The position numbers and the translations under genes are program-made. Shown piece by piece: positions 1 through 64,000 of a DNA stretch of 64,000 nt. Source of the stretch: a virus. Lineage: Duplodnaviria; Heunggongvirae; Uroviricota; Caudoviricetes. How positions within the stretch are numbered: the first letter of the stretch is position 1; every line of letters starts with the position of its first letter. The stretch lies in IMG/VR virus record IMGVR_UViG_3300027608_000017. One strand, 5' to 3'. A model generated the notes under the pieces. It saw only the letters and a program-made list of their open reading frames with translations. It did no database searches and had not been told where the DNA came from.

Positions 1-161
1 GCGCCCCTACCACAGGACTTTCGCGACGCCACCAAGCCCCCAAAGGGGAACCTGAATTGAATTTGCTCGCCGCTCGCCGTGGTAGGGCTACGCGACATTT
101 GTTTTTGCCATCCTATCAACCGACTCGGAAGAATCAAGAACTTCCTTGAATCTTCTGAAAG

Positions 162-437
162 CTAAGGGGCAGCGACCGGTTCCTTGGCGACACTCAACCG
201 CGCCGCCTGCTGCTCGGCCTCATCCGCCCAATCCATCAAGTGCCCGGCGAGCTTCCGCGCCACCTTCGGGCCAAGCGAGAACCTCAAGGTCTCACACCGC
301 TCGATCTGCGCGGTCCCGGCCCCCACAAACTCGACTTGCCGCTCGTAGACCGACAGCACCGCCTCGATCTCGGGGACGATCTCGCCCTCGACCAAGTTGT
401 GCCGGATGTTTCTTGCCGTCGAAAATAGCTCTTTCAT
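162..437 (-). CDS. hypothetical protein
   Basis: 91-aa ORF at window edge; no recognisable motif. Confidence 0.3.
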   Translation of the reverse strand: MKELFSTARNIRHNLVEGEIVPEIEAVLSVYERQVEFVGAGTAQIERCETLRFSLGPKVARKLAGHLMDWADEAEQQAARLSVAKEPVAAP

Positions 438-470
438 CGGAAGTTTTGCTCCGGACCTCTTGCGAGGCGT

Positions 471-725
471 TCAGGGATTGCAACACACGTCGTGGAAGGC
501 ATCTGCCGTTTCGGCCAAGCTGCTTTGACTAATAAGGTTCCCCGACTCCATCAGCATCTTAGACAGATAAGCCATGTCTATTGCTATACACTCATTAACA
601 TCACGAGACCCCTGGCCCGACTCCCAGTGCGAGCGTTTCTCTATCGAGACCTCTTCTCGATCACCAATGGTTCCGTCGGCGTCTGATTCGATCGTCACAC
701 TGATCTTCCATCGCTGCTTTGCCAT
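471..725 (-). CDS. hypothetical protein (84 aa from internal ATG MAKQRWK)
   Basis: ATG at 725 overlaps the stop of the upstream gene (ATGA coupling); longer ORF 471..908 is in a different frame from 725..1186 upstream. Confidence 0.35.
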   Translation of the reverse strand: MAKQRWKISVTIESDADGTIGDREEVSIEKRSHWESGQGSRDVNECIAIDMAYLSKMLMESGNLISQSSLAETADAFHDVCCNP

Positions 726-1153
726 CAACCTTGCCCCCCTGTCTCTTTCTTTGTTTCGAGGACGTAAGCCTTGCTCTCCTCGTCCCACACAATCCCCGGA
801 TACTGGAGTTCCTCCTGCAACGCCCGCCACAGCACCTTGGCGTGGTTCGAGCCTTTCGCGTTGAGCCTCTTCAGCAACTCCGTGATGTCGCTGACTCCGT
901 AATCCCACAACCTCGGCACGGTGACGACTCTCAGATGTCCGCTCCCGGCTTTTTTCAACGCAATGTTTAACATTTCAGAGAACTCATACTCCCCAGCCTT
1001 GCCGACGACGCACATATCGCGGCCGCTGTCCACGATGCCCGCTGCCTGCGGATTCAGATACTCAATTACGACTTCCCCGAACTCGTTGATCTTCCAAAGG
1101 AAGCATGTCACACCCGTCTTAGGGGCTTCAAAGATCGAGTCATAAAACGACAT
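725..1153 (-). CDS. hypothetical protein
   Basis: ATG at 1153 preceded by AAAAAGGTG RBS; the ORF-track start at 1186 is a TTG. Confidence 0.45.
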   Translation of the reverse strand: MSFYDSIFEAPKTGVTCFLWKINEFGEVVIEYLNPQAAGIVDSGRDMCVVGKAGEYEFSEMLNIALKKAGSGHLRVVTVPRLWDYGVSDITELLKRLNAKGSNHAKVLWRALQEELQYPGIVWDEESKAYVLETKKETGGQG

Positions 1154-1216
1154 CTGTATACACCTTTTTATAACGTGTGCCCGCAATTACTTTTATGCAC
1201 CGACAAACCTCACGCC

Positions 1217-1273
1217 CACTACTACGCCAATCCCCATTTCAGGTTCAAGCGAAATCGTCATCGCCGAAGAGAT
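1217..1273. repeat. about 55-bp repeated element, copy 1 of 2 (degenerate gene 3' end plus 3' UTR)
   Basis: TACTACGCCAATCCCCATT...GAAATCGTC.TCGCC.AA.AGATT recurs at 1647-1703; the minus strand would encode ...NLFGDDDF-stop but with no upstream start codon here. Confidence 0.8.
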
Positions 1274-1281
1274 TGCAACAA

Positions 1282-1620
1282 CTAGCGGGACCAGTCGTAC
1301 TCGCCACTATTTACCCAGCCCAGCTTTTCCATCGCCGCCGTGAACGACTCCAGACCCTCATCGACCCAGTCCATCGCACTCAGCTTGCAGACCACGGCCG
1401 ACATATGCTCGTGCCAAGAATACTCCATGATTGTGAAGTCCAGAAAATTGAAGTCTGCGACTCCTTCAACCGTGTCAATCGGGAACACGCTCGAACCAAC
1501 CGGCAACAGCACCGGCATCGCCACGAGTTTCACGAAGTCTTCGCACCATTGATGATCTGCGTTGTCTGAGCAGCGCATCATCAGCAGTACCGGTGCCGCG
1601 ATAACTGTTGGAAATCCCAT
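1282..1620 (-). CDS. hypothetical protein
   Basis: ATG at 1620 with AGGAG 9 nt upstream; the ORF-track upstream extension lacks an RBS. Confidence 0.45.
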   Translation of the reverse strand: MGFPTVIAAPVLLMMRCSDNADHQWCEDFVKLVAMPVLLPVGSSVFPIDTVEGVADFNFLDFTIMEYSWHEHMSAVVCKLSAMDWVDEGLESFTAAMEKLGWVNSGEYDWSR

Positions 1621-1646
1621 TGTCGTCTCCTTTAGTGTGCGAAAGG

Positions 1647-1703
1647 TTACTACGCCAATCCCCATTCAATGTTAATCAGAAATCGTCGTCGCCAAAAAGA
1701 TTC
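1647..1703. repeat. about 55-bp repeated element, copy 2 (3' end of gene 1676..2089 plus downstream UTR)
   Basis: about 80% identical to 1217-1273. Confidence 0.8.
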
Positions 1704-2089
1704 CCCGACATCGCCAGCCGCTTGGCCTTCAGGGTGATTTTCTTCTGCGGAGGAGTCGCGATCACCACTGGGGTTAGCGGCGGCAGGCCGACGGCGGCTC
1801 GCCCGGCGTCAGTCAGCGTGAAGGACAAGGTGCCGGATTTCGTGGTTGCCACGAAATCGCCCCGTTCGGCATCCGTTGGTTCCGGCATATCCGGCACCCA
1901 CACGAAGCCCATCCGATAGGCGTCATTCACCAGCGGGAGGATGCGCGCGTCGTGGTACGAGCCATAGAGATCATGGCAAATCGTGGCCACCGAGTTGCAG
2001 TCCTCGAAGCTGACAAGGAAGCGTCGCAAGGTTTCGTTTATTGAGTAGCCAGCCATGCCATCCTCGCTTTCGTAAGTTCGACCTGGCAC
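1676..2089 (-). CDS. hypothetical protein with SSB-like acidic C-terminal tail (...GNLFGDDDF)
   Basis: 137-aa ORF; C-terminus resembles the SSB DDDIPF tip; 5' end overlaps the methylase ORF, so the true start may be the internal Met. Confidence 0.45.
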   Translation of the reverse strand: MPGRTYESEDGMAGYSINETLRRFLVSFEDCNSVATICHDLYGSYHDARILPLVNDAYRMGFVWVPDMPEPTDAERGDFVATTKSGTLSFTLTDAGRAAVGLPPLTPVVIATPPQKKITLKAKRLAMSGNLFGDDDF

Positions 2090-2853
2090 TCGCGGTTGTC
2101 GATCCCGTGACCGACGCGCCCGAGAGACACCGCCGCGTCGATAGTTGTGCCAGATCCACTGAAGGGGTCTAGTACGATCCCGCCGGGGTTCGTGAGTGCC
2201 TCAATGAACGGCGAGATCAGCTTTTTCGGGTAAGGAGCCTCGTTGGAAGACGCGCCCGACCAGCCGAGATGCCCGCCGCCAACAGTGACTCGATGCACAT
2301 CGCGGGGTCGAGCCAGCTTGCCCGTCGGGTACTCGTTGCCAAGCCGTCGCTCCCCGGTCTCGGTGCGTTGCCGGAATCGCCCGCCGTTGGTGAACTTCGG
2401 CGGTGTCGCGATCGCTTCCCAGTTCCAGACGTGCGGCTTCTTCCTGTCCTTGAACGCGAGGACGTATTCCCAGTCGTTGCCGAACCAGTCCTTCCGATTC
2501 GGCGGCGCGTTCTTATGCCACACGACCGGGCGTTCCACCAGCAGGCCGCGATCGTCGCATTCGATCATCAGCCGCTCGCAGGCCGCGTTATACTGCCCGG
2601 CCTTGACGGAGCCGTTCACCACGAAGATCGCGTAGCCCCGGCTGAGGCGCGTCGAGGCCACGACGACATCGGCCATCCACGAGGCCCACTCCTTCGGAGA
2701 GAGGGGCTTGTTCTTCCCGCCGATATAGCGCCGCATCTTTCCGCAGTACGGGGGCGAGCCAATGACGAGATCGACACTCTCGGGCGACATCGCGCGCATC
2801 ACCTCAAGGCAATCACCGACTTGGACCGACCAGGCTGCTTGTTCGTCACTCAA
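2038..2853 (-). CDS. DNA methyltransferase, beta-class N6-adenine/N4-cytosine
   Basis: Motif IV VIGSPPY near the N-terminus and motif I DPFSGSGTT near the C-terminus. Confidence 0.8.
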   Translation of the reverse strand: MSDEQAAWSVQVGDCLEVMRAMSPESVDLVIGSPPYCGKMRRYIGGKNKPLSPKEWASWMADVVVASTRLSRGYAIFVVNGSVKAGQYNAACERLMIECDDRGLLVERPVVWHKNAPPNRKDWFGNDWEYVLAFKDRKKPHVWNWEAIATPPKFTNGGRFRQRTETGERRLGNEYPTGKLARPRDVHRVTVGGGHLGWSGASSNEAPYPKKLISPFIEALTNPGGIVLDPFSGSGTTIDAAVSLGRVGHGIDNRECQVELTKARMAWLATQ

Positions 2854-2877
2854 TTGGAAATCCTTTTCATCGCTGTT

Positions 2878-3660
2878 TTAGAGCAGCATCGTGGCCGCTG
2901 TGATGATCTCACCCATCAGGGTGTAGCACTTCCGGCCGTTCCCGCTCGGCCACTCTTCCCGATAGAGCCGTTCTATCGCGTCCCAGTTCTCGTAAATTGC
3001 GTTCCAGACGCGACCATGTTTGACATCAGACAGACGCGGCAGCTTGACCCGCAGCTCCGGCACGGCATCGAGTAGCCTCGCGCACCGCCCGAAATCGGCG
3101 GGATCGTGCGGATGATTGTTTTCTATGAAGAGGCCGCGATCCGACAACACAGACGCGAGATACTTACTACTCAGTCCGGTGTCATCTGAGATGAACCATG
3201 CGTCCAGTCCCATGTCCGCGCGAGCCAGCCGCTCCGGCGTTCGCAGCACGCGGACAATCTCATCCGCAGCCGCGATGGTGGCGTTCAGGTGACGTGGGCA
3301 GAGCGAGAGCGTCTTCCCGTGCTTGGCGGCGAGGTGATTCCAGATCGCTGCCAGCAGGCCAATCTGGCCGACGAAGATCGAACCGTCAGCGTTGGGCGGG
3401 TCGATCTCCGGATCCGCATCATCGTCGAGGTCGCTCGCTTCCTCAGAGTCGTCGCGGTTCCGCAGCGCATCGGCCCTCAATTTGCCGATCTCGTCCAGCA
3501 GCTCGCCGTTTTGCTTGGACAGTTCGTCGCGATCCGCCGTCACGGATTCCAGCCAGTCCAAGACTTGGGTGATCTCTCCCATCCTCACAGCAGGCCAGCC
3601 ATCCGGCTCGTGATCGTCTTCGAGCAGCCGCAGTTTCGCGATTGTGTCATCAATCAGCAT
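2878..3660 (-). CDS. hypothetical protein with acidic coiled-coil
   Basis: 260-aa ORF, tightly packed between the methylase and exonuclease. Confidence 0.5.
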   Translation of the reverse strand: MLIDDTIAKLRLLEDDHEPDGWPAVRMGEITQVLDWLESVTADRDELSKQNGELLDEIGKLRADALRNRDDSEEASDLDDDADPEIDPPNADGSIFVGQIGLLAAIWNHLAAKHGKTLSLCPRHLNATIAAADEIVRVLRTPERLARADMGLDAWFISDDTGLSSKYLASVLSDRGLFIENNHPHDPADFGRCARLLDAVPELRVKLPRLSDVKHGRVWNAIYENWDAIERLYREEWPSGNGRKCYTLMGEIITAATMLL

Positions 3661-3661
3661 T

Positions 3662-4393
3662 TCAGTTCCCCGAGTAGTGTTCGACCGTAAACCGCAAGTC
3701 GTCGTCCATGTCCGTCATGCCACCCGGTGAGAGCATCCACGCCAGATAGGAGCGTGGGACATCCTGCCAGAGCATCCCTTTGTGCTTGCCGAACTTGCAT
3801 CGCGACAGCAGGATCGGTTCGGCGACCCACTGCATCAGATACTCGACCGTGCGTTGCTCGTCGGTCGTCGCACGGGCCAGCACTTCCGTCAGTTCACGCA
3901 GCAGCAGGCACGCCGTCACGACCGCATCGGGGAAGGCCCGGTGCATCGGTAACAGCTTGATCTCGGCGGGGATATCGAGCTTCAGGTGATACCGCAGGAA
4001 CTGGTTTCCATACGATTCCAAGTCCGGCCACAGCTTCTGAGCCAGCCGCATCGTGCAGAGAAACGGCCGCTTGATTTCGGGCAGGAACGCCGAGTCGAAC
4101 CGTGCGTTGTGGGCCACAGGGAGCAACGACGAACGAAGCAGGTCGAGTTGAAACACGGCGAGTTCCAGTGTCGGCTCGCCAATCACGTCATGATCCACCA
4201 GATGGTGGATGGCCGACGCCGCAGCCGGAATCGGAACCAGAGGGTCAACAAGACTCCCTCTAGTCCCCAAGACGAGTACACCCTCCGTGAGCGAGCAAGG
4301 GACGGCGGCGATCTCAACCACCCGGTGGATTGCCGGGTCCAGACCTGTCGTCTCGATGTCAATCACATCGAACTCTGTATCTATAATGTTCAC
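3662..4393 (-). CDS. DnaQ-like 3'-5' exonuclease (DEDDh; DNA Pol III epsilon-like)
   Basis: Exo I DIETTGLDP, Exo II HNARFDSAFL, Exo III YH motif. Confidence 0.8.
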   Translation of the reverse strand: MNIIDTEFDVIDIETTGLDPAIHRVVEIAAVPCSLTEGVLVLGTRGSLVDPLVPIPAAASAIHHLVDHDVIGEPTLELAVFQLDLLRSSLLPVAHNARFDSAFLPEIKRPFLCTMRLAQKLWPDLESYGNQFLRYHLKLDIPAEIKLLPMHRAFPDAVVTACLLLRELTEVLARATTDEQRTVEYLMQWVAEPILLSRCKFGKHKGMLWQDVPRSYLAWMLSPGGMTDMDDDLRFTVEHYSGN

Positions 4394-4710
4394 TTGTTTT
4401 TCCTCGCTTGGAGCATCGCATCCGCGTAAATGTAACGAGCCTTCGCTTCCGCCATTTTATAATGCACGGCAGGGAGATAGTCGTCTTCCTTGATCCCAAG
4501 GAACCGGGCAACATCACCAATGGACGTTCCCGAGATGGAATCCACCACCCCAATCCGCGCGTTCACCGCAAAGTGATCCCGCAGCGTGAGGCCCGTCGAG
4601 TTCGTGTGGAAGACTTCATCCGTAACAGTCATTGAATACTCAAGCATCGGATAAACCGGCCCCCCGTCGTCGATATAGTCGGCGTCAATCGGATGTTCGC
4701 TGTCGGACAT
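4390..4710 (-). CDS. hypothetical protein
   Basis: 106-aa ORF, ATGA-coupled to the exonuclease. Confidence 0.45.
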   Translation of the reverse strand: MSDSEHPIDADYIDDGGPVYPMLEYSMTVTDEVFHTNSTGLTLRDHFAVNARIGVVDSISGTSIGDVARFLGIKEDDYLPAVHYKMAEAKARYIYADAMLQARKNK

Positions 4711-4807
4711 ATATCCCTGCTTTCTAAAGAAAAAACCGTCGCCGCCTGCCCCGCAGAGTGCTGCGCCACGGGGCTGGATGCGCTCCAGCGACGACGGCCT
4801 TGGAGAT

Positions 4808-5110
4808 TCACTTCACGAACTGTTTGACCGCGTTGTGCTGATTGAGCAGGTCCATTGCGACCCGCGCTTCGACGGAACCCGCCTTCGTGGCCAAGTACCG
4901 GTCAAGCAGCCGCAAGGAGAACTCGCACAGGTGGTGCGACTGCCCGCTCTCGGGGGAATCCGCCTTGGGGCGGCGATCCACCTTCGTGCGTTGCCGCGTG
5001 GTGCCGATAATGTTGTTGCGTCCAACATGAGCGGACTTCTTGCTGCCTAAGTTTGGTATCACGATCGTCACTTCGCGGACTCCTTCGGGTAATGGTAAGC
5101 CGCTGGCCAA
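4808..5110 (-). CDS. hypothetical protein
   Basis: 100-aa ORF; start uncertain. Confidence 0.3.
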   Translation of the reverse strand: MASGLPLPEGVREVTIVIPNLGSKKSAHVGRNNIIGTTRQRTKVDRRPKADSPESGQSHHLCEFSLRLLDRYLATKAGSVEARVAMDLLNQHNAVKQFVK

Positions 5111-5322
5111 GGTCCGCCTCGACCGCGCGTATGACTCTTGATGATCGCCACGGGAGCGAGTAGCCCCACTCCCGACGCGGTGGTAAACAGCACTGTGCTA
5201 GGGTCCGCCTGCGAGACCCCGTAGAACTCGATCACGTCGTCCACGGCGAACGCGAATCGCCCGATGGAGAACTCGGCGGTGACGACGCGCTCATACTCAC
5301 GCATCGCTGGACTCGACTTCAC
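5068..5322 (-). CDS. hypothetical protein
   Basis: 84-aa ORF; start uncertain. Confidence 0.3.
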   Translation of the reverse strand: MKSSPAMREYERVVTAEFSIGRFAFAVDDVIEFYGVSQADPSTVLFTTASGVGLLAPVAIIKSHTRGRGGPWPAAYHYPKESAK

Positions 5323-5568
5323 TGGTCGGGTTCGGTTGATACGCCCACTGGCGGTTCAACTGACCAAACAGGGCGCCTCGGTCCTTCTCGGCGGCGTCCA
5401 ATTTCTCGCCAAGCCGCAGCAACGTGGCCTCGAAAGTAACGCGATCGGCTGTGTAAACCCGAGTTGAGTTTTGAAAACTGCGATCTCTCGACGCGAGTGC
5501 CCATCGGCACCACACCGCATCCATGCAGGACACGAGACCCACCAGTAATAGGACCACTCCGGTATCCG

Positions 5569-5790
5569 TCATTTCGCACCCACTTCCGTGGTTTGAGTTT
5601 CCAGTGGCCGCGCGCGCGGAACGAACGTAAGTTCACCGCGATAGATCGCGACTTCCGGGCCGAAGTCGAAGCCGAGCCGCACGCGGTTGCCTCGGATCTC
5701 TTGGAATGAGACCGTGCCGATGTATTCCCCGGTGACGACGTTTGTCAGCCGGACTTCATTGTTTTTGAGATCGCGAGTTAGCACCAACAT
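5569..5790 (-). CDS. csrA: carbon storage regulator CsrA/RsmA homolog
   Basis: MLVLTR...GNRVRLGFDFGPEVAIYRGEL matches the CsrA signature and length; internal ATG of ORF 5569..5904. Confidence 0.7.
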   Translation of the reverse strand: MLVLTRDLKNNEVRLTNVVTGEYIGTVSFQEIRGNRVRLGFDFGPEVAIYRGELTFVPRARPLETQTTEVGAK

Positions 5791-5830
5791 GGTTTTCGAT
5801 TCCGTTCGTTTGTGAGTGAGTGAGTGAGTT

Positions 5831-6937
5831 TCAAATCGACGATTCGTCTTCGGTGTCACCCAGTGGCTGGCCGCTGTGGCGACAGCACGGGCGAAAATCC
5901 TCATTGAGCGCCACGTCGCCGATCTCGATCAGCCGTCGAATCGCATCGACGGCGGCACTGCGGCTGATGACCCAGTGATTCGGCAGGTCGAGCAATGACA
6001 GCTCGAGTGCCAGCGGCGATTGCGATTCGGTTTCCGGCTCGGATTGTGCCACTGAGCCAGCAATGTCATCGGGCAGACTGAACGCGGCGTAGACCGTATC
6101 GACGCAGGCCGCGATGTCCTGTCGAGCCAGCTTGTCAGCACCGATCGCCCCGAGTCTCGCCACCTCAGATGCCGCTTCGCGACTCAGGCGATCCTGTTCC
6201 GCGCGCTGTGCGGCAGCGGCAGCTTCCAGCCGGGCGCGTTCGGCGTCGTTCGCTTCTCGCTCGCGGTCGATTCGGCGTTGTTCCGCCCGCTGAGCCGCCG
6301 CCGCGTCGTCCTGCTTCTTGCGTTCAGCGGCGAGTAACTCTTCCTGTTCGCGTCGGAGGCGGGCCAGTTCTGCGCGTTCGAGCCGCAGGGCTTCCGCCTC
6401 GTCGGCCAGCCGCTTCTTCTCGATGGCTTCGGCGGCTTCGCGTTCAATCCGGTTCAGCGTCTCGATCTTGACGCGGGCCAGTTCAGCGAGGAACTCGTCC
6501 TCCTTCATCAGCCGCAAGAACTTCTCGGACACCGCACCGCCCGCCTCCACGATCATGGCGTGACGGGCCGCAAACACCGCGTCCTCTTTTTCCTTGGCGA
6601 GCCGCGCGATCTCGCGCTCGACAAGCTCCTCCTGATTCGTCAGGTGCAGCTCGATCGGCTCGATCAGCGACGTGAGCCGCTTGGCTTCCGCGTCCACCTT
6701 CTGGCCGTAGCGGAGCGACTCCTCCTTCGCTTCCTTGCGCGTTTTTTCGATGGCAACGCGAGCGCCACGACAGAGCAGCCGCGCCGCCTTGACAACCTTC
6801 AGGCCTTCCTTGTCTTCGATCCCCGCCACCGTGAGCGGCAGGTATTTCGCCGACATCTCCGAGATCGTCTCCTTCGTCACCGAATAGAGAATCATGGACT
6901 GCGTGGCGGGTTCCTTGGCAATGGTCTTCGTGGTCAC
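5831..6937 (-). CDS. coiled-coil protein (Ala/Glu/Arg-rich), unknown function
   Basis: 368-aa ORF with a long AERAELARLRREQEEL-type heptad region between csrA and recT. Confidence 0.55.
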   Translation of the reverse strand: MTTKTIAKEPATQSMILYSVTKETISEMSAKYLPLTVAGIEDKEGLKVVKAARLLCRGARVAIEKTRKEAKEESLRYGQKVDAEAKRLTSLIEPIELHLTNQEELVEREIARLAKEKEDAVFAARHAMIVEAGGAVSEKFLRLMKEDEFLAELARVKIETLNRIEREAAEAIEKKRLADEAEALRLERAELARLRREQEELLAAERKKQDDAAAAQRAEQRRIDREREANDAERARLEAAAAAQRAEQDRLSREAASEVARLGAIGADKLARQDIAACVDTVYAAFSLPDDIAGSVAQSEPETESQSPLALELSLLDLPNHWVISRSAAVDAIRRLIEIGDVALNEDFRPCCRHSGQPLGDTEDESSI

Positions 6938-6976
6938 GTTGCGTCCTTACAGTTGGTGAAAAAAACAGTTTAGAAC

Positions 6977-8029
6977 TTACTTCTGGGCTGAATTGCCGAG
7001 ATCGCCGATCCGGGCGTCGAACGCGGCCATCGCCACCGACAGCTCGTTCTTCGTCGTGCCTTTGGATCCCCGCAGCTTGGCGAGCATCACGTCGGCTTCC
7101 TGTACTGACCGAGCGTCTTGGAGGTCGTACAGAAACTCGGAAAACGCGCCGGATTTCTCGGATTTATTGAGGGGCTGGTCGCCGTCGGATTCGCTCTCGC
7201 CGCGCTCGTCACTTTGGGGTTCGAGGTCCGCCACGGCTGAGGTCGTCTGGTGCGAGGCGCCTTCCGTGGCCACCGTAAAAGACGGCGATGGCTGCGATTC
7301 CTGTGTGATGCGGGCCGTCTTCTGTGCCGCCAGTCGCTCGGCGAGTGCGTCCTGCTTGGGCTTGGCCTCGGCGGCTTGGCTCGACTCGTGCTGATCGCGC
7401 AGGCGGTCCATCTCCTCCTTGCAGTACATCGCGGCCAGCGTGCTAGGGAACGCCTTGCGGAGTGCCGACGATTCCGCACATTTCACGATCATTCCCGCTG
7501 GGTCCGTCGCCCATCGGCTGCGGCCCGTGTTGAACGTGGATAGATTCAGTGAATCGTAGGACGCAATATTCCGGTCTCGGCGGTGAACTCGCGCCCACGC
7601 TCCAACCAGAACCTCGCCATTCAAAAGCAGATCACCCTGCCGCTCCGTGATGGCGTCTCCGCGAGCGACGACGACACCGGATTCCATGCCGTCAAATTCC
7701 GGGCTGGCCTCTGCTCGTTTGAGCATGGCCGAGTGAGCGGTGATGAGACTGAACTGTGGCCCATCCTTCCCGTCGTACCCGCATAAAAAACAGTCATTTG
7801 TCCACGGATTCAGGCTCTGCGCCTTCGAGAGCATAATGAACTTCATGACCTGCTCATCGGTCGGCAACTTCCCCGACTTCGTGGGGATGCACAAAAACTG
7901 CTTCACTCGCGAGAGCGTCAGGTGAATCTCCTCCTGCTCGCCAAGGGGGATGAAGCTGATGGTCTGCTCTTTCGGCCTGCTTGCGACAACAGACGTGTGC
8001 TGTGATGCGGTGGTAGTAGTCGTCGTCAT
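6977..8029 (-). CDS. recT: RecT-family single-strand annealing protein
   Basis: Resembles RecT/Bet; overlaps the downstream YqaJ gene by 4 nt, the classic RecT-exonuclease pair. Confidence 0.65.
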   Translation of the reverse strand: MTTTTTTASQHTSVVASRPKEQTISFIPLGEQEEIHLTLSRVKQFLCIPTKSGKLPTDEQVMKFIMLSKAQSLNPWTNDCFLCGYDGKDGPQFSLITAHSAMLKRAEASPEFDGMESGVVVARGDAITERQGDLLLNGEVLVGAWARVHRRDRNIASYDSLNLSTFNTGRSRWATDPAGMIVKCAESSALRKAFPSTLAAMYCKEEMDRLRDQHESSQAAEAKPKQDALAERLAAQKTARITQESQPSPSFTVATEGASHQTTSAVADLEPQSDERGESESDGDQPLNKSEKSGAFSEFLYDLQDARSVQEADVMLAKLRGSKGTTKNELSVAMAAFDARIGDLGNSAQK

Positions 8030-8943
8030 AGTGCGGCCCCTGTCAGAAGTTTGTTGCCCGACTCAATCGCGGGCGTACTCGTCCCGCTCAGTTTTTGTTC
8101 TTTCAGCTTCGAGTGCCGCAGCACGCGGAACGTCGATTCCTCGACCGTGTAAGACTTCCGCGTCTGCTGCCGGTATGAAAAAGTTCCGCCCGGCCATGAC
8201 GCGCCATCCGCATCCCCGAGAGACGCGAGCAACGCGGCCTGTGCCGTCTCCTTCAACTTGCTGGCCTTGGACGCCATGTCCGCAGCGGCGAGGTATTCCA
8301 TCGCCAATTCTTCAGGGACCGGGACGATCTTCCCCTCGGTGCGACACATCCGCTTCACGGTGTCGAGATGCGGGATCTCGCTCGGCGGACAGCGTGTCAG
8401 GACGTGATCTCGCCAGAACCGTTCAGACTCTTCTAAAATCATGTTCTGCAAGGAATCGTGTCGCTCGACCACATACATCAGGAATCCGCGACCGCCGATC
8501 AGCGCGGGCACCCAGGTCTTGGACTCGCCCGTGACGAGCATCTGGGAGTTGACCTGAAGAATGATCGCATCAGGCAGCGCGTCGCCGCCATCTCCCCATG
8601 CGTCGAAGTCAGCAGGCCCGACGATCCCGTGGGACTTGGCTTCCACTGGCTCGCCCGTTGGCAGCCGCCCGTCCAGAGTGCAGGCGTTGATCCCGTTTGA
8701 GTGAATCAGGAACTGAGCCGGAAGGATTTCCCCGAGTTGCTGCGATGCCCACTGGAGGATCACCGGCTCCAGCAGGTTCCCCGCTTCGGTCGCATCGTTG
8801 CCATCCCAGCGAGTGAGCGGCTCCGTCTTGTCGAGGTACACGTCCCGCGCGTTGCGGTACGGGCTGGCACCCAGAATGGCCGCCACATCCGTCGCCGTCA
8901 CGTACCCCTTGCGGCGTTCGAGTTCCATCGGAGAGAGAGACAT
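8026..8943 (-). CDS. YqaJ-like viral recombinase exonuclease (PD-(D/E)XK)
   Basis: N-terminal YVTATDVAAILGASPYRNARDVYLDK is the YqaJ domain signature. Confidence 0.7.
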   Translation of the reverse strand: MSLSPMELERRKGYVTATDVAAILGASPYRNARDVYLDKTEPLTRWDGNDATEAGNLLEPVILQWASQQLGEILPAQFLIHSNGINACTLDGRLPTGEPVEAKSHGIVGPADFDAWGDGGDALPDAIILQVNSQMLVTGESKTWVPALIGGRGFLMYVVERHDSLQNMILEESERFWRDHVLTRCPPSEIPHLDTVKRMCRTEGKIVPVPEELAMEYLAAADMASKASKLKETAQAALLASLGDADGASWPGGTFSYRQQTRKSYTVEESTFRVLRHSKLKEQKLSGTSTPAIESGNKLLTGAAL

Positions 8944-9033
8944 GATTCACCTCACAGCTTGATGTCAAAAAACCAGCACACCACGCCCGCCACCACCGCG
9001 ATGGACGGGCCGATCAGTTGCTCGCAGCCGAAC

Positions 9034-9222
9034 TCAAGGCACATCGCAATCCGCCTTCCTGAAGAACTCGCGCACCAGCCCGGCAAACGCCAGTGAGTAC
9101 GCGATCACCACACACGCCACCACGAACATCTCATCCATTGAGAACGGCATCAGTCGGATCCTTCCCCGTTGCGAGATGTGAAGGGCCGAGCCGGTTTCGG
9201 CTTCCCGTCGCAGTCGCAGCAT
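9034..9222 (-). CDS. small putative membrane protein
   Basis: Hydrophobic helix VVACVVIAYSLAFAGLV; weak. Confidence 0.25.
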   Translation of the reverse strand: MLRLRREAETGSALHISQRGRIRLMPFSMDEMFVVACVVIAYSLAFAGLVREFFRKADCDVP

Positions 9223-9239
9223 TGTTTTGAAAGTTCTGT

Positions 9240-9412
9240 ATTCCTCATGTGTGCTACTACGTGGAAATCGCTTGTCAGGCTCCTTTTATTTTGCCGAAAT
9301 CCAGATTTCTTCGCGCAGTTGACTTGTCGTGTGATGATGCAACAATTACGCAACGCTTCTGGAACACCGGAGGCGATTCCTAGAAAAACCGCAACAGAAG
9401 AAGGGGCGGAAC
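9240..9412. promoter_or_regulatory. divergent intergenic control region
   Basis: AT-richer 170-bp gap between minus- and plus-strand units; contains TTGACT...N17...ACAATT. Confidence 0.3.
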
Positions 9413-9772
9413 ATGGCTGTCGAGATGTGGACTGTGCAAGAGTTGGAGTTACTCGTCGAGGATGGAATCTCGGCCTTCAAACGCATCGGGGATGTGTGCA
9501 ACAAGATGCGACGAGCAGAGGTGAACGAGATCGCGCTCCAGGCCCGAACGGCCATGACGATCTACCGGCAGACACTGGTCAGACTCTCAGGGACCATCGA
9601 GTCCGAGTTCCAAGACCAGTTGAACTGCAAGCGCACCGGCATGACTCCGGCTTGGCAGATGAACCAGCGCAAGGTCGAGGCGGCCCGCAATCGCAAGGCC
9701 GCCGCCGCCAAAGACAAAGAGGAGCGGCGGAAGGACATCAAGCCACGCGAAGAAGAAGACGAGCGCAAGTGA
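9413..9772 (+). CDS. hypothetical protein, Lys/Glu-rich C-terminus
   Basis: 119-aa ORF after the divergent region. Confidence 0.45.
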   Translation: MAVEMWTVQELELLVEDGISAFKRIGDVCNKMRRAEVNEIALQARTAMTIYRQTLVRLSGTIESEFQDQLNCKRTGMTPAWQMNQRKVEAARNRKAAAAKDKEERRKDIKPREEEDERK

Positions 9773-9775
9773 GCC

Positions 9776-10216
9776 TCACGGCTGACTCGCGACGAGCTTC
9801 TTTTTGCGTCGCGAGTCCGAAGGGAACACCACGTCCACGATCACTGTGCCGGGGTTCGCCGCCTGCTGGGCCTTGGCGTGTTCGATGTCGTTGGTCTTGG
9901 CTATGGCGCAGTTGTGGGGAATGACGAGATACAAAGTGTCAGAGTCCGTTCTTTGAGAGTGGTAGTGGCAGAAATCTTGATCGCAAACATCGCGGGCCTG
10001 CTCACGGAGCGACTCCGCACGCCGTCCCATTTCGTCTTGAAATCGCCGCGAGAGTTCCAGCACCGGTGGGCCGGTGATGACGCCGCCGTAGAGGGTCTTT
10101 GATTCCAGTCTGGTGACGCAGATCGGGCAGATCGACCCGAGAATCAGATCGTGAACCCAGCCCGCCGTGGCGTCCGCAAACGGGCTGCTGATGTTGCAGT
10201 AGGAGCAATCGCTCAT
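9776..10216 (-). CDS. zinc-finger protein (CSYC...CPIC)
   Basis: ATG at 10216; upstream gene stop overlaps (ATGA). Confidence 0.45.
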   Translation of the reverse strand: MSDCSYCNISSPFADATAGWVHDLILGSICPICVTRLESKTLYGGVITGPPVLELSRRFQDEMGRRAESLREQARDVCDQDFCHYHSQRTDSDTLYLVIPHNCAIAKTNDIEHAKAQQAANPGTVIVDVVFPSDSRRKKKLVASQP

Positions 10217-10422
10217 GGCTTGTCCTTCAAGATCACGTTGCAGATTTCGATGAGCAGAGAACCATCCAGTGGGCCTTGCTTCAACATCAACATCATCCGC
10301 AGCCGCTGGACTTGCTTCGTCATCAACACGAGCTTGGCGCAAGTCCCCGTCATGCCGAGATGCTCGACCCACGGGACTCCACAAGATCGGCACGGCGGGA
10401 GGTCGTCAGGTTCGTCTTCCAT
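10213..10422 (-). CDS. small hypothetical protein with Cys pair
   Basis: 69 aa, translationally coupled to 9776..10216. Confidence 0.4.
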   Translation of the reverse strand: MEDEPDDLPPCRSCGVPWVEHLGMTGTCAKLVLMTKQVQRLRMMLMLKQGPLDGSLLIEICNVILKDKP

Positions 10423-10430
10423 GAAGTCAC

Positions 10431-10739
10431 CTACTCAATTGGGAATCGCGGCCGAACACCTTCCGACCAAAGCCTGCGGAACGTGTCTTCTCCGTCGTCG
10501 CCGCTCACCAGCCAATCGACGCGATGCACCATGTCGCCAACGCGACGCAGTTCGTGAGCCGTCTCGCGGAATCGAGCGAGGATGTCAGGCGGGAATGAGT
10601 CGTGGTGAGTGGGCGCGTACTTGGGGTCCACGTCCTCGTCGTACTCGATCGGCAATCCGCTGCGAGCGATCAGCTTGTCGAGCTGGTCCGCCATGTCCTC
10701 GAACCGATGCTGCTGATAGTCAAAGAATCCGCCGCTCAA
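10431..10739 (-). CDS. hypothetical acidic protein
   Basis: 102-aa ORF. Confidence 0.45.
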   Translation of the reverse strand: MSGGFFDYQQHRFEDMADQLDKLIARSGLPIEYDEDVDPKYAPTHHDSFPPDILARFRETAHELRRVGDMVHRVDWLVSGDDGEDTFRRLWSEGVRPRFPIE

Positions 10740-10757
10740 TTTCGCGTCTCCCCAAAA

Positions 10758-10800
10758 AACCGGCCGTGCGGGAGTTGAACCCGCCTACTGTTCTTCAACA
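10758..10800 (-). other. tRNA-like 3' fragment (T-arm GCGGGTTCAACTCCCGC plus 7-nt acceptor strand), followed by T6
   Basis: Canonical T-arm on the minus strand; no 5' acceptor partner or anticodon arm upstream, so not a full tRNA. Confidence 0.4.
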
Positions 10801-11144
10801 GCCACAACAAGATGCCCGCGCCACTGGCTTCGTGGCAGCTAACCACTACTGACTCCAGTGCCGCTTCCGGCAGAGATTGTCGCTGCGCTTCACCGCGAGC
10901 GCCCACGGCCACCAAACATCCTGTCGCGTCGATCCTTCGACGATCCCAACAATCCTTTCGGCCTCGTGCCGCTTAGGTACATCCGTGATTCATGGCCCGC
11001 ACCGCTTCCGACGCTGGGCAGGTTGGCCCGCGACGCGACTTGAGCAACAGACCTGCGGCGATCAGGCTCTCATCAGAGGCTTGACCCGCCAGCATCTGAC
11101 GGCGGAAGCAGGCCATGCACGCCGTGCAGACGCCGCGTCGCTCG

Positions 11145-11444
11145 CTATCTCGCACGCACTTCGGGACGAGACACTTGGAGCTTGAAGCGGGCTTCGAGGT
11201 TGCGCTGGGCTTGTGCGTAATCCGTCTGGTCATCTTTTCGATCCTTCGATGGTGCCTCGGGGGGGTTCTTCGCCGCTGGACGGAACGAGGCCGCGATCCA
11301 CGCCTCGGTCGTGCGGTAGCGCCCGCCGACCATGACCGCACACAGCAGGCCGGACTTCATCCAGCGCATGACCGTCTTCTCCGTGACGCCACAGATTTCG
11401 GCCGCTTGGCGAACTGTCGTTTGAGGCGTCATCGCTGCGTTCAT
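11145..11444 (-). CDS. xis: excisionase/AlpA-like HTH DNA-binding protein
   Basis: VRQAAEICGVTEKTVMRWMKSGLL...GGRYR matches excisionase-family HTH; next to the integrase. Confidence 0.55.
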   Translation of the reverse strand: MNAAMTPQTTVRQAAEICGVTEKTVMRWMKSGLLCAVMVGGRYRTTEAWIAASFRPAAKNPPEAPSKDRKDDQTDYAQAQRNLEARFKLQVSRPEVRAR

Positions 11445-11670
11445 GTCACGTTATCCTGTCGTTACCGTCGCGTTATCGTGATGATGTTTTTACAGAATGT
11501 TCTTAGATAAGTCAAACCATATTCTTTCCTCGCTCTCGCAGTGCCATTTGCTCTCTTGTTTTCGGGAAATCTCCGTAATGAGGCAAAATTCAATGGATAT
11601 TGCGGTAGCCGCCGCAATAATGTGACGAATCCGTTGCGTTTCCGTTATTTACTGATCACAGCGGAACTCA

Positions 11671-11731
11671 TGCGATTATGCGATTATGCGTGGGTATGTG
11701 GGTATGTGGGTATGTGGGTATGTGGGTATGG
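11671..11731. repeat. tandem repeats (GCGATTAT)x2.5 then (GGGTATGT)x5
   Basis: Perfect tandem octamers overlapping the start codon of the gene at 11728. Confidence 0.9.
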
Positions 11732-12072
11732 CTAAGAAAACGAAATCAGCAGAAACTCTCGTTGGAGCGGTTGCTCGCGCGATGCCGGATGGTCGCGTCA
11801 ATCCAGCCGACACCCGCAGGGGAATTGTCTCGATGCACGCTGTTTTGACAGACGTGCAGACGTGCCGAGATATCCTGGCGTACATCGAGGCCACGGCTAA
11901 GCTGGCGATCGACCGTGGTGCCGTCAGCTTGGAAACCGACGGCGTGACGCAGCTCGATGCGGCGAGGAAGCTCCTCGGCACGGCATCGGGGCATCTCGCC
12001 AAAGCCTACCTCAGCGACGTGGCATCACGGCGACCCCACAGCGAGACACACACAGTCACCGACACAGAATAG
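11728..12072 (+). CDS. hypothetical protein
   Basis: ATG at 11728; the ORF-track N-terminal extension is just a translation of the octamer repeats. Confidence 0.45.
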   Translation: MAKKTKSAETLVGAVARAMPDGRVNPADTRRGIVSMHAVLTDVQTCRDILAYIEATAKLAIDRGAVSLETDGVTQLDAARKLLGTASGHLAKAYLSDVASRRPHSETHTVTDTE

Positions 12073-12239
12073 CCACCCGGAATCTGAGACGCTTCTGAGA
12101 CGCTTTGCGAAGCACGAGAGACATGTCTAGCGGTTTTTTCATCATGTTCCCAACCAGACTGTCCGACACGCAAATGACGCAAATCACTCAAAAACAACAA
12201 CATACGTCAATTTTCGCCACAGAAACGGGTTGCTTCCCA

Positions 12240-12274
12240 AGCTTTAGACGGGGGTTCGATTCCCCTCACCCGCT
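12240..12274 (+). other. tRNA-like 3' fragment (GGGGGTTCGATTCCCCT T-arm plus CACCCGC acceptor); putative att core
   Basis: Perfect T-loop TTCGATT; no matching 5' half within 100 nt; 180 bp upstream of int. Confidence 0.45.
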
Positions 12275-12456
12275 TCGGTTTGCAATGTGTTGTGAGTGTT
12301 GATGTTGCGGCGAATCTTGGTAGTGAAATCTGACGGCGGGCTGAGACGGTTTTTTGGAGTGGTGAGACGCTTTCGGATGCAGCGGAAATTTGCCCGCAAC
12401 ATCCCGCAGCATCCCGCAATTTGTCCGCACAACATCCCGCAGCCAGTTGACTCGCC

Positions 12457-13668
12457 ATGAGGACGCCACCGACACAACTGAAGCAGGACAAGACCACTGG
12501 CCGCGCGTTTGCACGCTGGCAGGGCAAGAAAGTCTACTTCGGTAAGTGGGACACCGCCGAGGCTTCCAAGGCGTTCGGGGCTTGGCTGGCAGGGTTGCAC
12601 GCCACGCCGACGGCACCGGACCTGTCACAGAACCTGACCGTCTTGCAGTGCGTCGAGCAGTACCTCTACCACGCCGAGTCCTACTACTCGAAGGACGGGC
12701 AGACGACGCAGGAGTACCGGAACGTCTGCGCGGCGATGCAGACGCTGATCTGGCACGCGGGGGGGCCAAAGGATTTGGCGCGGGACTTCGGGCCACGGAA
12801 GCTGATCGCGCTCCAGAAGGCGATGGCGACTGAGACGGTTTCTGAGACGGTTTCGACGCTGCGATATGCGCGGAACACGATCAACTCGCGGATCGGCAAA
12901 ATCCGACGCTGCTTCCGCTGGTGCGCGGCACAGGAGCTGATCCCGGCCGAGATCGTGACAGCCTTGGAGATGGTGGACGGCGTGCCCGAAGGGCGTGGGA
13001 TGGCGCGGGAGTCGCCGGAGGTCGGGTCGGTCACGATCGCGACCGTGATCGCGACGTTGCCGCATCTCTCCCCCACTGTCGCGGCAATGGTGCAGGTCCA
13101 GCTCCTCTGTGGGATGCGCCCGCAGGACGTGTGTGGCATGACCTGGGGGCAGATCGATCGCACGGGCGATGTCTGGCTGTACCGCCCGCTGCGGCACAAG
13201 ATGCAGCACAAGCGGCAGTCGCTCGTGAAGGCGATCCCCGTCGCCGCGCAGCAACTGCTGACACCACTACTGCGGGAGGGACGCGACGAGCTGATCTTCT
13301 CGCCGGTCGATGCCAGCGAGTTCTGGCGGTCACAGGAGCGGAAGCCGCGCACAGTGCCGAAGGTGCGGGAGTGCGCGCGGGGGCCGTATGCGACCAGCGC
13401 CTACGGGCGAGCCGTGGTCTACGCCATCGCTCGGGCGAACAAGTCGGGCGCGACGGTGCCGCACTGGACGCCCAACCAGCTACGACACGCCATCGCCTCG
13501 CAGTTGCGGGGAACGAGCGGGATCGAGGCGGCGCAGGTGTTTCTCGGCCATGCCAAGCCCGACGCGACGCTCATTTATGCGGAGCAGTCGGAGGCGCGAT
13601 TGATTGAGATCGCGCGGGCGCTGGTTTCACCGCTTCCCAGTCCGTCTCCTGCGGCGAAAACTGACTGA
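12457..13668 (+). CDS. int: tyrosine-type site-specific integrase
   Basis: C-terminal box II LRHAIASQL...GIEAAQVFLGHAKPDATLIYAE with catalytic Tyr. Confidence 0.9.
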   Translation: MRTPPTQLKQDKTTGRAFARWQGKKVYFGKWDTAEASKAFGAWLAGLHATPTAPDLSQNLTVLQCVEQYLYHAESYYSKDGQTTQEYRNVCAAMQTLIWHAGGPKDLARDFGPRKLIALQKAMATETVSETVSTLRYARNTINSRIGKIRRCFRWCAAQELIPAEIVTALEMVDGVPEGRGMARESPEVGSVTIATVIATLPHLSPTVAAMVQVQLLCGMRPQDVCGMTWGQIDRTGDVWLYRPLRHKMQHKRQSLVKAIPVAAQQLLTPLLREGRDELIFSPVDASEFWRSQERKPRTVPKVRECARGPYATSAYGRAVVYAIARANKSGATVPHWTPNQLRHAIASQLRGTSGIEAAQVFLGHAKPDATLIYAEQSEARLIEIARALVSPLPSPSPAAKTD

Positions 13669-13834
13669 CCACGGCGATGTGCCCGGTCAGATCCTTGATC
13701 GCTCGCGCCGCAGACAGCGCCTCACTGGCCGAGGCGTAGACCGCCAACCCTACGCGCCAAAACGATGAGATACACATTGTGGCCCCTTTTGTATTCACAG
13801 CAATCCAGCACACCAGACAGGCGAGAGTCGAGCT

Positions 13835-13876
13835 GGCTTGAATTGGCTTGAATTGGCTTGAATTGGCTTGAATTGA
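13835..13876. repeat. tandem repeat (GGCTTGAATT)x4
   Basis: Four perfect decamers 165 bp downstream of the int stop; candidate arm-type binding sites. Confidence 0.9.
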
Positions 13877-14130
13877 TGATCAAAGAGTACGCAGCAGGAA
13901 ATCCGATTACCACAGTGGCTGGCTGGAATTAATGCGCCGCAGATTCGATGCAGCCGCTCAGGCCTCGCCGCCTACCATTGGGATCGCCTTGACGATTCCG
14001 TAAAGTCCTGGATACTGATGACGCCAGCCACACGAGCCGCCGTCGAAAATTCCTCTTGGAGCCAATGAAGGAGGTGATCTCACGATCAGCAATTCCGTGT
14101 GGCTGGCGCTTCTCTTTCTAAGGCAATCCC

Positions 14131-14625
14131 TTGCAAGTCAACTTCCAGAATCTCGGGCGTCACATCACTTGGCGCAACGGCTTGTTTGCCGCCGCCGCCC
14201 TCTTGGCTGTGGTCTGCGTGGCCAACGTCTCCGGCGCACGAGCCTACTCGGCCAGCGCGGAGGCCGACCCTGCGATTGCCCTACAGGGCTGGCTCTTGTC
14301 GGTCGCTCCCGGTGCCTTGGCGGCGCTGGCGGGCCTCGTGGCGAGCTTCCTCGGCGTGCCGCCCGAGTACGTCGCGGCGATGAAAGCCTTCGCGAAGAAT
14401 CCGGACCTCGAAGCGATCGAGAAGCGGGCCGTCAACGCCGCGTTCGAGTTCATTCTCCCTCGGTTCGGTAAGTACCCGGAGCTACTGATGTCGCTGCTCC
14501 GCACCATAGCCCCACAGTTCGTCAGCGATCCCGAAGTCGCGAAAGCCATCTCGGCCCTCGGGCAAGCATTGGCTAAGAACTTCCTGTCTATTCCGGCTCC
14601 AGAGTCTGAGGTGCGCAAGACGTGA
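14131..14625 (+). CDS. hypothetical membrane protein
   Basis: N-terminal helix LFAAAALLAVVCVANV, helical C-terminus. Confidence 0.5.
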   Translation: MQVNFQNLGRHITWRNGLFAAAALLAVVCVANVSGARAYSASAEADPAIALQGWLLSVAPGALAALAGLVASFLGVPPEYVAAMKAFAKNPDLEAIEKRAVNAAFEFILPRFGKYPELLMSLLRTIAPQFVSDPEVAKAISALGQALAKNFLSIPAPESEVRKT

Positions 14626-14694
14626 TCGAGGCGACGCGCGAAGCGGAAGACGGGTTGTACCGGTTGTGTTACAGGCTCCAGTGGAAATCGGATC

Positions 14695-15096
14695 ATGCGG
14701 CGAATTGTTCCGTGCCTAATTTTTGTGCTGGTGGGCTGCTTTCAGCCAGCACTGCCAGTGCGCCAGTTCGATCCCACGCGGCCCGCGACGCCGACGCCGA
14801 TCGTTGTGACGCCACAACTGCGCGACGACGTGTTCCATCCCGCCAGTCAGTCCCAGTCACTGGCTCGGCTCGCCCAGAGGCAGTCTGAATCCGCTTCGGT
14901 CACGGATGGATCACGCCGACTCGATGCCGTGCTGAACGAGTTGGTGCGCGATGGCGTCCCCGCCGACTACTGCGCCCGCGTGCGGCTGGCGGTCACGGAT
15001 GACACCGGCAAGCCGGTAATCCGCGTCGCGACGAAGCTGGCCCCCGCCCGCAATCTCACCGAGGCGGAAATCAAGAAACTTGAGGCCGCGCGATGA
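14695..15096 (+). CDS. putative lipoprotein
   Basis: Signal peptide with lipobox-like LVGC. Confidence 0.5.
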   Translation: MRRIVPCLIFVLVGCFQPALPVRQFDPTRPATPTPIVVTPQLRDDVFHPASQSQSLARLAQRQSESASVTDGSRRLDAVLNELVRDGVPADYCARVRLAVTDDTGKPVIRVATKLAPARNLTEAEIKKLEAAR

Positions 15097-15554
15097 TCGA
15101 CGCCGGAACCAGTGTCGCGATTCGCTGGCTCGTGCAACGCGACCTGAAGGCCGTGGTGACGATCGAAGACAAGTGCTTTGCGTTCACTTGGTCCGCTGCG
15201 GACTTTCTGGAATGCCTGCGACAGCGCAACGCCATCGGGATGGTGGCGACGCGGGATGAGCGTGTGGTGGGGTTCATGGTCTACGAACTGCGCAAATCAG
15301 AACTACACATCCTGAACTTTGCGGTGGACCCCGAGTTGATGCGCACCGGCGTCGGCACGGCGATGCTCGACAAGCTGAAAGAGAAGATTCGGCAGCAGCG
15401 GCGGACGGTGATTACGGTCGGAGTGCGCGAGTCGAATCTCGCCGCCCAACTGTTCTTTCGCAACGCCGACTTCCTTTGCATCGGCACGGTGCGCGGATTC
15501 TACCAGCAGACCGACGAAGACGCCTACATTTTTCGTTGGGCGTTGCCCGTGTAA
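15093..15554 (+). CDS. GNAT family N-acetyltransferase (RimI-like)
   Basis: Acetyl-CoA motif RTGVGTAMLDKL; ATGA overlap with the upstream gene. Confidence 0.75.
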   Translation: MIDAGTSVAIRWLVQRDLKAVVTIEDKCFAFTWSAADFLECLRQRNAIGMVATRDERVVGFMVYELRKSELHILNFAVDPELMRTGVGTAMLDKLKEKIRQQRRTVITVGVRESNLAAQLFFRNADFLCIGTVRGFYQQTDEDAYIFRWALPV

Positions 15555-15557
15555 GGA

Positions 15558-16577
15558 GTGGCGATGGCCGACTTTTCAGATTTCCCAACCGGCTACGTGG
15601 ACTCCCCCAAGGCGCGCGAGGTCCAGCTCGATGCGTTCGCAGCGGCGGGCGTAGACCTGACGACGCGCACCGTGGCGGGCGAGTTCCAGCGGCTCGTCTC
15701 ACAGGGTGTCTCCTACGTCAATCTCCATGACGCCGAGGCGGACTTCATCCGTGGCGCGGGAGCGGGGCTAGTCCGTTCTCTGCGCAACATCACCCCCTGC
15801 GGGATTCTGGAGCCGTTCGGCCAGCAGACCGGCATCTGCAACGGGTGCAGTCACTCGACGGGTGCCTGGCTGTCGTGGTGCAACCGGTTCGTGGCGTCGG
15901 GGGACTGTCCGACGCCGCGTGAAGTGACGTTTCTGGGCGGATACTTGCTCGGCCGCGAGCTGACGATGCTGTCACGAGGCGACTCCGGGGCGTTCCCGTC
16001 GTACACCATCGCCGGGTTTCACGACTTCGGCGTGTTGCCCGTGGACTGTGGCGGCAAGTTCAACTTCCGCGCACTGCCGCCCCACGGACCCACCAGCCAA
16101 GAGTCGCTCTGCGTGCAAATGCGCGACCGACCGGCCCTCTATCCCGAGTGGCTCGAAGCGATGCACCCGCTCAAGACCCGCGTCTTCCAGCCGACGAACG
16201 AAGCGGCCGTGCTGGACTGTCTCGCCAGCCGGTATGCCGTCACGTTTGGCTCGTCGTATCAGGCGCGGGACTCGTCGCGTGCCAATCCCGTGTCGGCGCT
16301 CTACATGCTCACCGATGGCTGGGGGCGACCGGCCGGACACGAGACGTGCGGGAGCGGTTTCTTCGTCTATCGCGGCCGCGCGGGCCTGCTCAAGACCGAG
16401 TCATGGTGGAACGCCAATCAGTACCCCGGCGGCGACCATCACGAGAAGCGGGTCGTGATCCAGACCGACAGCGGACCCCGCCAGTTGTATCGCGGCCAGT
16501 GCGCCATCTGGGCGGACGAGTGGCTGCGATCGAAACCAGAATCATGGGCCGTCGGCTGGCCGGGATCGGCGGCATGA
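15558..16577 (+). CDS. hypothetical protein, Cys-rich, with GDSGAF motif
   Basis: 339-aa ORF. Confidence 0.5.
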   Translation: MAMADFSDFPTGYVDSPKAREVQLDAFAAAGVDLTTRTVAGEFQRLVSQGVSYVNLHDAEADFIRGAGAGLVRSLRNITPCGILEPFGQQTGICNGCSHSTGAWLSWCNRFVASGDCPTPREVTFLGGYLLGRELTMLSRGDSGAFPSYTIAGFHDFGVLPVDCGGKFNFRALPPHGPTSQESLCVQMRDRPALYPEWLEAMHPLKTRVFQPTNEAAVLDCLASRYAVTFGSSYQARDSSRANPVSALYMLTDGWGRPAGHETCGSGFFVYRGRAGLLKTESWWNANQYPGGDHHEKRVVIQTDSGPRQLYRGQCAIWADEWLRSKPESWAVGWPGSAA

Positions 16578-16972
16578 GCAAGCCGACACCCGCCCCCGGT
16601 GCGAGACGACTGGCCCGCTTCGGCGATCGGTCGAAGTACGGCAAGCGACACGTTCCCGGCGTGATGAACGCCACGGAGTCGCGGTACGCCGAAGTGCTGC
16701 AACTCAAGAAGCTAAGCGGTGAAGTCCTTGAATGGCTGTTCGAGGCCCAGACCTTCAAGTTGGCCGACGACTGCCGCTTCACGCCCGATTTCATGGTGTT
16801 GTACGCCGACGGCACGATTCAGTTCGTGGATGTCAAAGGGGGCGGGCCGATCGACCCCAAGAGCGTCGTCAAGGTGAAGTGCGCCGCCGAGAAGTTCTGG
16901 TGCTACCGGTGGTCGGTGGCCAAGGCCCGCACCAAGAAGGACGGCGGCGGTTTCGAGATCACGGATTACTAA
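16574..16972 (+). CDS. DUF1064-like PD-(D/E)XK nuclease (putative resolvase)
   Basis: ATG overlaps the upstream stop (ATGA); YAEVLQLKK..EVL.W.FEAQTFKLADDCRFTPDFMVLYADGTIQFVDVKGG matches DUF1064. Confidence 0.55.
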   Translation: MSKPTPAPGARRLARFGDRSKYGKRHVPGVMNATESRYAEVLQLKKLSGEVLEWLFEAQTFKLADDCRFTPDFMVLYADGTIQFVDVKGGGPIDPKSVVKVKCAAEKFWCYRWSVAKARTKKDGGGFEITDY

Positions 16973-16987
16973 CAGAAGGGCTTTGAA

Positions 16988-18790
16988 GTGACCGAGCAAC
17001 CTCAACGACAGATCGCTTCCCCGTGGATGTGGTGGTTCGTCACCTTCGCCATCCTGTTCTACGCCACCTCCTGCTACGGCGATCCCTACGACGCGCGGAC
17101 CCGCACCGCCGCCGCCAAGGTGGCCTCCGAGGCTGCCGATCAACCGATTCTGCCCGATGCCCCGCCCAACGTGCGGTTGAGCATCAAGCGGATGGCCGTC
17201 GCGGCTGTCGGCCCCGAGGCAGAGGAGCAAGGCGTCTGCCCGGAAGAAGCGTCGGTGCTGATCTCGATCAACGGCCGACTGCATGGCAGCGGGGTCTACG
17301 TGATGCACAATGGCGTGCCGCTGTTACTGACGGCGGCGCACGTCGTCGAGGAGCATCGCGAGCCGTTCGTCATCAAGGCGGGGGACGCGGTAGCGCAGCG
17401 CGTGCTGGTCGATCACAAGACGGACATCGCCGTGCTGTACGCTGGCCCTCATGCGGCCATTGAACTGGCTCCCGCCGATCCGGCGCGCGGCGACGCCGTG
17501 ACGACATGGGGCATGGACAAACACAGCACGCTGTCCGAGGTCGCAGATGTGGTGGCGGACGTGCTGGAAAACAGCGGCTGGCGTGACCTGCCGGGAATCT
17601 CCTGCCAGACCTTTCCGCCACTCGGGCGCTCGGGCGGCGGGCTGTTCCGCAATGGGGCGCTCGTGGGCGTGTTGCACTTCCGCGATCCCGCGCCACGCTC
17701 CGGGGTCTACTCGCGTCTCGCCACGCTCCGCAGCGTGTTGGAGCGCGTGAATCTCTCGGGCCGTCGGCGAGCCGTGGTCTATACCGGCGAGGACGTGCAT
17801 GGGAGCAACTGGTGCGTGAACTGCCCGGCCCTCAAGGCCAAGCTGCGCGAGGGCAACGAATCACTCGACATCACCTACAGCCGGGCCGTTGCTCCCGGTG
17901 ACGTGCAACTGTACCCCGCCGTCCGGTTCGTGGACCTCACGGGGACCGAGTGCTATCCCGCACGTCCCGTCGGCGGCAAACTGGAGTACCACACCGTCGC
18001 CAGTTGCGGGGAACTGCTGGAGTTCATCGAACGGAGCAACCCGCCGTGCCGGATCCCGGCCCCCGTGGCAGGCATGGGTGGACGCCGACGGGAGCAACGT
18101 GAGCAGCAGGGCCGGGCCGCGTTGTCGATGCAGGGCCGCGACCGTGTGATTGCCGCCATCGCCTACGCCCAACAGTGGGTGCCCGATTCGGAAGGCGTCA
18201 CTGATCTCCAGCAACTGGCCGACGCAACCGTCTCCCTGACGTGGCAACGCAACGGGGCGAGCAAGCTCCCGCTCTTGGCCGCCGAGCAGTGGACATCTGT
18301 ACAGTTGTTCGGGACGCACGGTCACTTCCGGTTCATCACCCCCAAGGGGTCAACGCCGGTGCGCGAGTTCGGGACCGGCTACCAATTGCGAACGCGGCCT
18401 GACGGGGGCGAGACGGTGCATCTGACGCCCGACCCGGTGGACATCGACCTGCGGGCACCAGGCGAAGCCCCGTCGTCGTCATCCGAGGCGTGTGGCTTCG
18501 ATCCGATCACGCTCGGGCTGACGGTCATCAACGTGATCTCGGGTCTGTGGCAACTGGCTCATCCTGAGTTTTCGCTCACGTTGGGACCGGATATCGAGGT
18601 GACGGGCCGCATCAGCGGTGAGTCGCTACTCGTCGGCTTCAATTCTGATTGCCCGTCGATCGAGGCCAAGGCATGGTTCCTCCGCGCCACGTTGCGCGTC
18701 ACGTCGGTCGAGGTCTCGCCGGAGCGAGTCCGGTTCCGGTTCGAGAAGAACTGGACGGGGATTACTCAGCGCGATTTGATCGTCGAGTAA
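16988..18790 (+). CDS. membrane-anchored trypsin-like serine protease with about 300-aa C-terminal domain
   Basis: N-terminal TM helix; LLTAAHVV (His), DIAVL (Asp), GRSGGGLF (Ser). Confidence 0.7.
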   Translation: MTEQPQRQIASPWMWWFVTFAILFYATSCYGDPYDARTRTAAAKVASEAADQPILPDAPPNVRLSIKRMAVAAVGPEAEEQGVCPEEASVLISINGRLHGSGVYVMHNGVPLLLTAAHVVEEHREPFVIKAGDAVAQRVLVDHKTDIAVLYAGPHAAIELAPADPARGDAVTTWGMDKHSTLSEVADVVADVLENSGWRDLPGISCQTFPPLGRSGGGLFRNGALVGVLHFRDPAPRSGVYSRLATLRSVLERVNLSGRRRAVVYTGEDVHGSNWCVNCPALKAKLREGNESLDITYSRAVAPGDVQLYPAVRFVDLTGTECYPARPVGGKLEYHTVASCGELLEFIERSNPPCRIPAPVAGMGGRRREQREQQGRAALSMQGRDRVIAAIAYAQQWVPDSEGVTDLQQLADATVSLTWQRNGASKLPLLAAEQWTSVQLFGTHGHFRFITPKGSTPVREFGTGYQLRTRPDGGETVHLTPDPVDIDLRAPGEAPSSSSEACGFDPITLGLTVINVISGLWQLAHPEFSLTLGPDIEVTGRISGESLLVGFNSDCPSIEAKAWFLRATLRVTSVEVSPERVRFRFEKNWTGITQRDLIVE

Positions 18791-18995
18791 GTCGCGCAGC
18801 TTGTCGTTCGCGGCGTCGAGTGCTGTGAGAAGTGCGTGTCGGTCGCGGATGCCATCCGTGGCAAGATCAAGGTAGTCACCGAAGACGTGAATTTTCCCGC
18901 TATCGGCAACGCGGTCGGGGTGATGTGCAATGGCATCTCTCGCGCGAATCGCCTCAATCTCTGCCGCTGTTGGGGTAGTCATTTTCGTCGTCCTT

Positions 18996-19250
18996 CTATG
19001 GTTGGTCGTAGGAAGGGTCATCCATCACGCGGTAACAGTGGTTCGGCGTCTCCGGTGTCGAGCGGTCCACGCCGATCACATTGACCCAGTGATTCCATGC
19101 TTCATCGGAGAGTAGATTGGCTGTCTCGACTGCAATACATAGCGATCGGACGCTACGGCTGTGCTGATCGCATCTCTCTCGCACCGCCCATGCCGCTAGG
19201 AAGCTGGCCGCGAACTGTCGCTTGAATTCAGCTTCATCTCGTTCGTGCAT
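18996..19250 (-). CDS. hypothetical protein (84 aa)
   Basis: ATG at 19250 with GGAGAC 8 nt upstream; the rest of ORF 18996..19697 has non-protein-like composition. Confidence 0.4.
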   Translation of the reverse strand: MHERDEAEFKRQFAASFLAAWAVRERCDQHSRSVRSLCIAVETANLLSDEAWNHWVNVIGVDRSTPETPNHCYRVMDDPSYDQP

Positions 19251-19689
19251 CGTGGTCTCCGGAAGAGTCGTTTTAAAACAAAAACCTAAATTTTTTCTAC
19301 AAGGCGCGCTGATCAAATCAGACAGGGGATTGATGCAACACCAACGGCGCATGGTGCGGTTCCGGCGACGGGAGCATCTTGAGCGCTTCGCTTGAGGAGT
19401 AGGATTCCGACTGCGTCGGCAGAGTGACTCCAGCCTTGCGGCTGTCGTAGGACTTGAACTTGCTTGGTGGGGAGAGAGTGAGCAACCGACAGATTCCCCT
19501 ACTATCCCCAGCTTTGCAGCAGTGAGGACAGGAGGCTGTCGGCTACGAAAACCTGCCCGGCGGCTTCGGTCGTTCGCAGACTCTTTCAACGGCATAGTCT
19601 CGCGTTGCCGTCGGGCCGGGGAGTTGCACCCCGTTGTCGAGCAGACCCAGATTCCACGCGGACGGCTTGCGGCAGTCACTCGCGCGGGG

Positions 19690-19810
19690 TCGATCAAAAA
19701 GAAAAACCCCGCGACAGTCCGTTGCAGGGAGAGTTGTCGCGGGGCATCGGTTTACGCCCGAGGGCGATAGTCGAGAGCTTAGACAGTCCTGCAACGGACT
19801 GCAAACATCA
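19690..19810. other. structured noncoding element
   Basis: 10-bp perfect stem CCCCGCGACA/TGTCGCGGGG with 17-nt loop, plus CAGTCCGTTGCAGG...CCTGCAACGGACTG 70 nt apart. Confidence 0.3.
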
Positions 19811-19924
19811 TCGAGATGTTTCTTGGAATTGTCAAGGATGTTCTTTTACTAGCCTCGACCTGCTGATAGCAGCCCGATGGGTCAGCCATGCGTTTGCCAT
19901 CGTTTTCGGGTGAGTCTGTCAGCT

Positions 19925-20110
19925 CTGCGTCAGAGGATGTCAGGTGGTGTCATCGCTGTCAGGTCATGTCAGGTGTAACGGGTGACGTAACGTAACGCGC
20001 GTTACGGGCGCGTAACGGGTGTGAACCAAACGTGAACCCACCTTCAACGAAACCGCAACGCTCGTTGAACCAAACACGAACCACCGTTGAACCCACCTTC
20101 ACCCCACCTC
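19925..20110. repeat. iteron-like direct repeats plus 14-bp palindrome GTAACGCGCGTTAC
   Basis: GTCAGGT x3, CGTAACGGGTG x2, GTTGAACC/GTGAACC x5, CCACCTTCA x2 in a 190-bp noncoding stretch. Confidence 0.6.
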
Positions 20111-20659
20111 CACGCAGAACTTTCCAGAACATCCGCTGAAGTCGCGTTGGAGTTCTGGGAGACTCCGGTCAAACTGGCTGGGACGTTCGGCCCTCACCCT
20201 GCCCCGACGCCCCGCAACATGAAGTCTCCCAACATGATTTCCCACGCCACCGGGCTGATGTCCGAAGTGTCCCTGACGCTGTTGATCCTGTTCACCGCCT
20301 CGGCGGACCTCGCCGTCAAGATGGAGGTGGCCACGCCGGACCAAATCCTGATCTTGTGGTGCCTGGTCGGTGGCCTGATCGGCTCGATCGTCTCGCTGCG
20401 GATTTTCCGCGTGAAAGACATCAACGACGGGACATGGCAACTGCTGGCGAACCTCGGCATCTCGTCGATGGTCGCCCCGATCCTGACGGACCTGGTTGGA
20501 AAATACAGCGGCTACCCCGTCGGCGTGCGATTGGCGCTGCCGGTGGCCTTGGTGCTGGGCATCGTGGGCGAACAGGCCGTGGCGCTGCTGATCCCGATCG
20601 CCAAACGCTGGTTCGTGGCCAAGGCGTCTGTCGCCGCTGGCGAGCCGCAGCAGCCCTAG
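20087..20659 (+). CDS. multi-pass membrane protein (holin-like?)
   Basis: 3-4 hydrophobic helices; true start may be MKSPNM at 20219. Confidence 0.45.
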   Translation: MNPPSPHLHAELSRTSAEVALEFWETPVKLAGTFGPHPAPTPRNMKSPNMISHATGLMSEVSLTLLILFTASADLAVKMEVATPDQILILWCLVGGLIGSIVSLRIFRVKDINDGTWQLLANLGISSMVAPILTDLVGKYSGYPVGVRLALPVALVLGIVGEQAVALLIPIAKRWFVAKASVAAGEPQQP

Positions 20660-20733
20660 TGGAACGCGATCGCTGTGATACAATCAGCATCTCCGCGAAT
20701 GTTCCACCCAATTCCACTCAAGGATCCCTGTCC

Positions 20734-20931
20734 ATGACCGTCGTTGAAATGGCTCACAGCTACGTCGAAATCGTCCAGCGCGAACGCGAGCAACTGCTCA
20801 AGCAGATCACGGAAACCAACACCCGTGTCCAGCAGTACGATCAGCACCTGAACGAGTGCCGGGAGTGCCTCGCCGCACAGGTTCCAGCCCTCGCACCGGC
20901 TCCCGATGACGTGACGCTGGCAGACGAGTAA
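20734..20931 (+). CDS. small coiled-coil protein
   Basis: 65 aa from ATG 20734. Confidence 0.4.
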   Translation: MTVVEMAHSYVEIVQREREQLLKQITETNTRVQQYDQHLNECRECLAAQVPALAPAPDDVTLADE

Positions 20932-20972
20932 CAGAAGTTTCCAGACAGTTCTATCGAGTAAGGAGCGGCATT

Positions 20973-21311
20973 ATGGCTGAGCGAGTGGATAGCGTTCTCG
21001 GAACAGAAGTGGTCAGCGGACTGACCACGGTCAAGATGCTGGCCTCGATCCCCTTTGAGGCGGATGGCGTCACGCGCCGACCGTGCCGCGTCCGCATCCA
21101 GTGCGATCCCGTCGTTGGCGGCGTTGCGGGCAACGCCGTGCGATACACGTCTGACGGTTCCACGCCGACGAGCGACTACGGTTTCTATCTGGCTCCGGGC
21201 AGCACTGTCGTCACAACGACCAGTTTGCAATCGCTCAAGTTTCTTGGAGTGGCTTCCCCAGCAAGACTTCACGTCCAATACGAGATTTACCCCGGCCCCC
21301 ATCCCTCGTGA
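20973..21311 (+). CDS. hypothetical protein
   Basis: 112-aa ORF. Confidence 0.45.
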   Translation: MAERVDSVLGTEVVSGLTTVKMLASIPFEADGVTRRPCRVRIQCDPVVGGVAGNAVRYTSDGSTPTSDYGFYLAPGSTVVTTTSLQSLKFLGVASPARLHVQYEIYPGPHPS

Positions 21312-21559
21312 TCTCCACAGCACCGCAATTACGGAAGGCGGGTGATCGGATCTTCACGAAAGACGAAACCGTCCGGGTGTTGCATGGCTCATTTGCCGGG
21401 CGCTGCGGTGTCGTTCTCGCGCTGGTCGGGAACGAAGAGTCGCTCTTGCTAGAGATTCAGGTTCAAGGCGAGCCGGACACGACACTGCATCAGACCTCGG
21501 CCCTGTCGCGGGTCTATGACGACCACGCCCGTACAGGAAGCAGACCCTCATGTCGCTGA
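21308..21559 (+). CDS. hypothetical protein, possible KOW-like fold
   Basis: DRIFTKDETVRVLHGSFAGRCGVVLAL; overlaps neighbours by 4 and 10 nt. Confidence 0.4.
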   Translation: MISTAPQLRKAGDRIFTKDETVRVLHGSFAGRCGVVLALVGNEESLLLEIQVQGEPDTTLHQTSALSRVYDDHARTGSRPSCR

Positions 21560-24500
21560 TCTTCCCACTGATCCCCTCGCTGAATTTAGCAGATGTCGTC
21601 AACGCGGCGACGGCGAGGTCGAATCTCGGCCTGGCCATTGGCTCAAACGTGCAAGCCTACAACGCCAACACAACCGTACTCGGCAACACTACGACCGGCA
21701 CAGGGTCGATTGTACTAGCAACATCGCCGACGTTCGTCACGCCTGTACTCGGGGCCGCATCAGCAACGAGCCTCGCCTGCCCGACGTTCACATCTGCGGC
21801 TGCGATGGGGTTCACTCCTGCGAGCGGGAGCGGCTTCAGCGTCACGCTGGCGGGTGCTGGTGACTTCGCTGTCAACACGAATCAGTTGTGTGTTGATACC
21901 TCGCTCGGCAACGTCGGTATCGGCACGTCATCGCCCGGCTCTAAGCTAGAAGTATCCACGACAACCGGAACCAATGGTATAGCGATTACAAATTCAAGCG
22001 TTTCAAACAGAGGATTTATATTTTATCCTGTAACGAACGGCTCAAACACAGACGTGAGGTTTTATGAAAGCAGCCTAACGTCTGGTGACAGAGTGACATT
22101 TCAAGCTGGTGGCAACGTCGGCATCGGCACAACATCGCCATCAGCCAAACTCCACGCCATATCGACAACCGAGCAACTACGCTTGGGATATGATGCCTCG
22201 AACTACTACTCCACCACAGTCTCGTCGGCGGGGTCTGTAAATTTCGCTGCCACGGGGGCCAGTGCTGCGTTCGCCTTTAATGCTACCGTGACGGCATCCG
22301 GTGGGTTCATTACCGGAAATATTATACTTTACTCATCAACGGTCTCAGTACCGACAGCGACTAACGTCACAATCAATGTCAGGGCCAACACGTCAACAAT
22401 GGCGACAGGCTACTGTTATCGCGTCAGGCTGAATACGGCGGGGACAGGTACTGTAACCGGGGCTGTCTATATCATCAACCAGACATCCATCACACCGACG
22501 TGGGTTGCGACAGCGGTATCCGTCGCTGGTAGCACGACAAATCACCCATTGCTTATAGTATCTGGCTCGAACATTCAGGTTTATCACAATCACGGCTCAA
22601 CCTACTTGGTCAGCTATGTGGTTGAGACCATCGCACACAACAACGGTACTGCTAACGCAGCAACAATCTGGGGAGCAGACTCGTTATTTACCGGCACAGA
22701 CAGTACGTCAATTACGACCGCATCAGGCTACGCACTTGGTGTCGGAACATCGCCATCAGCAAAAATCCACGGCATATCAACGACCGAGCAACTGAGACTC
22801 GGATACGACGCATCAAACTATTATTCAACTACAGTTTCTTCTGCTGGAGCGGTCACGTTCGATGCTGTCGGAGCAAGCTCTGGTTTTACGTTCAGTGATG
22901 CTGTAACAGTGTCCGTTGCAACGCCTCTAGTGACATTTAAGCCAACTGCTAATAATCAGGATTGTGGACTTAAGGTACTTGATAGTGTCGGTGCGATTGC
23001 CGGATATCTGTCGATTGTCCCAAATACCATCGGGACCAACTCCAAATTCTTCATGTATCTCGGCGGTGCTGCTGCTGCTGATATTAAGATGACTGTTGAT
23101 GACGACGGTGTGACTAACATCAAGCGAGATGCCAGCAATTACTGCACTATAACCCCGTCTTCCGTTGGGCTAATAACTTTTGACGCTGTAGGTTCTGCTG
23201 CTGCGTTTACGTTTGCCGATAACGTAAGTGTGACCAATACGGCGGGCGACTGCATTGTAACCGCGACGGGCGGAACTCCATCTACTACAGCGGGCGATGG
23301 TTACTTACTTCTTACTTCATCTCGAACAGACACCGGCGTCGGCCACGTTTGCAAATTACGTTCAGTCGCACCATCAGCAGGTAAAGCTGACTTAGCGTTT
23401 CTAACGCAGCCATCAAACGGTGTTTACACCGAGCGAATGCGGATAGATAATGCGGGCAACGTCGGCATCGGTATGACCCCGACTTATCTCGTCGATATTC
23501 TCTCGCCGACGCTCACGAATTTCGGAACGCAATGGTTCATGCGGGCACGCGGGCCGAGCAGTTGCACGACCAACGGTACGAATTACATGCTCGCGTTCGA
23601 CATGGATGTGTCGAATATGTCCGTGTCGGCTGGAGTGACAGACTCAGGCTACAGAATGGGCGTGCGAGGTGACGCCTACTCCAGTGTCGCGGGATTCGCC
23701 GGGACACTCGCAACACAATATGGAGTTTACGGCAGGGCCGGAATAAACGTCGCGACAGCGGGGGCAGCGGTCACGAATGCCGAGGGGCTGCACGGCGAGG
23801 TGTTAAATTCGGTTGCTGGCACAACAATTACCAACGGTTTCGGGCTAAAGGTCGTCAACACCGGCACGACGGGTACGATGACAAATCGCTGGGGCGTTTA
23901 CGTTGATACTGCGACCGGCGGCAAGAACTATTTTTCGCACGCTGTCGGAGTTGGCTCAACGACGATATCCGCACAAATCCATGCTACATCGACGACTGAG
24001 CAACTAAGACTCGGATACGACGCCTCAAACTACTACTCGACGACAGTCTCGTCGGGTGGAGCGGTCACGTTCGATGCTGTAGGAGCCAGTGCTAGGTTTA
24101 CGTTTTCCGACCCGGTAACAGCACAGTCGTCGCTCACGCTCGGAGTAGCAAGTACTACAACAGGTTCACTGGTTCTGTGCGGTAGTGGTGGGGCCAACAC
24201 GCACACCATCAAAGCAGCAGCAATCCCTGCGGCAACGAATAGTTATGTCTGGCCGAGTGCCAGCCCGACAGCCAGTCAGGTGTTGACGGCATCGGCTCCG
24301 GCAACGGGAGTTGTGACGCTATCATGGTCCACGAGTAGTGTCGGTGATGTCGTGGGGCCAGCGAGTTCGACCGCCAATGCGGCCAGCGTGTTCAGTGGCA
24401 CGACGGGTAAGCTGCTGCGGGCCTCGCCAACCGTGACCTATTACTCTGTCGCAGCGGGGGTCGAGGACAAGATCGAGTTCGGGGCGACGTTCAAGGACTT

Positions 24501-25149
24501 TCGCACGGCGACGGATGGCGCGACGGTCACATTCGACTTAGACCTTTCGGATCAGTGGCAAGTCACTTTCGCGGGCAACCGCACGCTGGCCGTCAGCAAT
24601 GCCAGTATCGGGCAGGTGATCACGATTTTGCGGTATCAGGATGCGACGGGGAATCGGACGCCCACATGGTGGAGCAACATCACATGGAACAATGGTCTTG
24701 CCCCGGTCGATGACCCCACGGCAAGCGGCTGGAGCATGACGGTCCTCGCCTGCGAGGGACTCGACGCCTACAGCGTGCCGAAGTGGAAGGAAGTCTGCCG
24801 CTCGACGAGTGCCCCGCTTCGAGGCATTACGACGGCGACGGATGGTGCGACGGTCACGTTCGACCTGCGAGTCTGCCAGACGCAGCGCGTCACGTTGGCG
24901 GGCAACCGCACGCTGGCGCTGACGAGCGGCTCGTTCTACGTCGGACAGATGTTCGACATCAAGCTGACTCAAGATGCCACCGGATCACGCACTGTGACGT
25001 GGTTCAGCGCGGTCAAGTGGACAGGCGGCACGATACCGACACTCACGACCACGGCGGGCAGGAGCGACTGGTTTCGATTTATCTGCACCAACGCCAGTGG
25101 CTCTCCAACATTTGATTGCCTGGGCACGTCAATGAATTTGGTGGCGTGA
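21550..25149 (+). CDS. tail fiber / receptor-binding protein with triplicated module
   Basis: N-terminal ...ATARSNLGLAIGS tail-fiber motif, Gly/Ser/Thr-rich; about 55-aa module ...SAKIHGISTTEQLRLGYDASNYYSTTVSSAGAVTFDAVGAS... occurs three times. Confidence 0.7.
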   Translation: MSLIFPLIPSLNLADVVNAATARSNLGLAIGSNVQAYNANTTVLGNTTTGTGSIVLATSPTFVTPVLGAASATSLACPTFTSAAAMGFTPASGSGFSVTLAGAGDFAVNTNQLCVDTSLGNVGIGTSSPGSKLEVSTTTGTNGIAITNSSVSNRGFIFYPVTNGSNTDVRFYESSLTSGDRVTFQAGGNVGIGTTSPSAKLHAISTTEQLRLGYDASNYYSTTVSSAGSVNFAATGASAAFAFNATVTASGGFITGNIILYSSTVSVPTATNVTINVRANTSTMATGYCYRVRLNTAGTGTVTGAVYIINQTSITPTWVATAVSVAGSTTNHPLLIVSGSNIQVYHNHGSTYLVSYVVETIAHNNGTANAATIWGADSLFTGTDSTSITTASGYALGVGTSPSAKIHGISTTEQLRLGYDASNYYSTTVSSAGAVTFDAVGASSGFTFSDAVTVSVATPLVTFKPTANNQDCGLKVLDSVGAIAGYLSIVPNTIGTNSKFFMYLGGAAAADIKMTVDDDGVTNIKRDASNYCTITPSSVGLITFDAVGSAAAFTFADNVSVTNTAGDCIVTATGGTPSTTAGDGYLLLTSSRTDTGVGHVCKLRSVAPSAGKADLAFLTQPSNGVYTERMRIDNAGNVGIGMTPTYLVDILSPTLTNFGTQWFMRARGPSSCTTNGTNYMLAFDMDVSNMSVSAGVTDSGYRMGVRGDAYSSVAGFAGTLATQYGVYGRAGINVATAGAAVTNAEGLHGEVLNSVAGTTITNGFGLKVVNTGTTGTMTNRWGVYVDTATGGKNYFSHAVGVGSTTISAQIHATSTTEQLRLGYDASNYYSTTVSSGGAVTFDAVGASARFTFSDPVTAQSSLTLGVASTTTGSLVLCGSGGANTHTIKAAAIPAATNSYVWPSASPTASQVLTASAPATGVVTLSWSTSSVGDVVGPASSTANAASVFSGTTGKLLRASPTVTYYSVAAGVEDKIEFGATFKDFRTATDGATVTFDLDLSDQWQVTFAGNRTLAVSNASIGQVITILRYQDATGNRTPTWWSNITWNNGLAPVDDPTASGWSMTVLACEGLDAYSVPKWKEVCRSTSAPLRGITTATDGATVTFDLRVCQTQRVTLAGNRTLALTSGSFYVGQMFDIKLTQDATGSRTVTWFSAVKWTGGTIPTLTTTAGRSDWFRFICTNASGSPTFDCLGTSMNLVA

Positions 25150-25168
25150 CCACGCCGAGGACGATGCA

Positions 25169-25933
25169 GTGACCGCTTCAACCGCACAACCGAGACGATA
25201 CCGCGAGCAGCAGGCTGCTGAGCGTCCGTCGCTTGGCCCGTATCGACCCGTCACCGAGCCGTCGCGGATTCAGGGATCGCAGCGACTTGTCGTGACCATC
25301 GCCACGGGCGAGAAGTATCTTGCGATTTTGGGTTTGACTCGCCGACCAATGCAGGACTACTCCGAGCGCTGCGGCGCAGACTTCATCGAGATTACTGACA
25401 GCACGCAGGACTGGCCGCTCTACGAGAAGTTCCGGTTGCGAACGATTGCCGAGCGTTACGACCAGACGCTGTTTCTGGACGCGGATTGTCTCGTTCGCCG
25501 CAGGTGCCCGAACCTGTTCAGGATGTTCCCGAGCGGCGTGGCGATGCGCGATGACGCCTCGCTTTGGCCTGCCGATTGGATGCAGGCCCGTTGGACTGCG
25601 GTGATGTCGTCGCAAGGGATTGCTCGGTCGTTGCAGGAGCCGATCCGAGCGTGGAACACGGGTGTCGTGCTGTGTGACCGCGACCATGCGTTCTTGTGGG
25701 AGCCGCCAGAGCGACCGCTATCGGACGGGCACGAGTCAGAGCAAGTTTGGGTGCAGGCGACTCTGCAAGATCGGCTCGTCGAAGTGCAAGACATCGGGCC
25801 GGGATTCAATGACCAATACTACTACCCGACCTTCCGTCAAACCCTACCGCAGACGCAGATCGCTCACTTCGCACTTTGCCCTGACCGGCTGAACGAGATC
25901 GCGAAACTCAAAGCGGAATGGTGCCAGCCGTGA
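25169..25933 (+). CDS. putative GT-A fold glycosyltransferase (DXD)
   Basis: VVTIATGEKYLAI...TLFLDADCLV; family not assigned. Confidence 0.45.
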   Translation: MTASTAQPRRYREQQAAERPSLGPYRPVTEPSRIQGSQRLVVTIATGEKYLAILGLTRRPMQDYSERCGADFIEITDSTQDWPLYEKFRLRTIAERYDQTLFLDADCLVRRRCPNLFRMFPSGVAMRDDASLWPADWMQARWTAVMSSQGIARSLQEPIRAWNTGVVLCDRDHAFLWEPPERPLSDGHESEQVWVQATLQDRLVEVQDIGPGFNDQYYYPTFRQTLPQTQIAHFALCPDRLNEIAKLKAEWCQP

Positions 25934-27456
25934 ACGAATCAGAAGCTCTCTTGAAGATGGTCTCGCCGCGTGATCGGCGTCCCGGCGCTTGGCGTGGCGG
26001 TGTGATGCAGATCATGGTCACGCGCGCTTGCGACAAGGCGTGCTTCGGCTGTACCCAAGGGAGCAATCTGGGCGGCAAGCCCGTGTTCATGTCGCCGGAT
26101 CAGTTCGAGGAATCTCTGCTCTCGCTCAAAAGCTACTTCGGCGTGATCGCGCTGTTCGGCGGCAACCCGGCCATTCACCCGCAGTTCCCTGAGCTGTGCC
26201 GAATCATGCGTCAGCACGTCCCGTATGCTCAGCGCGGCTTGTGGTGCAACCATCCGCTGGGTCACGGCGCGTTGATGCGCGAGACGTTCAACCCTTCTGT
26301 CAGCAACATCAATGTGCATCTCGATCCAGAGGCTCGGGCCGAGTTCGAGCGGGACTGGCCGGAGAACACACGGCTGCTCGGGACCGACACAGACTCACGT
26401 CACAGCCCGCCGTTCGTCGCGATGCGGGACGTGATCGCCGATGAGTCCGAGCGATGGGAGTTGATCTCAAACTGTGACGTGAATCAGCGGTGGTCGGCAC
26501 TGATCGGCGTGTTCCGGGGCGAACTGCGAGGCTACTTCTGCGAGTTGGCCTACGCTCAGTCCGCACTCCATCAGCACGAGCCGGACTATCCCGACACGGG
26601 CCTGCCGATCTCTCCCGGTTGGTGGGATCAGGGGATGGACGACTTCGCTTCGCAGGCCCGCAAACACTGCCACGACTGTGGCATTCCGTTGCGTGGTCAC
26701 GGAGAATTGGCCATCGGCGGACAGACCGAGCAAGTCAGTGCGACTCACGCCGCAGCGTTCCACCCGAAGCGACGAGACCGGGCTGTCGAACTGGTTCAAC
26801 TGCGAACGCAGCTTGGCGCGACGCTGGACGTGGCGACGAACTACATCGAGAACGCGACGCGGATTGCGGAAGCCCCTGCTGCCGCACCGCCGGTCGATCT
26901 GGATTGCAACCCGCACACTGAACCCAGTGTCGCGGGTCTGATTCGCACGACACGCCGCGAGCTGGCTCGGATCATCGAACTGCTGCCGCCGAACGCGCGT
27001 CTGCTGGAGATCGGCACGGCCAGCGGAGGCACCGCCGCCCGGATCGCCGACGCCCGCCCTGACGTGCAGATCACCTGTATCGACATCTTCGCGGAATGGC
27101 CCGATCACTCTGTCATGCACCGGCCAGCCAACTGGAGGACCAACCAGCGGCCGAACATGCACCTCTGGGTGGGCGATGTCGCCAGCTACGCAGCCCAATG
27201 CGGGGTACTGTTTGACGTGGTGCTGATCGACGGCGACCACACCGAGGCGGGTGTCTCGCGTGACTTGGTGACGGCTCCCGAGTTGCTGGCTCCAACAGGT
27301 CTGCTGCTCGCGCACGACTACACCGATCCGAACTGGCCCGGTGTCCGAGCGGCGGTGGATCGGTTTTGCGATCAGGCATCGCAGAGCCACGACCACATTT
27401 TAGGTGGATGGAGAGTCGAGGAATGCTGCTGGTCCTTGGCAGTGCTTCGTCGATGA
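25918..27456 (+). CDS. fusion protein: N-terminal radical-SAM-like domain plus C-terminal class I SAM methyltransferase
   Basis: CDKACFGC (CxxxCxxC) followed by LFGGNPAIHP; C-terminus LEIGTASGGTA (motif I) and FDVVLIDGDH. Confidence 0.6.
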   Translation: MVPAVNESEALLKMVSPRDRRPGAWRGGVMQIMVTRACDKACFGCTQGSNLGGKPVFMSPDQFEESLLSLKSYFGVIALFGGNPAIHPQFPELCRIMRQHVPYAQRGLWCNHPLGHGALMRETFNPSVSNINVHLDPEARAEFERDWPENTRLLGTDTDSRHSPPFVAMRDVIADESERWELISNCDVNQRWSALIGVFRGELRGYFCELAYAQSALHQHEPDYPDTGLPISPGWWDQGMDDFASQARKHCHDCGIPLRGHGELAIGGQTEQVSATHAAAFHPKRRDRAVELVQLRTQLGATLDVATNYIENATRIAEAPAAAPPVDLDCNPHTEPSVAGLIRTTRRELARIIELLPPNARLLEIGTASGGTAARIADARPDVQITCIDIFAEWPDHSVMHRPANWRTNQRPNMHLWVGDVASYAAQCGVLFDVVLIDGDHTEAGVSRDLVTAPELLAPTGLLLAHDYTDPNWPGVRAAVDRFCDQASQSHDHILGGWRVEECCWSLAVLRR

Positions 27457-27507
27457 CCCGGACACAGTACGACTGACGTGTAACTTTGACATAAGGAAAA
27501 CCGTATC

Positions 27508-27798
27508 ATGGCATCAATTACATTCGAGGGGCCGAACCCAGCAGACCTGACCGCACGCAGCACGGTCGTGGTCACGATGGCTGACGAGGCTCTACTCTCA
27601 GTGGTGCAGGCGTTCTGCGAATTAGAGGGCTATAATCCCGAGACGCATGGCGGGCCGGGGCTGTTTACGATTCAGAAAACAGTGGATTTTTGGACACAGA
27701 AGGCAGAGTACAATATACGGTCTAAGGCCCGCACAGCCGTGGACATCTCTACCGACGAGCAGGTTGGGCCGATGAAAGAGTCGATTACCATCGTGTAG
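27508..27798 (+). CDS. hypothetical protein
   Basis: 96-aa ORF with RBS AAGGAAAACC. Confidence 0.45.
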   Translation: MASITFEGPNPADLTARSTVVVTMADEALLSVVQAFCELEGYNPETHGGPGLFTIQKTVDFWTQKAEYNIRSKARTAVDISTDEQVGPMKESITIV

Positions 27799-27834
27799 CG
27801 GGCGACAGGCGGTTTTTAGGGAGCGGTATTCGCA

Positions 27835-28410
27835 ATGGCAAAAACACTCGAAGTGAAAGCCCCCTCGGGGATGACATTGACCGCCGAAATCTTTATGCGC
27901 GGCGGCAACACGCTCATCGAGACCGTGGCGCTGACGGAGAAGACGGTTGCCAAGACGATCTACGAAGGGACGCTGGCGACCGCCTCGGGAAACAACTACG
28001 AGGTCGCGCTGAAAAGCGGCGCGAGCTACATCGGCACCGACGAGGTTTATGTGGGGACTGCGGCCACGGCGACCTATCGCGGCAGGTCGTGCGTCAACAT
28101 GGATCAAGCGGCGGGCAGCGAAACGGCCGCCACGGTCATCGCCGCGATCAATGCGGCCCTCAAAACCGGGACCGTCGATACCGGCACATTCTCGCCGACC
28201 ACGCTGGCGTTCGAGACGAGCCTGACGCAGAACTCGGACGAGTACACGAATCAGGCGATCCTGTGGACGACGGGAGCCAATGCGGGACTGACCTCGCGCA
28301 TCGTGACCTATGCCTACGCGAACGCGAAGGACAAGTTCACGGTGGGGACGGCCCTGCCGAACACGCCGACGAGCGGAGATGCGTTCGTGATCTTGGGTCG
28401 CCTCGAATAA
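27835..28410 (+). CDS. hypothetical structural-like protein (Thr/Ala/Gly-rich)
   Basis: 191-aa ORF. Confidence 0.5.
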   Translation: MAKTLEVKAPSGMTLTAEIFMRGGNTLIETVALTEKTVAKTIYEGTLATASGNNYEVALKSGASYIGTDEVYVGTAATATYRGRSCVNMDQAAGSETAATVIAAINAALKTGTVDTGTFSPTTLAFETSLTQNSDEYTNQAILWTTGANAGLTSRIVTYAYANAKDKFTVGTALPNTPTSGDAFVILGRLE

Positions 28411-28552
28411 ACACCAGTATCGTCTAAAGATTCCCCCGAAAAGCCGCGTTTGAGTGATGGGCTGGCGGGGGTAAACTGGCCAAAAACAGCCAGTTCCCGA
28501 GCATTCGCGGCTCGGAAACCGCGAGTGCCGCCACCGCACCAAGGGAATTTTC

Positions 28553-29152
28553 ATGACGATTCAACAGTCGATCACCGTCCGAAATGCGGCTCTGGATGCG
28601 TTCGAGACCACCGCCGGGGCCACCGCCGTACTCCAGATTCGTTCGGGTTCCCAGCCCGCGACGTGCGCCACGGCCTCTAGCGGCACCCTGCTCTGTTCGA
28701 TAACGCTCCCGTCAGACTGGATGTCGGCCGCTGCGTCGGGAGCCAAGGCCAAGCTCGGCACCTGGTCGGGCACGGCCGCCGCGACTGGCACCGCCGCGCA
28801 CTTCCGTATTTTTGAATCGACCGCGACCACATGCCACATACAGGGTGTGGCGGGGATTCTCGGCGGCACGACCTCGACGGGTTCACTGACGCTGAACTCG
28901 ACCGCCTCGACCCTGACCGCCTCGAACGCGAACATCGTCCCCGGCATGGCTGTCTCGGGGACCGGCGTCCAGTTCGGCACGACCGTGGCCTCGATCTCGG
29001 GCACGTCGCTGGTTCTCAGCCAGAACGCCTTGATTGCCGGTGCGTCTGTCACGTTGACGTTCACCAGTGACATGACGATCGACAACACGAGCATCGCGAC
29101 GAGCCAGACCGTCACCGTCACCACGTTCACCCTGACCGCCGGAAATGCGTGA
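28553..29152 (+). CDS. hypothetical structural-like protein (Thr/Ser/Ala-rich)
   Basis: 199-aa ORF. Confidence 0.5.
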   Translation: MTIQQSITVRNAALDAFETTAGATAVLQIRSGSQPATCATASSGTLLCSITLPSDWMSAAASGAKAKLGTWSGTAAATGTAAHFRIFESTATTCHIQGVAGILGGTTSTGSLTLNSTASTLTASNANIVPGMAVSGTGVQFGTTVASISGTSLVLSQNALIAGASVTLTFTSDMTIDNTSIATSQTVTVTTFTLTAGNA

Positions 29153-29186
29153 CGCTGGCAACTCCGATCAGCATTGGAGTTGACTC

Positions 29187-30686
29187 GTGACGCCTTTCCA
29201 ATTCTTTCTCGATGTCGGCACACCCAGACGGCTGGATGCGCCGCTCATCTTGTCTGGCGTCACGCTGGCGTCGGATGTCGCCGTCGCGCTCAATGTCGTG
29301 GCTGCGCCGACGCTCTCAGATGTCACGCTGGCGTCGGACCTCGCGCTGGGCCTGTCTCTGGTCGCGGCTCCGGCACTCGGCGATGTCAGCCTGTCCAGCG
29401 AACTGGCCGTGGGATTGGCTGTGTCCGCGAGCGCCACGCTGGGCGACGTGGTGCTATCGAGCGCTCTCGCGACGGATGTCGCGCTGGTGTCCGCAACCAC
29501 GTTGGGCGACGTGACGCTCAGCGGTAATCTCGCGGTCGGGCTGGCTCTGGTGTCCGCGTCCACACTCGGCGATGTGACACTCAGCAGCGACGTGGCATCC
29601 GCGTCCGCACTGATGGCGGCCGTGGCCCTAGATGGCGTCACGCTGACGAGTGACCTCGCCGTCGAGCTGGCATTGAGCGCGACAGCCACGCTCGATGACG
29701 TGACACTGACGAGCGGCCTGACGGCGGAAGCCGCGCTGGTCGCGGGAATCACGCTGGAGGGCGTGACACTGTCGTCCGCCGCCACTGTGGGCCTGTCGCT
29801 CACCGAGAGCGCGACGCTGGCCGATGTCGTGCTGTCCAGCGACGTGACCGCAGTCCTCGCGCTGGTGGTGAACACGACGCTGGCGGGAGTGAGTCTGTCG
29901 AGCGACGTGATCAGTGCAGCGCCGGTCGTCGTGACGCTGGATGACGTGACCTTGACGGGTGCTTTGGCCGTCGCGCTGGACCTCGTATCGGCCCCGACGC
30001 TCGACAGTGTGACGCTGGCAGCCAGTGCGATGGTCGGAGTCGAGATTACCCACACGGCCACGCTCGGCGATGTTGTTTTGGTCGGGTTGGTCTCGGTCGG
30101 GTTGGTCTCGGTCGAGTCGGCAGTGGGGCTGTCTGTCACGCTGGACGACATGACCACAAACGCCACGGCGGCGGCGGGGATCGCGATCGGCGGGGTGATC
30201 GCACTGGAGAACACGTCTCTCGGGTCAGGCACAATCCGTGGACTGGTGTCGTGCGGCCTGTCGGCTACGCTCGACAACATCGTCTGCGTCTCAGAACCGG
30301 AGGAGAATTCACTCGGCACGCTCTGCGTCGCCGCGTCGCAAGTCGTCTCTTCGGGCGCGGCGCAGGTCCGCGTGCTGTGCCCCGAGGTGAGTGCCAGTCA
30401 GATCACCCATCTGGACGCCGCGCAGGTGCGGGTACTCTGTCTGGGGCTGAGTGCCGATCAAGTCGCCTGCTTGGACGCGGTGCAGGTCCAGATCCTGTCT
30501 CCGGGGCTGAGTGCCGCTCAAGTCCTCTATTCAGACGCCGCGCAGGTCCGGATACTGCACCCCGAGTTGGTCGCGGGTCAAATCGCCTATTTGGGCGCCG
30601 CGCAGGTCCGGGTACTATGTCCGGGTCTAAGTGCTGGTCAAATCGTCTACGGTGGCTCCGTCGCCGCCGTCTCTGGCTGTCCATAG
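29187..30686 (+). CDS. tandem-repeat protein: about 15 x 20-aa repeats then 6 x 20-aa Cys-containing repeats
   Basis: Repeat A consensus TLGDVTLSSDLAVGLALVSA; repeat B AAQVRVLCPGLSAGQIAYLD; plus strand chosen from context and beta-strand-like periodicity. Confidence 0.55.
   Translation: MTPFQFFLDVGTPRRLDAPLILSGVTLASDVAVALNVVAAPTLSDVTLASDLALGLSLVAAPALGDVSLSSELAVGLAVSASATLGDVVLSSALATDVALVSATTLGDVTLSGNLAVGLALVSASTLGDVTLSSDVASASALMAAVALDGVTLTSDLAVELALSATATLDDVTLTSGLTAEAALVAGITLEGVTLSSAATVGLSLTESATLADVVLSSDVTAVLALVVNTTLAGVSLSSDVISAAPVVVTLDDVTLTGALAVALDLVSAPTLDSVTLAASAMVGVEITHTATLGDVVLVGLVSVGLVSVESAVGLSVTLDDMTTNATAAAGIAIGGVIALENTSLGSGTIRGLVSCGLSATLDNIVCVSEPEENSLGTLCVAASQVVSSGAAQVRVLCPEVSASQITHLDAAQVRVLCLGLSADQVACLDAVQVQILSPGLSAAQVLYSDAAQVRILHPELVAGQIAYLGAAQVRVLCPGLSAGQIVYGGSVAAVSGCP
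29230..30130. repeat. 60-bp tandem DNA repeats, about 15 copies, about 70% identical
   Basis: Period-60 recurrence of gacgtgacgctg...gcg. Confidence 0.8.
30330..30660. repeat. second 60-bp tandem repeat array (about 6 copies)
   Basis: gccgcgcaggtccgggtactgtg...ctgagtgcc..tcaagtc recurs six times. Confidence 0.8.
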
Positions 30687-30708
30687 TAGAATCGTCGCGA
30701 GGTTTCCC

Positions 30709-31080
30709 ATGAGTTGCTGTGCTGCCGGGGAGGGGTCGATCGCGGGCAGCTCGGCTGTCGTGCTGGCGCGGGTGCGCGCAATCAACCAGTCCTACATCAC
30801 GCGGGCCACCACGGTGTCGATCTCCCGCACGATCTATCTCGCGTCCAACAGCGCGGTTCTGAGTGGGCCGACATCGCTCGTCGTGGCGAGTACCGTATTC
30901 GACACGTTGCAGACGGACTACGGGTGGAACGCCGACGTGACCGGCTACAATTTTCGCGACGCAATCCTCGGCTCGGCGCTCACGACCGTCGGCAAGATCG
31001 TCCTCGTCTACTCCTTGGTCGATAGCGACGGCCTCACGTCGCTGTACCGGATCGAACACACCGTTAAGGCAGTCGTCTAG
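30709..31080 (+). CDS. hypothetical protein
   Basis: ATG 30709 (MSCCAAGEG...). Confidence 0.45.
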   Translation: MSCCAAGEGSIAGSSAVVLARVRAINQSYITRATTVSISRTIYLASNSAVLSGPTSLVVASTVFDTLQTDYGWNADVTGYNFRDAILGSALTTVGKIVLVYSLVDSDGLTSLYRIEHTVKAVV

Positions 31081-31122
31081 TTTCGTTTGTTTCGGATAAG
31101 TTCTCTCTGCGAGGCGCGGTGC

Positions 31123-31713
31123 ATGTCGTTGATCGTGGGTTTTTGCGGGCACTCCGGAGTCGGGAAAGACACTTGTGCCCGACTCCTTCCGGTAGTGCTG
31201 CCGGGGGTTTCCGTCGATAGTGTGGCGCTGGCGGGCCGCGTCAAGTTGGTGGCGCATTCGCTCTACGGGCATCTGGGCCTTGAGCATCCCTCCCACTACG
31301 ACGCGAACCGTCAGGCCCGCCACGTCAAGTTGCCGCTCATCGGCAAGTCAGCGCTGGAACTCTGGTGTGAGATCGGCGACGGGATGCGACGAGTCTACGG
31401 GAACACCTGGGTGGACCTCGCGCTCAATTATGCGAACTCCAGCACCAGCGACGTGGTCTGCGTCACGGATGTGCGCTACCCTAACGAGGCCGAGTCAATC
31501 CAACGGGCGGGCGGATTCGTCGTCAAGATTCACAACCCCCGCACCAAGCCGCTCGCGACGCAGGCCGATCACGCGCTCGACGGCTGGGCGGGTCACTACG
31601 ATTACGATCTGCTCAACGACGGGACCGAGACCGACCTCGAAAACCGGCTCCACAAATTCGGCAAACATCTCGCCAAACGGCTGCAACTCGACAGAAAACA
31701 GAACTGTCTGTAA
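31123..31713 (+). CDS. T4 gp1-like deoxynucleoside monophosphate kinase
   Basis: P-loop GFCGHSGVGKDT, VTDVRYPNE (compare T4 VPDTRQDHE), LLNDGTETDL (compare ITNDGSLEEL). Confidence 0.65.
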   Translation: MSLIVGFCGHSGVGKDTCARLLPVVLPGVSVDSVALAGRVKLVAHSLYGHLGLEHPSHYDANRQARHVKLPLIGKSALELWCEIGDGMRRVYGNTWVDLALNYANSSTSDVVCVTDVRYPNEAESIQRAGGFVVKIHNPRTKPLATQADHALDGWAGHYDYDLLNDGTETDLENRLHKFGKHLAKRLQLDRKQNCL

Positions 31714-31735
31714 AGTTCTGCAATGAGGCAGTTTC

Positions 31736-32278
31736 ATGCACGCCTTCGATTGGCTTTCCGACTTCACCCACCTGCTGGTCAGTCTGATCCCCAGACTGGT
31801 CGTCGTGAGGCAAACTCACGCCGGTGTGATTTTCCGGCGCGGCCTCGCCAAGAAGATCGGGCCGGGCATTCACCTCTACTGGCCGATCCTCTCCGAGTGC
31901 GTCCAAGTCTGCACGGTGAGGCAGTCGCTCAACCTCAGCTACCAGTGCCTGCTGACGGTGGACGGCCAAGCGATCGTCGTCGCGGCCATCGTGGTCTATC
32001 GGATCGAGGACGCTTTTCTCGCGCTGACCGAGACCGACAACGCCCAAGATACAATCCACGATGTCTCGATGTCGGCCATCCGCCGCGTCGTCAACGGCTG
32101 CACATTCTCCGAGGTGCAGAAAAACACGACCGCCAAGGGCAACTCACTGGACGCCATGCTGCGCAAGCGACTGCAAGCCGATCTCTCGACGTATGGCGTG
32201 GCGATCGACCGCGCGTTTCTGAGTGACCTGTCAAAGCCGATCATTCTGCGTCACCTTGGCGACCCCCTGTCAAACTGA
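31736..32278 (+). CDS. SPFH/band-7-like protein
   Basis: Weak resemblance to the SPFH N-terminal region (HAGVIFRRG...PGIHLYWPI). Confidence 0.4.
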   Translation: MHAFDWLSDFTHLLVSLIPRLVVVRQTHAGVIFRRGLAKKIGPGIHLYWPILSECVQVCTVRQSLNLSYQCLLTVDGQAIVVAAIVVYRIEDAFLALTETDNAQDTIHDVSMSAIRRVVNGCTFSEVQKNTTAKGNSLDAMLRKRLQADLSTYGVAIDRAFLSDLSKPIILRHLGDPLSN

Positions 32279-32289
32279 AGGACCAGAAC

Positions 32290-32586
32290 TTGACCAAGAA
32301 GACGACCCCGACCCCGCGCGTCCAGAAGTCTCCCGCGCCGCGACCCACGGCGGGCCAGCGATCCCTGCTAGATGCCGTGCTTGCCGTCACTCCCCGCAAC
32401 TCGCTGGACGCGCTCGACGCGCAGACGCGAGCGCAAGTCATCGAGGTCGCGAAGGCGTTCATCTCCGGAGAGCTGTCCCTCAGCAAGAAGCAGATCCTCA
32501 CCACCCTCGCGCATCAAGGCGTCCCACTCGGGCGCTACACGTTCGACAAACTGCTCGAATCCATCGTATCGGGAGCGAGAAAGTGA
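32290..32586 (+). CDS. hypothetical protein
   Basis: 98 aa; stop overlaps the GTG of the next gene (GTGA). Confidence 0.45.
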   Translation: MTKKTTPTPRVQKSPAPRPTAGQRSLLDAVLAVTPRNSLDALDAQTRAQVIEVAKAFISGELSLSKKQILTTLAHQGVPLGRYTFDKLLESIVSGARK

Positions 32587-33626
32587 AGAAAAAATCACTG
32601 TTGGACGCTGTGAATTCAGAAGAATCCCATGCCAAAGCTCGGGAGTCGGAGCGAAAGCTCGCTAGGGCCGAGAACGACGCCAGGTCTTGGAAGGCGAAGT
32701 ACGAGAGTGCCTGCGAAGAGTTGGAGATGGCCGAGTCTCGCACCGGGATCATGAAGGCGATTCGCCAGCCGATCCCAGCCGACGCCATCAAGCGGCTGAA
32801 AACCGGCGGCGATGCCGTCGCAGTGCTGGCCCTGTCGGACTGGCACGTCGAGGAGCGGGTTGATCCGGCTGTTATCAACGGCATCAACTCATACTCCCCC
32901 GAGATCGCCACCAAGAGAGTCGAGGAAGTATTTCGCCGCGCAGCCATGCTCATCGACTTTTCGCGAGGCTTCTCCAAGATCGACACCGCTGTTGTCTGGC
33001 TCGGCGGTGACATGATCACGGGATACATCCACGACGAACTCATGGAATCCAATTTCATGTCCCCTACGGAGGCGATCCTGTTCGTGCAGGAACTCATCGT
33101 GAAGGGGATTCGCTTCCTGAAGCGAGAAGCCAAGCTCAAGAAGATCATCATCCCGACCAGCTTCGGTAATCACGGTCGAACGACCGAGAAGCGGCGAGTT
33201 GCCACGAGCGCGGCCAACTCCCACGAGTGGCTGATGTACCACAACTTGGCATCGTTCGTGAAAGACGCAGGGTTCGAGTGGAAGGTGGAAAATGGCTATT
33301 TCAATTTTGTCAGGCTGTTCGATAAGTTCGATATCCGGTTCCATCACGGCGACAACATTCGCTTTGCGGGTGGCGTTGGTGGAATCACAATTCCAGTCAA
33401 CAAGGCCCTGTCCCAATGGTCGAAGATTCAGCGGGTGAATTACGACGTTTTCGGGCATTATCATCAAAGTATCGACATGACCCGATGGACATGCAACGGC
33501 AGCTTGATCGGCTTCAACGCCTTCGCCCTGTCGATTAAGGCCGAGCCTGAAGAACCGAGCCAGACGCTTTCGATCATCTCCAAAGACAGGGGCAAGGTAC
33601 TGACGATGAGAGTTTTTGCACAGTGA
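32583..33626 (+). CDS. calcineurin-like metallophosphoesterase
   Basis: DWH, GGDMITG, GNHG, GHYH motifs; GTG start behind GGAGCGAG; the ORF-track 120-aa N-terminal extension is rejected. Confidence 0.65.
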   Translation: MKKKSLLDAVNSEESHAKARESERKLARAENDARSWKAKYESACEELEMAESRTGIMKAIRQPIPADAIKRLKTGGDAVAVLALSDWHVEERVDPAVINGINSYSPEIATKRVEEVFRRAAMLIDFSRGFSKIDTAVVWLGGDMITGYIHDELMESNFMSPTEAILFVQELIVKGIRFLKREAKLKKIIIPTSFGNHGRTTEKRRVATSAANSHEWLMYHNLASFVKDAGFEWKVENGYFNFVRLFDKFDIRFHHGDNIRFAGGVGGITIPVNKALSQWSKIQRVNYDVFGHYHQSIDMTRWTCNGSLIGFNAFALSIKAEPEEPSQTLSIISKDRGKVLTMRVFAQ

Positions 33627-33987
33627 GTCCGCCCATCCAGCTAAAACGATAGGAAATAAATTGGCCTACGAGCAGCGCGATATGCAAGGAAGTTTGTTTG
33701 TCAACGATCGCAAGGAGAAGGACAGCCACCCCGACTGGAGCGGCTCGATCATGATAAACGGGAAGGAATATTGGCTCTCGGGATGGACGAAGCAGGGCAC
33801 TCGTGGCGAGTTCTATTCACTCGCCGTGAAGCCCAAGGAGGATCGGCCAGCCAGCCCTGAGCCTCGCCGCCAAGAGCCATCACGACAGGAACCAGCCCGG
33901 CGTGAGCCACCGCGCGCCGCAGCACGCCCCGGCCCGGTCGAGCCGCCATTCAGCGACGGCATTGGGGATGAATTGATCCCGTTTTGA
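33616..33987 (+). CDS. DUF736-like protein with SSB-like C-terminal tip (...DELIPF)
   Basis: MQGSLFVNDRKEKDSHPDWSGSIMINGKEYWLSGWTKQG...FYSLAVKPKE matches DUF736; Pro/Arg/Glu-rich linker then GDELIPF; start may be Met at 33682. Confidence 0.5.
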   Translation: MHSESAHPAKTIGNKLAYEQRDMQGSLFVNDRKEKDSHPDWSGSIMINGKEYWLSGWTKQGTRGEFYSLAVKPKEDRPASPEPRRQEPSRQEPARREPPRAAARPGPVEPPFSDGIGDELIPF

Positions 33988-33990
33988 AGC

Positions 33991-34557
33991 TCAGGCAACG
34001 TCCAGCATCCGGCGGATTTGGCAACGCGCGCTGAGCGACCGGCGCTTGACCTCCGAGAGATGGCACAGCACGCTCTCCGAAATCTCGCGCAACTGCTCTC
34101 CGCAACAGAATCGCCACAACGCTTCTGATTGTCTTTCAGGGAGTCGGGACAGGCACCCCTTGGCTCGACTCACGTCCTCGGCGACAATCGCGGCCTCCAG
34201 CGGATTGGCCTCGCGCGACTCGAACAGCGACACGAAATCCTCCTCATCCTCGCGGCCACCGCTCGGGCCAGAGAGAGTCTCGGGGTGTCGCTGCCGCGCA
34301 CGACACAAATCGGCAATCCGGTTTCTCGCGATCCGCCGGACCCACGGCCGAAACGCCCTGCCCGGCTCGAACGTGTGCCGTCTGGCCACGACTCGCAACA
34401 GGACTTCGGAAGTCAGATCATCCGCGTCATTGTGGTTCAGGCCGTGTCCGCGCGCCAGTGAGTGGATGATCGACGACGCGAGGGGATGCAGCGCGGTGAA
34501 CGCCGCATCATCACCATCGCGGTATCGCGACATGAGATCGTCTTCGGGGTGCGTCAT
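33991..34557 (-). CDS. ECF-type RNA polymerase sigma-70 factor
   Basis: Region 2 (DLTSEVLLRVVARRHTFEPGRAFRPWVRRIARNRIADL) and region 4 (LSRLPERQSEALWRFCCGEQLREI). Confidence 0.75.
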   Translation of the reverse strand: MTHPEDDLMSRYRDGDDAAFTALHPLASSIIHSLARGHGLNHNDADDLTSEVLLRVVARRHTFEPGRAFRPWVRRIARNRIADLCRARQRHPETLSGPSGGREDEEDFVSLFESREANPLEAAIVAEDVSRAKGCLSRLPERQSEALWRFCCGEQLREISESVLCHLSEVKRRSLSARCQIRRMLDVA

Positions 34558-35018
34558 ACCATCACCGCCTTCCGTGCCGTGGAGTTGATCAGTTTCAGGA
34601 CATCGAGCGCCTGCACTTCGCGGAATCGTCCCTCGTCGTCAGGGAGTTCGAGGCCGTAGGAGTTGCGGAACACGAGGCCGCTGTCGTGGTAGTAGTAGTC
34701 CCCCTGACTCCAGCTCCCCCCGTCGCTGTCGCAGCGCCGCCACCCGTCGGGGAGTTTTTTTCTCGCGATCACCCGATACACGGCCTCACGCGCCTCGGAA
34801 TCAATCCGTTCATGCGTCACCGCTTCGCGAAACGGAATCCCGTAACAGAGTTCGGCGATGTTGTCGCAGAAGCCCTCAACCTCCCGGTCGAGGCAGATGC
34901 CAAACATGGTGGCGACGTGACGCCGACGTGACGCATCGCCCTCCTCCAGTGCGCGAAACACCGAGAACTTGTTGACCCCGATTTGGCACATGGCCTTGAG
35001 CTTGTCGATTGCTTGCAT
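34554..35018 (-). CDS. hypothetical protein, co-transcribed upstream of the ECF sigma
   Basis: 154-aa ORF; ATGA overlap with the sigma gene start. Confidence 0.5.
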   Translation of the reverse strand: MQAIDKLKAMCQIGVNKFSVFRALEEGDASRRRHVATMFGICLDREVEGFCDNIAELCYGIPFREAVTHERIDSEAREAVYRVIARKKLPDGWRRCDSDGGSWSQGDYYYHDSGLVFRNSYGLELPDDEGRFREVQALDVLKLINSTARKAVMV

Positions 35019-35062
35019 GGTCTCCCTCTCAGTTAAAAAGAATCGTCTCGCCAGTTCTGTTT

Positions 35063-35425
35063 TTAAAACACGCCGCTGCTGAGCGCGTAACTCAGGTAGC
35101 GCGACCGCTGCTCACGGTACGCCTGTAGATCCAGAGCATCGAAATCCTCGGTCTCGACGGCGAGCAGCAGGTCGGCCGCGATCAGCACGGCGTCCTCCGA
35201 GCAGTCGATGATCCCGCCGCAATCGGCATCGACCACGAGCGCCTCAGTGACGGTGGCGATGTCTTCCCCCGACAGAACTCGCCGATACGCTTCGATGGAC
35301 CGGCTGAACAGCACTTCGGCGAACCAGTCGCCTCGCTCCCAGCGGTAGACCCGATCGGGTCCGCCGTAGATCGCGCTGACCGTCCACGTTTCATGCTCCA
35401 GCAGCAGGATGGGTTTCGTTTTCAT
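35063..35425 (-). CDS. hypothetical acidic protein
   Basis: 120-aa ORF. Confidence 0.45.
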   Translation of the reverse strand: MKTKPILLLEHETWTVSAIYGGPDRVYRWERGDWFAEVLFSRSIEAYRRVLSGEDIATVTEALVVDADCGGIIDCSEDAVLIAADLLLAVETEDFDALDLQAYREQRSRYLSYALSSGVF

Positions 35426-35624
35426 GTCGCTCCCTTTTCAATGGAATTGCCTAGAAGTTTCCACATGATATAGATTTAGTCGGTACTGTAAAGTCTCGAA
35501 ATAGCGATGTTCCCAGCGAATTGTCCAAAACGCGCCGCCACGCGCTCCGAAACATTTGTGAGAATATTTTTCGCAATTCCAAGAAATCTGTGTCCTGAGG
35601 GGCCGTTTCTCCGTACTCAGGGGC

Positions 35625-35831
35625 ATGACCACCACACCCACCATCGACAGACGCCGCAAGGCTGCTCACGAGCGACAATCCACTCAGGTCGTGTTTCTCG
35701 CGACGGAGGAATTTCGCGACCTACTCGACCGCGCGGCGTCGGCAGCGGGCTACTCCACCCGCACGGGCTGGATGACTCAGGTTCTAAACCGCGCGGCCCA
35801 TCGCGCTCTCTCACAGAAAGCGACTCCTTGA
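35625..35831 (+). CDS. small basic protein (possible ribbon-helix-helix regulator)
   Basis: 68 aa; stop overlaps the dnaN TTG start. Confidence 0.4.
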   Translation: MTTTPTIDRRRKAAHERQSTQVVFLATEEFRDLLDRAASAAGYSTRTGWMTQVLNRAAHRALSQKATP

Positions 35832-36928
35832 AAGCCACCTTCCACCGACAGTCTCTCGCGTCGGCCGTGCGCGATGCCTCCCAGATCGTGCCGACGCGCA
35901 CCACGAAGGACATCCTCAAGTGCGTCAAATTGACGATCGCCGGGGACGAGTGCCGGATCGAGGCCAATGACGGCGAGTCCCACGTTGTGCGCTATCTGCG
36001 GGGCGTCGAATGCGCACGCCCCGGCTCGGTGCTGATCCCGGCGGCCAAGCTCAACGCGATCCTGTCTGAAGTGACCGCCGAGTCGATCGCCCTCGACATG
36101 AACGGGACGGACTGCCGGATCGTGTGCGGCCGCGTCAAGCTCACACTGCCCACGCAGCCCGCCGAAGACTTCCCTTCGATCGCCGAGTGGGCGTTCGACT
36201 CGTACCATACGATCAGCGCCGGTGAACTCAGCCGCGCGCTCAGGCGGACGCTCGTGTTCTGCGATACCGTCTCGACCCGCTACGCACTCGGCGGGGTGAA
36301 TCTGGCCGTGGCGAATGGTGTCCGGGCGTCGTTCCAGTCCACGGATTCGCTGCGGGCCGCCGAGCAGATCGCGACTGTCGTGACCACGGGTGAGGACTCG
36401 CCACTGCACGGGGTGACTGTGGTCCCTCACCGGGGAGCATCGGCTCTGCTGTCGATGCTGGATGTCGATCCCGTGGACTTCGCGGCCGACGCCAATTCGC
36501 TCTACGCACGGAGCGGCGACTTCACGCTGAAACTGCAATTCGTGCAGGGCCGGTTTCCGGATTTCAACAAGATTTTCCTGCCGATCGAAAACGTGATCCC
36601 GGTGGTGGTGGGGCCGCTGCGCGATGCGTTTCGGCAGTCTCTGCTGACAACCTCGCCGGACTCCAAGGGGGTGGGGATGACGTTCGGCGGCGGCACGCTG
36701 CTGCTCTCCAGCAAAACGGCCGACGAAGGCAGTTCGGAAGTGGACATTCCTGTCGAGTTCGCGGGCGAGCTGAAGATGTGCCAGAACGCCACCCTGCTGA
36801 TGTCCGCGCTAAAGTTGTTCGACGGTGCGGATGTCCTCCGGATGTCGGTCTCAGAAAAATCGCTGACGATGACGCTGGCGACCGAAGACGGCTGGCGATT
36901 CATGCAGATGGGCTTGGCGGTCGAGTAA
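35828..36928 (+). CDS. dnaN: DNA polymerase III beta subunit (sliding clamp)
   Basis: 366 aa from TTG; three-domain length and N-terminal pattern FHRQSLASAVRDASQIVPTRTTKDILKCVKLTIAGD..., PTQPAEDFPSI match DnaN. Confidence 0.75.
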   Translation: MKATFHRQSLASAVRDASQIVPTRTTKDILKCVKLTIAGDECRIEANDGESHVVRYLRGVECARPGSVLIPAAKLNAILSEVTAESIALDMNGTDCRIVCGRVKLTLPTQPAEDFPSIAEWAFDSYHTISAGELSRALRRTLVFCDTVSTRYALGGVNLAVANGVRASFQSTDSLRAAEQIATVVTTGEDSPLHGVTVVPHRGASALLSMLDVDPVDFAADANSLYARSGDFTLKLQFVQGRFPDFNKIFLPIENVIPVVVGPLRDAFRQSLLTTSPDSKGVGMTFGGGTLLLSSKTADEGSSEVDIPVEFAGELKMCQNATLLMSALKLFDGADVLRMSVSEKSLTMTLATEDGWRFMQMGLAVE

Positions 36929-36946
36929 ACACGAAAGGCAACGAAA

Positions 36947-37159
36947 ATGGATCAGGAAATTCGGGACATTCTTCAATCGCGCGGCGAGGCCACATTCGAC
37001 GAGGTGTGCGACGCAGTCGGGTGCTACTTCGATGTGGATCGCGGTGCGGTGCGGCAATCGCTCGTCGGCATCCATGCCGCGCAGCTCGGCGAGTGCAAGA
37101 TTATCGGCTCGACGATCTTTTTTCCCCGCAACGTCGGGATGGACGGGTGGTGGGACTGA
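36947..37159 (+). CDS. hypothetical protein
   Basis: 70-aa ORF. Confidence 0.4.
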   Translation: MDQEIRDILQSRGEATFDEVCDAVGCYFDVDRGAVRQSLVGIHAAQLGECKIIGSTIFFPRNVGMDGWWD

Positions 37160-37533
37160 TGTCGAAGTCCCCATCTTTCGCCGAGATCATCGCGGACTGG
37201 AGAGTACGGCTGCTCGTGTCCGAGCGGGACGCTGTCGTCGCGCGAGAGAGCCACCAGCGGGTGGCGACATTGGCGCTGCGCAACCTGCTCAGTGGCATCG
37301 CCAAAACACATGACGCGCCGATGTCATCCGAAGCACATCTCGACACGGCTATCGCCGCACTGGCGTCCGCCACGGACTGGCGACCGCAGAACGCGGAACT
37401 CGCCGAGATACTCGCCGACGCGATTGAGTTCGTGTCGCTCACGCGAGGCAGCGGATCAGCAAAACTCGCGTCGGAGTCAGGGGAACCCACCGGTAGAATG
37501 TGGCAACCCGATTCCGAATCTTCCCCCGAATAA
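37159..37533 (+). CDS. hypothetical protein
   Basis: ATG 37159 overlaps the upstream stop. Confidence 0.45.
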   Translation: MSKSPSFAEIIADWRVRLLVSERDAVVARESHQRVATLALRNLLSGIAKTHDAPMSSEAHLDTAIAALASATDWRPQNAELAEILADAIEFVSLTRGSGSAKLASESGEPTGRMWQPDSESSPE

Positions 37534-37542
37534 GGCTGCACC

Positions 37543-40500
37543 ATGCCCGCTGATTTCCTCGAAGCCCTCGCCGTTGCCGCCGCCCATTACCTGCCCGAGC
37601 ATGAGTTTTCGGCAATGCCAGCCGATCTACCGCAGACGAAATATACAGGGAACAAGCCATACACAGGGAAGTTGCCGACCGGAACGGTAGGGCGCAAAGT
37701 CGCCTTACCTCCACCGCCACTCATCCACGGGACGGACGCCGCCGGATACCGGACTTCATTCGCGCCGACAGGCGGCGCGACCAAGGCAGCGGCCGATCCA
37801 TACACGGGCACATTCGGCCCGAAGCCACCTCCACCGCCAGAGATGGTAAGATTGAAGGAGCCGAGTCACTCGGACTTCCAAGTGCCGTTCCCCGCTGACG
37901 CACACCGCGAACACCTCAGTGGCCTGGCCAGCATAGCAAAAAGCAATCCGGCGGCACTCCACCGGGACGATCACGCGGCCCTGTTGAGGCACTTCAGCAC
38001 TCAGGCAAATCGGTTCTCCGATCGCGTCAAACGCGGCGAAAAAGTATGGCAGGGCGAGGCCGATCACTTCCAAGATGCCTCGCGAAGCCTGTCGAACCAC
38101 ATGACCAGGCAGCAGCAGTTTTCTCGGCGATCCACCCCCGAGGAGATCGCGGCGAACGAAGCCGAGCCGACGCATATCCGGCGTCTCAAGATGCCGGACC
38201 ACAAGGATTTCCATTCCGGCTATAGCTACGGCGAGACGTTTCACGGGCACGTCAACGACATGGCCGACCTGGCCGTAGCTGACCCGAGCCGCATTCACCC
38301 CGACGACCATCCGGCACTGCATCACTATTTCGGGAAAAATCTGCACATCAAGCGCATGGGGCAGGCGTCCAAAATTCTGCGGGAACATGCCGCCAAGTCA
38401 GCAGAGTCAGCCAAGAAGCCATCGCCGCAGAAGCCCAACTATCGCGTGACGTTCTCGCGCGAGGAGACGGCGACGGAGTTCGCCCGCAAGGCCAAACCCG
38501 CCGCCGGTCAGAAGTCGATGTTTGGCGATGACGACGACGAGCCGAGCGCACCCGCTCCAGCACCAGCGGCGCAGGCGATCACACCCACCAAGGCCGGTGC
38601 CGGAGACTGGGACGAAGACTTGCACCCGCGCGGCGATCACGGCAAGTGGGCGCTGGCGGAATCGCACGAGCCGCAGCCGAACCACATCCACGCTGACGTG
38701 CGCGACCACGAAGGCGAGACGATGGGCTATCTCTCGCATCCTCACGACGGGACGACGAATGGCATCCGCGCGGCCCACGCCGAGGCCAAGGAGGGGTTGA
38801 CCTCGGCCGGTCACGACTGGTCGAGTCCTCACACTCGCTGGGGCGCGACAGACCACACTGGGGAGCCACGGCATCACATCAGTCACGACGGCCAGCAATT
38901 GACGGACGTGGCCGATCCCCGCAACGCCCAGCGCGGCCCAGGTGGCTTTGAGGCACCGCCGAAGAAGGCGCGACCAGCACCATACCCGAAGGCGCCGGAA
39001 CGAGAAGACCGCAAAGCGGAAAGGGAAAGCGCATTCTATCCCAAGCAGGCAGCGGAGCCAGCCATCCCCGCCGACCTCGCCGAAAAGTACCCGTCGTTGG
39101 TGGAGCCGCACGCCGCTGCCCCCGAGCCGGAGCAGCACTGGTATGGGATGCACAACCGCCCGCCCGCGATCGGCGCGATCCCCAAGGGGAACTACGACCA
39201 CAAGCCCCACGACGAGTTCCGGCACGGGCAGATTTCGTATGGCAGGCCGCTCACTGAAAAGGAGCAGTACGACTACGAACTGACTCCGATTCGCAACGAT
39301 TCAGAAATTCCCGCGCTGGCGAGGGGCGTTGCCGAACGAATGGGACCGTACGTCGCGAAGTATTTGGCACCGGGCGCAGAGAAGCTGCTCAATGGGTTTC
39401 TCCGCCATGGACAATCCGCAAAAGATCTTGGGCACGTCGATCCCGAGAAGATTAAGGCCGAACTGCGGAAACAGCACGGATCAACCGAATCCACTCCCAG
39501 CGTCGCGGCCCAGGAGGAAGCTCCAGTCGGGAAACCGGCGAGCGACGCGCAGGAGGGGGCCAGTGACGGCCGGGAATCCGTAAGCAACGACACGCTGTTC
39601 AAGCGATCCGGCCAGCAGTTCGAGGAAATTCAAAAGTCACTCGGCATCACCAAGCCGCAGATGGGACAGCAGGGAGCCGACGCCGTGCGCAAGGCTTTGG
39701 CGTCTCGCGTCGGCGGCCCCGTGATCGCCGAGATGCTCAAGGTCCACGAGCATAGCCCGGACGCATTCGCGAGACACGGATTCGCCACCGGCACCGAGGC
39801 TTATCGCGACTCGCTGAGTGGGAAGTTCTCGAAAGAGCAGTTGCTCGACGCCTCGCGATTCGCGGCCGGACACGAAAACGGCGATATGTCGCGGTTCGTG
39901 CGCGACAGCATTCGCGGCGCGACAGCGACAGACGGTGGTGTTAGCGCCGAGGACCACGCACGCGCGCATCAGGCTGGCAGCCTAGATCGTCTCGCGAAAT
40001 CGCAAGGCGCAGATGAGGCGAAGGCGACGAAGCGGCAGGCCGATGATTTGATGGTTCCGTCACCGCCCGCGTCAGGTGACGCGAATCATGGCTCGCCAGC
40101 TTCTTCCGAGGCTGACTCAGAATGGAACCACCAGCACTCCGACCAAGAGAAGGGCTATCGAGAGCAGGAGCGGACGTTTAGCGAGGTCATGAATGATCCG
40201 AGCAAGTCGTCGCTGAGGGATTTGACGCTGGCGTATGGACAGGGCACGCACCTGATGCGGCACTGGGACCGTCGCGCCGAACGCGGAGAGATCACAGCCC
40301 AGCAGCGCGACGACCACAATGACGGGATGCGGCGTGAACTCGACCACATCAGTAGCCTCCAGAGGGACTACATCAACGGGCGGAAAGCCGCGCCCGCCGA
40401 CGACATGAGCCGCGCCGAGAAGATTGCCGAAGAGGCGTATCACTCGAAGACGCCGCTGGAGTCAGTCGCTCGCAACATGGGATTGACCAAGAGCGAATGG

Positions 40501-43500
40501 CATGACGAACGAGCCGCAGCATCGAAGCTCCACGGCGAGTTGAGTCAGTACGATGGCGAGCCTGCGCAGCCGAGCAAGGCCCGCGCGAAGGCGATGGCGA
40601 GTCAGCAGGCCAAGCAGGCAGCGGAGCCGCTCCCCGCCGACATCGCCGAGAAGTACCCGTCGTTGGTGGAGCCGAAGCCAAGCCACAAGCACATCCCTCT
40701 GTACCAGAACCCGCCAAAACGAGAGGGCGATCTCGAAGTTGACCACGACCCCGACTACCATGTGACGCGACACGCCGACAGGCTGAATGACGCAATCACA
40801 GACGCCAAGGAGAGCGGCGGGATAGACGCACCGTCGATCCAGAGCCGACACCGAATCGCCAAGGGGCTGAGTCCCGACGAGATGACGCGGCTCGGCGAGC
40901 ATCTCGGGATCGAAGACACCTCGCCCCGTGGTGTGCAGGAACACATTCAGGCTCAATTGGAAGACGCGATCAGCCAGCACGGACAGAACACCTACGCCGC
41001 CGCCGGATCGAACCCCGGCAATCGCCCAGACGACTCATCGGGAGCAGAACGCCGAGTCAAGGCCGCCGCCGCGAAGCTAGTGGAACTGGACGACAAGCCG
41101 TTCTCGCCGTACTGGCAAGACAAACGATCCGAGGCCAAGAAGGAACTCGCCGCCGCTAAGGACGAGATGAATCGGTCCACGAATGCCGCGCGAGACTCCA
41201 AGCCGGAGGCAGCGAAGCCATTCCGGCCCGAGGCGGTCCCCGGCCAACAGATGGGCATGTTCGGCGAGGAGAGATCGGGACAAAAGCAACTCTTCAACGT
41301 CGTGAAGCCGAAGCGAGGCGACAAGCCGCAAGCTGTCGCGCCGTCAGAATTGGAGAGGATCGGCGACGAGATTGACGCACGTCAGGCGGAACGTCAGCCG
41401 CTGCCGGGGCAGAAGTCGATCGCGGAACCTGAAGATCAAGAAGACGAGAAGACGTTTCCATCGCAATCTGAAGTCGATTTCGCGAAGACTCTAGCCCAAA
41501 AACATGGTTCTCCAGTCTCTCCCGTAACATCAGCAAGCGGGCGACATGAGTTGGCGTCTCGGTTCAGTAACATGCTGGAAAGGGCCGCAGGCAAGTCCAC
41601 AGACGAATTGGAGTTGGAACAAATCCTGTCAGCGGCAAAGGGGAAGACGGATGAGAGCCGCGTTGCATGGGCGATTGCAAACAATCCGCATTCAAGCGAC
41701 GCCGTGTTCGAGAAAGCAAAAGCAAACGAGGCGATGAGGGAGATGTCTCCCGATTCCGCCATCAGCCACCTTGATGCCCGCCGAGCCGAATTGAGGAAGA
41801 ATCGCGGCCTTGCGGCACCATCGCAGTCGATCGAGGAGCAGTACCCGTCGCTGAAGGAGCCACCGGCAGGCGATATCGCCAAGCGAGTCTCGAACGACGA
41901 GTTCGCCGACGGGGACTGGGATCAGGCCCACAGCGGACTCGCCAGCGAAATCGTCCAGTCGAAGATGGTTCAGGGCATGAAGGGGATCGAAGGCCGCGAG
42001 TACGGGATGCGCGAGCATTCCCCCGGCAAGTGGCAGATGGTTTCACGACCGGGCAAGACGGCGGAACAGATCAAACGAGACAAGCCATCAACCCAGCGAG
42101 AAGCAGACGAAGCAGTCGTCTCGTCGAATATGCGATCCAATCTCTTTGATGAAATGAGGGACGAAAAAACGCAGTCGGATCGCAAGGAAAAAGTATCGAA
42201 ATGGAGGGGCCAGTACGCCGATTCGCCGCGAGAGAACATCGCCTCTGGAGACATAGCAAGGCACGACTGGGAAAAGGCTATTCAAAACGGAGTTGCGCCA
42301 GCACGTCTCTCCGAGATGGTTGAAGACGCAATCAGGTCGGGCGCTTTAGACGCCGGTGTCGGGAAGCACCTGAAGGAAAAATTCTCCGTCGAGGAGCAGT
42401 ACCCGTCGCTGAAGGAGCCAGCGGCACCCGAAGGCGCGGATGAGTCGCACTACCGCGACAACCTGAAGGACATAAAGAAACACGCGGCGACTGCTAAGGC
42501 CGTCGCAAACTCAGGCGTCAACGCCGGTCACAGTGTGCAGAAAATGATGTCGGACTTCCGAGATAACGGGATGATGGAGGGGGACGCGCGCCGGACAATT
42601 CTCGACGCATTCGACCGCACGGGTGTCCCTGTCAATCACGGAGACGCGAAGACGGCGGAACCAGCGTCCGTCGATCACAAAGAGGCCGAGCTACTCCGAC
42701 AGCAGATCGCGAAACTGGAGGGACACGCTGAGAAGCTGGACAAGGGCGCGGCGTCACTCAAGGCGAAAGAATACAAGCCGAACAGCGGGCGGATCACGAA
42801 GCTCGACCAGTTCGGCGAAGAGGTGGGAACGCAATCCATCGGCGACGTGAACGAGAGGCGTCGATCAAGGTCGATTGACCTATCGAGCCACCAGTCACAG
42901 GAGAACCGCGAACTCGTCGCGAAGCTCAAGGGGAAACTCGCTGCCACCGAGAAGCGGATCGAGAGGGATGCGCCGTATCAGGACGACGGCAAAACAGAAG
43001 ACGAACTGATGGGCGAATGGCTGAAGGAGACTCACCCGGAGCTGGCAAACAAGTCTCCGAAGGCTGAACCGCCAACTTCCGGCCGAGAGAACAACGCAAA
43101 GATCATCCGCGCCGAGAAGAAAATCTCTGACCTGCGACAGGAGAAGGCGCGGCTCGCGCCGGGCCTGAAGATCCCCCACAAGGCCAGCGAGGCGGAACTC
43201 GGGATCGCGGCTCTCGATGCCAGGATCGCGAAGGCGCAAAAGTCACTGGATCAGGTGAAGGCCGAGTCCGGCTTCAAGTCCGCGCCGGACATCACCGACC
43301 AGTACCCGTCGCTGAAGGAACCGGAAGCGGTGGCGAAGCAGCCTCATGAGATGACAAAGGACGAGTACGTCCGACAGTTGCCGGAAGGTGAAGAATACCA
43401 GCGGCACGCCAAGGAGTGGGCAGCAATTTCCGGCGACAAGGAATTAAGGAGACTGTCAAGGCAGCAAGAGGAACATGGATGGGAGAAGCCTCCCACTTAC

Positions 43501-45510
43501 AGCGACAGGCGTCGCAAGTGGGATACCGACAATAGTCGAATAGAGGCCGCGATTTCATCTAGGGTTGCGTCGCTTGGCCTTCCACCAGAAGCAGAGCCTA
43601 TGGTCAGAGTCCTGACCGTCCGCGAGGCGCAGCACAACAAGGCGATGGTGCAGAACGGGAAGACCCCGGAGCAGCAGTCAATCGACGAGCCGGAAGCGGT
43701 GGCGGATAAAAACGCCAGCACTTCCGCGCAAGTGAGTGCGAAACGATCCACGGCAGAGTTCCTGAAGACGCACAAGGACCAAGTGGCGAAGCGGGCCAAG
43801 AAGAACCCCTCTCCAAAATTCTCCCACGAGGCCGAAGCGGAAGCTGTGGCTCAGAACCGGGCCGCTGCCGATGCGAGGCAAGCCGCCAAGTCCACCGCCG
43901 ACATCACCCAGCAATACCCGTCACTCGCGGAACCGAAGGCGGAAGATTCAGCCGCAACAGAACCGGCACACAAGCAGTACGACATCTACGAAACGCACGC
44001 CAGGAACCACCCCGACGGCGCGAGGACGATGCACGCCGTGGCCATGCGGGAAGACGGCAAGCGAGGATTCGGGGACACGCTCCACAACACCCACGAAGAG
44101 GCGGTCGCACACATTGAACATGCAAAGGTCGCCGCGAAGAACAAGCAGGAGTGGCAGGCCAAGGTTGCGGCCGACGAAGCAGACAAGGAGAAGGCCAAGG
44201 CCGAGAAAAACGACCTCGGCGGCTACGAAAGCACGCTATCTGCCGCCTCAAGAGGCAAGGCCGTCGAGCATCTCGACAAGCTGGCCAGGCTCGACGGGAA
44301 GGATGCCCGCCTCAAGGACCACGTCAAGCGGCTGGTGGAGGCGGGCGAGGTCACGTCCACCCGAGACGAGGACAAGGTGAAGCCGATGACGCGGACGCAG
44401 TTCAACCGCGCCGACAACGCCCAACAAGAAGCCCACGAAAAGAAGATGAAAGCGGGCGGCACGAAGACCAACTACCTGCTCGGCGGCTGGAACGTAGGCA
44501 AGCTGGCCCATGACTACGCGAACCATCTGATCGCCAAGAAGGGGGCCGCTGACATCACGAAGCAATACCCGTCACTGGCGGAACCGAAGGCCAAGGAGCC
44601 GCACGAGATGACGTGGCAGGAGATCAAAGGCGGACACGCCAGCGAACGCGCAGCGATTCCGTCTCAAGTGGCGGCGGCGGAGTCCGAGTACGCACAGGCT
44701 CGATCGGGTTTCGACGCGGAGTCGAAAAAATCAATGGACCGCGTCAGGGCGATTTCCGCCAAGGTGAGACGACTGAATCCCACTGGCGACACTGCGGACA
44801 TCGACTCAGACAGCCAGAAGGCCGTTGAAAAGCTCAAGAGCGAATGGGACACGATCTCGAACAGGCTTCGCGATCAGGAAGCACCGCACCGCAGCGATTT
44901 TGTTGCCGCGCGGATGCCGCAAAGCAAGCTCCCATCTGGACAGCACGAACACCGAACTCTTGTGGCCAAGGCCATCTCGGACGGCAAGATCGCATCGCAC
45001 CCCGATTACCCAGAACTATCCGAAAAGGACGAACAGGAACCCGAGATGAACGGCTGGTCCCCCGAGAACCACGTCAAGGTCGCCGCCGACTCGATCCAGA
45101 AGCTACGCGGCCAAGATGTTCACCGCCTGCTCGACTCAGCACCGCCCGAGGGAATGGAGAAAATGGCGAAGTACATCCTCAAGCACCGGCCAGAACTCGT
45201 GGGCGACATCCGCGACGCCAAGATCGACATTCAGGACGAGCGAGGGCAACAGTTCAGCCGAGAGGAAGAGACCTGCGAGGGCGCGACCTGCTCGCCGCGC
45301 GAAGCCCTCGTCAAATGTCTCCACGAGTGCCTGAACCACGACGGGCAGGCCGACATCGAACACGAGGACACCGACGGCTCGATTGAGTCGATGATCCCCG
45401 CAGACCCGAGCCAGCTTGACCGACACGTAGCGGAAACTATAAGAACTTTCGCGGAAGTTTCACCAAAACTGGCGAAGGCGCTGGCGGCATACCAAGGGGG
45501 ACGATCGTGA
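37543..45510 (+). CDS. giant 2655-aa Glu/Lys/Asp/Ala-rich protein with 7 periodic QYPSL[KVA]EP motifs and N-terminal tandem domains
   Basis: Uninterrupted 7968-nt ORF with protein-like composition throughout; conserved motif block DITxQYPSLxEPxAxEPHEMT recurs. Confidence 0.7.
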   Translation: MPADFLEALAVAAAHYLPEHEFSAMPADLPQTKYTGNKPYTGKLPTGTVGRKVALPPPPLIHGTDAAGYRTSFAPTGGATKAAADPYTGTFGPKPPPPPEMVRLKEPSHSDFQVPFPADAHREHLSGLASIAKSNPAALHRDDHAALLRHFSTQANRFSDRVKRGEKVWQGEADHFQDASRSLSNHMTRQQQFSRRSTPEEIAANEAEPTHIRRLKMPDHKDFHSGYSYGETFHGHVNDMADLAVADPSRIHPDDHPALHHYFGKNLHIKRMGQASKILREHAAKSAESAKKPSPQKPNYRVTFSREETATEFARKAKPAAGQKSMFGDDDDEPSAPAPAPAAQAITPTKAGAGDWDEDLHPRGDHGKWALAESHEPQPNHIHADVRDHEGETMGYLSHPHDGTTNGIRAAHAEAKEGLTSAGHDWSSPHTRWGATDHTGEPRHHISHDGQQLTDVADPRNAQRGPGGFEAPPKKARPAPYPKAPEREDRKAERESAFYPKQAAEPAIPADLAEKYPSLVEPHAAAPEPEQHWYGMHNRPPAIGAIPKGNYDHKPHDEFRHGQISYGRPLTEKEQYDYELTPIRNDSEIPALARGVAERMGPYVAKYLAPGAEKLLNGFLRHGQSAKDLGHVDPEKIKAELRKQHGSTESTPSVAAQEEAPVGKPASDAQEGASDGRESVSNDTLFKRSGQQFEEIQKSLGITKPQMGQQGADAVRKALASRVGGPVIAEMLKVHEHSPDAFARHGFATGTEAYRDSLSGKFSKEQLLDASRFAAGHENGDMSRFVRDSIRGATATDGGVSAEDHARAHQAGSLDRLAKSQGADEAKATKRQADDLMVPSPPASGDANHGSPASSEADSEWNHQHSDQEKGYREQERTFSEVMNDPSKSSLRDLTLAYGQGTHLMRHWDRRAERGEITAQQRDDHNDGMRRELDHISSLQRDYINGRKAAPADDMSRAEKIAEEAYHSKTPLESVARNMGLTKSEWHDERAAASKLHGELSQYDGEPAQPSKARAKAMASQQAKQAAEPLPADIAEKYPSLVEPKPSHKHIPLYQNPPKREGDLEVDHDPDYHVTRHADRLNDAITDAKESGGIDAPSIQSRHRIAKGLSPDEMTRLGEHLGIEDTSPRGVQEHIQAQLEDAISQHGQNTYAAAGSNPGNRPDDSSGAERRVKAAAAKLVELDDKPFSPYWQDKRSEAKKELAAAKDEMNRSTNAARDSKPEAAKPFRPEAVPGQQMGMFGEERSGQKQLFNVVKPKRGDKPQAVAPSELERIGDEIDARQAERQPLPGQKSIAEPEDQEDEKTFPSQSEVDFAKTLAQKHGSPVSPVTSASGRHELASRFSNMLERAAGKSTDELELEQILSAAKGKTDESRVAWAIANNPHSSDAVFEKAKANEAMREMSPDSAISHLDARRAELRKNRGLAAPSQSIEEQYPSLKEPPAGDIAKRVSNDEFADGDWDQAHSGLASEIVQSKMVQGMKGIEGREYGMREHSPGKWQMVSRPGKTAEQIKRDKPSTQREADEAVVSSNMRSNLFDEMRDEKTQSDRKEKVSKWRGQYADSPRENIASGDIARHDWEKAIQNGVAPARLSEMVEDAIRSGALDAGVGKHLKEKFSVEEQYPSLKEPAAPEGADESHYRDNLKDIKKHAATAKAVANSGVNAGHSVQKMMSDFRDNGMMEGDARRTILDAFDRTGVPVNHGDAKTAEPASVDHKEAELLRQQIAKLEGHAEKLDKGAASLKAKEYKPNSGRITKLDQFGEEVGTQSIGDVNERRRSRSIDLSSHQSQENRELVAKLKGKLAATEKRIERDAPYQDDGKTEDELMGEWLKETHPELANKSPKAEPPTSGRENNAKIIRAEKKISDLRQEKARLAPGLKIPHKASEAELGIAALDARIAKAQKSLDQVKAESGFKSAPDITDQYPSLKEPEAVAKQPHEMTKDEYVRQLPEGEEYQRHAKEWAAISGDKELRRLSRQQEEHGWEKPPTYSDRRRKWDTDNSRIEAAISSRVASLGLPPEAEPMVRVLTVREAQHNKAMVQNGKTPEQQSIDEPEAVADKNASTSAQVSAKRSTAEFLKTHKDQVAKRAKKNPSPKFSHEAEAEAVAQNRAAADARQAAKSTADITQQYPSLAEPKAEDSAATEPAHKQYDIYETHARNHPDGARTMHAVAMREDGKRGFGDTLHNTHEEAVAHIEHAKVAAKNKQEWQAKVAADEADKEKAKAEKNDLGGYESTLSAASRGKAVEHLDKLARLDGKDARLKDHVKRLVEAGEVTSTRDEDKVKPMTRTQFNRADNAQQEAHEKKMKAGGTKTNYLLGGWNVGKLAHDYANHLIAKKGAADITKQYPSLAEPKAKEPHEMTWQEIKGGHASERAAIPSQVAAAESEYAQARSGFDAESKKSMDRVRAISAKVRRLNPTGDTADIDSDSQKAVEKLKSEWDTISNRLRDQEAPHRSDFVAARMPQSKLPSGQHEHRTLVAKAISDGKIASHPDYPELSEKDEQEPEMNGWSPENHVKVAADSIQKLRGQDVHRLLDSAPPEGMEKMAKYILKHRPELVGDIRDAKIDIQDERGQQFSREEETCEGATCSPREALVKCLHECLNHDGQADIEHEDTDGSIESMIPADPSQLDRHVAETIRTFAEVSPKLAKALAAYQGGRS

Positions 45511-46103
45511 CTCGAAAGGAAACCGCGATCTACGTCACGGGGCTGCTGCTGGCGTGCGGGCTAATCTGGATGGGATCGTTGCCGATCGTCCCGCCAGCAC
45601 CCGAGAGTGTCGTCGCGCCGCAGTTGTCACCGGCCCCTGCCCCAGCCATCGACGAGGCTCAGGCCGAAGCCGATCGCGATCCGTGGGAGGACGAGCCGGG
45701 AGGCGACGCCCTGCCCTACGGCGCATCCGCGTCGCGGGGCAACGCTTGGGCCAAGGCTCGCGACGCCTACCGCAAAACGCACCCGACGTGCGCGGCGTGT
45801 GGTTGCTCGGGGTCGATCGCGATCCACCACGTCAGGCCCTGGCATCTGTGTGAGGCTGAAGAAGACCAGTGGATGAGGACCGATCCAGCGAATCTCGTTG
45901 CGCTCTGCACCTGCAACGGATCAGATGGCAGCGGAAAGCACAACTGCCACTGGATCCACGGCCACCTCGCTATGAACTGGAAGGCCAGCAATCCCAACGT
46001 GCGGGCCGACGCCGAACGATTCCGCCAAGCCCGCATTGCAGCCGCCCGTCAACTCGAACTCGAAAAGAATCCCGATGCCAGCGATCCCCGAAACTGCGAG
46101 TAA
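45507..46103 (+). CDS. HNH endonuclease with N-terminal membrane anchor
   Basis: CAACGC...IHHVRPW...NLVALC...CHWIHGH; GTGA overlap with the giant gene. Confidence 0.7.
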   Translation: MTRKETAIYVTGLLLACGLIWMGSLPIVPPAPESVVAPQLSPAPAPAIDEAQAEADRDPWEDEPGGDALPYGASASRGNAWAKARDAYRKTHPTCAACGCSGSIAIHHVRPWHLCEAEEDQWMRTDPANLVALCTCNGSDGSGKHNCHWIHGHLAMNWKASNPNVRADAERFRQARIAAARQLELEKNPDASDPRNCE

Positions 46104-46290
46104 GCCGATCCCCAATCCCGGCTCCAAGGAAGCCATCGAGCAAAATTGCTCGTGTGCAGTCCTCGATAACGGCCACGGGCGAGGCTGCGGGCGCTTCGAC
46201 GAACACGGGAAGCCGCTGTTCTGGATTACGTGGGAATGCCCGCTCCACTCACCGAAACCACCCGCCAAAAGCGAGGCCGCCCCTGTTTGA
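46075..46290 (+). CDS. small Cys-rich protein
   Basis: CSCAVLDNGHGRGCGRFDEHG...ECPLH; uncertain. Confidence 0.3.
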   Translation: MPAIPETASKPIPNPGSKEAIEQNCSCAVLDNGHGRGCGRFDEHGKPLFWITWECPLHSPKPPAKSEAAPV

Positions 46291-46291
46291 A

Positions 46292-46771
46292 TTGTGGTTC
46301 TACAAGGCCCAGTTCGGCACCTGGCAGGACAAGTTCATCTCGTGGTGGACGGTCGGCCCGTACTCGCATGTGGAACTCGTGTTTCCCGACGGCCGCTGCT
46401 TCTCGTCCAGCCCGCGCGATGACGGCGTCAGGGTGACGCGCATCCCGCCGTCAGATCACTGGACGGTGGTGAAGTTGCCGCAGATGCCCACCAGCCCGGC
46501 AGGCGCTCTCGCCGTGTCGCTGGAGTGCGCCCGATTCATCGGGCGGGGCTACGACTGGCTAGGCTGCTTCGGCTGCTGGACGGGCGTCTCCAGCGTCCAC
46601 GACGGCAACCGCTGGTACTGCTCCGAGATCGTGATTCACATGCTCAATCGGTTCGCCGTCGGCCCGGCGATCCCCGAGCGACTGAATCCCAACAGGCTGT
46701 TCGATCACTTGGCGACAGCAGGTCTTCGCGCCTCAAACCCGTCGGCCAGCACCTGCGCGACGCGCGACTGA
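46292..46771 (+). CDS. possible permuted NlpC/P60-like (His before Cys) hydrolase
   Basis: YSHVELVF...RGYDW...NRWYCSEIV; start codon uncertain (TTG). Confidence 0.3.
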   Translation: MWFYKAQFGTWQDKFISWWTVGPYSHVELVFPDGRCFSSSPRDDGVRVTRIPPSDHWTVVKLPQMPTSPAGALAVSLECARFIGRGYDWLGCFGCWTGVSSVHDGNRWYCSEIVIHMLNRFAVGPAIPERLNPNRLFDHLATAGLRASNPSASTCATRD

Positions 46772-47331
46772 ATCTCGCGATCCCGCAGCGCGAACTCGCC
46801 GTCGAGGATGCAGTTGTAGACGCCGCCCGAGAGATCGACTTCCTCGCCCCGTTCGGCCGAGACCGACAGGATCGCCTCGGCCCATGCCTCGGCCGGGATG
46901 TATTGGTTCGCGAACACATAGGTTGCACCGCCACGGACCAGCACGGCACCGGGTTGCGGGCAGTCTGTCGCGAACTCAGGCACGGCACCACGTTGACCGC
47001 GCGTTCCCTTGCAGGACGCCGGGGCAATCCGCCCGTCCGGCAGCAGCCAGCCCTCGGAACTGTATTCCATGTCGATCGAGCCATCGAAGCCGCCGAACTT
47101 GTAGCAGCGCGTGATCGCCTCAACGCTGTCCTGCATTGGGAAGCCGTCCCAATGGATGTTGACCGAGTTGTAGTCACTTGTGACAGAAAACTTGACGCCG
47201 GGGAATTCACTGGCGAGGCGAGCCTTGACCAACTTGCCCACGTCCTTGGCACTGATGTGAGCGCAGCCGTCGCCGTCTCGGGAATCGCGGGCGGCTTTGA
47301 TGATCTTGGTGATGGCGGGCGAGGGTTTCAT
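46705..47331 (-). CDS. hypothetical protein
   Basis: ATG 47331 (MKPSPAITKII...); first gene of the minus-strand small-gene array. Confidence 0.45.
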   Translation of the reverse strand: MKPSPAITKIIKAARDSRDGDGCAHISAKDVGKLVKARLASEFPGVKFSVTSDYNSVNIHWDGFPMQDSVEAITRCYKFGGFDGSIDMEYSSEGWLLPDGRIAPASCKGTRGQRGAVPEFATDCPQPGAVLVRGGATYVFANQYIPAEAWAEAILSVSAERGEEVDLSGGVYNCILDGEFALRDREIQSRVAQVLADGFEARRPAVAK

Positions 47332-47364
47332 GGTTCGTTTCGTTGTTGGTGGGCCGGTAATCAT

Positions 47365-47545
47365 GGCGACACGCTCAAGCGGAGAGCAGATTCTCAAGTC
47401 GTTCCGCCCAGTAGGTCGCTTCAGGGTCGGTGAACCCCCGCTTGGCAATGCGGAAGATTTCGCACAGCGTGGACGAGACTGGAATCGTTTGCGGCGTCAA
47501 CTCGGCGAGTTCAATGGCGGCTTCGAGTCGTTCGATGGGTGGCAT
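47365..47545 (-). CDS. small hypothetical protein (about 56 aa)
   Basis: MPPIERLEAAIELAELTPQTIP...; below the ORF-track cutoff, fits the strand context. Confidence 0.25.
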
Positions 47546-47592
47546 GGTTCGTTTCGTTCTTTGGGGTAGTGTTGGGATTGCACTGGCCGGGA

Positions 47593-47868
47593 TCAGGCGG
47601 ACGCTATCGCGGCCTCAGTAGCGCGGGCGTTCTCGACAGCCGACTCGAATCCCGTCCAGTCCACGTCGAGAGATTGCAGCGAGTCCCACGCTGGTTCCTG
47701 ACCTTCGGCGTGGACAAGAACTTGCGGCCATTCGCGGATGGCACCGTCAGCAGTCAGCGTCAATTCACCGAGTGTGTCGCGACCGTTCGTCGCGTCTTCG
47801 ACGAGCAGCCCGAGAGAGACGGTCGTTGAATCGACAGTCACCAGCAGCGATTTCCAATTGATCTTCAT
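47593..47868 (-). CDS. hypothetical protein
   Basis: 91 aa; preceded by conserved promoter-like element P1. Confidence 0.45.
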   Translation of the reverse strand: MKINWKSLLVTVDSTTVSLGLLVEDATNGRDTLGELTLTADGAIREWPQVLVHAEGQEPAWDSLQSLDVDWTGFESAVENARATEAAIASA

Positions 47869-47945
47869 CTTCGTTCCCCTTGTTTGAGTTTCGTTCCGTC
47901 ACCACCAAGTGATACCCAAGGCCACCGCGTTGTTAGCGCGAAATC
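47869..47945 (-). promoter_or_regulatory. conserved promoter/leader element P1
   Basis: On the minus strand: GATTTCGCGCTAACAAC-N-GGGTATCACTTGGTGG...AAACTCAAACAAGGGGAACGAAGATG. Confidence 0.5.
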
Positions 47946-48154
47946 TCTACCGGCATCACTTCCGACCAAGTGATGTCACCGCCCGAGTTTGGAGCCTCGG
48001 TTGAGGAGATGAACACAGCCTGACGGTTGCCGAAATCGTCGTACTGGAAGCCTCGATAACGATTCTTGATGCCCCGCACTGGCAGGCGAACCGCTCCGGT
48101 GATTCGCAGGACCATCTCGAAGTCTTCTCGGCTGGATGTTGTGGTCATTTTCAT
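47933..48154 (-). CDS. hypothetical protein
   Basis: 73 aa; the proximal half of the conserved leader is present upstream. Confidence 0.45.
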   Translation of the reverse strand: MKMTTTSSREDFEMVLRITGAVRLPVRGIKNRYRGFQYDDFGNRQAVFISSTEAPNSGGDITWSEVMPVEISR

Positions 48155-48186
48155 GTTCCCTTGTTTGAGTTTCGTTGCGTGCGGAG

Positions 48187-48390
48187 TTACTCGCGAATAG
48201 TCGCGCCGAGTTTTTTGGCGTTGCGGTAGTAGTCGCCATTTCCAAACACGGCATCAGTGACATCGTCGTCATCCATGTCGGGATGCAGCGCCTGCACCTG
48301 TTCGCACAGTTCCACAAATTCTGCCAAATCAGCCTCGGTTGCTTCGTTGCCGAGATGCTCTGTGTCCATGTTGCGGAAGTCAGTCGTCAT
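48187..48390 (-). CDS. small highly acidic protein (67 aa)
   Basis: ATG 48390; the GTG extension in the ORF track is a translation of the conserved leader. Confidence 0.45.
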   Translation of the reverse strand: MTTDFRNMDTEHLGNEATEADLAEFVELCEQVQALHPDMDDDDVTDAVFGNGDYYRNAKKLGATIRE

Positions 48391-48470
48391 TTTCGTTCCC
48401 CGTTTGAGTGTCGTTTCCGTTGCCACCCAGTGATACCCACGGCCACTGAGTTGTTAGCGCGAAATCTGGC
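48391..48470 (-). promoter_or_regulatory. conserved promoter/leader element P2
   Basis: CGCGCTAACAAC-N16-TATCAC ... CTCAAACGGGGAACGAAAATG. Confidence 0.5.
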
Positions 48471-48491
48471 AGAAAATCGGTTAGTCCGAAA

Positions 48492-48800
48492 TCAGACGAA
48501 CCGATCAACCTGCGCGGCATCGAACCCGGCCCGCTTGGCGACGGCCCATGCGGCATCAATGGGCAGGTCCGTTTCCGTCGGCACGTCCGCATCGGGGTCG
48601 AACTCACCGCCGAGGGCTGCGATGGCGTCGATCATGGCTTGATTCGCGTCGTAGAAGTCGTGGGAGGCGCAGCAGCCCGAATACTCGGGCGTCAGGTTGT
48701 GCCGCCGAATCTCGGCCAACTCCTCGGGCTGACACCACTCACTGAGGATGCGGCTGAACTCGCGGGCCAGATCGACCGCCTCGATTGTTGTGTCCGTCAT
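48492..48800 (-). CDS. acidic hypothetical protein
   Basis: 102-aa ORF. Confidence 0.45.
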   Translation of the reverse strand: MTDTTIEAVDLAREFSRILSEWCQPEELAEIRRHNLTPEYSGCCASHDFYDANQAMIDAIAALGGEFDPDADVPTETDLPIDAAWAVAKRAGFDAAQVDRFV

Positions 48801-48803
48801 GAC

Positions 48804-49052
48804 TTACTCCATCAGTTGTTTGATTGTCTTCAGCGGCGCGACCACGCGCCACCGCTTGAGGCCATACGGCTCGACCACGCAGCGCAGATCGAAGCCGATG
48901 GCTGTCAGCCGCTCCATGTCTCGGCGAACGGTCTTGAAATCGCAGCCGCGAGCCGTGGCCATCTGCTCGATGGACTGGCCGCGCCCCCGTAGCAGCGCGA
49001 GGATCGTGAACAGTTGCCGCCAGTGTGCGGCGATAGTCGGTGCCTTGGGCAT
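48804..49052 (-). CDS. winged-helix HTH transcriptional regulator
   Basis: LFTILALLRGRGQSIEQMATARGCDFKTVRRDMERL. Confidence 0.5.
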   Translation of the reverse strand: MPKAPTIAAHWRQLFTILALLRGRGQSIEQMATARGCDFKTVRRDMERLTAIGFDLRCVVEPYGLKRWRVVAPLKTIKQLME

Positions 49053-49091
49053 TACTTGCGACTCCCGTAGTGAAGCGAACCGTTAGTTGTG

Positions 49092-49686
49092 TTACGCAGC
49101 GTCCGTCTCAGGGGACATCAGCACGTCGATGCTCGTATCACCGTTGCAGATACTGTAGATCGGGTCGCCGTCCGTGTAGTGAGGCTCGCCCTCGACGACA
49201 GCCTCGATCAGGATCGCCGCGGCGACGACAGTCTGCTCCGCAGTCAGGCCCATGTCGCGCGCCGATCCCGCGCGGTCGCAGTCCCACCATCCGGCTGACA
49301 TCCACTCGTCGGCCGAGTCGGCGTCGAAATCGGCATCCAGCCAGCCTTGTGCGGCGTCGCGAGCCACGCCGCCCGTGAATGCGTCGCCATGTCGGCTGAC
49401 GGCCGCGATCATCTCGATCAGGGACGCGGGGAGCAGCTCCTCCTCGTCGCCCGTCGTCTCCGGCAGCAGGCCGTTCCACGACTCGAACGGAGTCGGGCCG
49501 CCCTCGTCGATCTCACAGCGGGTGATCGAGAGCGTCAGGTCGCTGCGGTCGTAGGATCGGCAGTAGAGATATCCGTCGTCTGCGTGACAGTAGCTGATCT
49601 CGACCGTTTGTTCGCCATCCTGAGGGAGCATGTGGTAGGTCAGTTTTTCGGCCTGTTCCAGCGTCTTCGTGTTGCTCGTCATCATG
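49092..49686 (-). CDS. acidic hypothetical protein
   Basis: Start at tandem ATGs at 49686; ORF-track upstream extension rejected. Confidence 0.45.
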
Positions 49687-49715
49687 TTCGTGTTCCCTCG
49701 TTCGTGTTTCACTGG

Positions 49716-49739
49716 CCCGCCGCGATGTTGCGGCGGGCT
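49716..49739. other. perfect hairpin GCCCGCCGC-GATGTT-GCGGCGGGC (copy 1)
   Basis: 9-bp GC stem, 6-nt loop; identical copy at 49965. Confidence 0.8.
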
Positions 49740-49753
49740 GCTTGGTTGGTCAC

Positions 49754-49936
49754 TCAGTACGTCACCCATCCGACGTGGGGGATCAGCACAGCGCACAGCT
49801 TGTTGCTGTATTGCACCCACCCGACGTTTCGCACGAGGAAGAACCCGTCACCGTTGTCGTTTGTGGTGTGCATCCCGTCGATGATGTACTTGCCGTTCTG
49901 AGTCGTGGTTGGCGTTTCGAGCATCGTCTTCGTCAT
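49754..49936 (-). CDS. small hypothetical protein
   Basis: 60 aa, leader ...CACGAACAAGGGGAACGAAAATG. Confidence 0.35.
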   Translation of the reverse strand: MTKTMLETPTTTQNGKYIIDGMHTTNDNGDGFFLVRNVGWVQYSNKLCAVLIPHVGWVTY

Positions 49937-49964
49937 TTTCGTTCCCCTTGTTCGTGTGTCACTG

Positions 49965-49988
49965 GCCCGCCGCGATGTTGCGGCGGGC
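49965..49988. other. perfect hairpin GCCCGCCGC-GATGTT-GCGGCGGGC (copy 2)
   Basis: Identical to the copy at 49716; followed by TTTGGTT on the plus strand. Confidence 0.8.
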
Positions 49989-49997
49989 TTTGGTTCT

Positions 49998-50255
49998 TCA
50001 CTCCGTCGTGACGTGAATCACGTCGCGGTCGTGTTCGACGCTGATGATTGTCCCGAGTACAAATTCTGAACACTCCTCAGTGATTTCATGTGAGTCAGTG
50101 CCTGATGCAATGACCGATGTTGTGTAGACGGTCCCTACGTTGTTTCCGTCTTCGTCCGTAACCACGAGTCCGGGTCGCGTTGGATGTTCCATATTTGAGA
50201 TCGTGTAGCTCATCATTTTCGTGTCCCTGTTTGTGTTTCGTTCGTCCGATGGCAC
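49998..50255 (-). CDS. hypothetical protein
   Basis: 85-aa ORF. Confidence 0.4.
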   Translation of the reverse strand: MPSDERNTNRDTKMMSYTISNMEHPTRPGLVVTDEDGNNVGTVYTTSVIASGTDSHEITEECSEFVLGTIISVEHDRDVIHVTTE

Positions 50256-50279
50256 GTGATATTCGCCAAAGTCGGCTTG

Positions 50280-50621
50280 TCAGCGCGGAATATGCACCCC
50301 GCAAGACAATTCGCAGTCGCTCATGTCGTGGTAGCCGAGCGGTCCCGACTTGCGATTCAAATGCCCGAGGCCGACGAGGTAATCAATGGCATCGGACAAC
50401 TCGCCCCGCGTTGGCTTCCATCCGAATGGAGCGAACGCCTTGACCAGATCGCCGCGCTTGATTGTCCCGCCAGCACAGCGGACACCGATCATCACAGTGC
50501 GGGCCAGCTTGCGAACGGCCAGCCGAGCGGATTCGATTTGTTCTTGAGTCATGGTCACGTTCCTTTGGGTTTTGTCGGAGATGATTCGGAATCCGTTGAG
50601 TTGTGAGTCTGTCATTTTCAT
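50280..50621 (-). CDS. hypothetical protein
   Basis: ATG-AAA-ATG start at 50621; leader identical to P1/P2. Confidence 0.45.
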   Translation of the reverse strand: MKMTDSQLNGFRIISDKTQRNVTMTQEQIESARLAVRKLARTVMIGVRCAGGTIKRGDLVKAFAPFGWKPTRGELSDAIDYLVGLGHLNRKSGPLGYHDMSDCELSCGVHIPR

Positions 50622-50695
50622 GTTCCCGCGTTTGAGTTTCGTTTCCGTTGCCACCCAGTGATACCCGCCGCCACCGCGTTGTTAGCGCGAAATCG
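50622..50695 (-). promoter_or_regulatory. conserved promoter/leader element P3
   Basis: CGCGCTAACAACGCGGTGGCGGCGGGTATCACTGGGTGGCAACGGAAACGAAACTCAAACGCGGGAACATGAAAATG. Confidence 0.5.
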
Positions 50696-51014
50696 CTTCG
50701 GTTTCTTCGAGCATCGAGAGCATCCCGCGAACATTGTCGAGTTCAGCGGAGATGGCATCACGGATCGCCACGGCTGCACCCTTGGAACCGTTGCCGTCAG
50801 ACGCTTCCGCAGCGACAGCCTCAGCACGCTCCCGTGTGTAGCTGTTGGCCATCGGCAGACCCCGCACGCTCACGCCCTCGTCCTGTGTGTAGCGAATGAA
50901 TCCGCCGGGGAGTTGCACCACGTAGTTGCAGTCCACAACCGCCGAGGCGTAGGAGTCACGCATCCGCAGGAGATCGTTCAGGGAGTTGTTCAGAGTGGAT
51001 TGGATGTTGTGCAT
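50682..51014 (-). CDS. hypothetical protein
   Basis: 110-aa ORF. Confidence 0.45.
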   Translation of the reverse strand: MHNIQSTLNNSLNDLLRMRDSYASAVVDCNYVVQLPGGFIRYTQDEGVSVRGLPMANSYTRERAEAVAAEASDGNGSKGAAVAIRDAISAELDNVRGMLSMLEETEAISR

Positions 51015-51095
51015 GATTCGTCCTATTTATTCCGCAACCGCGAAGTGCGATTGACTGCCGAACTATACATGTCCCGCCACAGTTGTTAGCGCGGT
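51015..51095 (-). promoter_or_regulatory. conserved promoter element P4 (CTAACA-N16-TATAGT)
   Basis: CGCGCTAACAACTGTGGCGGGACATGTATAGTTCGGCAGTCAATCGCACTTCGCGG; the downstream part matches P5. Confidence 0.5.
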
Positions 51096-51221
51096 TTCTG
51101 GGGGAAAACGCGGAATGCCGGATTCTCAAAAATCGTGATATTTTGCGACCTGACAGCCGCTGACTGGCGAGTAGAGTGTGACGGGACAAGACTGGATGAC
51201 ACGCTAGCACGGGGAACGCAA

Positions 51222-51458
51222 ATGACGAGTCAGAACACGGTGAGCCTGCCAACGATCCGCCGCCAAGCGGAGTCGGTCAGCCCGCACGGTTGGTACGTGA
51301 TCCTGAGTGACGATATCAATCGTTGGAGCAAGACGACTGGCGTCTACGCCACGATTGAGCAGTGCTACGTCGAGGCGAGACAGATCGTGGCGAGGCAATT
51401 CCAGATCCCAGCAGACGCGAGGATCGTCGATTTCCACGGTGAGTGGCCAGTTGCATGA
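51222..51458 (+). CDS. hypothetical protein
   Basis: Internal ATG (MTSQNTV) of ORF 51135..51458. Confidence 0.35.
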   Translation: MTSQNTVSLPTIRRQAESVSPHGWYVILSDDINRWSKTTGVYATIEQCYVEARQIVARQFQIPADARIVDFHGEWPVA

Positions 51459-51778
51459 ACCACCAGCCCCACTGCAATCTCTCAGCGGGGCGTAACAGGA
51501 GTAAGGCCGTGATAAAGCGAGTGACAGGGGCGATTTTACTGGCGGCGATGTGTGGCTGTGGAGGAACCTCCGAGGACCGCGCTGCCCTAGACATCGTTGA
51601 GCAACGCGAGAAGCAGGAACGCATCGCAGCTAAGGTGGCAGCGATTGAGGCCGACAAACGAGCGACGGAGAAGGCCAAACGAGCGGCAATGGAATCTGCC
51701 AAGACCCCGGAACAACGTGCAGCCGAGAGGGCGTTGCGTTTTCCGGAACTGCCAACGTCGGACGGACCCGGATTCTGA
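51443..51778 (+). CDS. putative lipoprotein, Ala/Lys/Glu-rich
   Basis: Signal peptide ...GAILLAAMCGCGG. Confidence 0.4.
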   Translation: MASCMNHQPHCNLSAGRNRSKAVIKRVTGAILLAAMCGCGGTSEDRAALDIVEQREKQERIAAKVAAIEADKRATEKAKRAAMESAKTPEQRAAERALRFPELPTSDGPGF

Positions 51779-51795
51779 AAGCGAGAAATACTCAG

Positions 51796-52002
51796 ATGAA
51801 GACGACCGCAACCAAATGCCGCAACGGGAACGCAGTCGAATCGTGGTACGACCGCTCCTGTCGGTCATGGGTCGTGCGTACCGTTGACGCTGACGGAAAC
51901 CAACTCGGAGACGCGGCCTATGTTGGGACGCGCGCTGGGATGGACCGCGCCAGAGAGAGCGCGATCACACAGGGCAACACATTCAAGGGGGAGTTCAAGT
52001 GA
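51796..52002 (+). CDS. hypothetical protein
   Basis: 68-aa ORF. Confidence 0.35.
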   Translation: MKTTATKCRNGNAVESWYDRSCRSWVVRTVDADGNQLGDAAYVGTRAGMDRARESAITQGNTFKGEFK

Positions 52003-52610
52003 AGAAGCAAATGATCAACGACTACGAATGCACCGTCAGCTATCTCGCCTGCGAGGACGGTAGCTATGTCTGCCAGATCACATCCGTGTCAGGCGCGTCC
52101 GGATGGGACGGCATAGGCCCTCCGCGACAAGAGTTCGCATGGGAAGCCACAGGCCCGAGCCGCAAGATCGCTCGGGCGGCTGCGGAATCGGCGATGCTGG
52201 CCAGCGGCAGGATCGAGGAGGAGCGGGAACTGATCCGATTGTTCAGTGAAGACGACTACGAAATCGCCGACGCGCTGTTCACGTTTTTCGAGAACCACGG
52301 CCCCGGTGACTGCTGGATCGGCCTCGGTGATGAGGCCGCTCGACTGCACAAACTTCTGGAGGAGAGAACAGGCGAGTCAGTGACGCTCTATGAAATCGGA
52401 GCGATTGCGGGCGCAGTAGCGGCCGAGGCGTACAATCGCGGGTTGCTCAACGCAGCGCGATACCTCGGCGTCCCCGCAGATGACTTGGTGTTCGGGGTGT
52501 CCGAACTGCTCGATGGCGACAGGGAGCCGCTCACTGGCATTACGATCCCGGTATGGACTGGCGAGGCGCTCGATTCTGAGGAACTTGCCGGAATCCCCGA
52601 AAAGAGTTGA
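51999..52610 (+). CDS. hypothetical protein
   Basis: 203 aa, ATGA-like overlap with the upstream gene. Confidence 0.45.
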   Translation: MKKQMINDYECTVSYLACEDGSYVCQITSVSGASGWDGIGPPRQEFAWEATGPSRKIARAAAESAMLASGRIEEERELIRLFSEDDYEIADALFTFFENHGPGDCWIGLGDEAARLHKLLEERTGESVTLYEIGAIAGAVAAEAYNRGLLNAARYLGVPADDLVFGVSELLDGDREPLTGITIPVWTGEALDSEELAGIPEKS

Positions 52611-52668
52611 ACTCGACTCACCGGCGACCGTAGTGGTTTCAGGCGAACGAAACGAAACCACGCGGAGC

Positions 52669-53052
52669 ATGACCTTGAACGACGAGCCATTGACGATCGA
52701 CTACTCGGACTTCGTGCGGCGACTCGCAAAACCGGGTCAGGACATCCTCGCCGGGATGACACCCGAGCAGGCCAACCTGATGCACATGGCCATCGGGATT
52801 GCCGAGGAGGCCGGGGAGCTACTCGGCGCGATCAAGAAACACGTCATCTACGGCAAGCCTCTGGATGTGGCCAACGTGATCGAGGAGCTAGGCGACCTAT
52901 TTTTCTACATTGAGGGCATGAGCCAAGCTGTTGGCGTCTCGCGCAACCACGTCCTCCAGCAGAACGTCGCTAAGCTCGCCGTGCGCTACGAATCACTCCA
53001 GTACAGCGATCAGGCAGCAGCCGCACGGGCGGACAAGGCAGGTGAATCATGA
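52669..53052 (+). CDS. MazG-like nucleotide pyrophosphohydrolase
   Basis: AIGIAEEAGELLGAIKKH...VIEELGDLFFYIEGM. Confidence 0.7.
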   Translation: MTLNDEPLTIDYSDFVRRLAKPGQDILAGMTPEQANLMHMAIGIAEEAGELLGAIKKHVIYGKPLDVANVIEELGDLFFYIEGMSQAVGVSRNHVLQQNVAKLAVRYESLQYSDQAAAARADKAGES

Positions 53053-53474
53053 CGACAATCAATCCGATGAGCCAAGGAGCTGTTCACACGCCGGGACCGT
53101 GGGAATGTGAGAAAGATCACGATGAACCGTTCACGGAAATTGGAGAACCGATTGCCATCGTTGGCGGGGAAGAAACCGGCGAAGGAGTCCGATTCGTTAT
53201 CGGCCGAACATGCGACTTCGGCCCACACGGCGACAGGCAGACAGCGGCGAACGCTCGTCTGATCGCAGCCGCTCCTGACCTGCTGGCCGCATGTGAGGCG
53301 GCGATGCGGATAGCAATCCTGTGGTGCCCGGAGTCGTGCAGCGATCCTCTCCACATGGAGGAGCTTGCCGTTCTCGGGGCGCTAAAAGAGAAGATCAAGA
53401 CTGCAATCGAGAAGGCTACGAACAGATTCTGTTTGTCCGAATTCGGACGAACAGAAAAAGTGAATACGGCCTGA
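53049..53474 (+). CDS. hypothetical protein
   Basis: 141 aa, ATGA overlap with MazG. Confidence 0.45.
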   Translation: MTTINPMSQGAVHTPGPWECEKDHDEPFTEIGEPIAIVGGEETGEGVRFVIGRTCDFGPHGDRQTAANARLIAAAPDLLAACEAAMRIAILWCPESCSDPLHMEELAVLGALKEKIKTAIEKATNRFCLSEFGRTEKVNTA

Positions 53475-53745
53475 TTGCCCAAGTCGTTGGTTTGTATGAC
53501 TTTGTGGCCAACGGCACACGAAAAGACGCAAGTCGTTGGTCTATATGGCTTCACGTCGAAAAAGCGGAGAAAATTCGTCCCGTCGGACTTTCCCTTCCCT
53601 ACAGGGAAGAGAATCGGGCAACACAACGGCAGGGAATCGGGAAGGGGATTGGAAGAGAATCAGGAAGAAGAACGGAAGAAGAACGGACTTCATTGCCAGT
53701 GTGCTGGCGTGACGCGGGGATGTTTACTCAAACGGGGAGATAGTG
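53475..53745. other. 270-bp noncoding region with 23-bp imperfect direct repeats and a 100-bp purine (GA) tract
   Basis: CAAGTCGTTGGTTTGTATGACTT / CAAGTCGTTGGTCTATATGGCTT 49 bp apart; GGGAAGAGAATCGGG...GGAAGAAGAACGGAAGAAGAACGGA. Confidence 0.5.
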
Positions 53746-54366
53746 ATGCGTGCATTGTTGCTGTCGGTTGCGTTGCTGTGCGGGACATCATTCGGCGCGG
53801 ACGAGGTGCCCGCCAACGTGGCCGCATTCAAGGAGCGGTGCGAGGCGGCGAAGGTGAAGAATGTCGCGAGAATTGAGAAAGACTACGACGACGCCAAGTC
53901 GGCGGTGAAGGCCGCGACATCCAGCACCGAGAAGGCCAAGAGGGTCAAGAACCTCAAGGCGGCTCTGGAGAAAGTGAAGGAGGCCGAGGCGGAACCGTGG
54001 CACGCACAGCGGACTCAGATCGACACCGCGACGGCGGGCAGCATCGGCGAGTTCTTCACGTCGGGCTACAACCACTCGCGGATCGGGGTCTATTTTCACG
54101 CCGACAAGGTGACGGCCGACAAAGTCACGGGCTACATCGTGCATGACGGAGCGACGCCGAAGCTGCTCGTGCGCGCTGGGGGGGCAGTCGCGAACAATGT
54201 CTACTCCGAACCGGGGAAGGGTTCAAAACAGCCCGCCACGATCCTCGGCGGAACGGGGTTCACCGAGGGGAAGCAGGTGGTGATCAAGGGTCGCTACGAA
54301 GTGGTCACGACCAAGCCGCTCACGTTGAAGCCGTTCGACGTTGAACCGTTCCAGTCGCTCAAGTGA
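53743..54366 (+). CDS. secreted protein (signal peptide)
   Basis: MMRALLLSVALLCGTSFGADE. Confidence 0.5.
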   Translation: MMRALLLSVALLCGTSFGADEVPANVAAFKERCEAAKVKNVARIEKDYDDAKSAVKAATSSTEKAKRVKNLKAALEKVKEAEAEPWHAQRTQIDTATAGSIGEFFTSGYNHSRIGVYFHADKVTADKVTGYIVHDGATPKLLVRAGGAVANNVYSEPGKGSKQPATILGGTGFTEGKQVVIKGRYEVVTTKPLTLKPFDVEPFQSLK

Positions 54367-54488
54367 TTGGGATCTCGCCGCGTTGGATGACTGGTGTTGA
54401 GTGAACTCAAGTCGGCCCCGTTGCGGAAGTAGTCCGCATGGGTGGTGGCGTTGGAAGCGGTTGTTGGCAAGTAAAGAGAAAGGCAAAG

Positions 54489-54761
54489 ATGGCTAAGCGA
54501 ACCCCGTTTGCGGTACACGATTCGACGCTATTTGTGAAAGCAAAGTATTCCGGAATTCACCACCTGGTGATCATGTGTGATGGACTCCCGGTGACGTTTT
54601 TCGGCGAGGAGAAAACAGATTACATGAAAGTCTCCGAGGTGATCGAGTGGCACGAAAAAGAGCTGGCCGAAAGTGGCGGACAGAGCGGCGACAGGGGAGT
54701 TCTGGAGGCGTTGCAGGTCGCGATGGAAAAGTTCCAAGCTGGATCGTGCGTGGAAGCCTAG
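54489..54761 (+). CDS. hypothetical protein
   Basis: ATG 54489 (MAKRTPF). Confidence 0.4.
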   Translation: MAKRTPFAVHDSTLFVKAKYSGIHHLVIMCDGLPVTFFGEEKTDYMKVSEVIEWHEKELAESGGQSGDRGVLEALQVAMEKFQAGSCVEA

Positions 54762-54862
54762 TTGCGGTCCTGTTGTTCACCGGTTGGGCATGGCAAGATG
54801 CTGCATGTGCATGTGCCAATTACCACGGCGAGTTCGGCTGCGGGTCGTGACGGAGTGAATGG

Positions 54863-55195
54863 TTGTTGTTTAAGGGGCAGGAAATGAAGCTGATTGAAAA
54901 CAGAATCGCAGACGAGGATACGCATCAGGAACTTCTGAGGGCGGAGCCGCACGGGAAACTATGCAGGGGCAAACTGTGCGGGGATTTGTTGTTGTTCTGG
55001 CCAGAGGCAGAGGATAGCGATAACGTCGCGGCCTATCGTTTCCGTGTCGCAGACATTGTTGACGACTGGATCAACAGCAATGTCGGCGGAGGGACGCGAC
55101 AGTTCCACGGGGCCGACAAAAATAAAGCCAAGATGCTGATTAAAGACTTGGAGTCGATGATTCAGCGAATCAGAGACGCCATGCCGGGTGACTGA
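54863..55195 (+). CDS. hypothetical protein
   Basis: 110-aa ORF. Confidence 0.4.
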   Translation: MLFKGQEMKLIENRIADEDTHQELLRAEPHGKLCRGKLCGDLLLFWPEAEDSDNVAAYRFRVADIVDDWINSNVGGGTRQFHGADKNKAKMLIKDLESMIQRIRDAMPGD

Positions 55196-55328
55196 GTAAA
55201 TTTTACTAGGGGGTGTTCTGTGAATCACTACGCTTGAGCCGTTCAATCACCTTGAGATCGGTTAGCCAACACAACCACCCCACCCCCCTTGACAGCCAGC
55301 ATCCGTATAGTGAACATCTGTCCAGTAC

Positions 55329-55940
55329 ATGCAGTGTTCACTCATACCGGGGTCGATCAAAGTCATGGGAAGCCACCACAACAACAAGGGTCGCAATAAG
55401 GGTCAGGAATTAGCCGCGCCCGAAGCCCCCGAAGTGTTGACGGACCCGAACAGGACCAGATCAGATTGCCGTCTTGCCGCGCGGGCCATCAAGGAGCGCT
55501 GGGCCGTCAGCCCCACGGCGAAGACCGCCATCGTTGAGCGGCTGACTGAGATCGTGGAGAAGCGCTCCGTCACGGTCACGAGCCGCGAGGGCAATGTGGA
55601 AGAGTGCGAGGACACGGCGGACATGCACGCGATTGCGGCCTCCCGCGTCTTGGTGGCGATCGTCGGCCAGAATCAGGCTGACGAACACTTGCAGCTCAAG
55701 GCCGAGATGGCGGAAGACAGTGCCAAGTCGTCGGGCGACACGTACAACATCGGCGTCGTCGGCTCGATGATGCACGGGGGCGAGCCGGTGAGCATCGACC
55801 AAGCGCGGGCGCAGGCCATTGAGGCTGTCGCCAAGCTGATGGACCGCACCACGACTCCAGATCGCGTCCCCCCCGCTCAAGCCGCATCCCCGCAGACGGA
55901 TTCGCTGGAACGGCACGGGGCTGGGCTGGAGGACATCTAG
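55329..55940 (+). CDS. possible terminase small subunit (positional call only)
   Basis: Directly upstream of the TerL gene; no recognised motif. Confidence 0.3.
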   Translation: MQCSLIPGSIKVMGSHHNNKGRNKGQELAAPEAPEVLTDPNRTRSDCRLAARAIKERWAVSPTAKTAIVERLTEIVEKRSVTVTSREGNVEECEDTADMHAIAASRVLVAIVGQNQADEHLQLKAEMAEDSAKSSGDTYNIGVVGSMMHGGEPVSIDQARAQAIEAVAKLMDRTTTPDRVPPAQAASPQTDSLERHGAGLEDI

Positions 55941-55945
55941 CCCAG

Positions 55946-57586
55946 ATGCCTGCTCCGCTCGAATCCTCGCCTGAATTGATAAACGAGCTGGATTTTCTAC
56001 TCGGCAACTGGGATCGACTCACGGACGCGGAGCGGGAGTTTTTAGTCTCCTGTTCTAGGTTCATCGACCGGGGCTACCGCGTCAATAAGTACATGATGGC
56101 AGTGCGGCCGAACCTGTATCCGAAGCAGCAGAAGTTCTTGGGTATGAACGACTTAGAGGTGTATACCGGAGGTTCCGGGGGTGGTGGAAAAAGCGATAGC
56201 CTTCTTCTGGCGGCCCTTCAGTTTGCGGATGTCCCCACGTATTCCGCTGTCGTGTTCCGCTCGACATTCAAGAACCTCAATCGCTCCGGCTCGATCATGG
56301 ACCGTTGCCGGGACTGGCTGCGAGACTCCGACGCCCACTGGGACGGCAATGACTACCGGTTCACGTTCCCCGGCGGCGCGAAGATCGGGTTCGCCTACAT
56401 GGAGTCACTCAAGCACGCGGACCAGCACCGATCGGCAGAGTACGTTTTTTGCGCCTACGACGAGGTGACGGAAATCCCCGAGGAATGCTACCGGTTCCTC
56501 TTCTCGCGTATGCGACGCAACAAGAACGGCCCCGCGATCCCGCTTCGCTGCCGCAGTGCCAGTAACCCCGGAGGGGAACACGCCGCGTGGGTCAAGTCCC
56601 GCTTCATCCCGCCCGAGTATCTGGCGTGCAAGGACAACGACTACCGGTTCAGTCGCGCGTGGGAGAAGTCCGACCCGTGCGGCGACTGTGGCGGGACCGG
56701 GAAGCTCGACGACATCGAGTGCCTGTATTGCGACGGGCTGGGGAAGCAGGTCCGGGTGTTTCTCCCGTCGCGAGTGCAGGACAACCCGGCGCTCGACGCG
56801 AACGAGTACCGCAAGTCCCTGTCACGCATGACGTGGATCGAACGGATGCAGGTCGAACATGGGGACTGGGACATCACTGCCGAGGGTGGCGTCTTCCGCA
56901 TGGCCTGGCTGCGATACTACACCGTCCAAGGGGAGTATCTGCGGCTCACTCGGTTCGATGAACACAACCGCCCGCTGCCGGACGTGATCGTCTCGCGCAG
57001 GGAGGCGATGGTGTTCGTGACGGCGGACACGGCAACCAAGGCCAAGACCAGCGCCGACTACTCGGTGATCGCAACATGGCTGTTTCATAGGGCTACTGGC
57101 TCACTGGCCCTCCTTGACGTAATCCGCAAGAAAGTGGACACTCCCGATCTGTTGCCGCTGTTGTCGGGTGCGTGCCTACAGGCCAAGGCCAAGTTTGTCT
57201 TGATTGAAGAGGCTTCGTCAGGGACGGAACTGATCCAGTTGTTGCGGAAAAACAACGCCTGTATCGGTGGCATCCCGGTCAAGTCGTATCTGACGGGATC
57301 GCTCGACAAGGTGGCACGATCGGCCCCGGCTCAGTTACGGATGGAATCGGGGATGGTCTACTTCCCTGCGTTTGAGACGGCTTGGAAAGCCGAGTGCGTG
57401 GCCGAGTTGCTCTCGTTCCCGAAGTCGGTCAACGACGACTTTGTGGACAACGTGAGCATGGCGGCATGGTACGCCGAGAACCACAACTCGATTCACGTTG
57501 GCGGAAACAACGCCAGCAACCTGCCCTCCGAAATCGGCAGCGGCCCCCTGCTTTCATTCACTCGCAGTTCACTCGATGAGTATTGA
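55946..57586 (+). CDS. terL: terminase large subunit
   Basis: Walker A GGSGGGGKS (compare GGRGSGKS), Walker B YDEV, C-terminal nuclease; inserted Cys pairs CGDCGGTGK...CLYCDGLGK. Confidence 0.85.
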   Translation: MPAPLESSPELINELDFLLGNWDRLTDAEREFLVSCSRFIDRGYRVNKYMMAVRPNLYPKQQKFLGMNDLEVYTGGSGGGGKSDSLLLAALQFADVPTYSAVVFRSTFKNLNRSGSIMDRCRDWLRDSDAHWDGNDYRFTFPGGAKIGFAYMESLKHADQHRSAEYVFCAYDEVTEIPEECYRFLFSRMRRNKNGPAIPLRCRSASNPGGEHAAWVKSRFIPPEYLACKDNDYRFSRAWEKSDPCGDCGGTGKLDDIECLYCDGLGKQVRVFLPSRVQDNPALDANEYRKSLSRMTWIERMQVEHGDWDITAEGGVFRMAWLRYYTVQGEYLRLTRFDEHNRPLPDVIVSRREAMVFVTADTATKAKTSADYSVIATWLFHRATGSLALLDVIRKKVDTPDLLPLLSGACLQAKAKFVLIEEASSGTELIQLLRKNNACIGGIPVKSYLTGSLDKVARSAPAQLRMESGMVYFPAFETAWKAECVAELLSFPKSVNDDFVDNVSMAAWYAENHNSIHVGGNNASNLPSEIGSGPLLSFTRSSLDEY

Positions 57587-57616
57587 TTTTCAGAACATTC
57601 ACAGGAGTTCTTTTCG

Positions 57617-58393
57617 ATGCCGGTTCCCGAGCGTGGTGTGGTGTATGTCGAGACCCCGAATTTCGAGCGTGTGACCACTCTCGTGGCGGTTCATTTCATG
57701 ACATCCCCCCCGAGGTTTACGGCCAGCGTGTTCGAGGAGATTCTGTCCCGTCGCTGGGTCGATAAGCTCCAGTACGGCAGTTTCACCCACGGCCAGAGAA
57801 CCCAACTCATCGCCGCCATCCAAGCGTGGAACGCCGTTCACGATCCGATCATCAAACCTGTCGCCCCAGCCCCAGCCCCAGCTCCCGCGACTGCGAGGTT
57901 CCCTGCCATTGGCTATGTGTCGCTGGAGGTCATCCGCGACGGTGAGACATGGCGACTGGCGATGGGTAGTGAGCGACCTCACGGCACGCTCAATGTGTTC
58001 TTCCTGACTTCCATCGACGGCCACAACGCGGGCGACTACATCCAGATTGCTGACGGATTATGGGTGTCGAACTCGCACCCGATCGACCCGTCGCTGCTGC
58101 CGCATGTTCTCGCCGAGATCGAGCGGTGGAAGGCCGAGCAGTCCCCCAAAATCGAGAACAAGCCCCCCGCCTACAGTGGCGAGAACAAGGGGTCGCCGGA
58201 CGCGATGATTGCCTGGCTCCGGAGGGACAAGTCAGCGTTGGCCACGGACGCGGCCGACGAGATCGAACGGCTCCGGGGCTGGCTGCTGCGGATGTACGAG
58301 CAGGCCGCCCGCAACAACTGGCACATCTACTCGTGCGTCGCCCATGACGCCCTGACGGGCAAACCGGTTCCAGAGCGAAAGGTCCAGGTATGA
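57617..58393 (+). CDS. hypothetical protein
   Basis: 258 aa; too short and dissimilar to be a portal. Confidence 0.45.
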   Translation: MPVPERGVVYVETPNFERVTTLVAVHFMTSPPRFTASVFEEILSRRWVDKLQYGSFTHGQRTQLIAAIQAWNAVHDPIIKPVAPAPAPAPATARFPAIGYVSLEVIRDGETWRLAMGSERPHGTLNVFFLTSIDGHNAGDYIQIADGLWVSNSHPIDPSLLPHVLAEIERWKAEQSPKIENKPPAYSGENKGSPDAMIAWLRRDKSALATDAADEIERLRGWLLRMYEQAARNNWHIYSCVAHDALTGKPVPERKVQV

Positions 58394-58716
58394 ACGAGCC
58401 GACGACAAGTCTCCGTGAACGATTCGAGCTGTCTTATGCCGAGTTCCTGAAAGCGCAGGAAGGCTACTCTGACTGCGAAAGCATCCTCGCGACGGTCAGG
58501 CACTTGGATGAGTTGCTAATGCGGGAAGGGGCGGGTTCCTTGGAATACCACGAGAAGGAGACGCTGCGCGGTGGCGTGTACCACTCCGGTCGCAGGAGAT
58601 CGTCATCGCGCGACGAGGCGTCGGCCTATATGGACGCCCTCATGGCGCAGTTTATCGCCACGGAGTTCGCGAAACGTGGCGGGCAGGCCGGTGAGATGAA
58701 AAAGGGAGTGACCTAA
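58390..58716 (+). CDS. hypothetical protein
   Basis: 108 aa, ATGA overlap. Confidence 0.45.
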   Translation: MNEPTTSLRERFELSYAEFLKAQEGYSDCESILATVRHLDELLMREGAGSLEYHEKETLRGGVYHSGRRRSSSRDEASAYMDALMAQFIATEFAKRGGQAGEMKKGVT

Positions 58717-59075
58717 TGGATCCACTGACATCCGCCATCGTCGGCCATCTCGTCGGCGACTACATCATCCAAACGGACTGGATGGCCCTCAACAAGAAGA
58801 AGCCGGGAATGGCCGGATTGTTTCCGTGCGTTGTGCATTGCGTGCTGTGGGCGTGCAGCGTGATGTTGTTCTCGGGCTGCTGGTCGATCCCCTTGGCGGC
58901 GCTGCTGTTCAGCACACACCTCGTCCAAGACGGCACGTCGATCGTGCGCGACTGGATGCGACTCGTCGGCCAAGAGCAGTTTGCGACCGGGGCTTGCTCG
59001 CCTTGGTCGATCATCGTCGTGGACAACGTACTCCACATCGTGACCATCTGGCTCGTGTGGAGGTTCTGGTTGTGA
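58716..59075 (+). CDS. DUF3307 family membrane protein
   Basis: HLVGDYIIQTDWMALNKKK matches the DUF3307 signature; three TM helices. Confidence 0.55.
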   Translation: MDPLTSAIVGHLVGDYIIQTDWMALNKKKPGMAGLFPCVVHCVLWACSVMLFSGCWSIPLAALLFSTHLVQDGTSIVRDWMRLVGQEQFATGACSPWSIIVVDNVLHIVTIWLVWRFWL

Positions 59076-59338
59076 CAGCCGAAGAAAGGCAATACGCCGC
59101 CGGTGCCATCGAGCGGGCGAGACAACTGATCGAGGCCATCGGCGATCTGGATGCGGCGTTCGATATTCGTTGCACCCGCTCCTGCTACGCCCAGTTCAAT
59201 GCCCGTGGCGAGGCGCAGGCCATCCCCAACAAGCTCCTGCTGGATGTCATCGCCACCGGGCTGGTGACGCTCAAGAAGCAACACGAGGCCGAGTTGGCGG
59301 TAATAACCCTCACGAAGCCTGCGGAGCCGCCACTGTGA
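59072..59338 (+). CDS. hypothetical protein
   Basis: GTG overlapping the upstream TGA. Confidence 0.35.
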   Translation: MTAEERQYAAGAIERARQLIEAIGDLDAAFDIRCTRSCYAQFNARGEAQAIPNKLLLDVIATGLVTLKKQHEAELAVITLTKPAEPPL

Positions 59339-59607
59339 ACGCGCAAGACATGTTCGAGCTATCTCTCTCGGAATTCCGCGAGACCGTCGCCCCGATATAC
59401 GCGGAATGCGAGGCCATGCTCTTGGCGATTGCCGGTCTGCGCGTCGCGCTCTCGGCTTCGTCCGACTCGGTGTCTTACAGGGACACCGGTTTTCATCTCG
59501 GAGACGGCAGTCCGCTCATCGTGGTTTCGCGCGCAGAGGCGGTTCGCGTTCTCGATAAACTCATGGCGGATTTCTGCAAAGCATCCTTCTCGAAGTGGGC
59601 CTGTTAG
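59335..59607 (+). CDS. hypothetical protein
   Basis: GTGA overlap again. Confidence 0.35.
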   Translation: MNAQDMFELSLSEFRETVAPIYAECEAMLLAIAGLRVALSASSDSVSYRDTGFHLGDGSPLIVVSRAEAVRVLDKLMADFCKASFSKWAC

Positions 59608-59936
59608 CCATGAACGACCATCGCCCCGAAAAGGTCCGGCTCCTCGCCTCCTACATCGCCAGCGGCGTCATGGGCGAGTTCACGGCCGGAGTCGAGGGAT
59701 TCCTCAAGTCGCTCGGCGCAGACGAATCCAACGCGAGCGAGTTCAACGTCCGCACGTTTCAGACGGACCCCACGACCGAACACGTCTACCGCAACGCCGA
59801 ACACCTCGGCACGATCCAAGCCTACGTTTCCGCAGACGCGCTCTCGTTGAGCGTGCGCTGCTTCAGGACGGAGCCGGACGCAACAGCGCCGATGGTTCCA
59901 CTCGCCACGTTACTCTCGACAGGACTACGACCTTGA
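59595..59936 (+). CDS. hypothetical protein
   Basis: 113-aa ORF; start may be Met at 59610. Confidence 0.35.
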   Translation: MGLLAMNDHRPEKVRLLASYIASGVMGEFTAGVEGFLKSLGADESNASEFNVRTFQTDPTTEHVYRNAEHLGTIQAYVSADALSLSVRCFRTEPDATAPMVPLATLLSTGLRP

Positions 59937-60361
59937 GCCACGACAAGAACCGAACCAGCCAGGCCGGACCACTGCAAAGCCAAGTTGCCGCGAGCAAAGT
60001 GGCCGCCGCCACCGTCGAGACCATTCGCGACGCGGGAGATGTCTTCACCGCGAAGGAGCTTCAGATCGTGATCGACGACCTGAAGAAGGGGCAAGCCACG
60101 AAAAACAAGATTCTCGATTGGCTGCTCGCGAGTATTCAGCCGCACGTCATGCAGCACATGAAGCCGCTGATGTTCCACCTGACCGACACTTGCGACGAGC
60201 GCGAGTTGGGGCAGTGCATCGACTACCTGAAACTCAAGATGCCCAACGCGGCCGACTACGTGGAGTCGTACCGCGACTGGATGACGGGCCTTGTGACGGC
60301 GCGCGTCAGGACGGCCGAGATCAAGCAGGAGTCGCTGGCGGAACTGGCATCGCAGGCGTAG
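59933..60361 (+). CDS. hypothetical protein
   Basis: TTG start overlapping the upstream TGA. Confidence 0.4.
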   Translation: MSHDKNRTSQAGPLQSQVAASKVAAATVETIRDAGDVFTAKELQIVIDDLKKGQATKNKILDWLLASIQPHVMQHMKPLMFHLTDTCDERELGQCIDYLKLKMPNAADYVESYRDWMTGLVTARVRTAEIKQESLAELASQA

Positions 60362-60366
60362 GGGCG

Positions 60367-60822
60367 TCAGAGGTATTCCCATTCGCCGTCCGTCAGTCGC
60401 TCCAATCGCGTGTGGCAACCGGGGCGGACGAGCGTCTTGGCCTGCTGCTCGCGATTCACGGCTGATTCCGGTGTCGCGTCAGCATTGATAACGCCCTCGA
60501 AATTATCGTAGATCACCCGCATCAACTCGTCCGTTTCGTCGTCTCGTTCGGTAATGCGGAATGTTGACAGCGGAAGCGTTGGCTCGACGATCGACCATGT
60601 GACATGCACCAAGTTGTCTTGATCGCTCAAGTCGGCATCAGCCCATTGGTGTCCGTGTTCAATGGCATCCTCGATCAGCTCGTACACCGACTCCGACTCG
60701 TCGTGGTCAGCCGAGAATTGCGCTCCGCAATCGACGATCTTCCCGTCGATTAGCTTGCCACTTCCGGCCCACACCCCGTCCACCGAGATGCTGATTGTCG
60801 TGTAGTTTTCGGTTGTCGTCAT
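60367..60822 (-). CDS. acidic hypothetical protein
   Basis: Start at MTTTENY, preceded by P5. Confidence 0.45.
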   Translation of the reverse strand: MTTTENYTTISISVDGVWAGSGKLIDGKIVDCGAQFSADHDESESVYELIEDAIEHGHQWADADLSDQDNLVHVTWSIVEPTLPLSTFRITERDDETDELMRVIYDNFEGVINADATPESAVNREQQAKTLVRPGCHTRLERLTDGEWEYL

Positions 60823-60912
60823 GGCCGCTTCCTCTGTTCGTGTTCCCGCCACCCGCGAAGTGCGATTGGCTGAGAAACTATACAGTTGGCTCGGCCAATG
60901 TTAGCGCGAAAT
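60823..60912 (-). promoter_or_regulatory. conserved promoter element P5 (CTAACA-N15-TATAGT)
   Basis: GATTTCGCGCTAACATTGGCCGAGCCAACTGTATAGTTTCTCAGCCAATCGCACTTCGCGGGTGGCGGGAACACGAAC. Confidence 0.5.
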
Positions 60913-60916
60913 CTCG

Positions 60917-61486
60917 TCACCGCCGCCGGAGTTTGCGTTCCGCCTCTTTGCGATCGGCTTCTCGACGCTCCCGCTGCTGGCTCTCACTGAGGGGGTAGTG
61001 GGAGTCGCAGTGGAACAAAACACGGCCGTCAACGACCGTGCCTTTCGTGACAGGTTTCGAGCGGCAGTGAAAGCACGATGCCGAAGCCCAGAACTCGCGT
61101 ATCGCCGCCTTCTGTTCCGCGACCGCCATCTTTGTGTTCGGGTCGTTTTCGATTCGCTCGCGACGCATTCTCTCGGCCTCAATCAGCGGCGCGGCCCAAC
61201 GCATCATACTGCTCGCAAACCGTGGGTATTCCCGTGGCGCAGGCGTGTCCCTGCGCCACCAGACCGGAGGGACGCCGCGACCTAATCGCACGAACTTCAG
61301 CCGCTTGATTCTCAGGCGAGTCGCGGCGGCCAAGACACCAAAGTCCGCGATCCGATCACGGACACCGAATGGCTGTTGCGTGCCATCGAACCCGGATGGG
61401 CCGTAGCTGAGCGTGCCCGGAGCGATGACATTGGCGGCGTCGCTCCATGTGGCATTGATCGCATGAAGAATCTCGTCGCGTGTCAT
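60917..61486 (-). CDS. hypothetical protein with C-terminal CxxC/HxC zinc site
   Basis: ATG 61486 (MTRDEILHAI); ATGA overlap with the upstream HTH gene. Confidence 0.45.
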   Translation of the reverse strand: MTRDEILHAINATWSDAANVIAPGTLSYGPSGFDGTQQPFGVRDRIADFGVLAAATRLRIKRLKFVRLGRGVPPVWWRRDTPAPREYPRFASSMMRWAAPLIEAERMRRERIENDPNTKMAVAEQKAAIREFWASASCFHCRSKPVTKGTVVDGRVLFHCDSHYPLSESQQRERREADRKEAERKLRRR

Positions 61487-61692
61487 TCCGTCTCCTGCGT
61501 TGGAGCGAGCCGATACCCCAGCCAGTCGCAGACGGCCAGAAAGAAATCCGCCTTGGGCTGCGAGTAGCACTGCATGAACGAGGTCAGGGCATGAGCCGAG
61601 ACGCCGATCTCGGGCGCGAGTGCCTTCGGAAAACGGATGTCGCGGTCACGCATGACGCGGTAGACCTTCGCACGGGCTTCATCGACCGTCAT
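61483..61692 (-). CDS. small HTH DNA-binding protein
   Basis: LAPEIGVSAHALTSFMQ helix-turn-helix-like. Confidence 0.45.
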   Translation of the reverse strand: MTVDEARAKVYRVMRDRDIRFPKALAPEIGVSAHALTSFMQCYSQPKADFFLAVCDWLGYRLAPTQETE

Positions 61693-62528
61693 TGCATCAC
61701 CCCCGCTTCTCGCGACAGGGCGGGATCGTTCGGGATCGCGAACAACTCGCCGTGAGCAAGTCGGATCTGGCTGATCTCGCGCCGCCGAAGGAAGGCGTCG
61801 AGCGCGTATTCCACCTTCGCGTAGGCTTCCGCACGGGCCAGGTGCCCAGCGCTGCCGGAGATGTGCCCCCGCAGAAACAGGTCACGCAACTTGATCGCCG
61901 CGATGTCTTCCCCGTTCGTGATCACGCCGCTGATGAAGCAATCGACGAACTCCTTCAGTCGCACCGGGTCTTGCGTAAACGTAGCTCGCGCCACAGGGGC
62001 CACGACCGCGACCGACGTGATCCCCTTTTTGTTGCAGTTCAAACCCAGTTTGTACGCAGTGCGAATCGCGTCCGAGTACAGTTCAAACCACTCGCGCAAC
62101 TGCTCGTTGGTCGCGAATCGCACCCAGACCGGCTCCGAGTTGCAGGACATCAGCATGCGCTTCAGTGTCGCAACTTCCGCCCGCGTCGCACGAACCCCGC
62201 TGATCGTGATCGCGTCGGACGCCGAGCGTGAGCTGCCGAGGTTGACGTTCATCGCGCTGCGCAGGCCACGATAGACCCACATCCACGCCGAGACGCCCGT
62301 GTTGACGATCGCCGTCAGTCGCGTCTGGCCGTCCACGAGTTGGCCATCGGGGTTGAACGCGATCCCCTCGTGCGTGGTCTCGAATGTCCCGGCCTCCAGC
62401 GCGCGAGTGAGAGCCTCTAGGCCCGACGCGCGGATCAGGCGGTTGGGCGCTTTATCGGCGAGCATTTTCTCGGCCCGCTGCGAGGTAATCAGCTCTAGCG
62501 ACCACGTTCCGACGTTCGGCTTAATCAT
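61689..62528 (-). CDS. ParB/Srx-like nuclease-domain protein
   Basis: LIRASGLEALTRALEAG...VDGQTRLTAI resembles the ParB N-terminal domain. Confidence 0.5.
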   Translation of the reverse strand: MIKPNVGTWSLELITSQRAEKMLADKAPNRLIRASGLEALTRALEAGTFETTHEGIAFNPDGQLVDGQTRLTAIVNTGVSAWMWVYRGLRSAMNVNLGSSRSASDAITISGVRATRAEVATLKRMLMSCNSEPVWVRFATNEQLREWFELYSDAIRTAYKLGLNCNKKGITSVAVVAPVARATFTQDPVRLKEFVDCFISGVITNGEDIAAIKLRDLFLRGHISGSAGHLARAEAYAKVEYALDAFLRRREISQIRLAHGELFAIPNDPALSREAGVMQ

Positions 62529-62603
62529 TGTTCTCGTTGTCCTGAAAGGGTTGTAAACAAAGAGGCTCCCGCTGACATCCAGCAGGCTTGGGGCCAGCAA
62601 TAA

Positions 62604-62861
62604 TCAGCCGAGTGGCTCGTCGGGAATCCGGAACTCCCACGACGTGATCTTCTTCCTCAGTTGGTCAAGTGCATTCGCGCGATCGCGCTCCGTCTCGTAC
62701 CTGGCCCACACTCGCCACCCGTTGTTCTGAAAGCCGAAGTAAACCTTCCCGGTGTAACATGCTTCAATCGCCAAGGTCTTCTTGCCGTGTTTGCGTCGAT
62801 GCCGTAGGGCGGGTTCTTCAATGGGCGGGGGTCGGTGATCTCGGTCACGCATCGTCGCCAC
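62604..62861 (-). CDS. hypothetical basic protein
   Basis: 85-aa ORF. Confidence 0.4.
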   Translation of the reverse strand: MATMRDRDHRPPPIEEPALRHRRKHGKKTLAIEACYTGKVYFGFQNNGWRVWARYETERDRANALDQLRKKITSWEFRIPDEPLG

Positions 62862-63342
62862 CTTGATCGAGCCGGTCGTAGTAGTCGCTGCGCAGGTAGC
62901 CGACGGACTCAGACATTTCGCAGCCGGGAGGCATGATCCCGGCGAAGTTTGTGGCGATGCTCACCAGCCGCACGGTCCCCGCGACAATCTCGACCGCCCC
63001 GACCGTGTGTTCGGAGTCTTGGTCGGTGAATTGGCCCTGCTGGAGGTCTCCCTTGCTTTCGTGCAGCCTGTAAATGGAGTTGACGACGGCGAGGAAGTGG
63101 ACGGGGCGCTTCGCCAGCATCAGCGGGGCTTCTTCGTCGTCATCACTGGGGGCGTGCCCGTCGTGATCGACGGCGAACACGGCGTGGTATCCCGGCGCGG
63201 CGATGAGTTGGACAATCCGGCACTCCCGAGTTGTCAGCCCCTCGCCCTCGCCTTCCGCGCCTTCCTCGCTGTCGTCGCCTCGATAGTGGCCCACGTCGTC
63301 AAAATTGTCGTCAGGATTGTCGTCGTCGTCATCAATCGCCAT
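62845..63342 (-). CDS. highly acidic hypothetical protein
   Basis: MAIDDDDDNPDDNFDD... Confidence 0.4.
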   Translation of the reverse strand: MAIDDDDDNPDDNFDDVGHYRGDDSEEGAEGEGEGLTTRECRIVQLIAAPGYHAVFAVDHDGHAPSDDDEEAPLMLAKRPVHFLAVVNSIYRLHESKGDLQQGQFTDQDSEHTVGAVEIVAGTVRLVSIATNFAGIMPPGCEMSESVGYLRSDYYDRLDQGGDDA

Positions 63343-63383
63343 ATACGTTGCCTCCTAGCGTTAAAGCCCCAGCCTGCCGGACC

Positions 63384-63626
63384 TCATTCATCTGGCCAGT
63401 CGTCTACCTTTTCTCCGTCGTGACAGAAGCAAGTGGCGACGCCCCTCCAGTCGCAGGACGGGCAGGTGTTGCGACGCGACACGGTCAGTACGTGACCGTT
63501 TCGGCACCGGTAGGTTCTGGCGCGGCAATTGTCGTCGTGGTTATGACCTACGGGTGATTCGCACCCGACCAACGTCGCCATCGTCCCGCCGTGAGACATC
63601 TGCTCTCCGCATGTCGCGCAGATCAT
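63384..63626 (-). CDS. zinc-ribbon protein (4 Cys pairs)
   Basis: CATCGEQ...CESPVGH...CRNGH...CPSCDW...CFCHDGE. Confidence 0.45.
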   Translation of the reverse strand: MICATCGEQMSHGGTMATLVGCESPVGHNHDDNCRARTYRCRNGHVLTVSRRNTCPSCDWRGVATCFCHDGEKVDDWPDE

Positions 63627-63664
63627 GATTGCCGCCTTTCTGAATCATGGTTTCGCGGCCACGA

Positions 63665-64000
63665 CTAAAGCCCCAGCCTGCCGCAAATCTCAGCCACGAT
63701 GGGCGAGCGCATGTTGTCCTCGCGCGTGAACCGCACGACGGCCATCGACGCGAGCATCTCGGGCGTCGAGAGTTGCCGCACGGTCTCGATCAGCGGACTG
63801 ATGCCGCCGATGTCCTGCTGGCGCTCGTCCCCGGTGAAGATCAGCTTGGTCCCGTGGTCGATGCGGGTCAGGATCATTTCCAGTTGGATGCGGCTGGCAT
63901 TCTGGGATTCGTCGAGGATCAGGATCGAATCCTTGTAGGACGCCCCGCGCATCAGCTCCAGCGGCGTGATGCGCAGCATGTCCCGCGCGAGCAACGCTTC
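63665..64000 (-). CDS. phoH: PhoH-like ATPase (C-terminal part; gene continues beyond the window)
   Basis: ILILDESQNAS...ILTRIDHGTKLIFTGDERQ matches the PhoH Walker B region. Confidence 0.6.
   Translation of the reverse strand, partial: EALLARDMLRITPLELMRGASYKDSILILDESQNASRIQLEMILTRIDHGTKLIFTGDERQQDIGGISPLIETVRQLSTPEMLASMAVVRFTREDNMRSPIVAEICGRLGL

Follow-up and report, generated by a model that had tools for sequence, protein, structure and literature searches.

The terminal redundancy of the Bacillus phage SPO1 carries host-takeover and early genes with many near-identical strong early promoters, and the morons of lambdoid phages are single insertions. Other phages use asymmetric, phage-specific sequences that exceed a hexamer in length, lie in or close to the -35 region and are repeated in one orientation to transcription: T4 middle promoters combine a MotA box with a -10, and the stoperators of mycobacteriophage L5 are asymmetric repressor sites. 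The closest described systems are the promoter-early stem-loops (PeSLs) of T4-like phages (Arbiol et al. 2010, PMC2839356; Comeau et al. 2014, PMC4122927). Each PeSL is a repeated intergenic module of ~70-100 nt that begins at the stop codon of one gene, includes -35 and -10 boxes of the sigma-70 kind, and ends with the ribosome-binding site and ATG of the ORFan behind; the stem-loops vary in position relative to the boxes. PeSLs cluster in a hypervariable region whose small genes have no known function, and junctions of indels and replacements between close relatives fall at the modules.

We analyzed a 64-kb stretch (the window) of an uncultured phage with a GC-rich genome, known from a contig of ~113 kb. 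Its TerL is at most 32% identical to that of any cultured phage, Gordonia phages being the closest. An earlier note on this DNA had described a promoter and leader repeated before small minus-strand genes.

A two-part element recurs upstream of minus-strand genes

The window contains six copies of the element CGCGCT(A/G)ACA-N16-TAT(C/A)(A/G)(C/T). All are intergenic, on the minus strand and co-oriented with the gene behind, and the -10 always lies 40-55 nt upstream of the ATG, so that the distance to the start is kept. Five of them had been reported, as near-identical elements before the starts at 47868, 48390, 50621, 51014 and 60822. The pattern CTAAC-N15-18-GTAT indeed matches the window exactly five times, always on the minus strand and at these genes; shuffled sequences gave ~0.15 copies by chance and none reached five. 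The estimate of at least five copies holds, with a total of six: a profile built from all variants detected a copy that had been missed, P_g3, before the 72-aa gene. Beyond these six, the profile found no match above noise, either in the window or in ~16 kb of the contig flanking it. Exact matches to the 10-mer CGCGCTRACA are limited to these six sites, and one-mismatch matches are at chance level. None of 185,579 reference species genomes gives a true match to the exact 19-base pattern, let alone carries the element as a genome-wide mobile repeat; among metagenome contigs, the sole true match is a close relative of this phage. A search of RNA families matched the element to no known family.

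Alignment of the copies bore out the two leader subtypes proposed earlier. Type I copies (P_A, P_B and P_C, 65-83% identical over 89 nt) have an A/C-rich leader, GGTGGCAACGGAAACGAAACTCAAAC..GGGGAACGAAAATG; in type II copies (P_D and P_E), TATAGT is followed by CAGyCAATCGCACTTCGCGG. P_C (50613..50696) has its -35 block at 50689-50680, the -10 TATCAC at 50663-50658, an unstructured A/C-rich leader and an ATG at 50621 or 50615. The corresponding positions are 48461-48452, 48435-48430 (TATCAC) and ATG 48390 for P_B (48388..48468), and 47940-47931, 47914-47909 (TATCAC) and ATG 47868 for P_A (47866..47947). P_g3 (50214..50294, ATG 50216) is a full, slightly diverged copy, in which the block CGCGCTGACA (50287-50278) is followed by N16, TATCAC (50261-50256) and the leader; a hairpin overlaps its -35 block. 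Several blocks contain the stop codon of the upstream gene, namely the TAA of the 110-aa gene in P_C (C-terminus ..EAISR*), the TAA of the 73-aa gene in P_A (..VEISR*) and a TGA in P_g3 (..VHIPR*). Type I leaders fold about as well as shuffled sequence (z 0 to +1.5); this lack of structure suits translation initiation.

P_D (51012..51100, minus strand) lies in a divergent intergenic region. Its -35 block CGCGCTAACA (51093-51084; hexamer CTAACA at 51089-51084) is followed by a 16-nt spacer, the -10 TATAGT (51067-51062), a 7-bp stem-loop CAATCGC-ACTTC-GCGGTTG (51053-51035) and the ATG at 51014. The divergent partner (51150..51458, plus strand) comprises a promoter-like CTGACA-N16-TAGAGT (51150-51177), preceded by ATTTTGCGAC and followed by the leader GGGGAACGCAAATG, and a 78-aa gene (51222-51458). 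P_E (60820..60915, minus strand), 9.8 kb from the array, has its -35 block at 60908-60899, TATAGT at 60882-60877 and, downstream of the -10, the stem-loop CCAATCGC-ACTTC-GCGGGTGG; it precedes a 151-aa gene (60367-60822, ATG 60822).

Conservation centers on the two boxes

We compared 16 distinct variants from the window and related metagenomic contigs. CGCGCTRACA and TAT are invariant (2 bits per position), and the 16-nt spacer carries 0.09-1.46 bits per position (~0.1 bit at its least conserved positions). A 17th variant, from the relative L021, has a 17-nt spacer. The GATTT upstream of the block is partly conserved. Position 3 of the hexamer alternates between A and G (CTAACA and CTGACA), also between orthologous copies; G is the base of the TTGACA consensus, and another explanation of the alternation is that TAA and TGA are both stop codons. 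GAC replaces AAC in 3 of the 16 variants, one of them orthologous to an AAC copy, and the base before TAT is G in 15 (one copy has ATAT). The paralogues P_D and P_E share both boxes and have entirely different spacers, so selection explains the conservation better than recent copying. Invariant boxes, a fixed spacing and a free spacer are the pattern of a sigma-dependent promoter, and together with the anatomy they favor the earlier reading of the element as a candidate promoter plus leader.

The array consists of small unrelated ORFans

Twelve co-oriented small genes form an array on the minus strand (46705..51014), with products of 110, 113, 72, 60, 197, 82, 102, 67, 73, 91, 56 and 208 aa. 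The proteins are mutually unrelated ORFans, mostly acidic, and none has an assignable function; the 82-aa gene (48804-49052) gives a weak HTH match (HTH_11, E = 3e-4) and the last, 208-aa gene has an LPD29 domain. Their lack of relationship means that gene duplication does not account for the upstream DNA that these genes share. The 113-aa ORF is a 16-codon gene remnant fused to a 90-aa gene. MATETTLKRG, dismissed earlier as an artifact, indeed arises from automatic extension of the ORF to a GTG within the leader, and gene prediction done independently on the source contig places the starts at the ATGs chosen in the earlier note. The description of a cassette-like array is apt for these co-oriented, unrelated phage ORFans. 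The claim of a promoter before every gene fails, however: a full promoter precedes only 5 of the 12 genes, plus the P_E gene outside the array.

The promoter-less gaps contain a hairpin and leader, a leader alone, or almost nothing. Two type III linkers, before the 60-aa gene (49934..49990; hairpin 49988-49965, dG -22 kcal/mol, z = -3.5, leader, ATG 49936) and the 197-aa gene (49683..49740; hairpin 49738-49715, leader, ATG 49685), share the 9-bp GC hairpin GCCCGCCGC-AACATC-GCGGCGGGC. Two independent assemblies break at the linker 49683..49740. The 73-aa gene follows a leader-only linker, ACGAAACTCAAACAAGGGAACATGAAAATG (48152..48186, minus strand). Leader-only starts had been given as 48154, 49936 and 49686; the first two stand, the third is at 49685, and those at 49685 and 49936 also carry the conserved GC hairpin upstream. 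A terminator-like hairpin (48470..48505, minus strand; 14-nt arms, then UUUUCU; z = -2.7) separates the 102-aa gene, downstream of its stop codon, from P_B.

Genes are exchanged behind conserved linkers

Relatives at 83-97% DNA identity carry the same promoter and leader with different genes behind. For instance, P_C precedes six different ORFs in six relatives, in which the upstream 110-aa gene is 85-97% identical. Three contigs share P_g3 and its leader over ~75 nt in near-identical form (few substitutions) but differ from one another beginning at the ATG. A three-gene block of the window is missing from L021, with junctions in the leader. The 56-aa gene (47375-47545, minus strand; 47329..47561 with flanking repeat) is also cleanly missing from L021, and the junction is the 16-nt direct repeat of the leader, AACGAAACGAACCATG, that brackets the gene (47561-47543 and 47347-47329). 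Microhomology is seen at the indel junctions, which lie within the leader near the ribosome-binding site and start codon. Each alternative arrangement was found in more than one independent sample (L021-L026, L027-L031); L020 and L032 are each one short metagenomic contig, and the D promoter of L020 has no -35 block. Judged from these comparisons, gene swaps and indels have their borders at the linkers, which is more informative than the promoter reuse itself. The phage also encodes, on the minus strand, a RecT-like annealing protein (6977-8029) and a YqaJ-like exonuclease (8026-8943), a recombination system able to act on short homologies.

Proposed function and alternative explanations

We consider it probable that these elements are portable promoter-leader linkers of a hypervariable array of small ORFans, similar to PeSLs and read by a sigma-70-type factor of the host. 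A full linker would comprise, in order, the upstream stop codon, often within the -35 hexamer cT(A/G)Aca; the extended -35 block CGCGCTRACA; a free 16-nt spacer; the -10 TAT(C/A/T)(A/G)(C/T); an A/C-rich unstructured leader (type I) or short stem-loop (type II); and, 7 nt upstream of the ATG, a ribosome-binding site of the GGGGA type. Each would start transcription of the gene behind, most likely through the RNA polymerase of the host carrying its primary sigma factor of the sigma-70 type, so that the array would be expressed from several tandem promoters. The interspersed hairpins may be attenuators or RNA-stabilising structures. The comparisons among relatives support a second function: because linkers and leaders repeat, they provide short homologies at gene borders, where recombination would insert, delete or replace whole ORFs with expression signals retained, possibly by the RecT/YqaJ system. 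Promoter activity, start sites and timing are what we infer from these features. The earlier observation is thus confirmed, and its interpretation as a whole is partly supported.

The sequence is compatible with more than one factor reading the boxes. The phage encodes a sigma 13 kb away (33991..34557, minus strand; last of a three-gene operon, 35425->33991), and its earlier assignment as ECF-type is upheld by matches to TIGR02937 (63 bits, cutoff 42.9) and Sigma70_r2 (1.8e-13). ECF promoters are of the AAC-N16/17-CGT type, for example TGAAAC-N16-CGTATA for SigW. Written as GCTAAC-N16-GTAT(C/A), the element can be taken to resemble this scheme, and SigW models are among the NCBIfam matches of the phage sigma. 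The G that nearly always precedes TAT, the type I -10 (TATCAC or TATTAC), which lacks the final T that sigma-70 promoters usually conserve, and the restriction of the family to six sites, unlike the window's other promoter-like site, point the same way; a simple sigma-70 scan did not call the type I copies. It nevertheless seems unlikely that the array is a middle-class regulon expressed after this sigma is made. The hallmark AAC is replaced by GAC in some variants, one copy has ATAT and the -10 is centered on TAT. Moreover, the sigma operon is preceded by TTTACA-N16-TATCAT instead of the repeated element, so that this sigma lacks the autoregulation that ECF sigmas usually have; this promoter-like site is of the same class under a sigma-70 reading. 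P_D also sits in a divergent control region facing a second sigma-70-like site, and type II copies match 9 of 12 positions of the sigma-70 consensus with a 16-nt spacer, a consensus that may not be the host's. We therefore favor host sigma-70-type recognition over the phage ECF sigma as the predicted mode. The invariant 10 nt and partial GATTT exceed the needs of a -35 hexamer, so another factor may bind. The 10-15-nt block (GATTT)CGCGCTRACA could mainly bind a phage-encoded regulator over the -35 region, either an activator replacing -35 recognition, as at a MotA box, or a repressor silencing all copies, like L5 gp71. The conservation is asymmetric and absolute even across spacer-diverged paralogues, the array encodes the small weak-HTH protein, and type II copies have a second conserved segment, containing TTCGCG, downstream of the -10. 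Even so, we regard this as possible but doubtful: no regulator (MotA/AsiA-like or gp71-like) was identified here, the block is partly constrained by coding for the upstream ORF tail and stop, and every block is paired with a correctly spaced -10, giving no stoperator-like distribution. Such a regulator would be compatible with the promoter reading and add to it.

Two further explanations do without a promoter. The similarity might reflect recent duplication or gene conversion, or RNA-level roles alone (translation leaders, processing sites). The identity among P_A, P_B and P_C may indeed stem from recent copying, the proximal leader is reused before genes without -35/-10 boxes, and recombination among copies clearly occurs. 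This is nonetheless quite improbable, since recency would have kept the spacer too, P_D and P_E have nothing in common there, and no plausible transcript of the gene behind would start far enough upstream to include the 5' block. Scarcely credible is a MITE-like mobile element or integron attC-like site serving recombination instead of expression, although the elements lie at cassette borders where relatives differ in gene content and the window encodes a tyrosine integrase (12457-13668). That integrase is 35 kb away, and the copies lack terminal inverted repeats and an attC-like RYYYAAC...GTTRRRY palindrome. Their orientation is always that of the downstream gene, at a fixed distance to the ATG, and the position and microhomology of the junctions point to homologous recombination. 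Together with the reference genomes, these observations largely refute a mobile or attC-like origin.

Comparison with known systems

The portable promoter-leader linkers proposed here resemble the SPO1 modules and the morons in that small accessory or unknown genes (nearly) each have their own host-polymerase promoter, with flanking terminators in some. Promoters of those systems have been mapped experimentally, whereas the present ones are predicted from sequence; gene shuffling is not a defining feature there, and in contrast to the single insertions of morons, one linker family here serves an array. The anatomy of the linkers matches the published PeSL description (PMC2839356) in the features outlined above. 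This phage is not T4-like, however, as judged from its TerL, integrase and RecT, and has six copies compared with ~50 in a T4-like genome. In its GC-rich genome, only a vestigial A/T stretch remains upstream of the -35, the stop codon lies inside the -35 hexamer, and the -35 block is an invariant 10-mer. A stem-loop is near only four of the six copies, the strong hairpins forming separate promoter-less linkers, and the place of the clearest junctions is the leader, near the ribosome-binding site and ATG, and not an AT-rich segment. Promoter and terminator activity of the present modules is putative, as would be any mini-circles. The modules provide a clear new example of a pattern known from T4-like phages, rather than a new principle.

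A promoter-like element repeated before small minus-strand genes

The pattern CTAAC-N15-18-GTAT occurs five times in the window, against 0.15 expected by chance from shuffled sequences. All five occurrences are on the minus strand and lie ahead of the genes starting at 47868, 48390, 50621, 51014 and 60822 (promoters P_A to P_E), where the earlier note had reported at least five near-identical elements. A sixth copy had been missed. We recovered it with a profile (nhmmer) made from every variant collected and run over the window and about 16 kb of flanking contig: this full copy, CGCGCTGACA-N16-TATCAC, stands ahead of a 72-aa gene at 50216 (P_g3). The same search found no further copies in these approximately 80 kb of phage. 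The exact block CGCGCTRACA, which contains the -35 hexamer, is confined to the six sites, and its one-mismatch versions occur at the chance rate.

The six copies read cT(A/G)ACA-N16-TAT(C/A)(A/G)(C/T), and their alignment reproduced the two subtypes previously described. In type I (before 47868, 48390, 50216 and 50621) an A/C-rich leader comes next, and in type II (before 51014 and 60822) the -10 box is TATAGT and is followed by a conserved stem-loop segment. A GGGGA ribosome-binding site lies 7 nt upstream of the ATG. The ATG starts used in the earlier note are also those of third-party gene calls on the source contig, so the apparent N-terminal extension 'MATETTLKRG' is, as the note had held, an artefact of the ORF listing. 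In three of the six copies a stop codon (TAA or TGA) falls inside the -35 hexamer, and the upstream ORFs there end in ..ISR or ..IPR. Only GATTT or GAAAC directly precedes the block, in a region that is otherwise GC-rich. Elsewhere, upstream of the 203-aa gene that precedes the large terminase subunit (TerL) gene (55270-55328, +), TTGACA and TATAGT stand only 11 nt apart (CCTTGACAGCCAGCATCCGTATAGTG); this spacing is too short for a standard promoter, and GTATAGT agrees with the type II -10 element.

Conservation of the boxes and the case against a mobile repeat

We compared 16 distinct variants of the element from the window and related contigs. The ten bases of CGCGCTRACA and the TAT are invariant across them, and G precedes TAT in 15, the remaining copy having ATAT in place of GTAT. 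The spacer is 16 nt long in all 16 and carries little information (about 0.1 bit at the least conserved positions). A 17th variant (on the related contig L021) has a 17-nt spacer and a weakened TACCAC box. Because copies D and E, at a distance of 9.8 kb, have both boxes in common while their spacers share almost nothing, this conservation is not simply due to recent copying. The A/G toggle in the hexamer coincides with the G of TTGACA, and in type II copies 9 of the 12 positions agree with the sigma-70 consensus. An opposite-facing site of the same type (CTGACA-N16-TAGAGT) lies in the P_D intergenic region, and TTTACA-N16-TATCAT is found upstream of the sigma operon (of 35425). Type I leaders have no more structure than shuffled sequence, which suits translation initiation. 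From its sequence, the element is thus probably a promoter with its leader, and the interpretation in the earlier note appears largely right; the sixth copy, the conservation across relatives and the linkers (intergenic stretches with promoter, hairpin or leader) as borders of gene shuffling go beyond it. For transcription, the copies predict six precise starts, 5-9 nt downstream of the TAT boxes (about 51055, 50651, 50249, 48423, 47902 and 60870, minus strand), and they yield a short consensus on which the host sigma and the phage ECF sigma can be compared.

An element repeated in this way could instead be a MITE or another dispersed mobile repeat, or a recombination site similar to the attC of integrons. 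MITEs have terminal inverted repeats and are found in many unrelated contexts. No terminal inverted repeats were found here, and the element has no copies elsewhere in approximately 80 kb of phage. According to the earlier note, a mobile repeat present elsewhere in the host genome would argue against a promoter; across 185,579 species genomes, the exact 19-base pattern gave one chance match (GC 45%, no similarity). On metagenomic contigs, the sole true match of this 19-base pattern belongs to a close relative of this phage. A scan of IMG/VR with a 16-base pattern gave five matches, all by chance and without similarity to the window. Integron cassettes are promoter-less and carry an attC imperfect palindrome, with IntI adjacent. 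The copies here have no RYYYAAC...GTTRRRY palindrome, the only tyrosine recombinase is 35 kb off with no integron integrase nearby, and the cassettes bear promoter-like boxes of their own. We consider a mobile-repeat or integron-like origin highly improbable.

Hairpins as separate linkers

A GC-rich hairpin precedes two genes of the array of small minus-strand genes, at 49965-49988 (-) before gene 49936 and at 49715-49738 (-) before gene 49685. In both cases a 9-bp stem with an invariant AACAUC loop is followed by the shared leader. The hairpin is far stabler than shuffled sequences (dG -22 kcal/mol, z = -3.5) and contains one covarying pair, C-G to U-A with a U-G intermediate. It recurs in four relatives (L015, L027, L028 and L032), one of them distant, and its conservation reaches further out than that of the promoter element. 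On the plus strand a T-rich run comes next, and the whole resembles a terminator for antisense transcription. An attenuator, an RNA stabiliser and a protein-binding site are candidate roles. Two independent Logan assemblies of the same phage (L013 and L014) begin 45-54 nt upstream of the 197-aa gene, both breaking exactly at the hairpin linker, which is consistent with the repeat or with population heterogeneity upstream.

At the promoters themselves, the stem that follows the type II -10 box has 7-8 bp. Over eight sequences its pairing is kept at 94.6% and includes one compensatory change, and its stability does not exceed that of shuffles. P_B has a hairpin with a trailing U-run immediately upstream (z = -2.7), another hairpin overlaps the -35 block of P_g3 (z = -1.95), and no significant stem-loop was found at P_A and P_C. 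The strong hairpins stand as linkers of their own. No Rfam family reached its gathering score for any stem-loop; the two hairpins gave sub-threshold matches, on the opposite strand, to the model of an sRNA, most probably owing to their terminator-like appearance. A repeated palindrome in a more distant relative (L009), TAATTCCGGGAATTA, proved unrelated to the element.

Linkers at the borders of gene exchange

Relatives of the phage were found through homologues of the 110-aa and 197-aa array proteins; they share 83-97% DNA identity and come from several independent samples. The gene content of the array varies between them. For instance, the same P_C promoter precedes six different ORFs across the window and its relatives: a 113-aa ORF in the window, the 197-aa gene in L021-L026, a different small ORF in each of L020, L027 and L028, and a 90-aa ORF in L032. 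Similarly, three contigs differ by only a few substitutions over about 75 nt of P_g3 and its leader and diverge from the ATG on, and L027 and L028 are identical until 8 nt before the ATG and different beyond.

Compared with L021, the window has two extra segments, a three-gene block and a 56-aa gene. These are two clean indels with both junctions in the leader: the block is absent in L021 at a junction within the leader, and the 56-aa gene is flanked by a 16-nt direct repeat, AACGAAACGAACCATG. The window's 113-aa ORF (fusion region 50552-50621, -) is likewise a scar. It begins with 16 codons from the start of a gene of which L032 retains an intact version (86 aa); a leader remnant (AGGAACGTGACCATG) then leads in frame into the 90-aa gene, which L027 and L032 have as a separate gene. 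The main alternative arrangements were each found in five or six samples and are therefore not assembly chimeras; those in L020 and L032, each known from one contig (a short one for L020), need caution. In L020 (907-945, -) a homologue of the 67-aa gene runs straight into the -10 box of the D promoter (TATAGT), with the -35 block missing. This junction creates a 203-aa read-through ORF and involves only about 5 nt of microhomology. It reflects either genuine illegitimate recombination or an error of assembly.

These sequence comparisons are evidence that the linkers mark the borders of gene shuffling. RecT and YqaJ form a system able to recombine short homologies, and the phage's own pair may drive recombination at the linkers. 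The expression signals would double as recombination handles for swapping ORFan genes. The element is absent from TerL relatives at about 70% identity (L008, L009) and from two contigs (L015, L016) whose homologues of the 197-aa protein are 63-68% identical to it, so the distribution of the family is limited to a close clade.

No array gene is related to another. Scans of their proteins against Pfam, PHROG and NCBIfam assigned no function; two proteins fall into PHROGs without a known function, and for one, the 82-aa protein (48804-49052), there is a weak HTH match. The AlphaFold model of the 197-aa protein (pLDDT 71) has a sole structural match, to an uncharacterised protein of an uncultured phage, and no meaningful match in the PDB (TM about 0.15). 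A hypervariable array beside a DarA/LPD-type polyvalent protein is a sensible place to seek anti-defence genes.

Which factor reads the element

On sequence grounds, we favour the host primary sigma factor over the phage ECF sigma (33991-34557, -) as the factor that would read the element. The phage itself encodes this ECF-type sigma, and the element also fits the ECF scheme, AAC-N16-GTAT; moreover, the type I -10 box is without the final T that sigma-70 usually needs. Yet GAC replaces AAC in 3 of the 16 variants (AAC in 13), one copy has ATAT instead of GTAT, and no CGCGCTRACA block is found upstream of the sigma's own operon, where autoregulation would place it. We judge recognition by the ECF sigma to be unlikely. 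The invariant block is longer than a hexamer, which makes an extra phage factor that binds it a live possibility, with a small but appreciable chance. Isolated blocks are absent, however, unlike the situation with stoperator-type repressor sites, and coding constrains part of the block as well, since the end of the upstream ORF (..ISR or ..IPR, in three ORFs) and the stop codon in the hexamer fall within it.

Less probably, CGCGCTRACA would be more than a -35 box and would define a phage-specific regulon, with the ECF sigma or a dedicated activator or repressor as its reader and a possible translational layer of CsrA on the leaders. In that case any ORF recombining behind a linker would fall under that control automatically. 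Recognition of the block by the phage ECF sigma or a dedicated regulator would make the finding somewhat more interesting. In the shared leaders, two GGA motifs are separated by about 19 nt (ACGGA ... GGGGA, the latter at the ribosome-binding site), a spacing that, speculatively, would suit a CsrA dimer. A CsrA homologue starting MLVLTR (Pfam 30 bits against a cutoff of 27) is encoded in the window (5569-5790, -) and in two more distant relatives, L015 (6325-6645) and L016 (2595-2762). T4 RegA shuts off early messages, and control of leaders by the CsrA homologue would resemble this. A sigma-54 reading of TGGCAAC in the leader was dropped by eye, there being no TTGC at the right distance.

The phage lineage

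In reverse complement, the window corresponds to part of k141_691506, a metagenomic contig of 112,953 bp (ENA ERZ27247453), and the same phage was assembled independently in at least two further sequencing runs. The contig is a phage. Its gene products include the large subunit of a terminase, a tyrosine integrase, RecT, YqaJ, DnaB, a homologue of the sliding clamp and an ECF-type sigma, together with giant 'polyvalent' proteins with DarA_C and ART-PolyVal domains. The lineage is GC-rich and comes from lake-type metagenomes. The best match of TerL among cultured phages has ~32% identity at most, the closest being siphoviruses of Gordonia, and a DNA search of cultured phages with the array as query gave zero matches. 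No tRNA was found in the window.

The TerL of the close relative L007 (549-3302) has 917 aa, with an in-frame insertion of ~370 aa in the P-loop region that the window's TerL (55946-57586) does not have. Because it has LAGLIDADG-like motifs and the ending ...THN|S, the insertion is an intein. In the window, a 2655-aa protein with a DarA_C domain (37543-45510, +) shows ..KYPSL(V/K)EP.., encoded by seven or eight repeats dispersed along the gene; in this gene A strongly exceeds T (AT skew up to 0.39). A 499-aa ORF (29187-30686, +) consists mostly of tandem 60-63-nt (20-21-aa) repeats (also 30339-30648), and its neighbours look structural or tail-related. Also amid structural genes, a 512-aa protein (25918-27456, +) has a radical-SAM part at its N terminus together with a class I methyltransferase domain. 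Several closely spaced direct repeats, ACATCCCGCAG / GCATCCCGCA, at about 12,350-12,456 (+), directly upstream of the integrase start (12457-13668), are candidates for arm-type binding sites or may belong to the attachment region.

Comparison with the promoter-early stem-loops of T4-like phages

In the promoter-early stem-loops (PeSLs) of T4-like phages, sigma-70-like boxes stand between an upstream stop codon and an ORFan, whose ribosome-binding site and ATG belong to the module, and the position of the stem-loop varies (PMC2839356). They sit in hyperplastic regions and mediate indels and replacements (PMC2839356; PMC4122927). The linkers described here likewise extend from the upstream stop codon as far as the ribosome-binding site and start codon (ATG) of the ORFan that follows, and repeat intergenic -35 and -10 boxes at promoter spacing, the boxes being invariant and the spacer free. 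As with PeSLs, junctions of indels and replacements between close relatives coincide with the linkers.

There are also clear differences. With a TerL at most 32% identical to those of cultured phages, and with an integrase and RecT, this phage is not a T4-like myovirus. The context is GC-rich, and the AT-rich tract found upstream of the -35 box in PeSLs is absent. In addition, the stop codon lies within the -35 hexamer, a 10-nt block is invariant, the hairpins are partly split off as linkers of their own, the junctions fall in the leader near the ATG, and the copy number is small. By analogy, the linkers would work like PeSLs and form a new instance of that organisation, neither homologous to them nor of the same lineage. 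A PeSL-style organisation is thus seen outside the T4-like phages in which it was defined, in an uncultured, GC-rich, integrase-bearing lineage. It is a clean yet unsurprising example of a known strategy, and changes no general principle.
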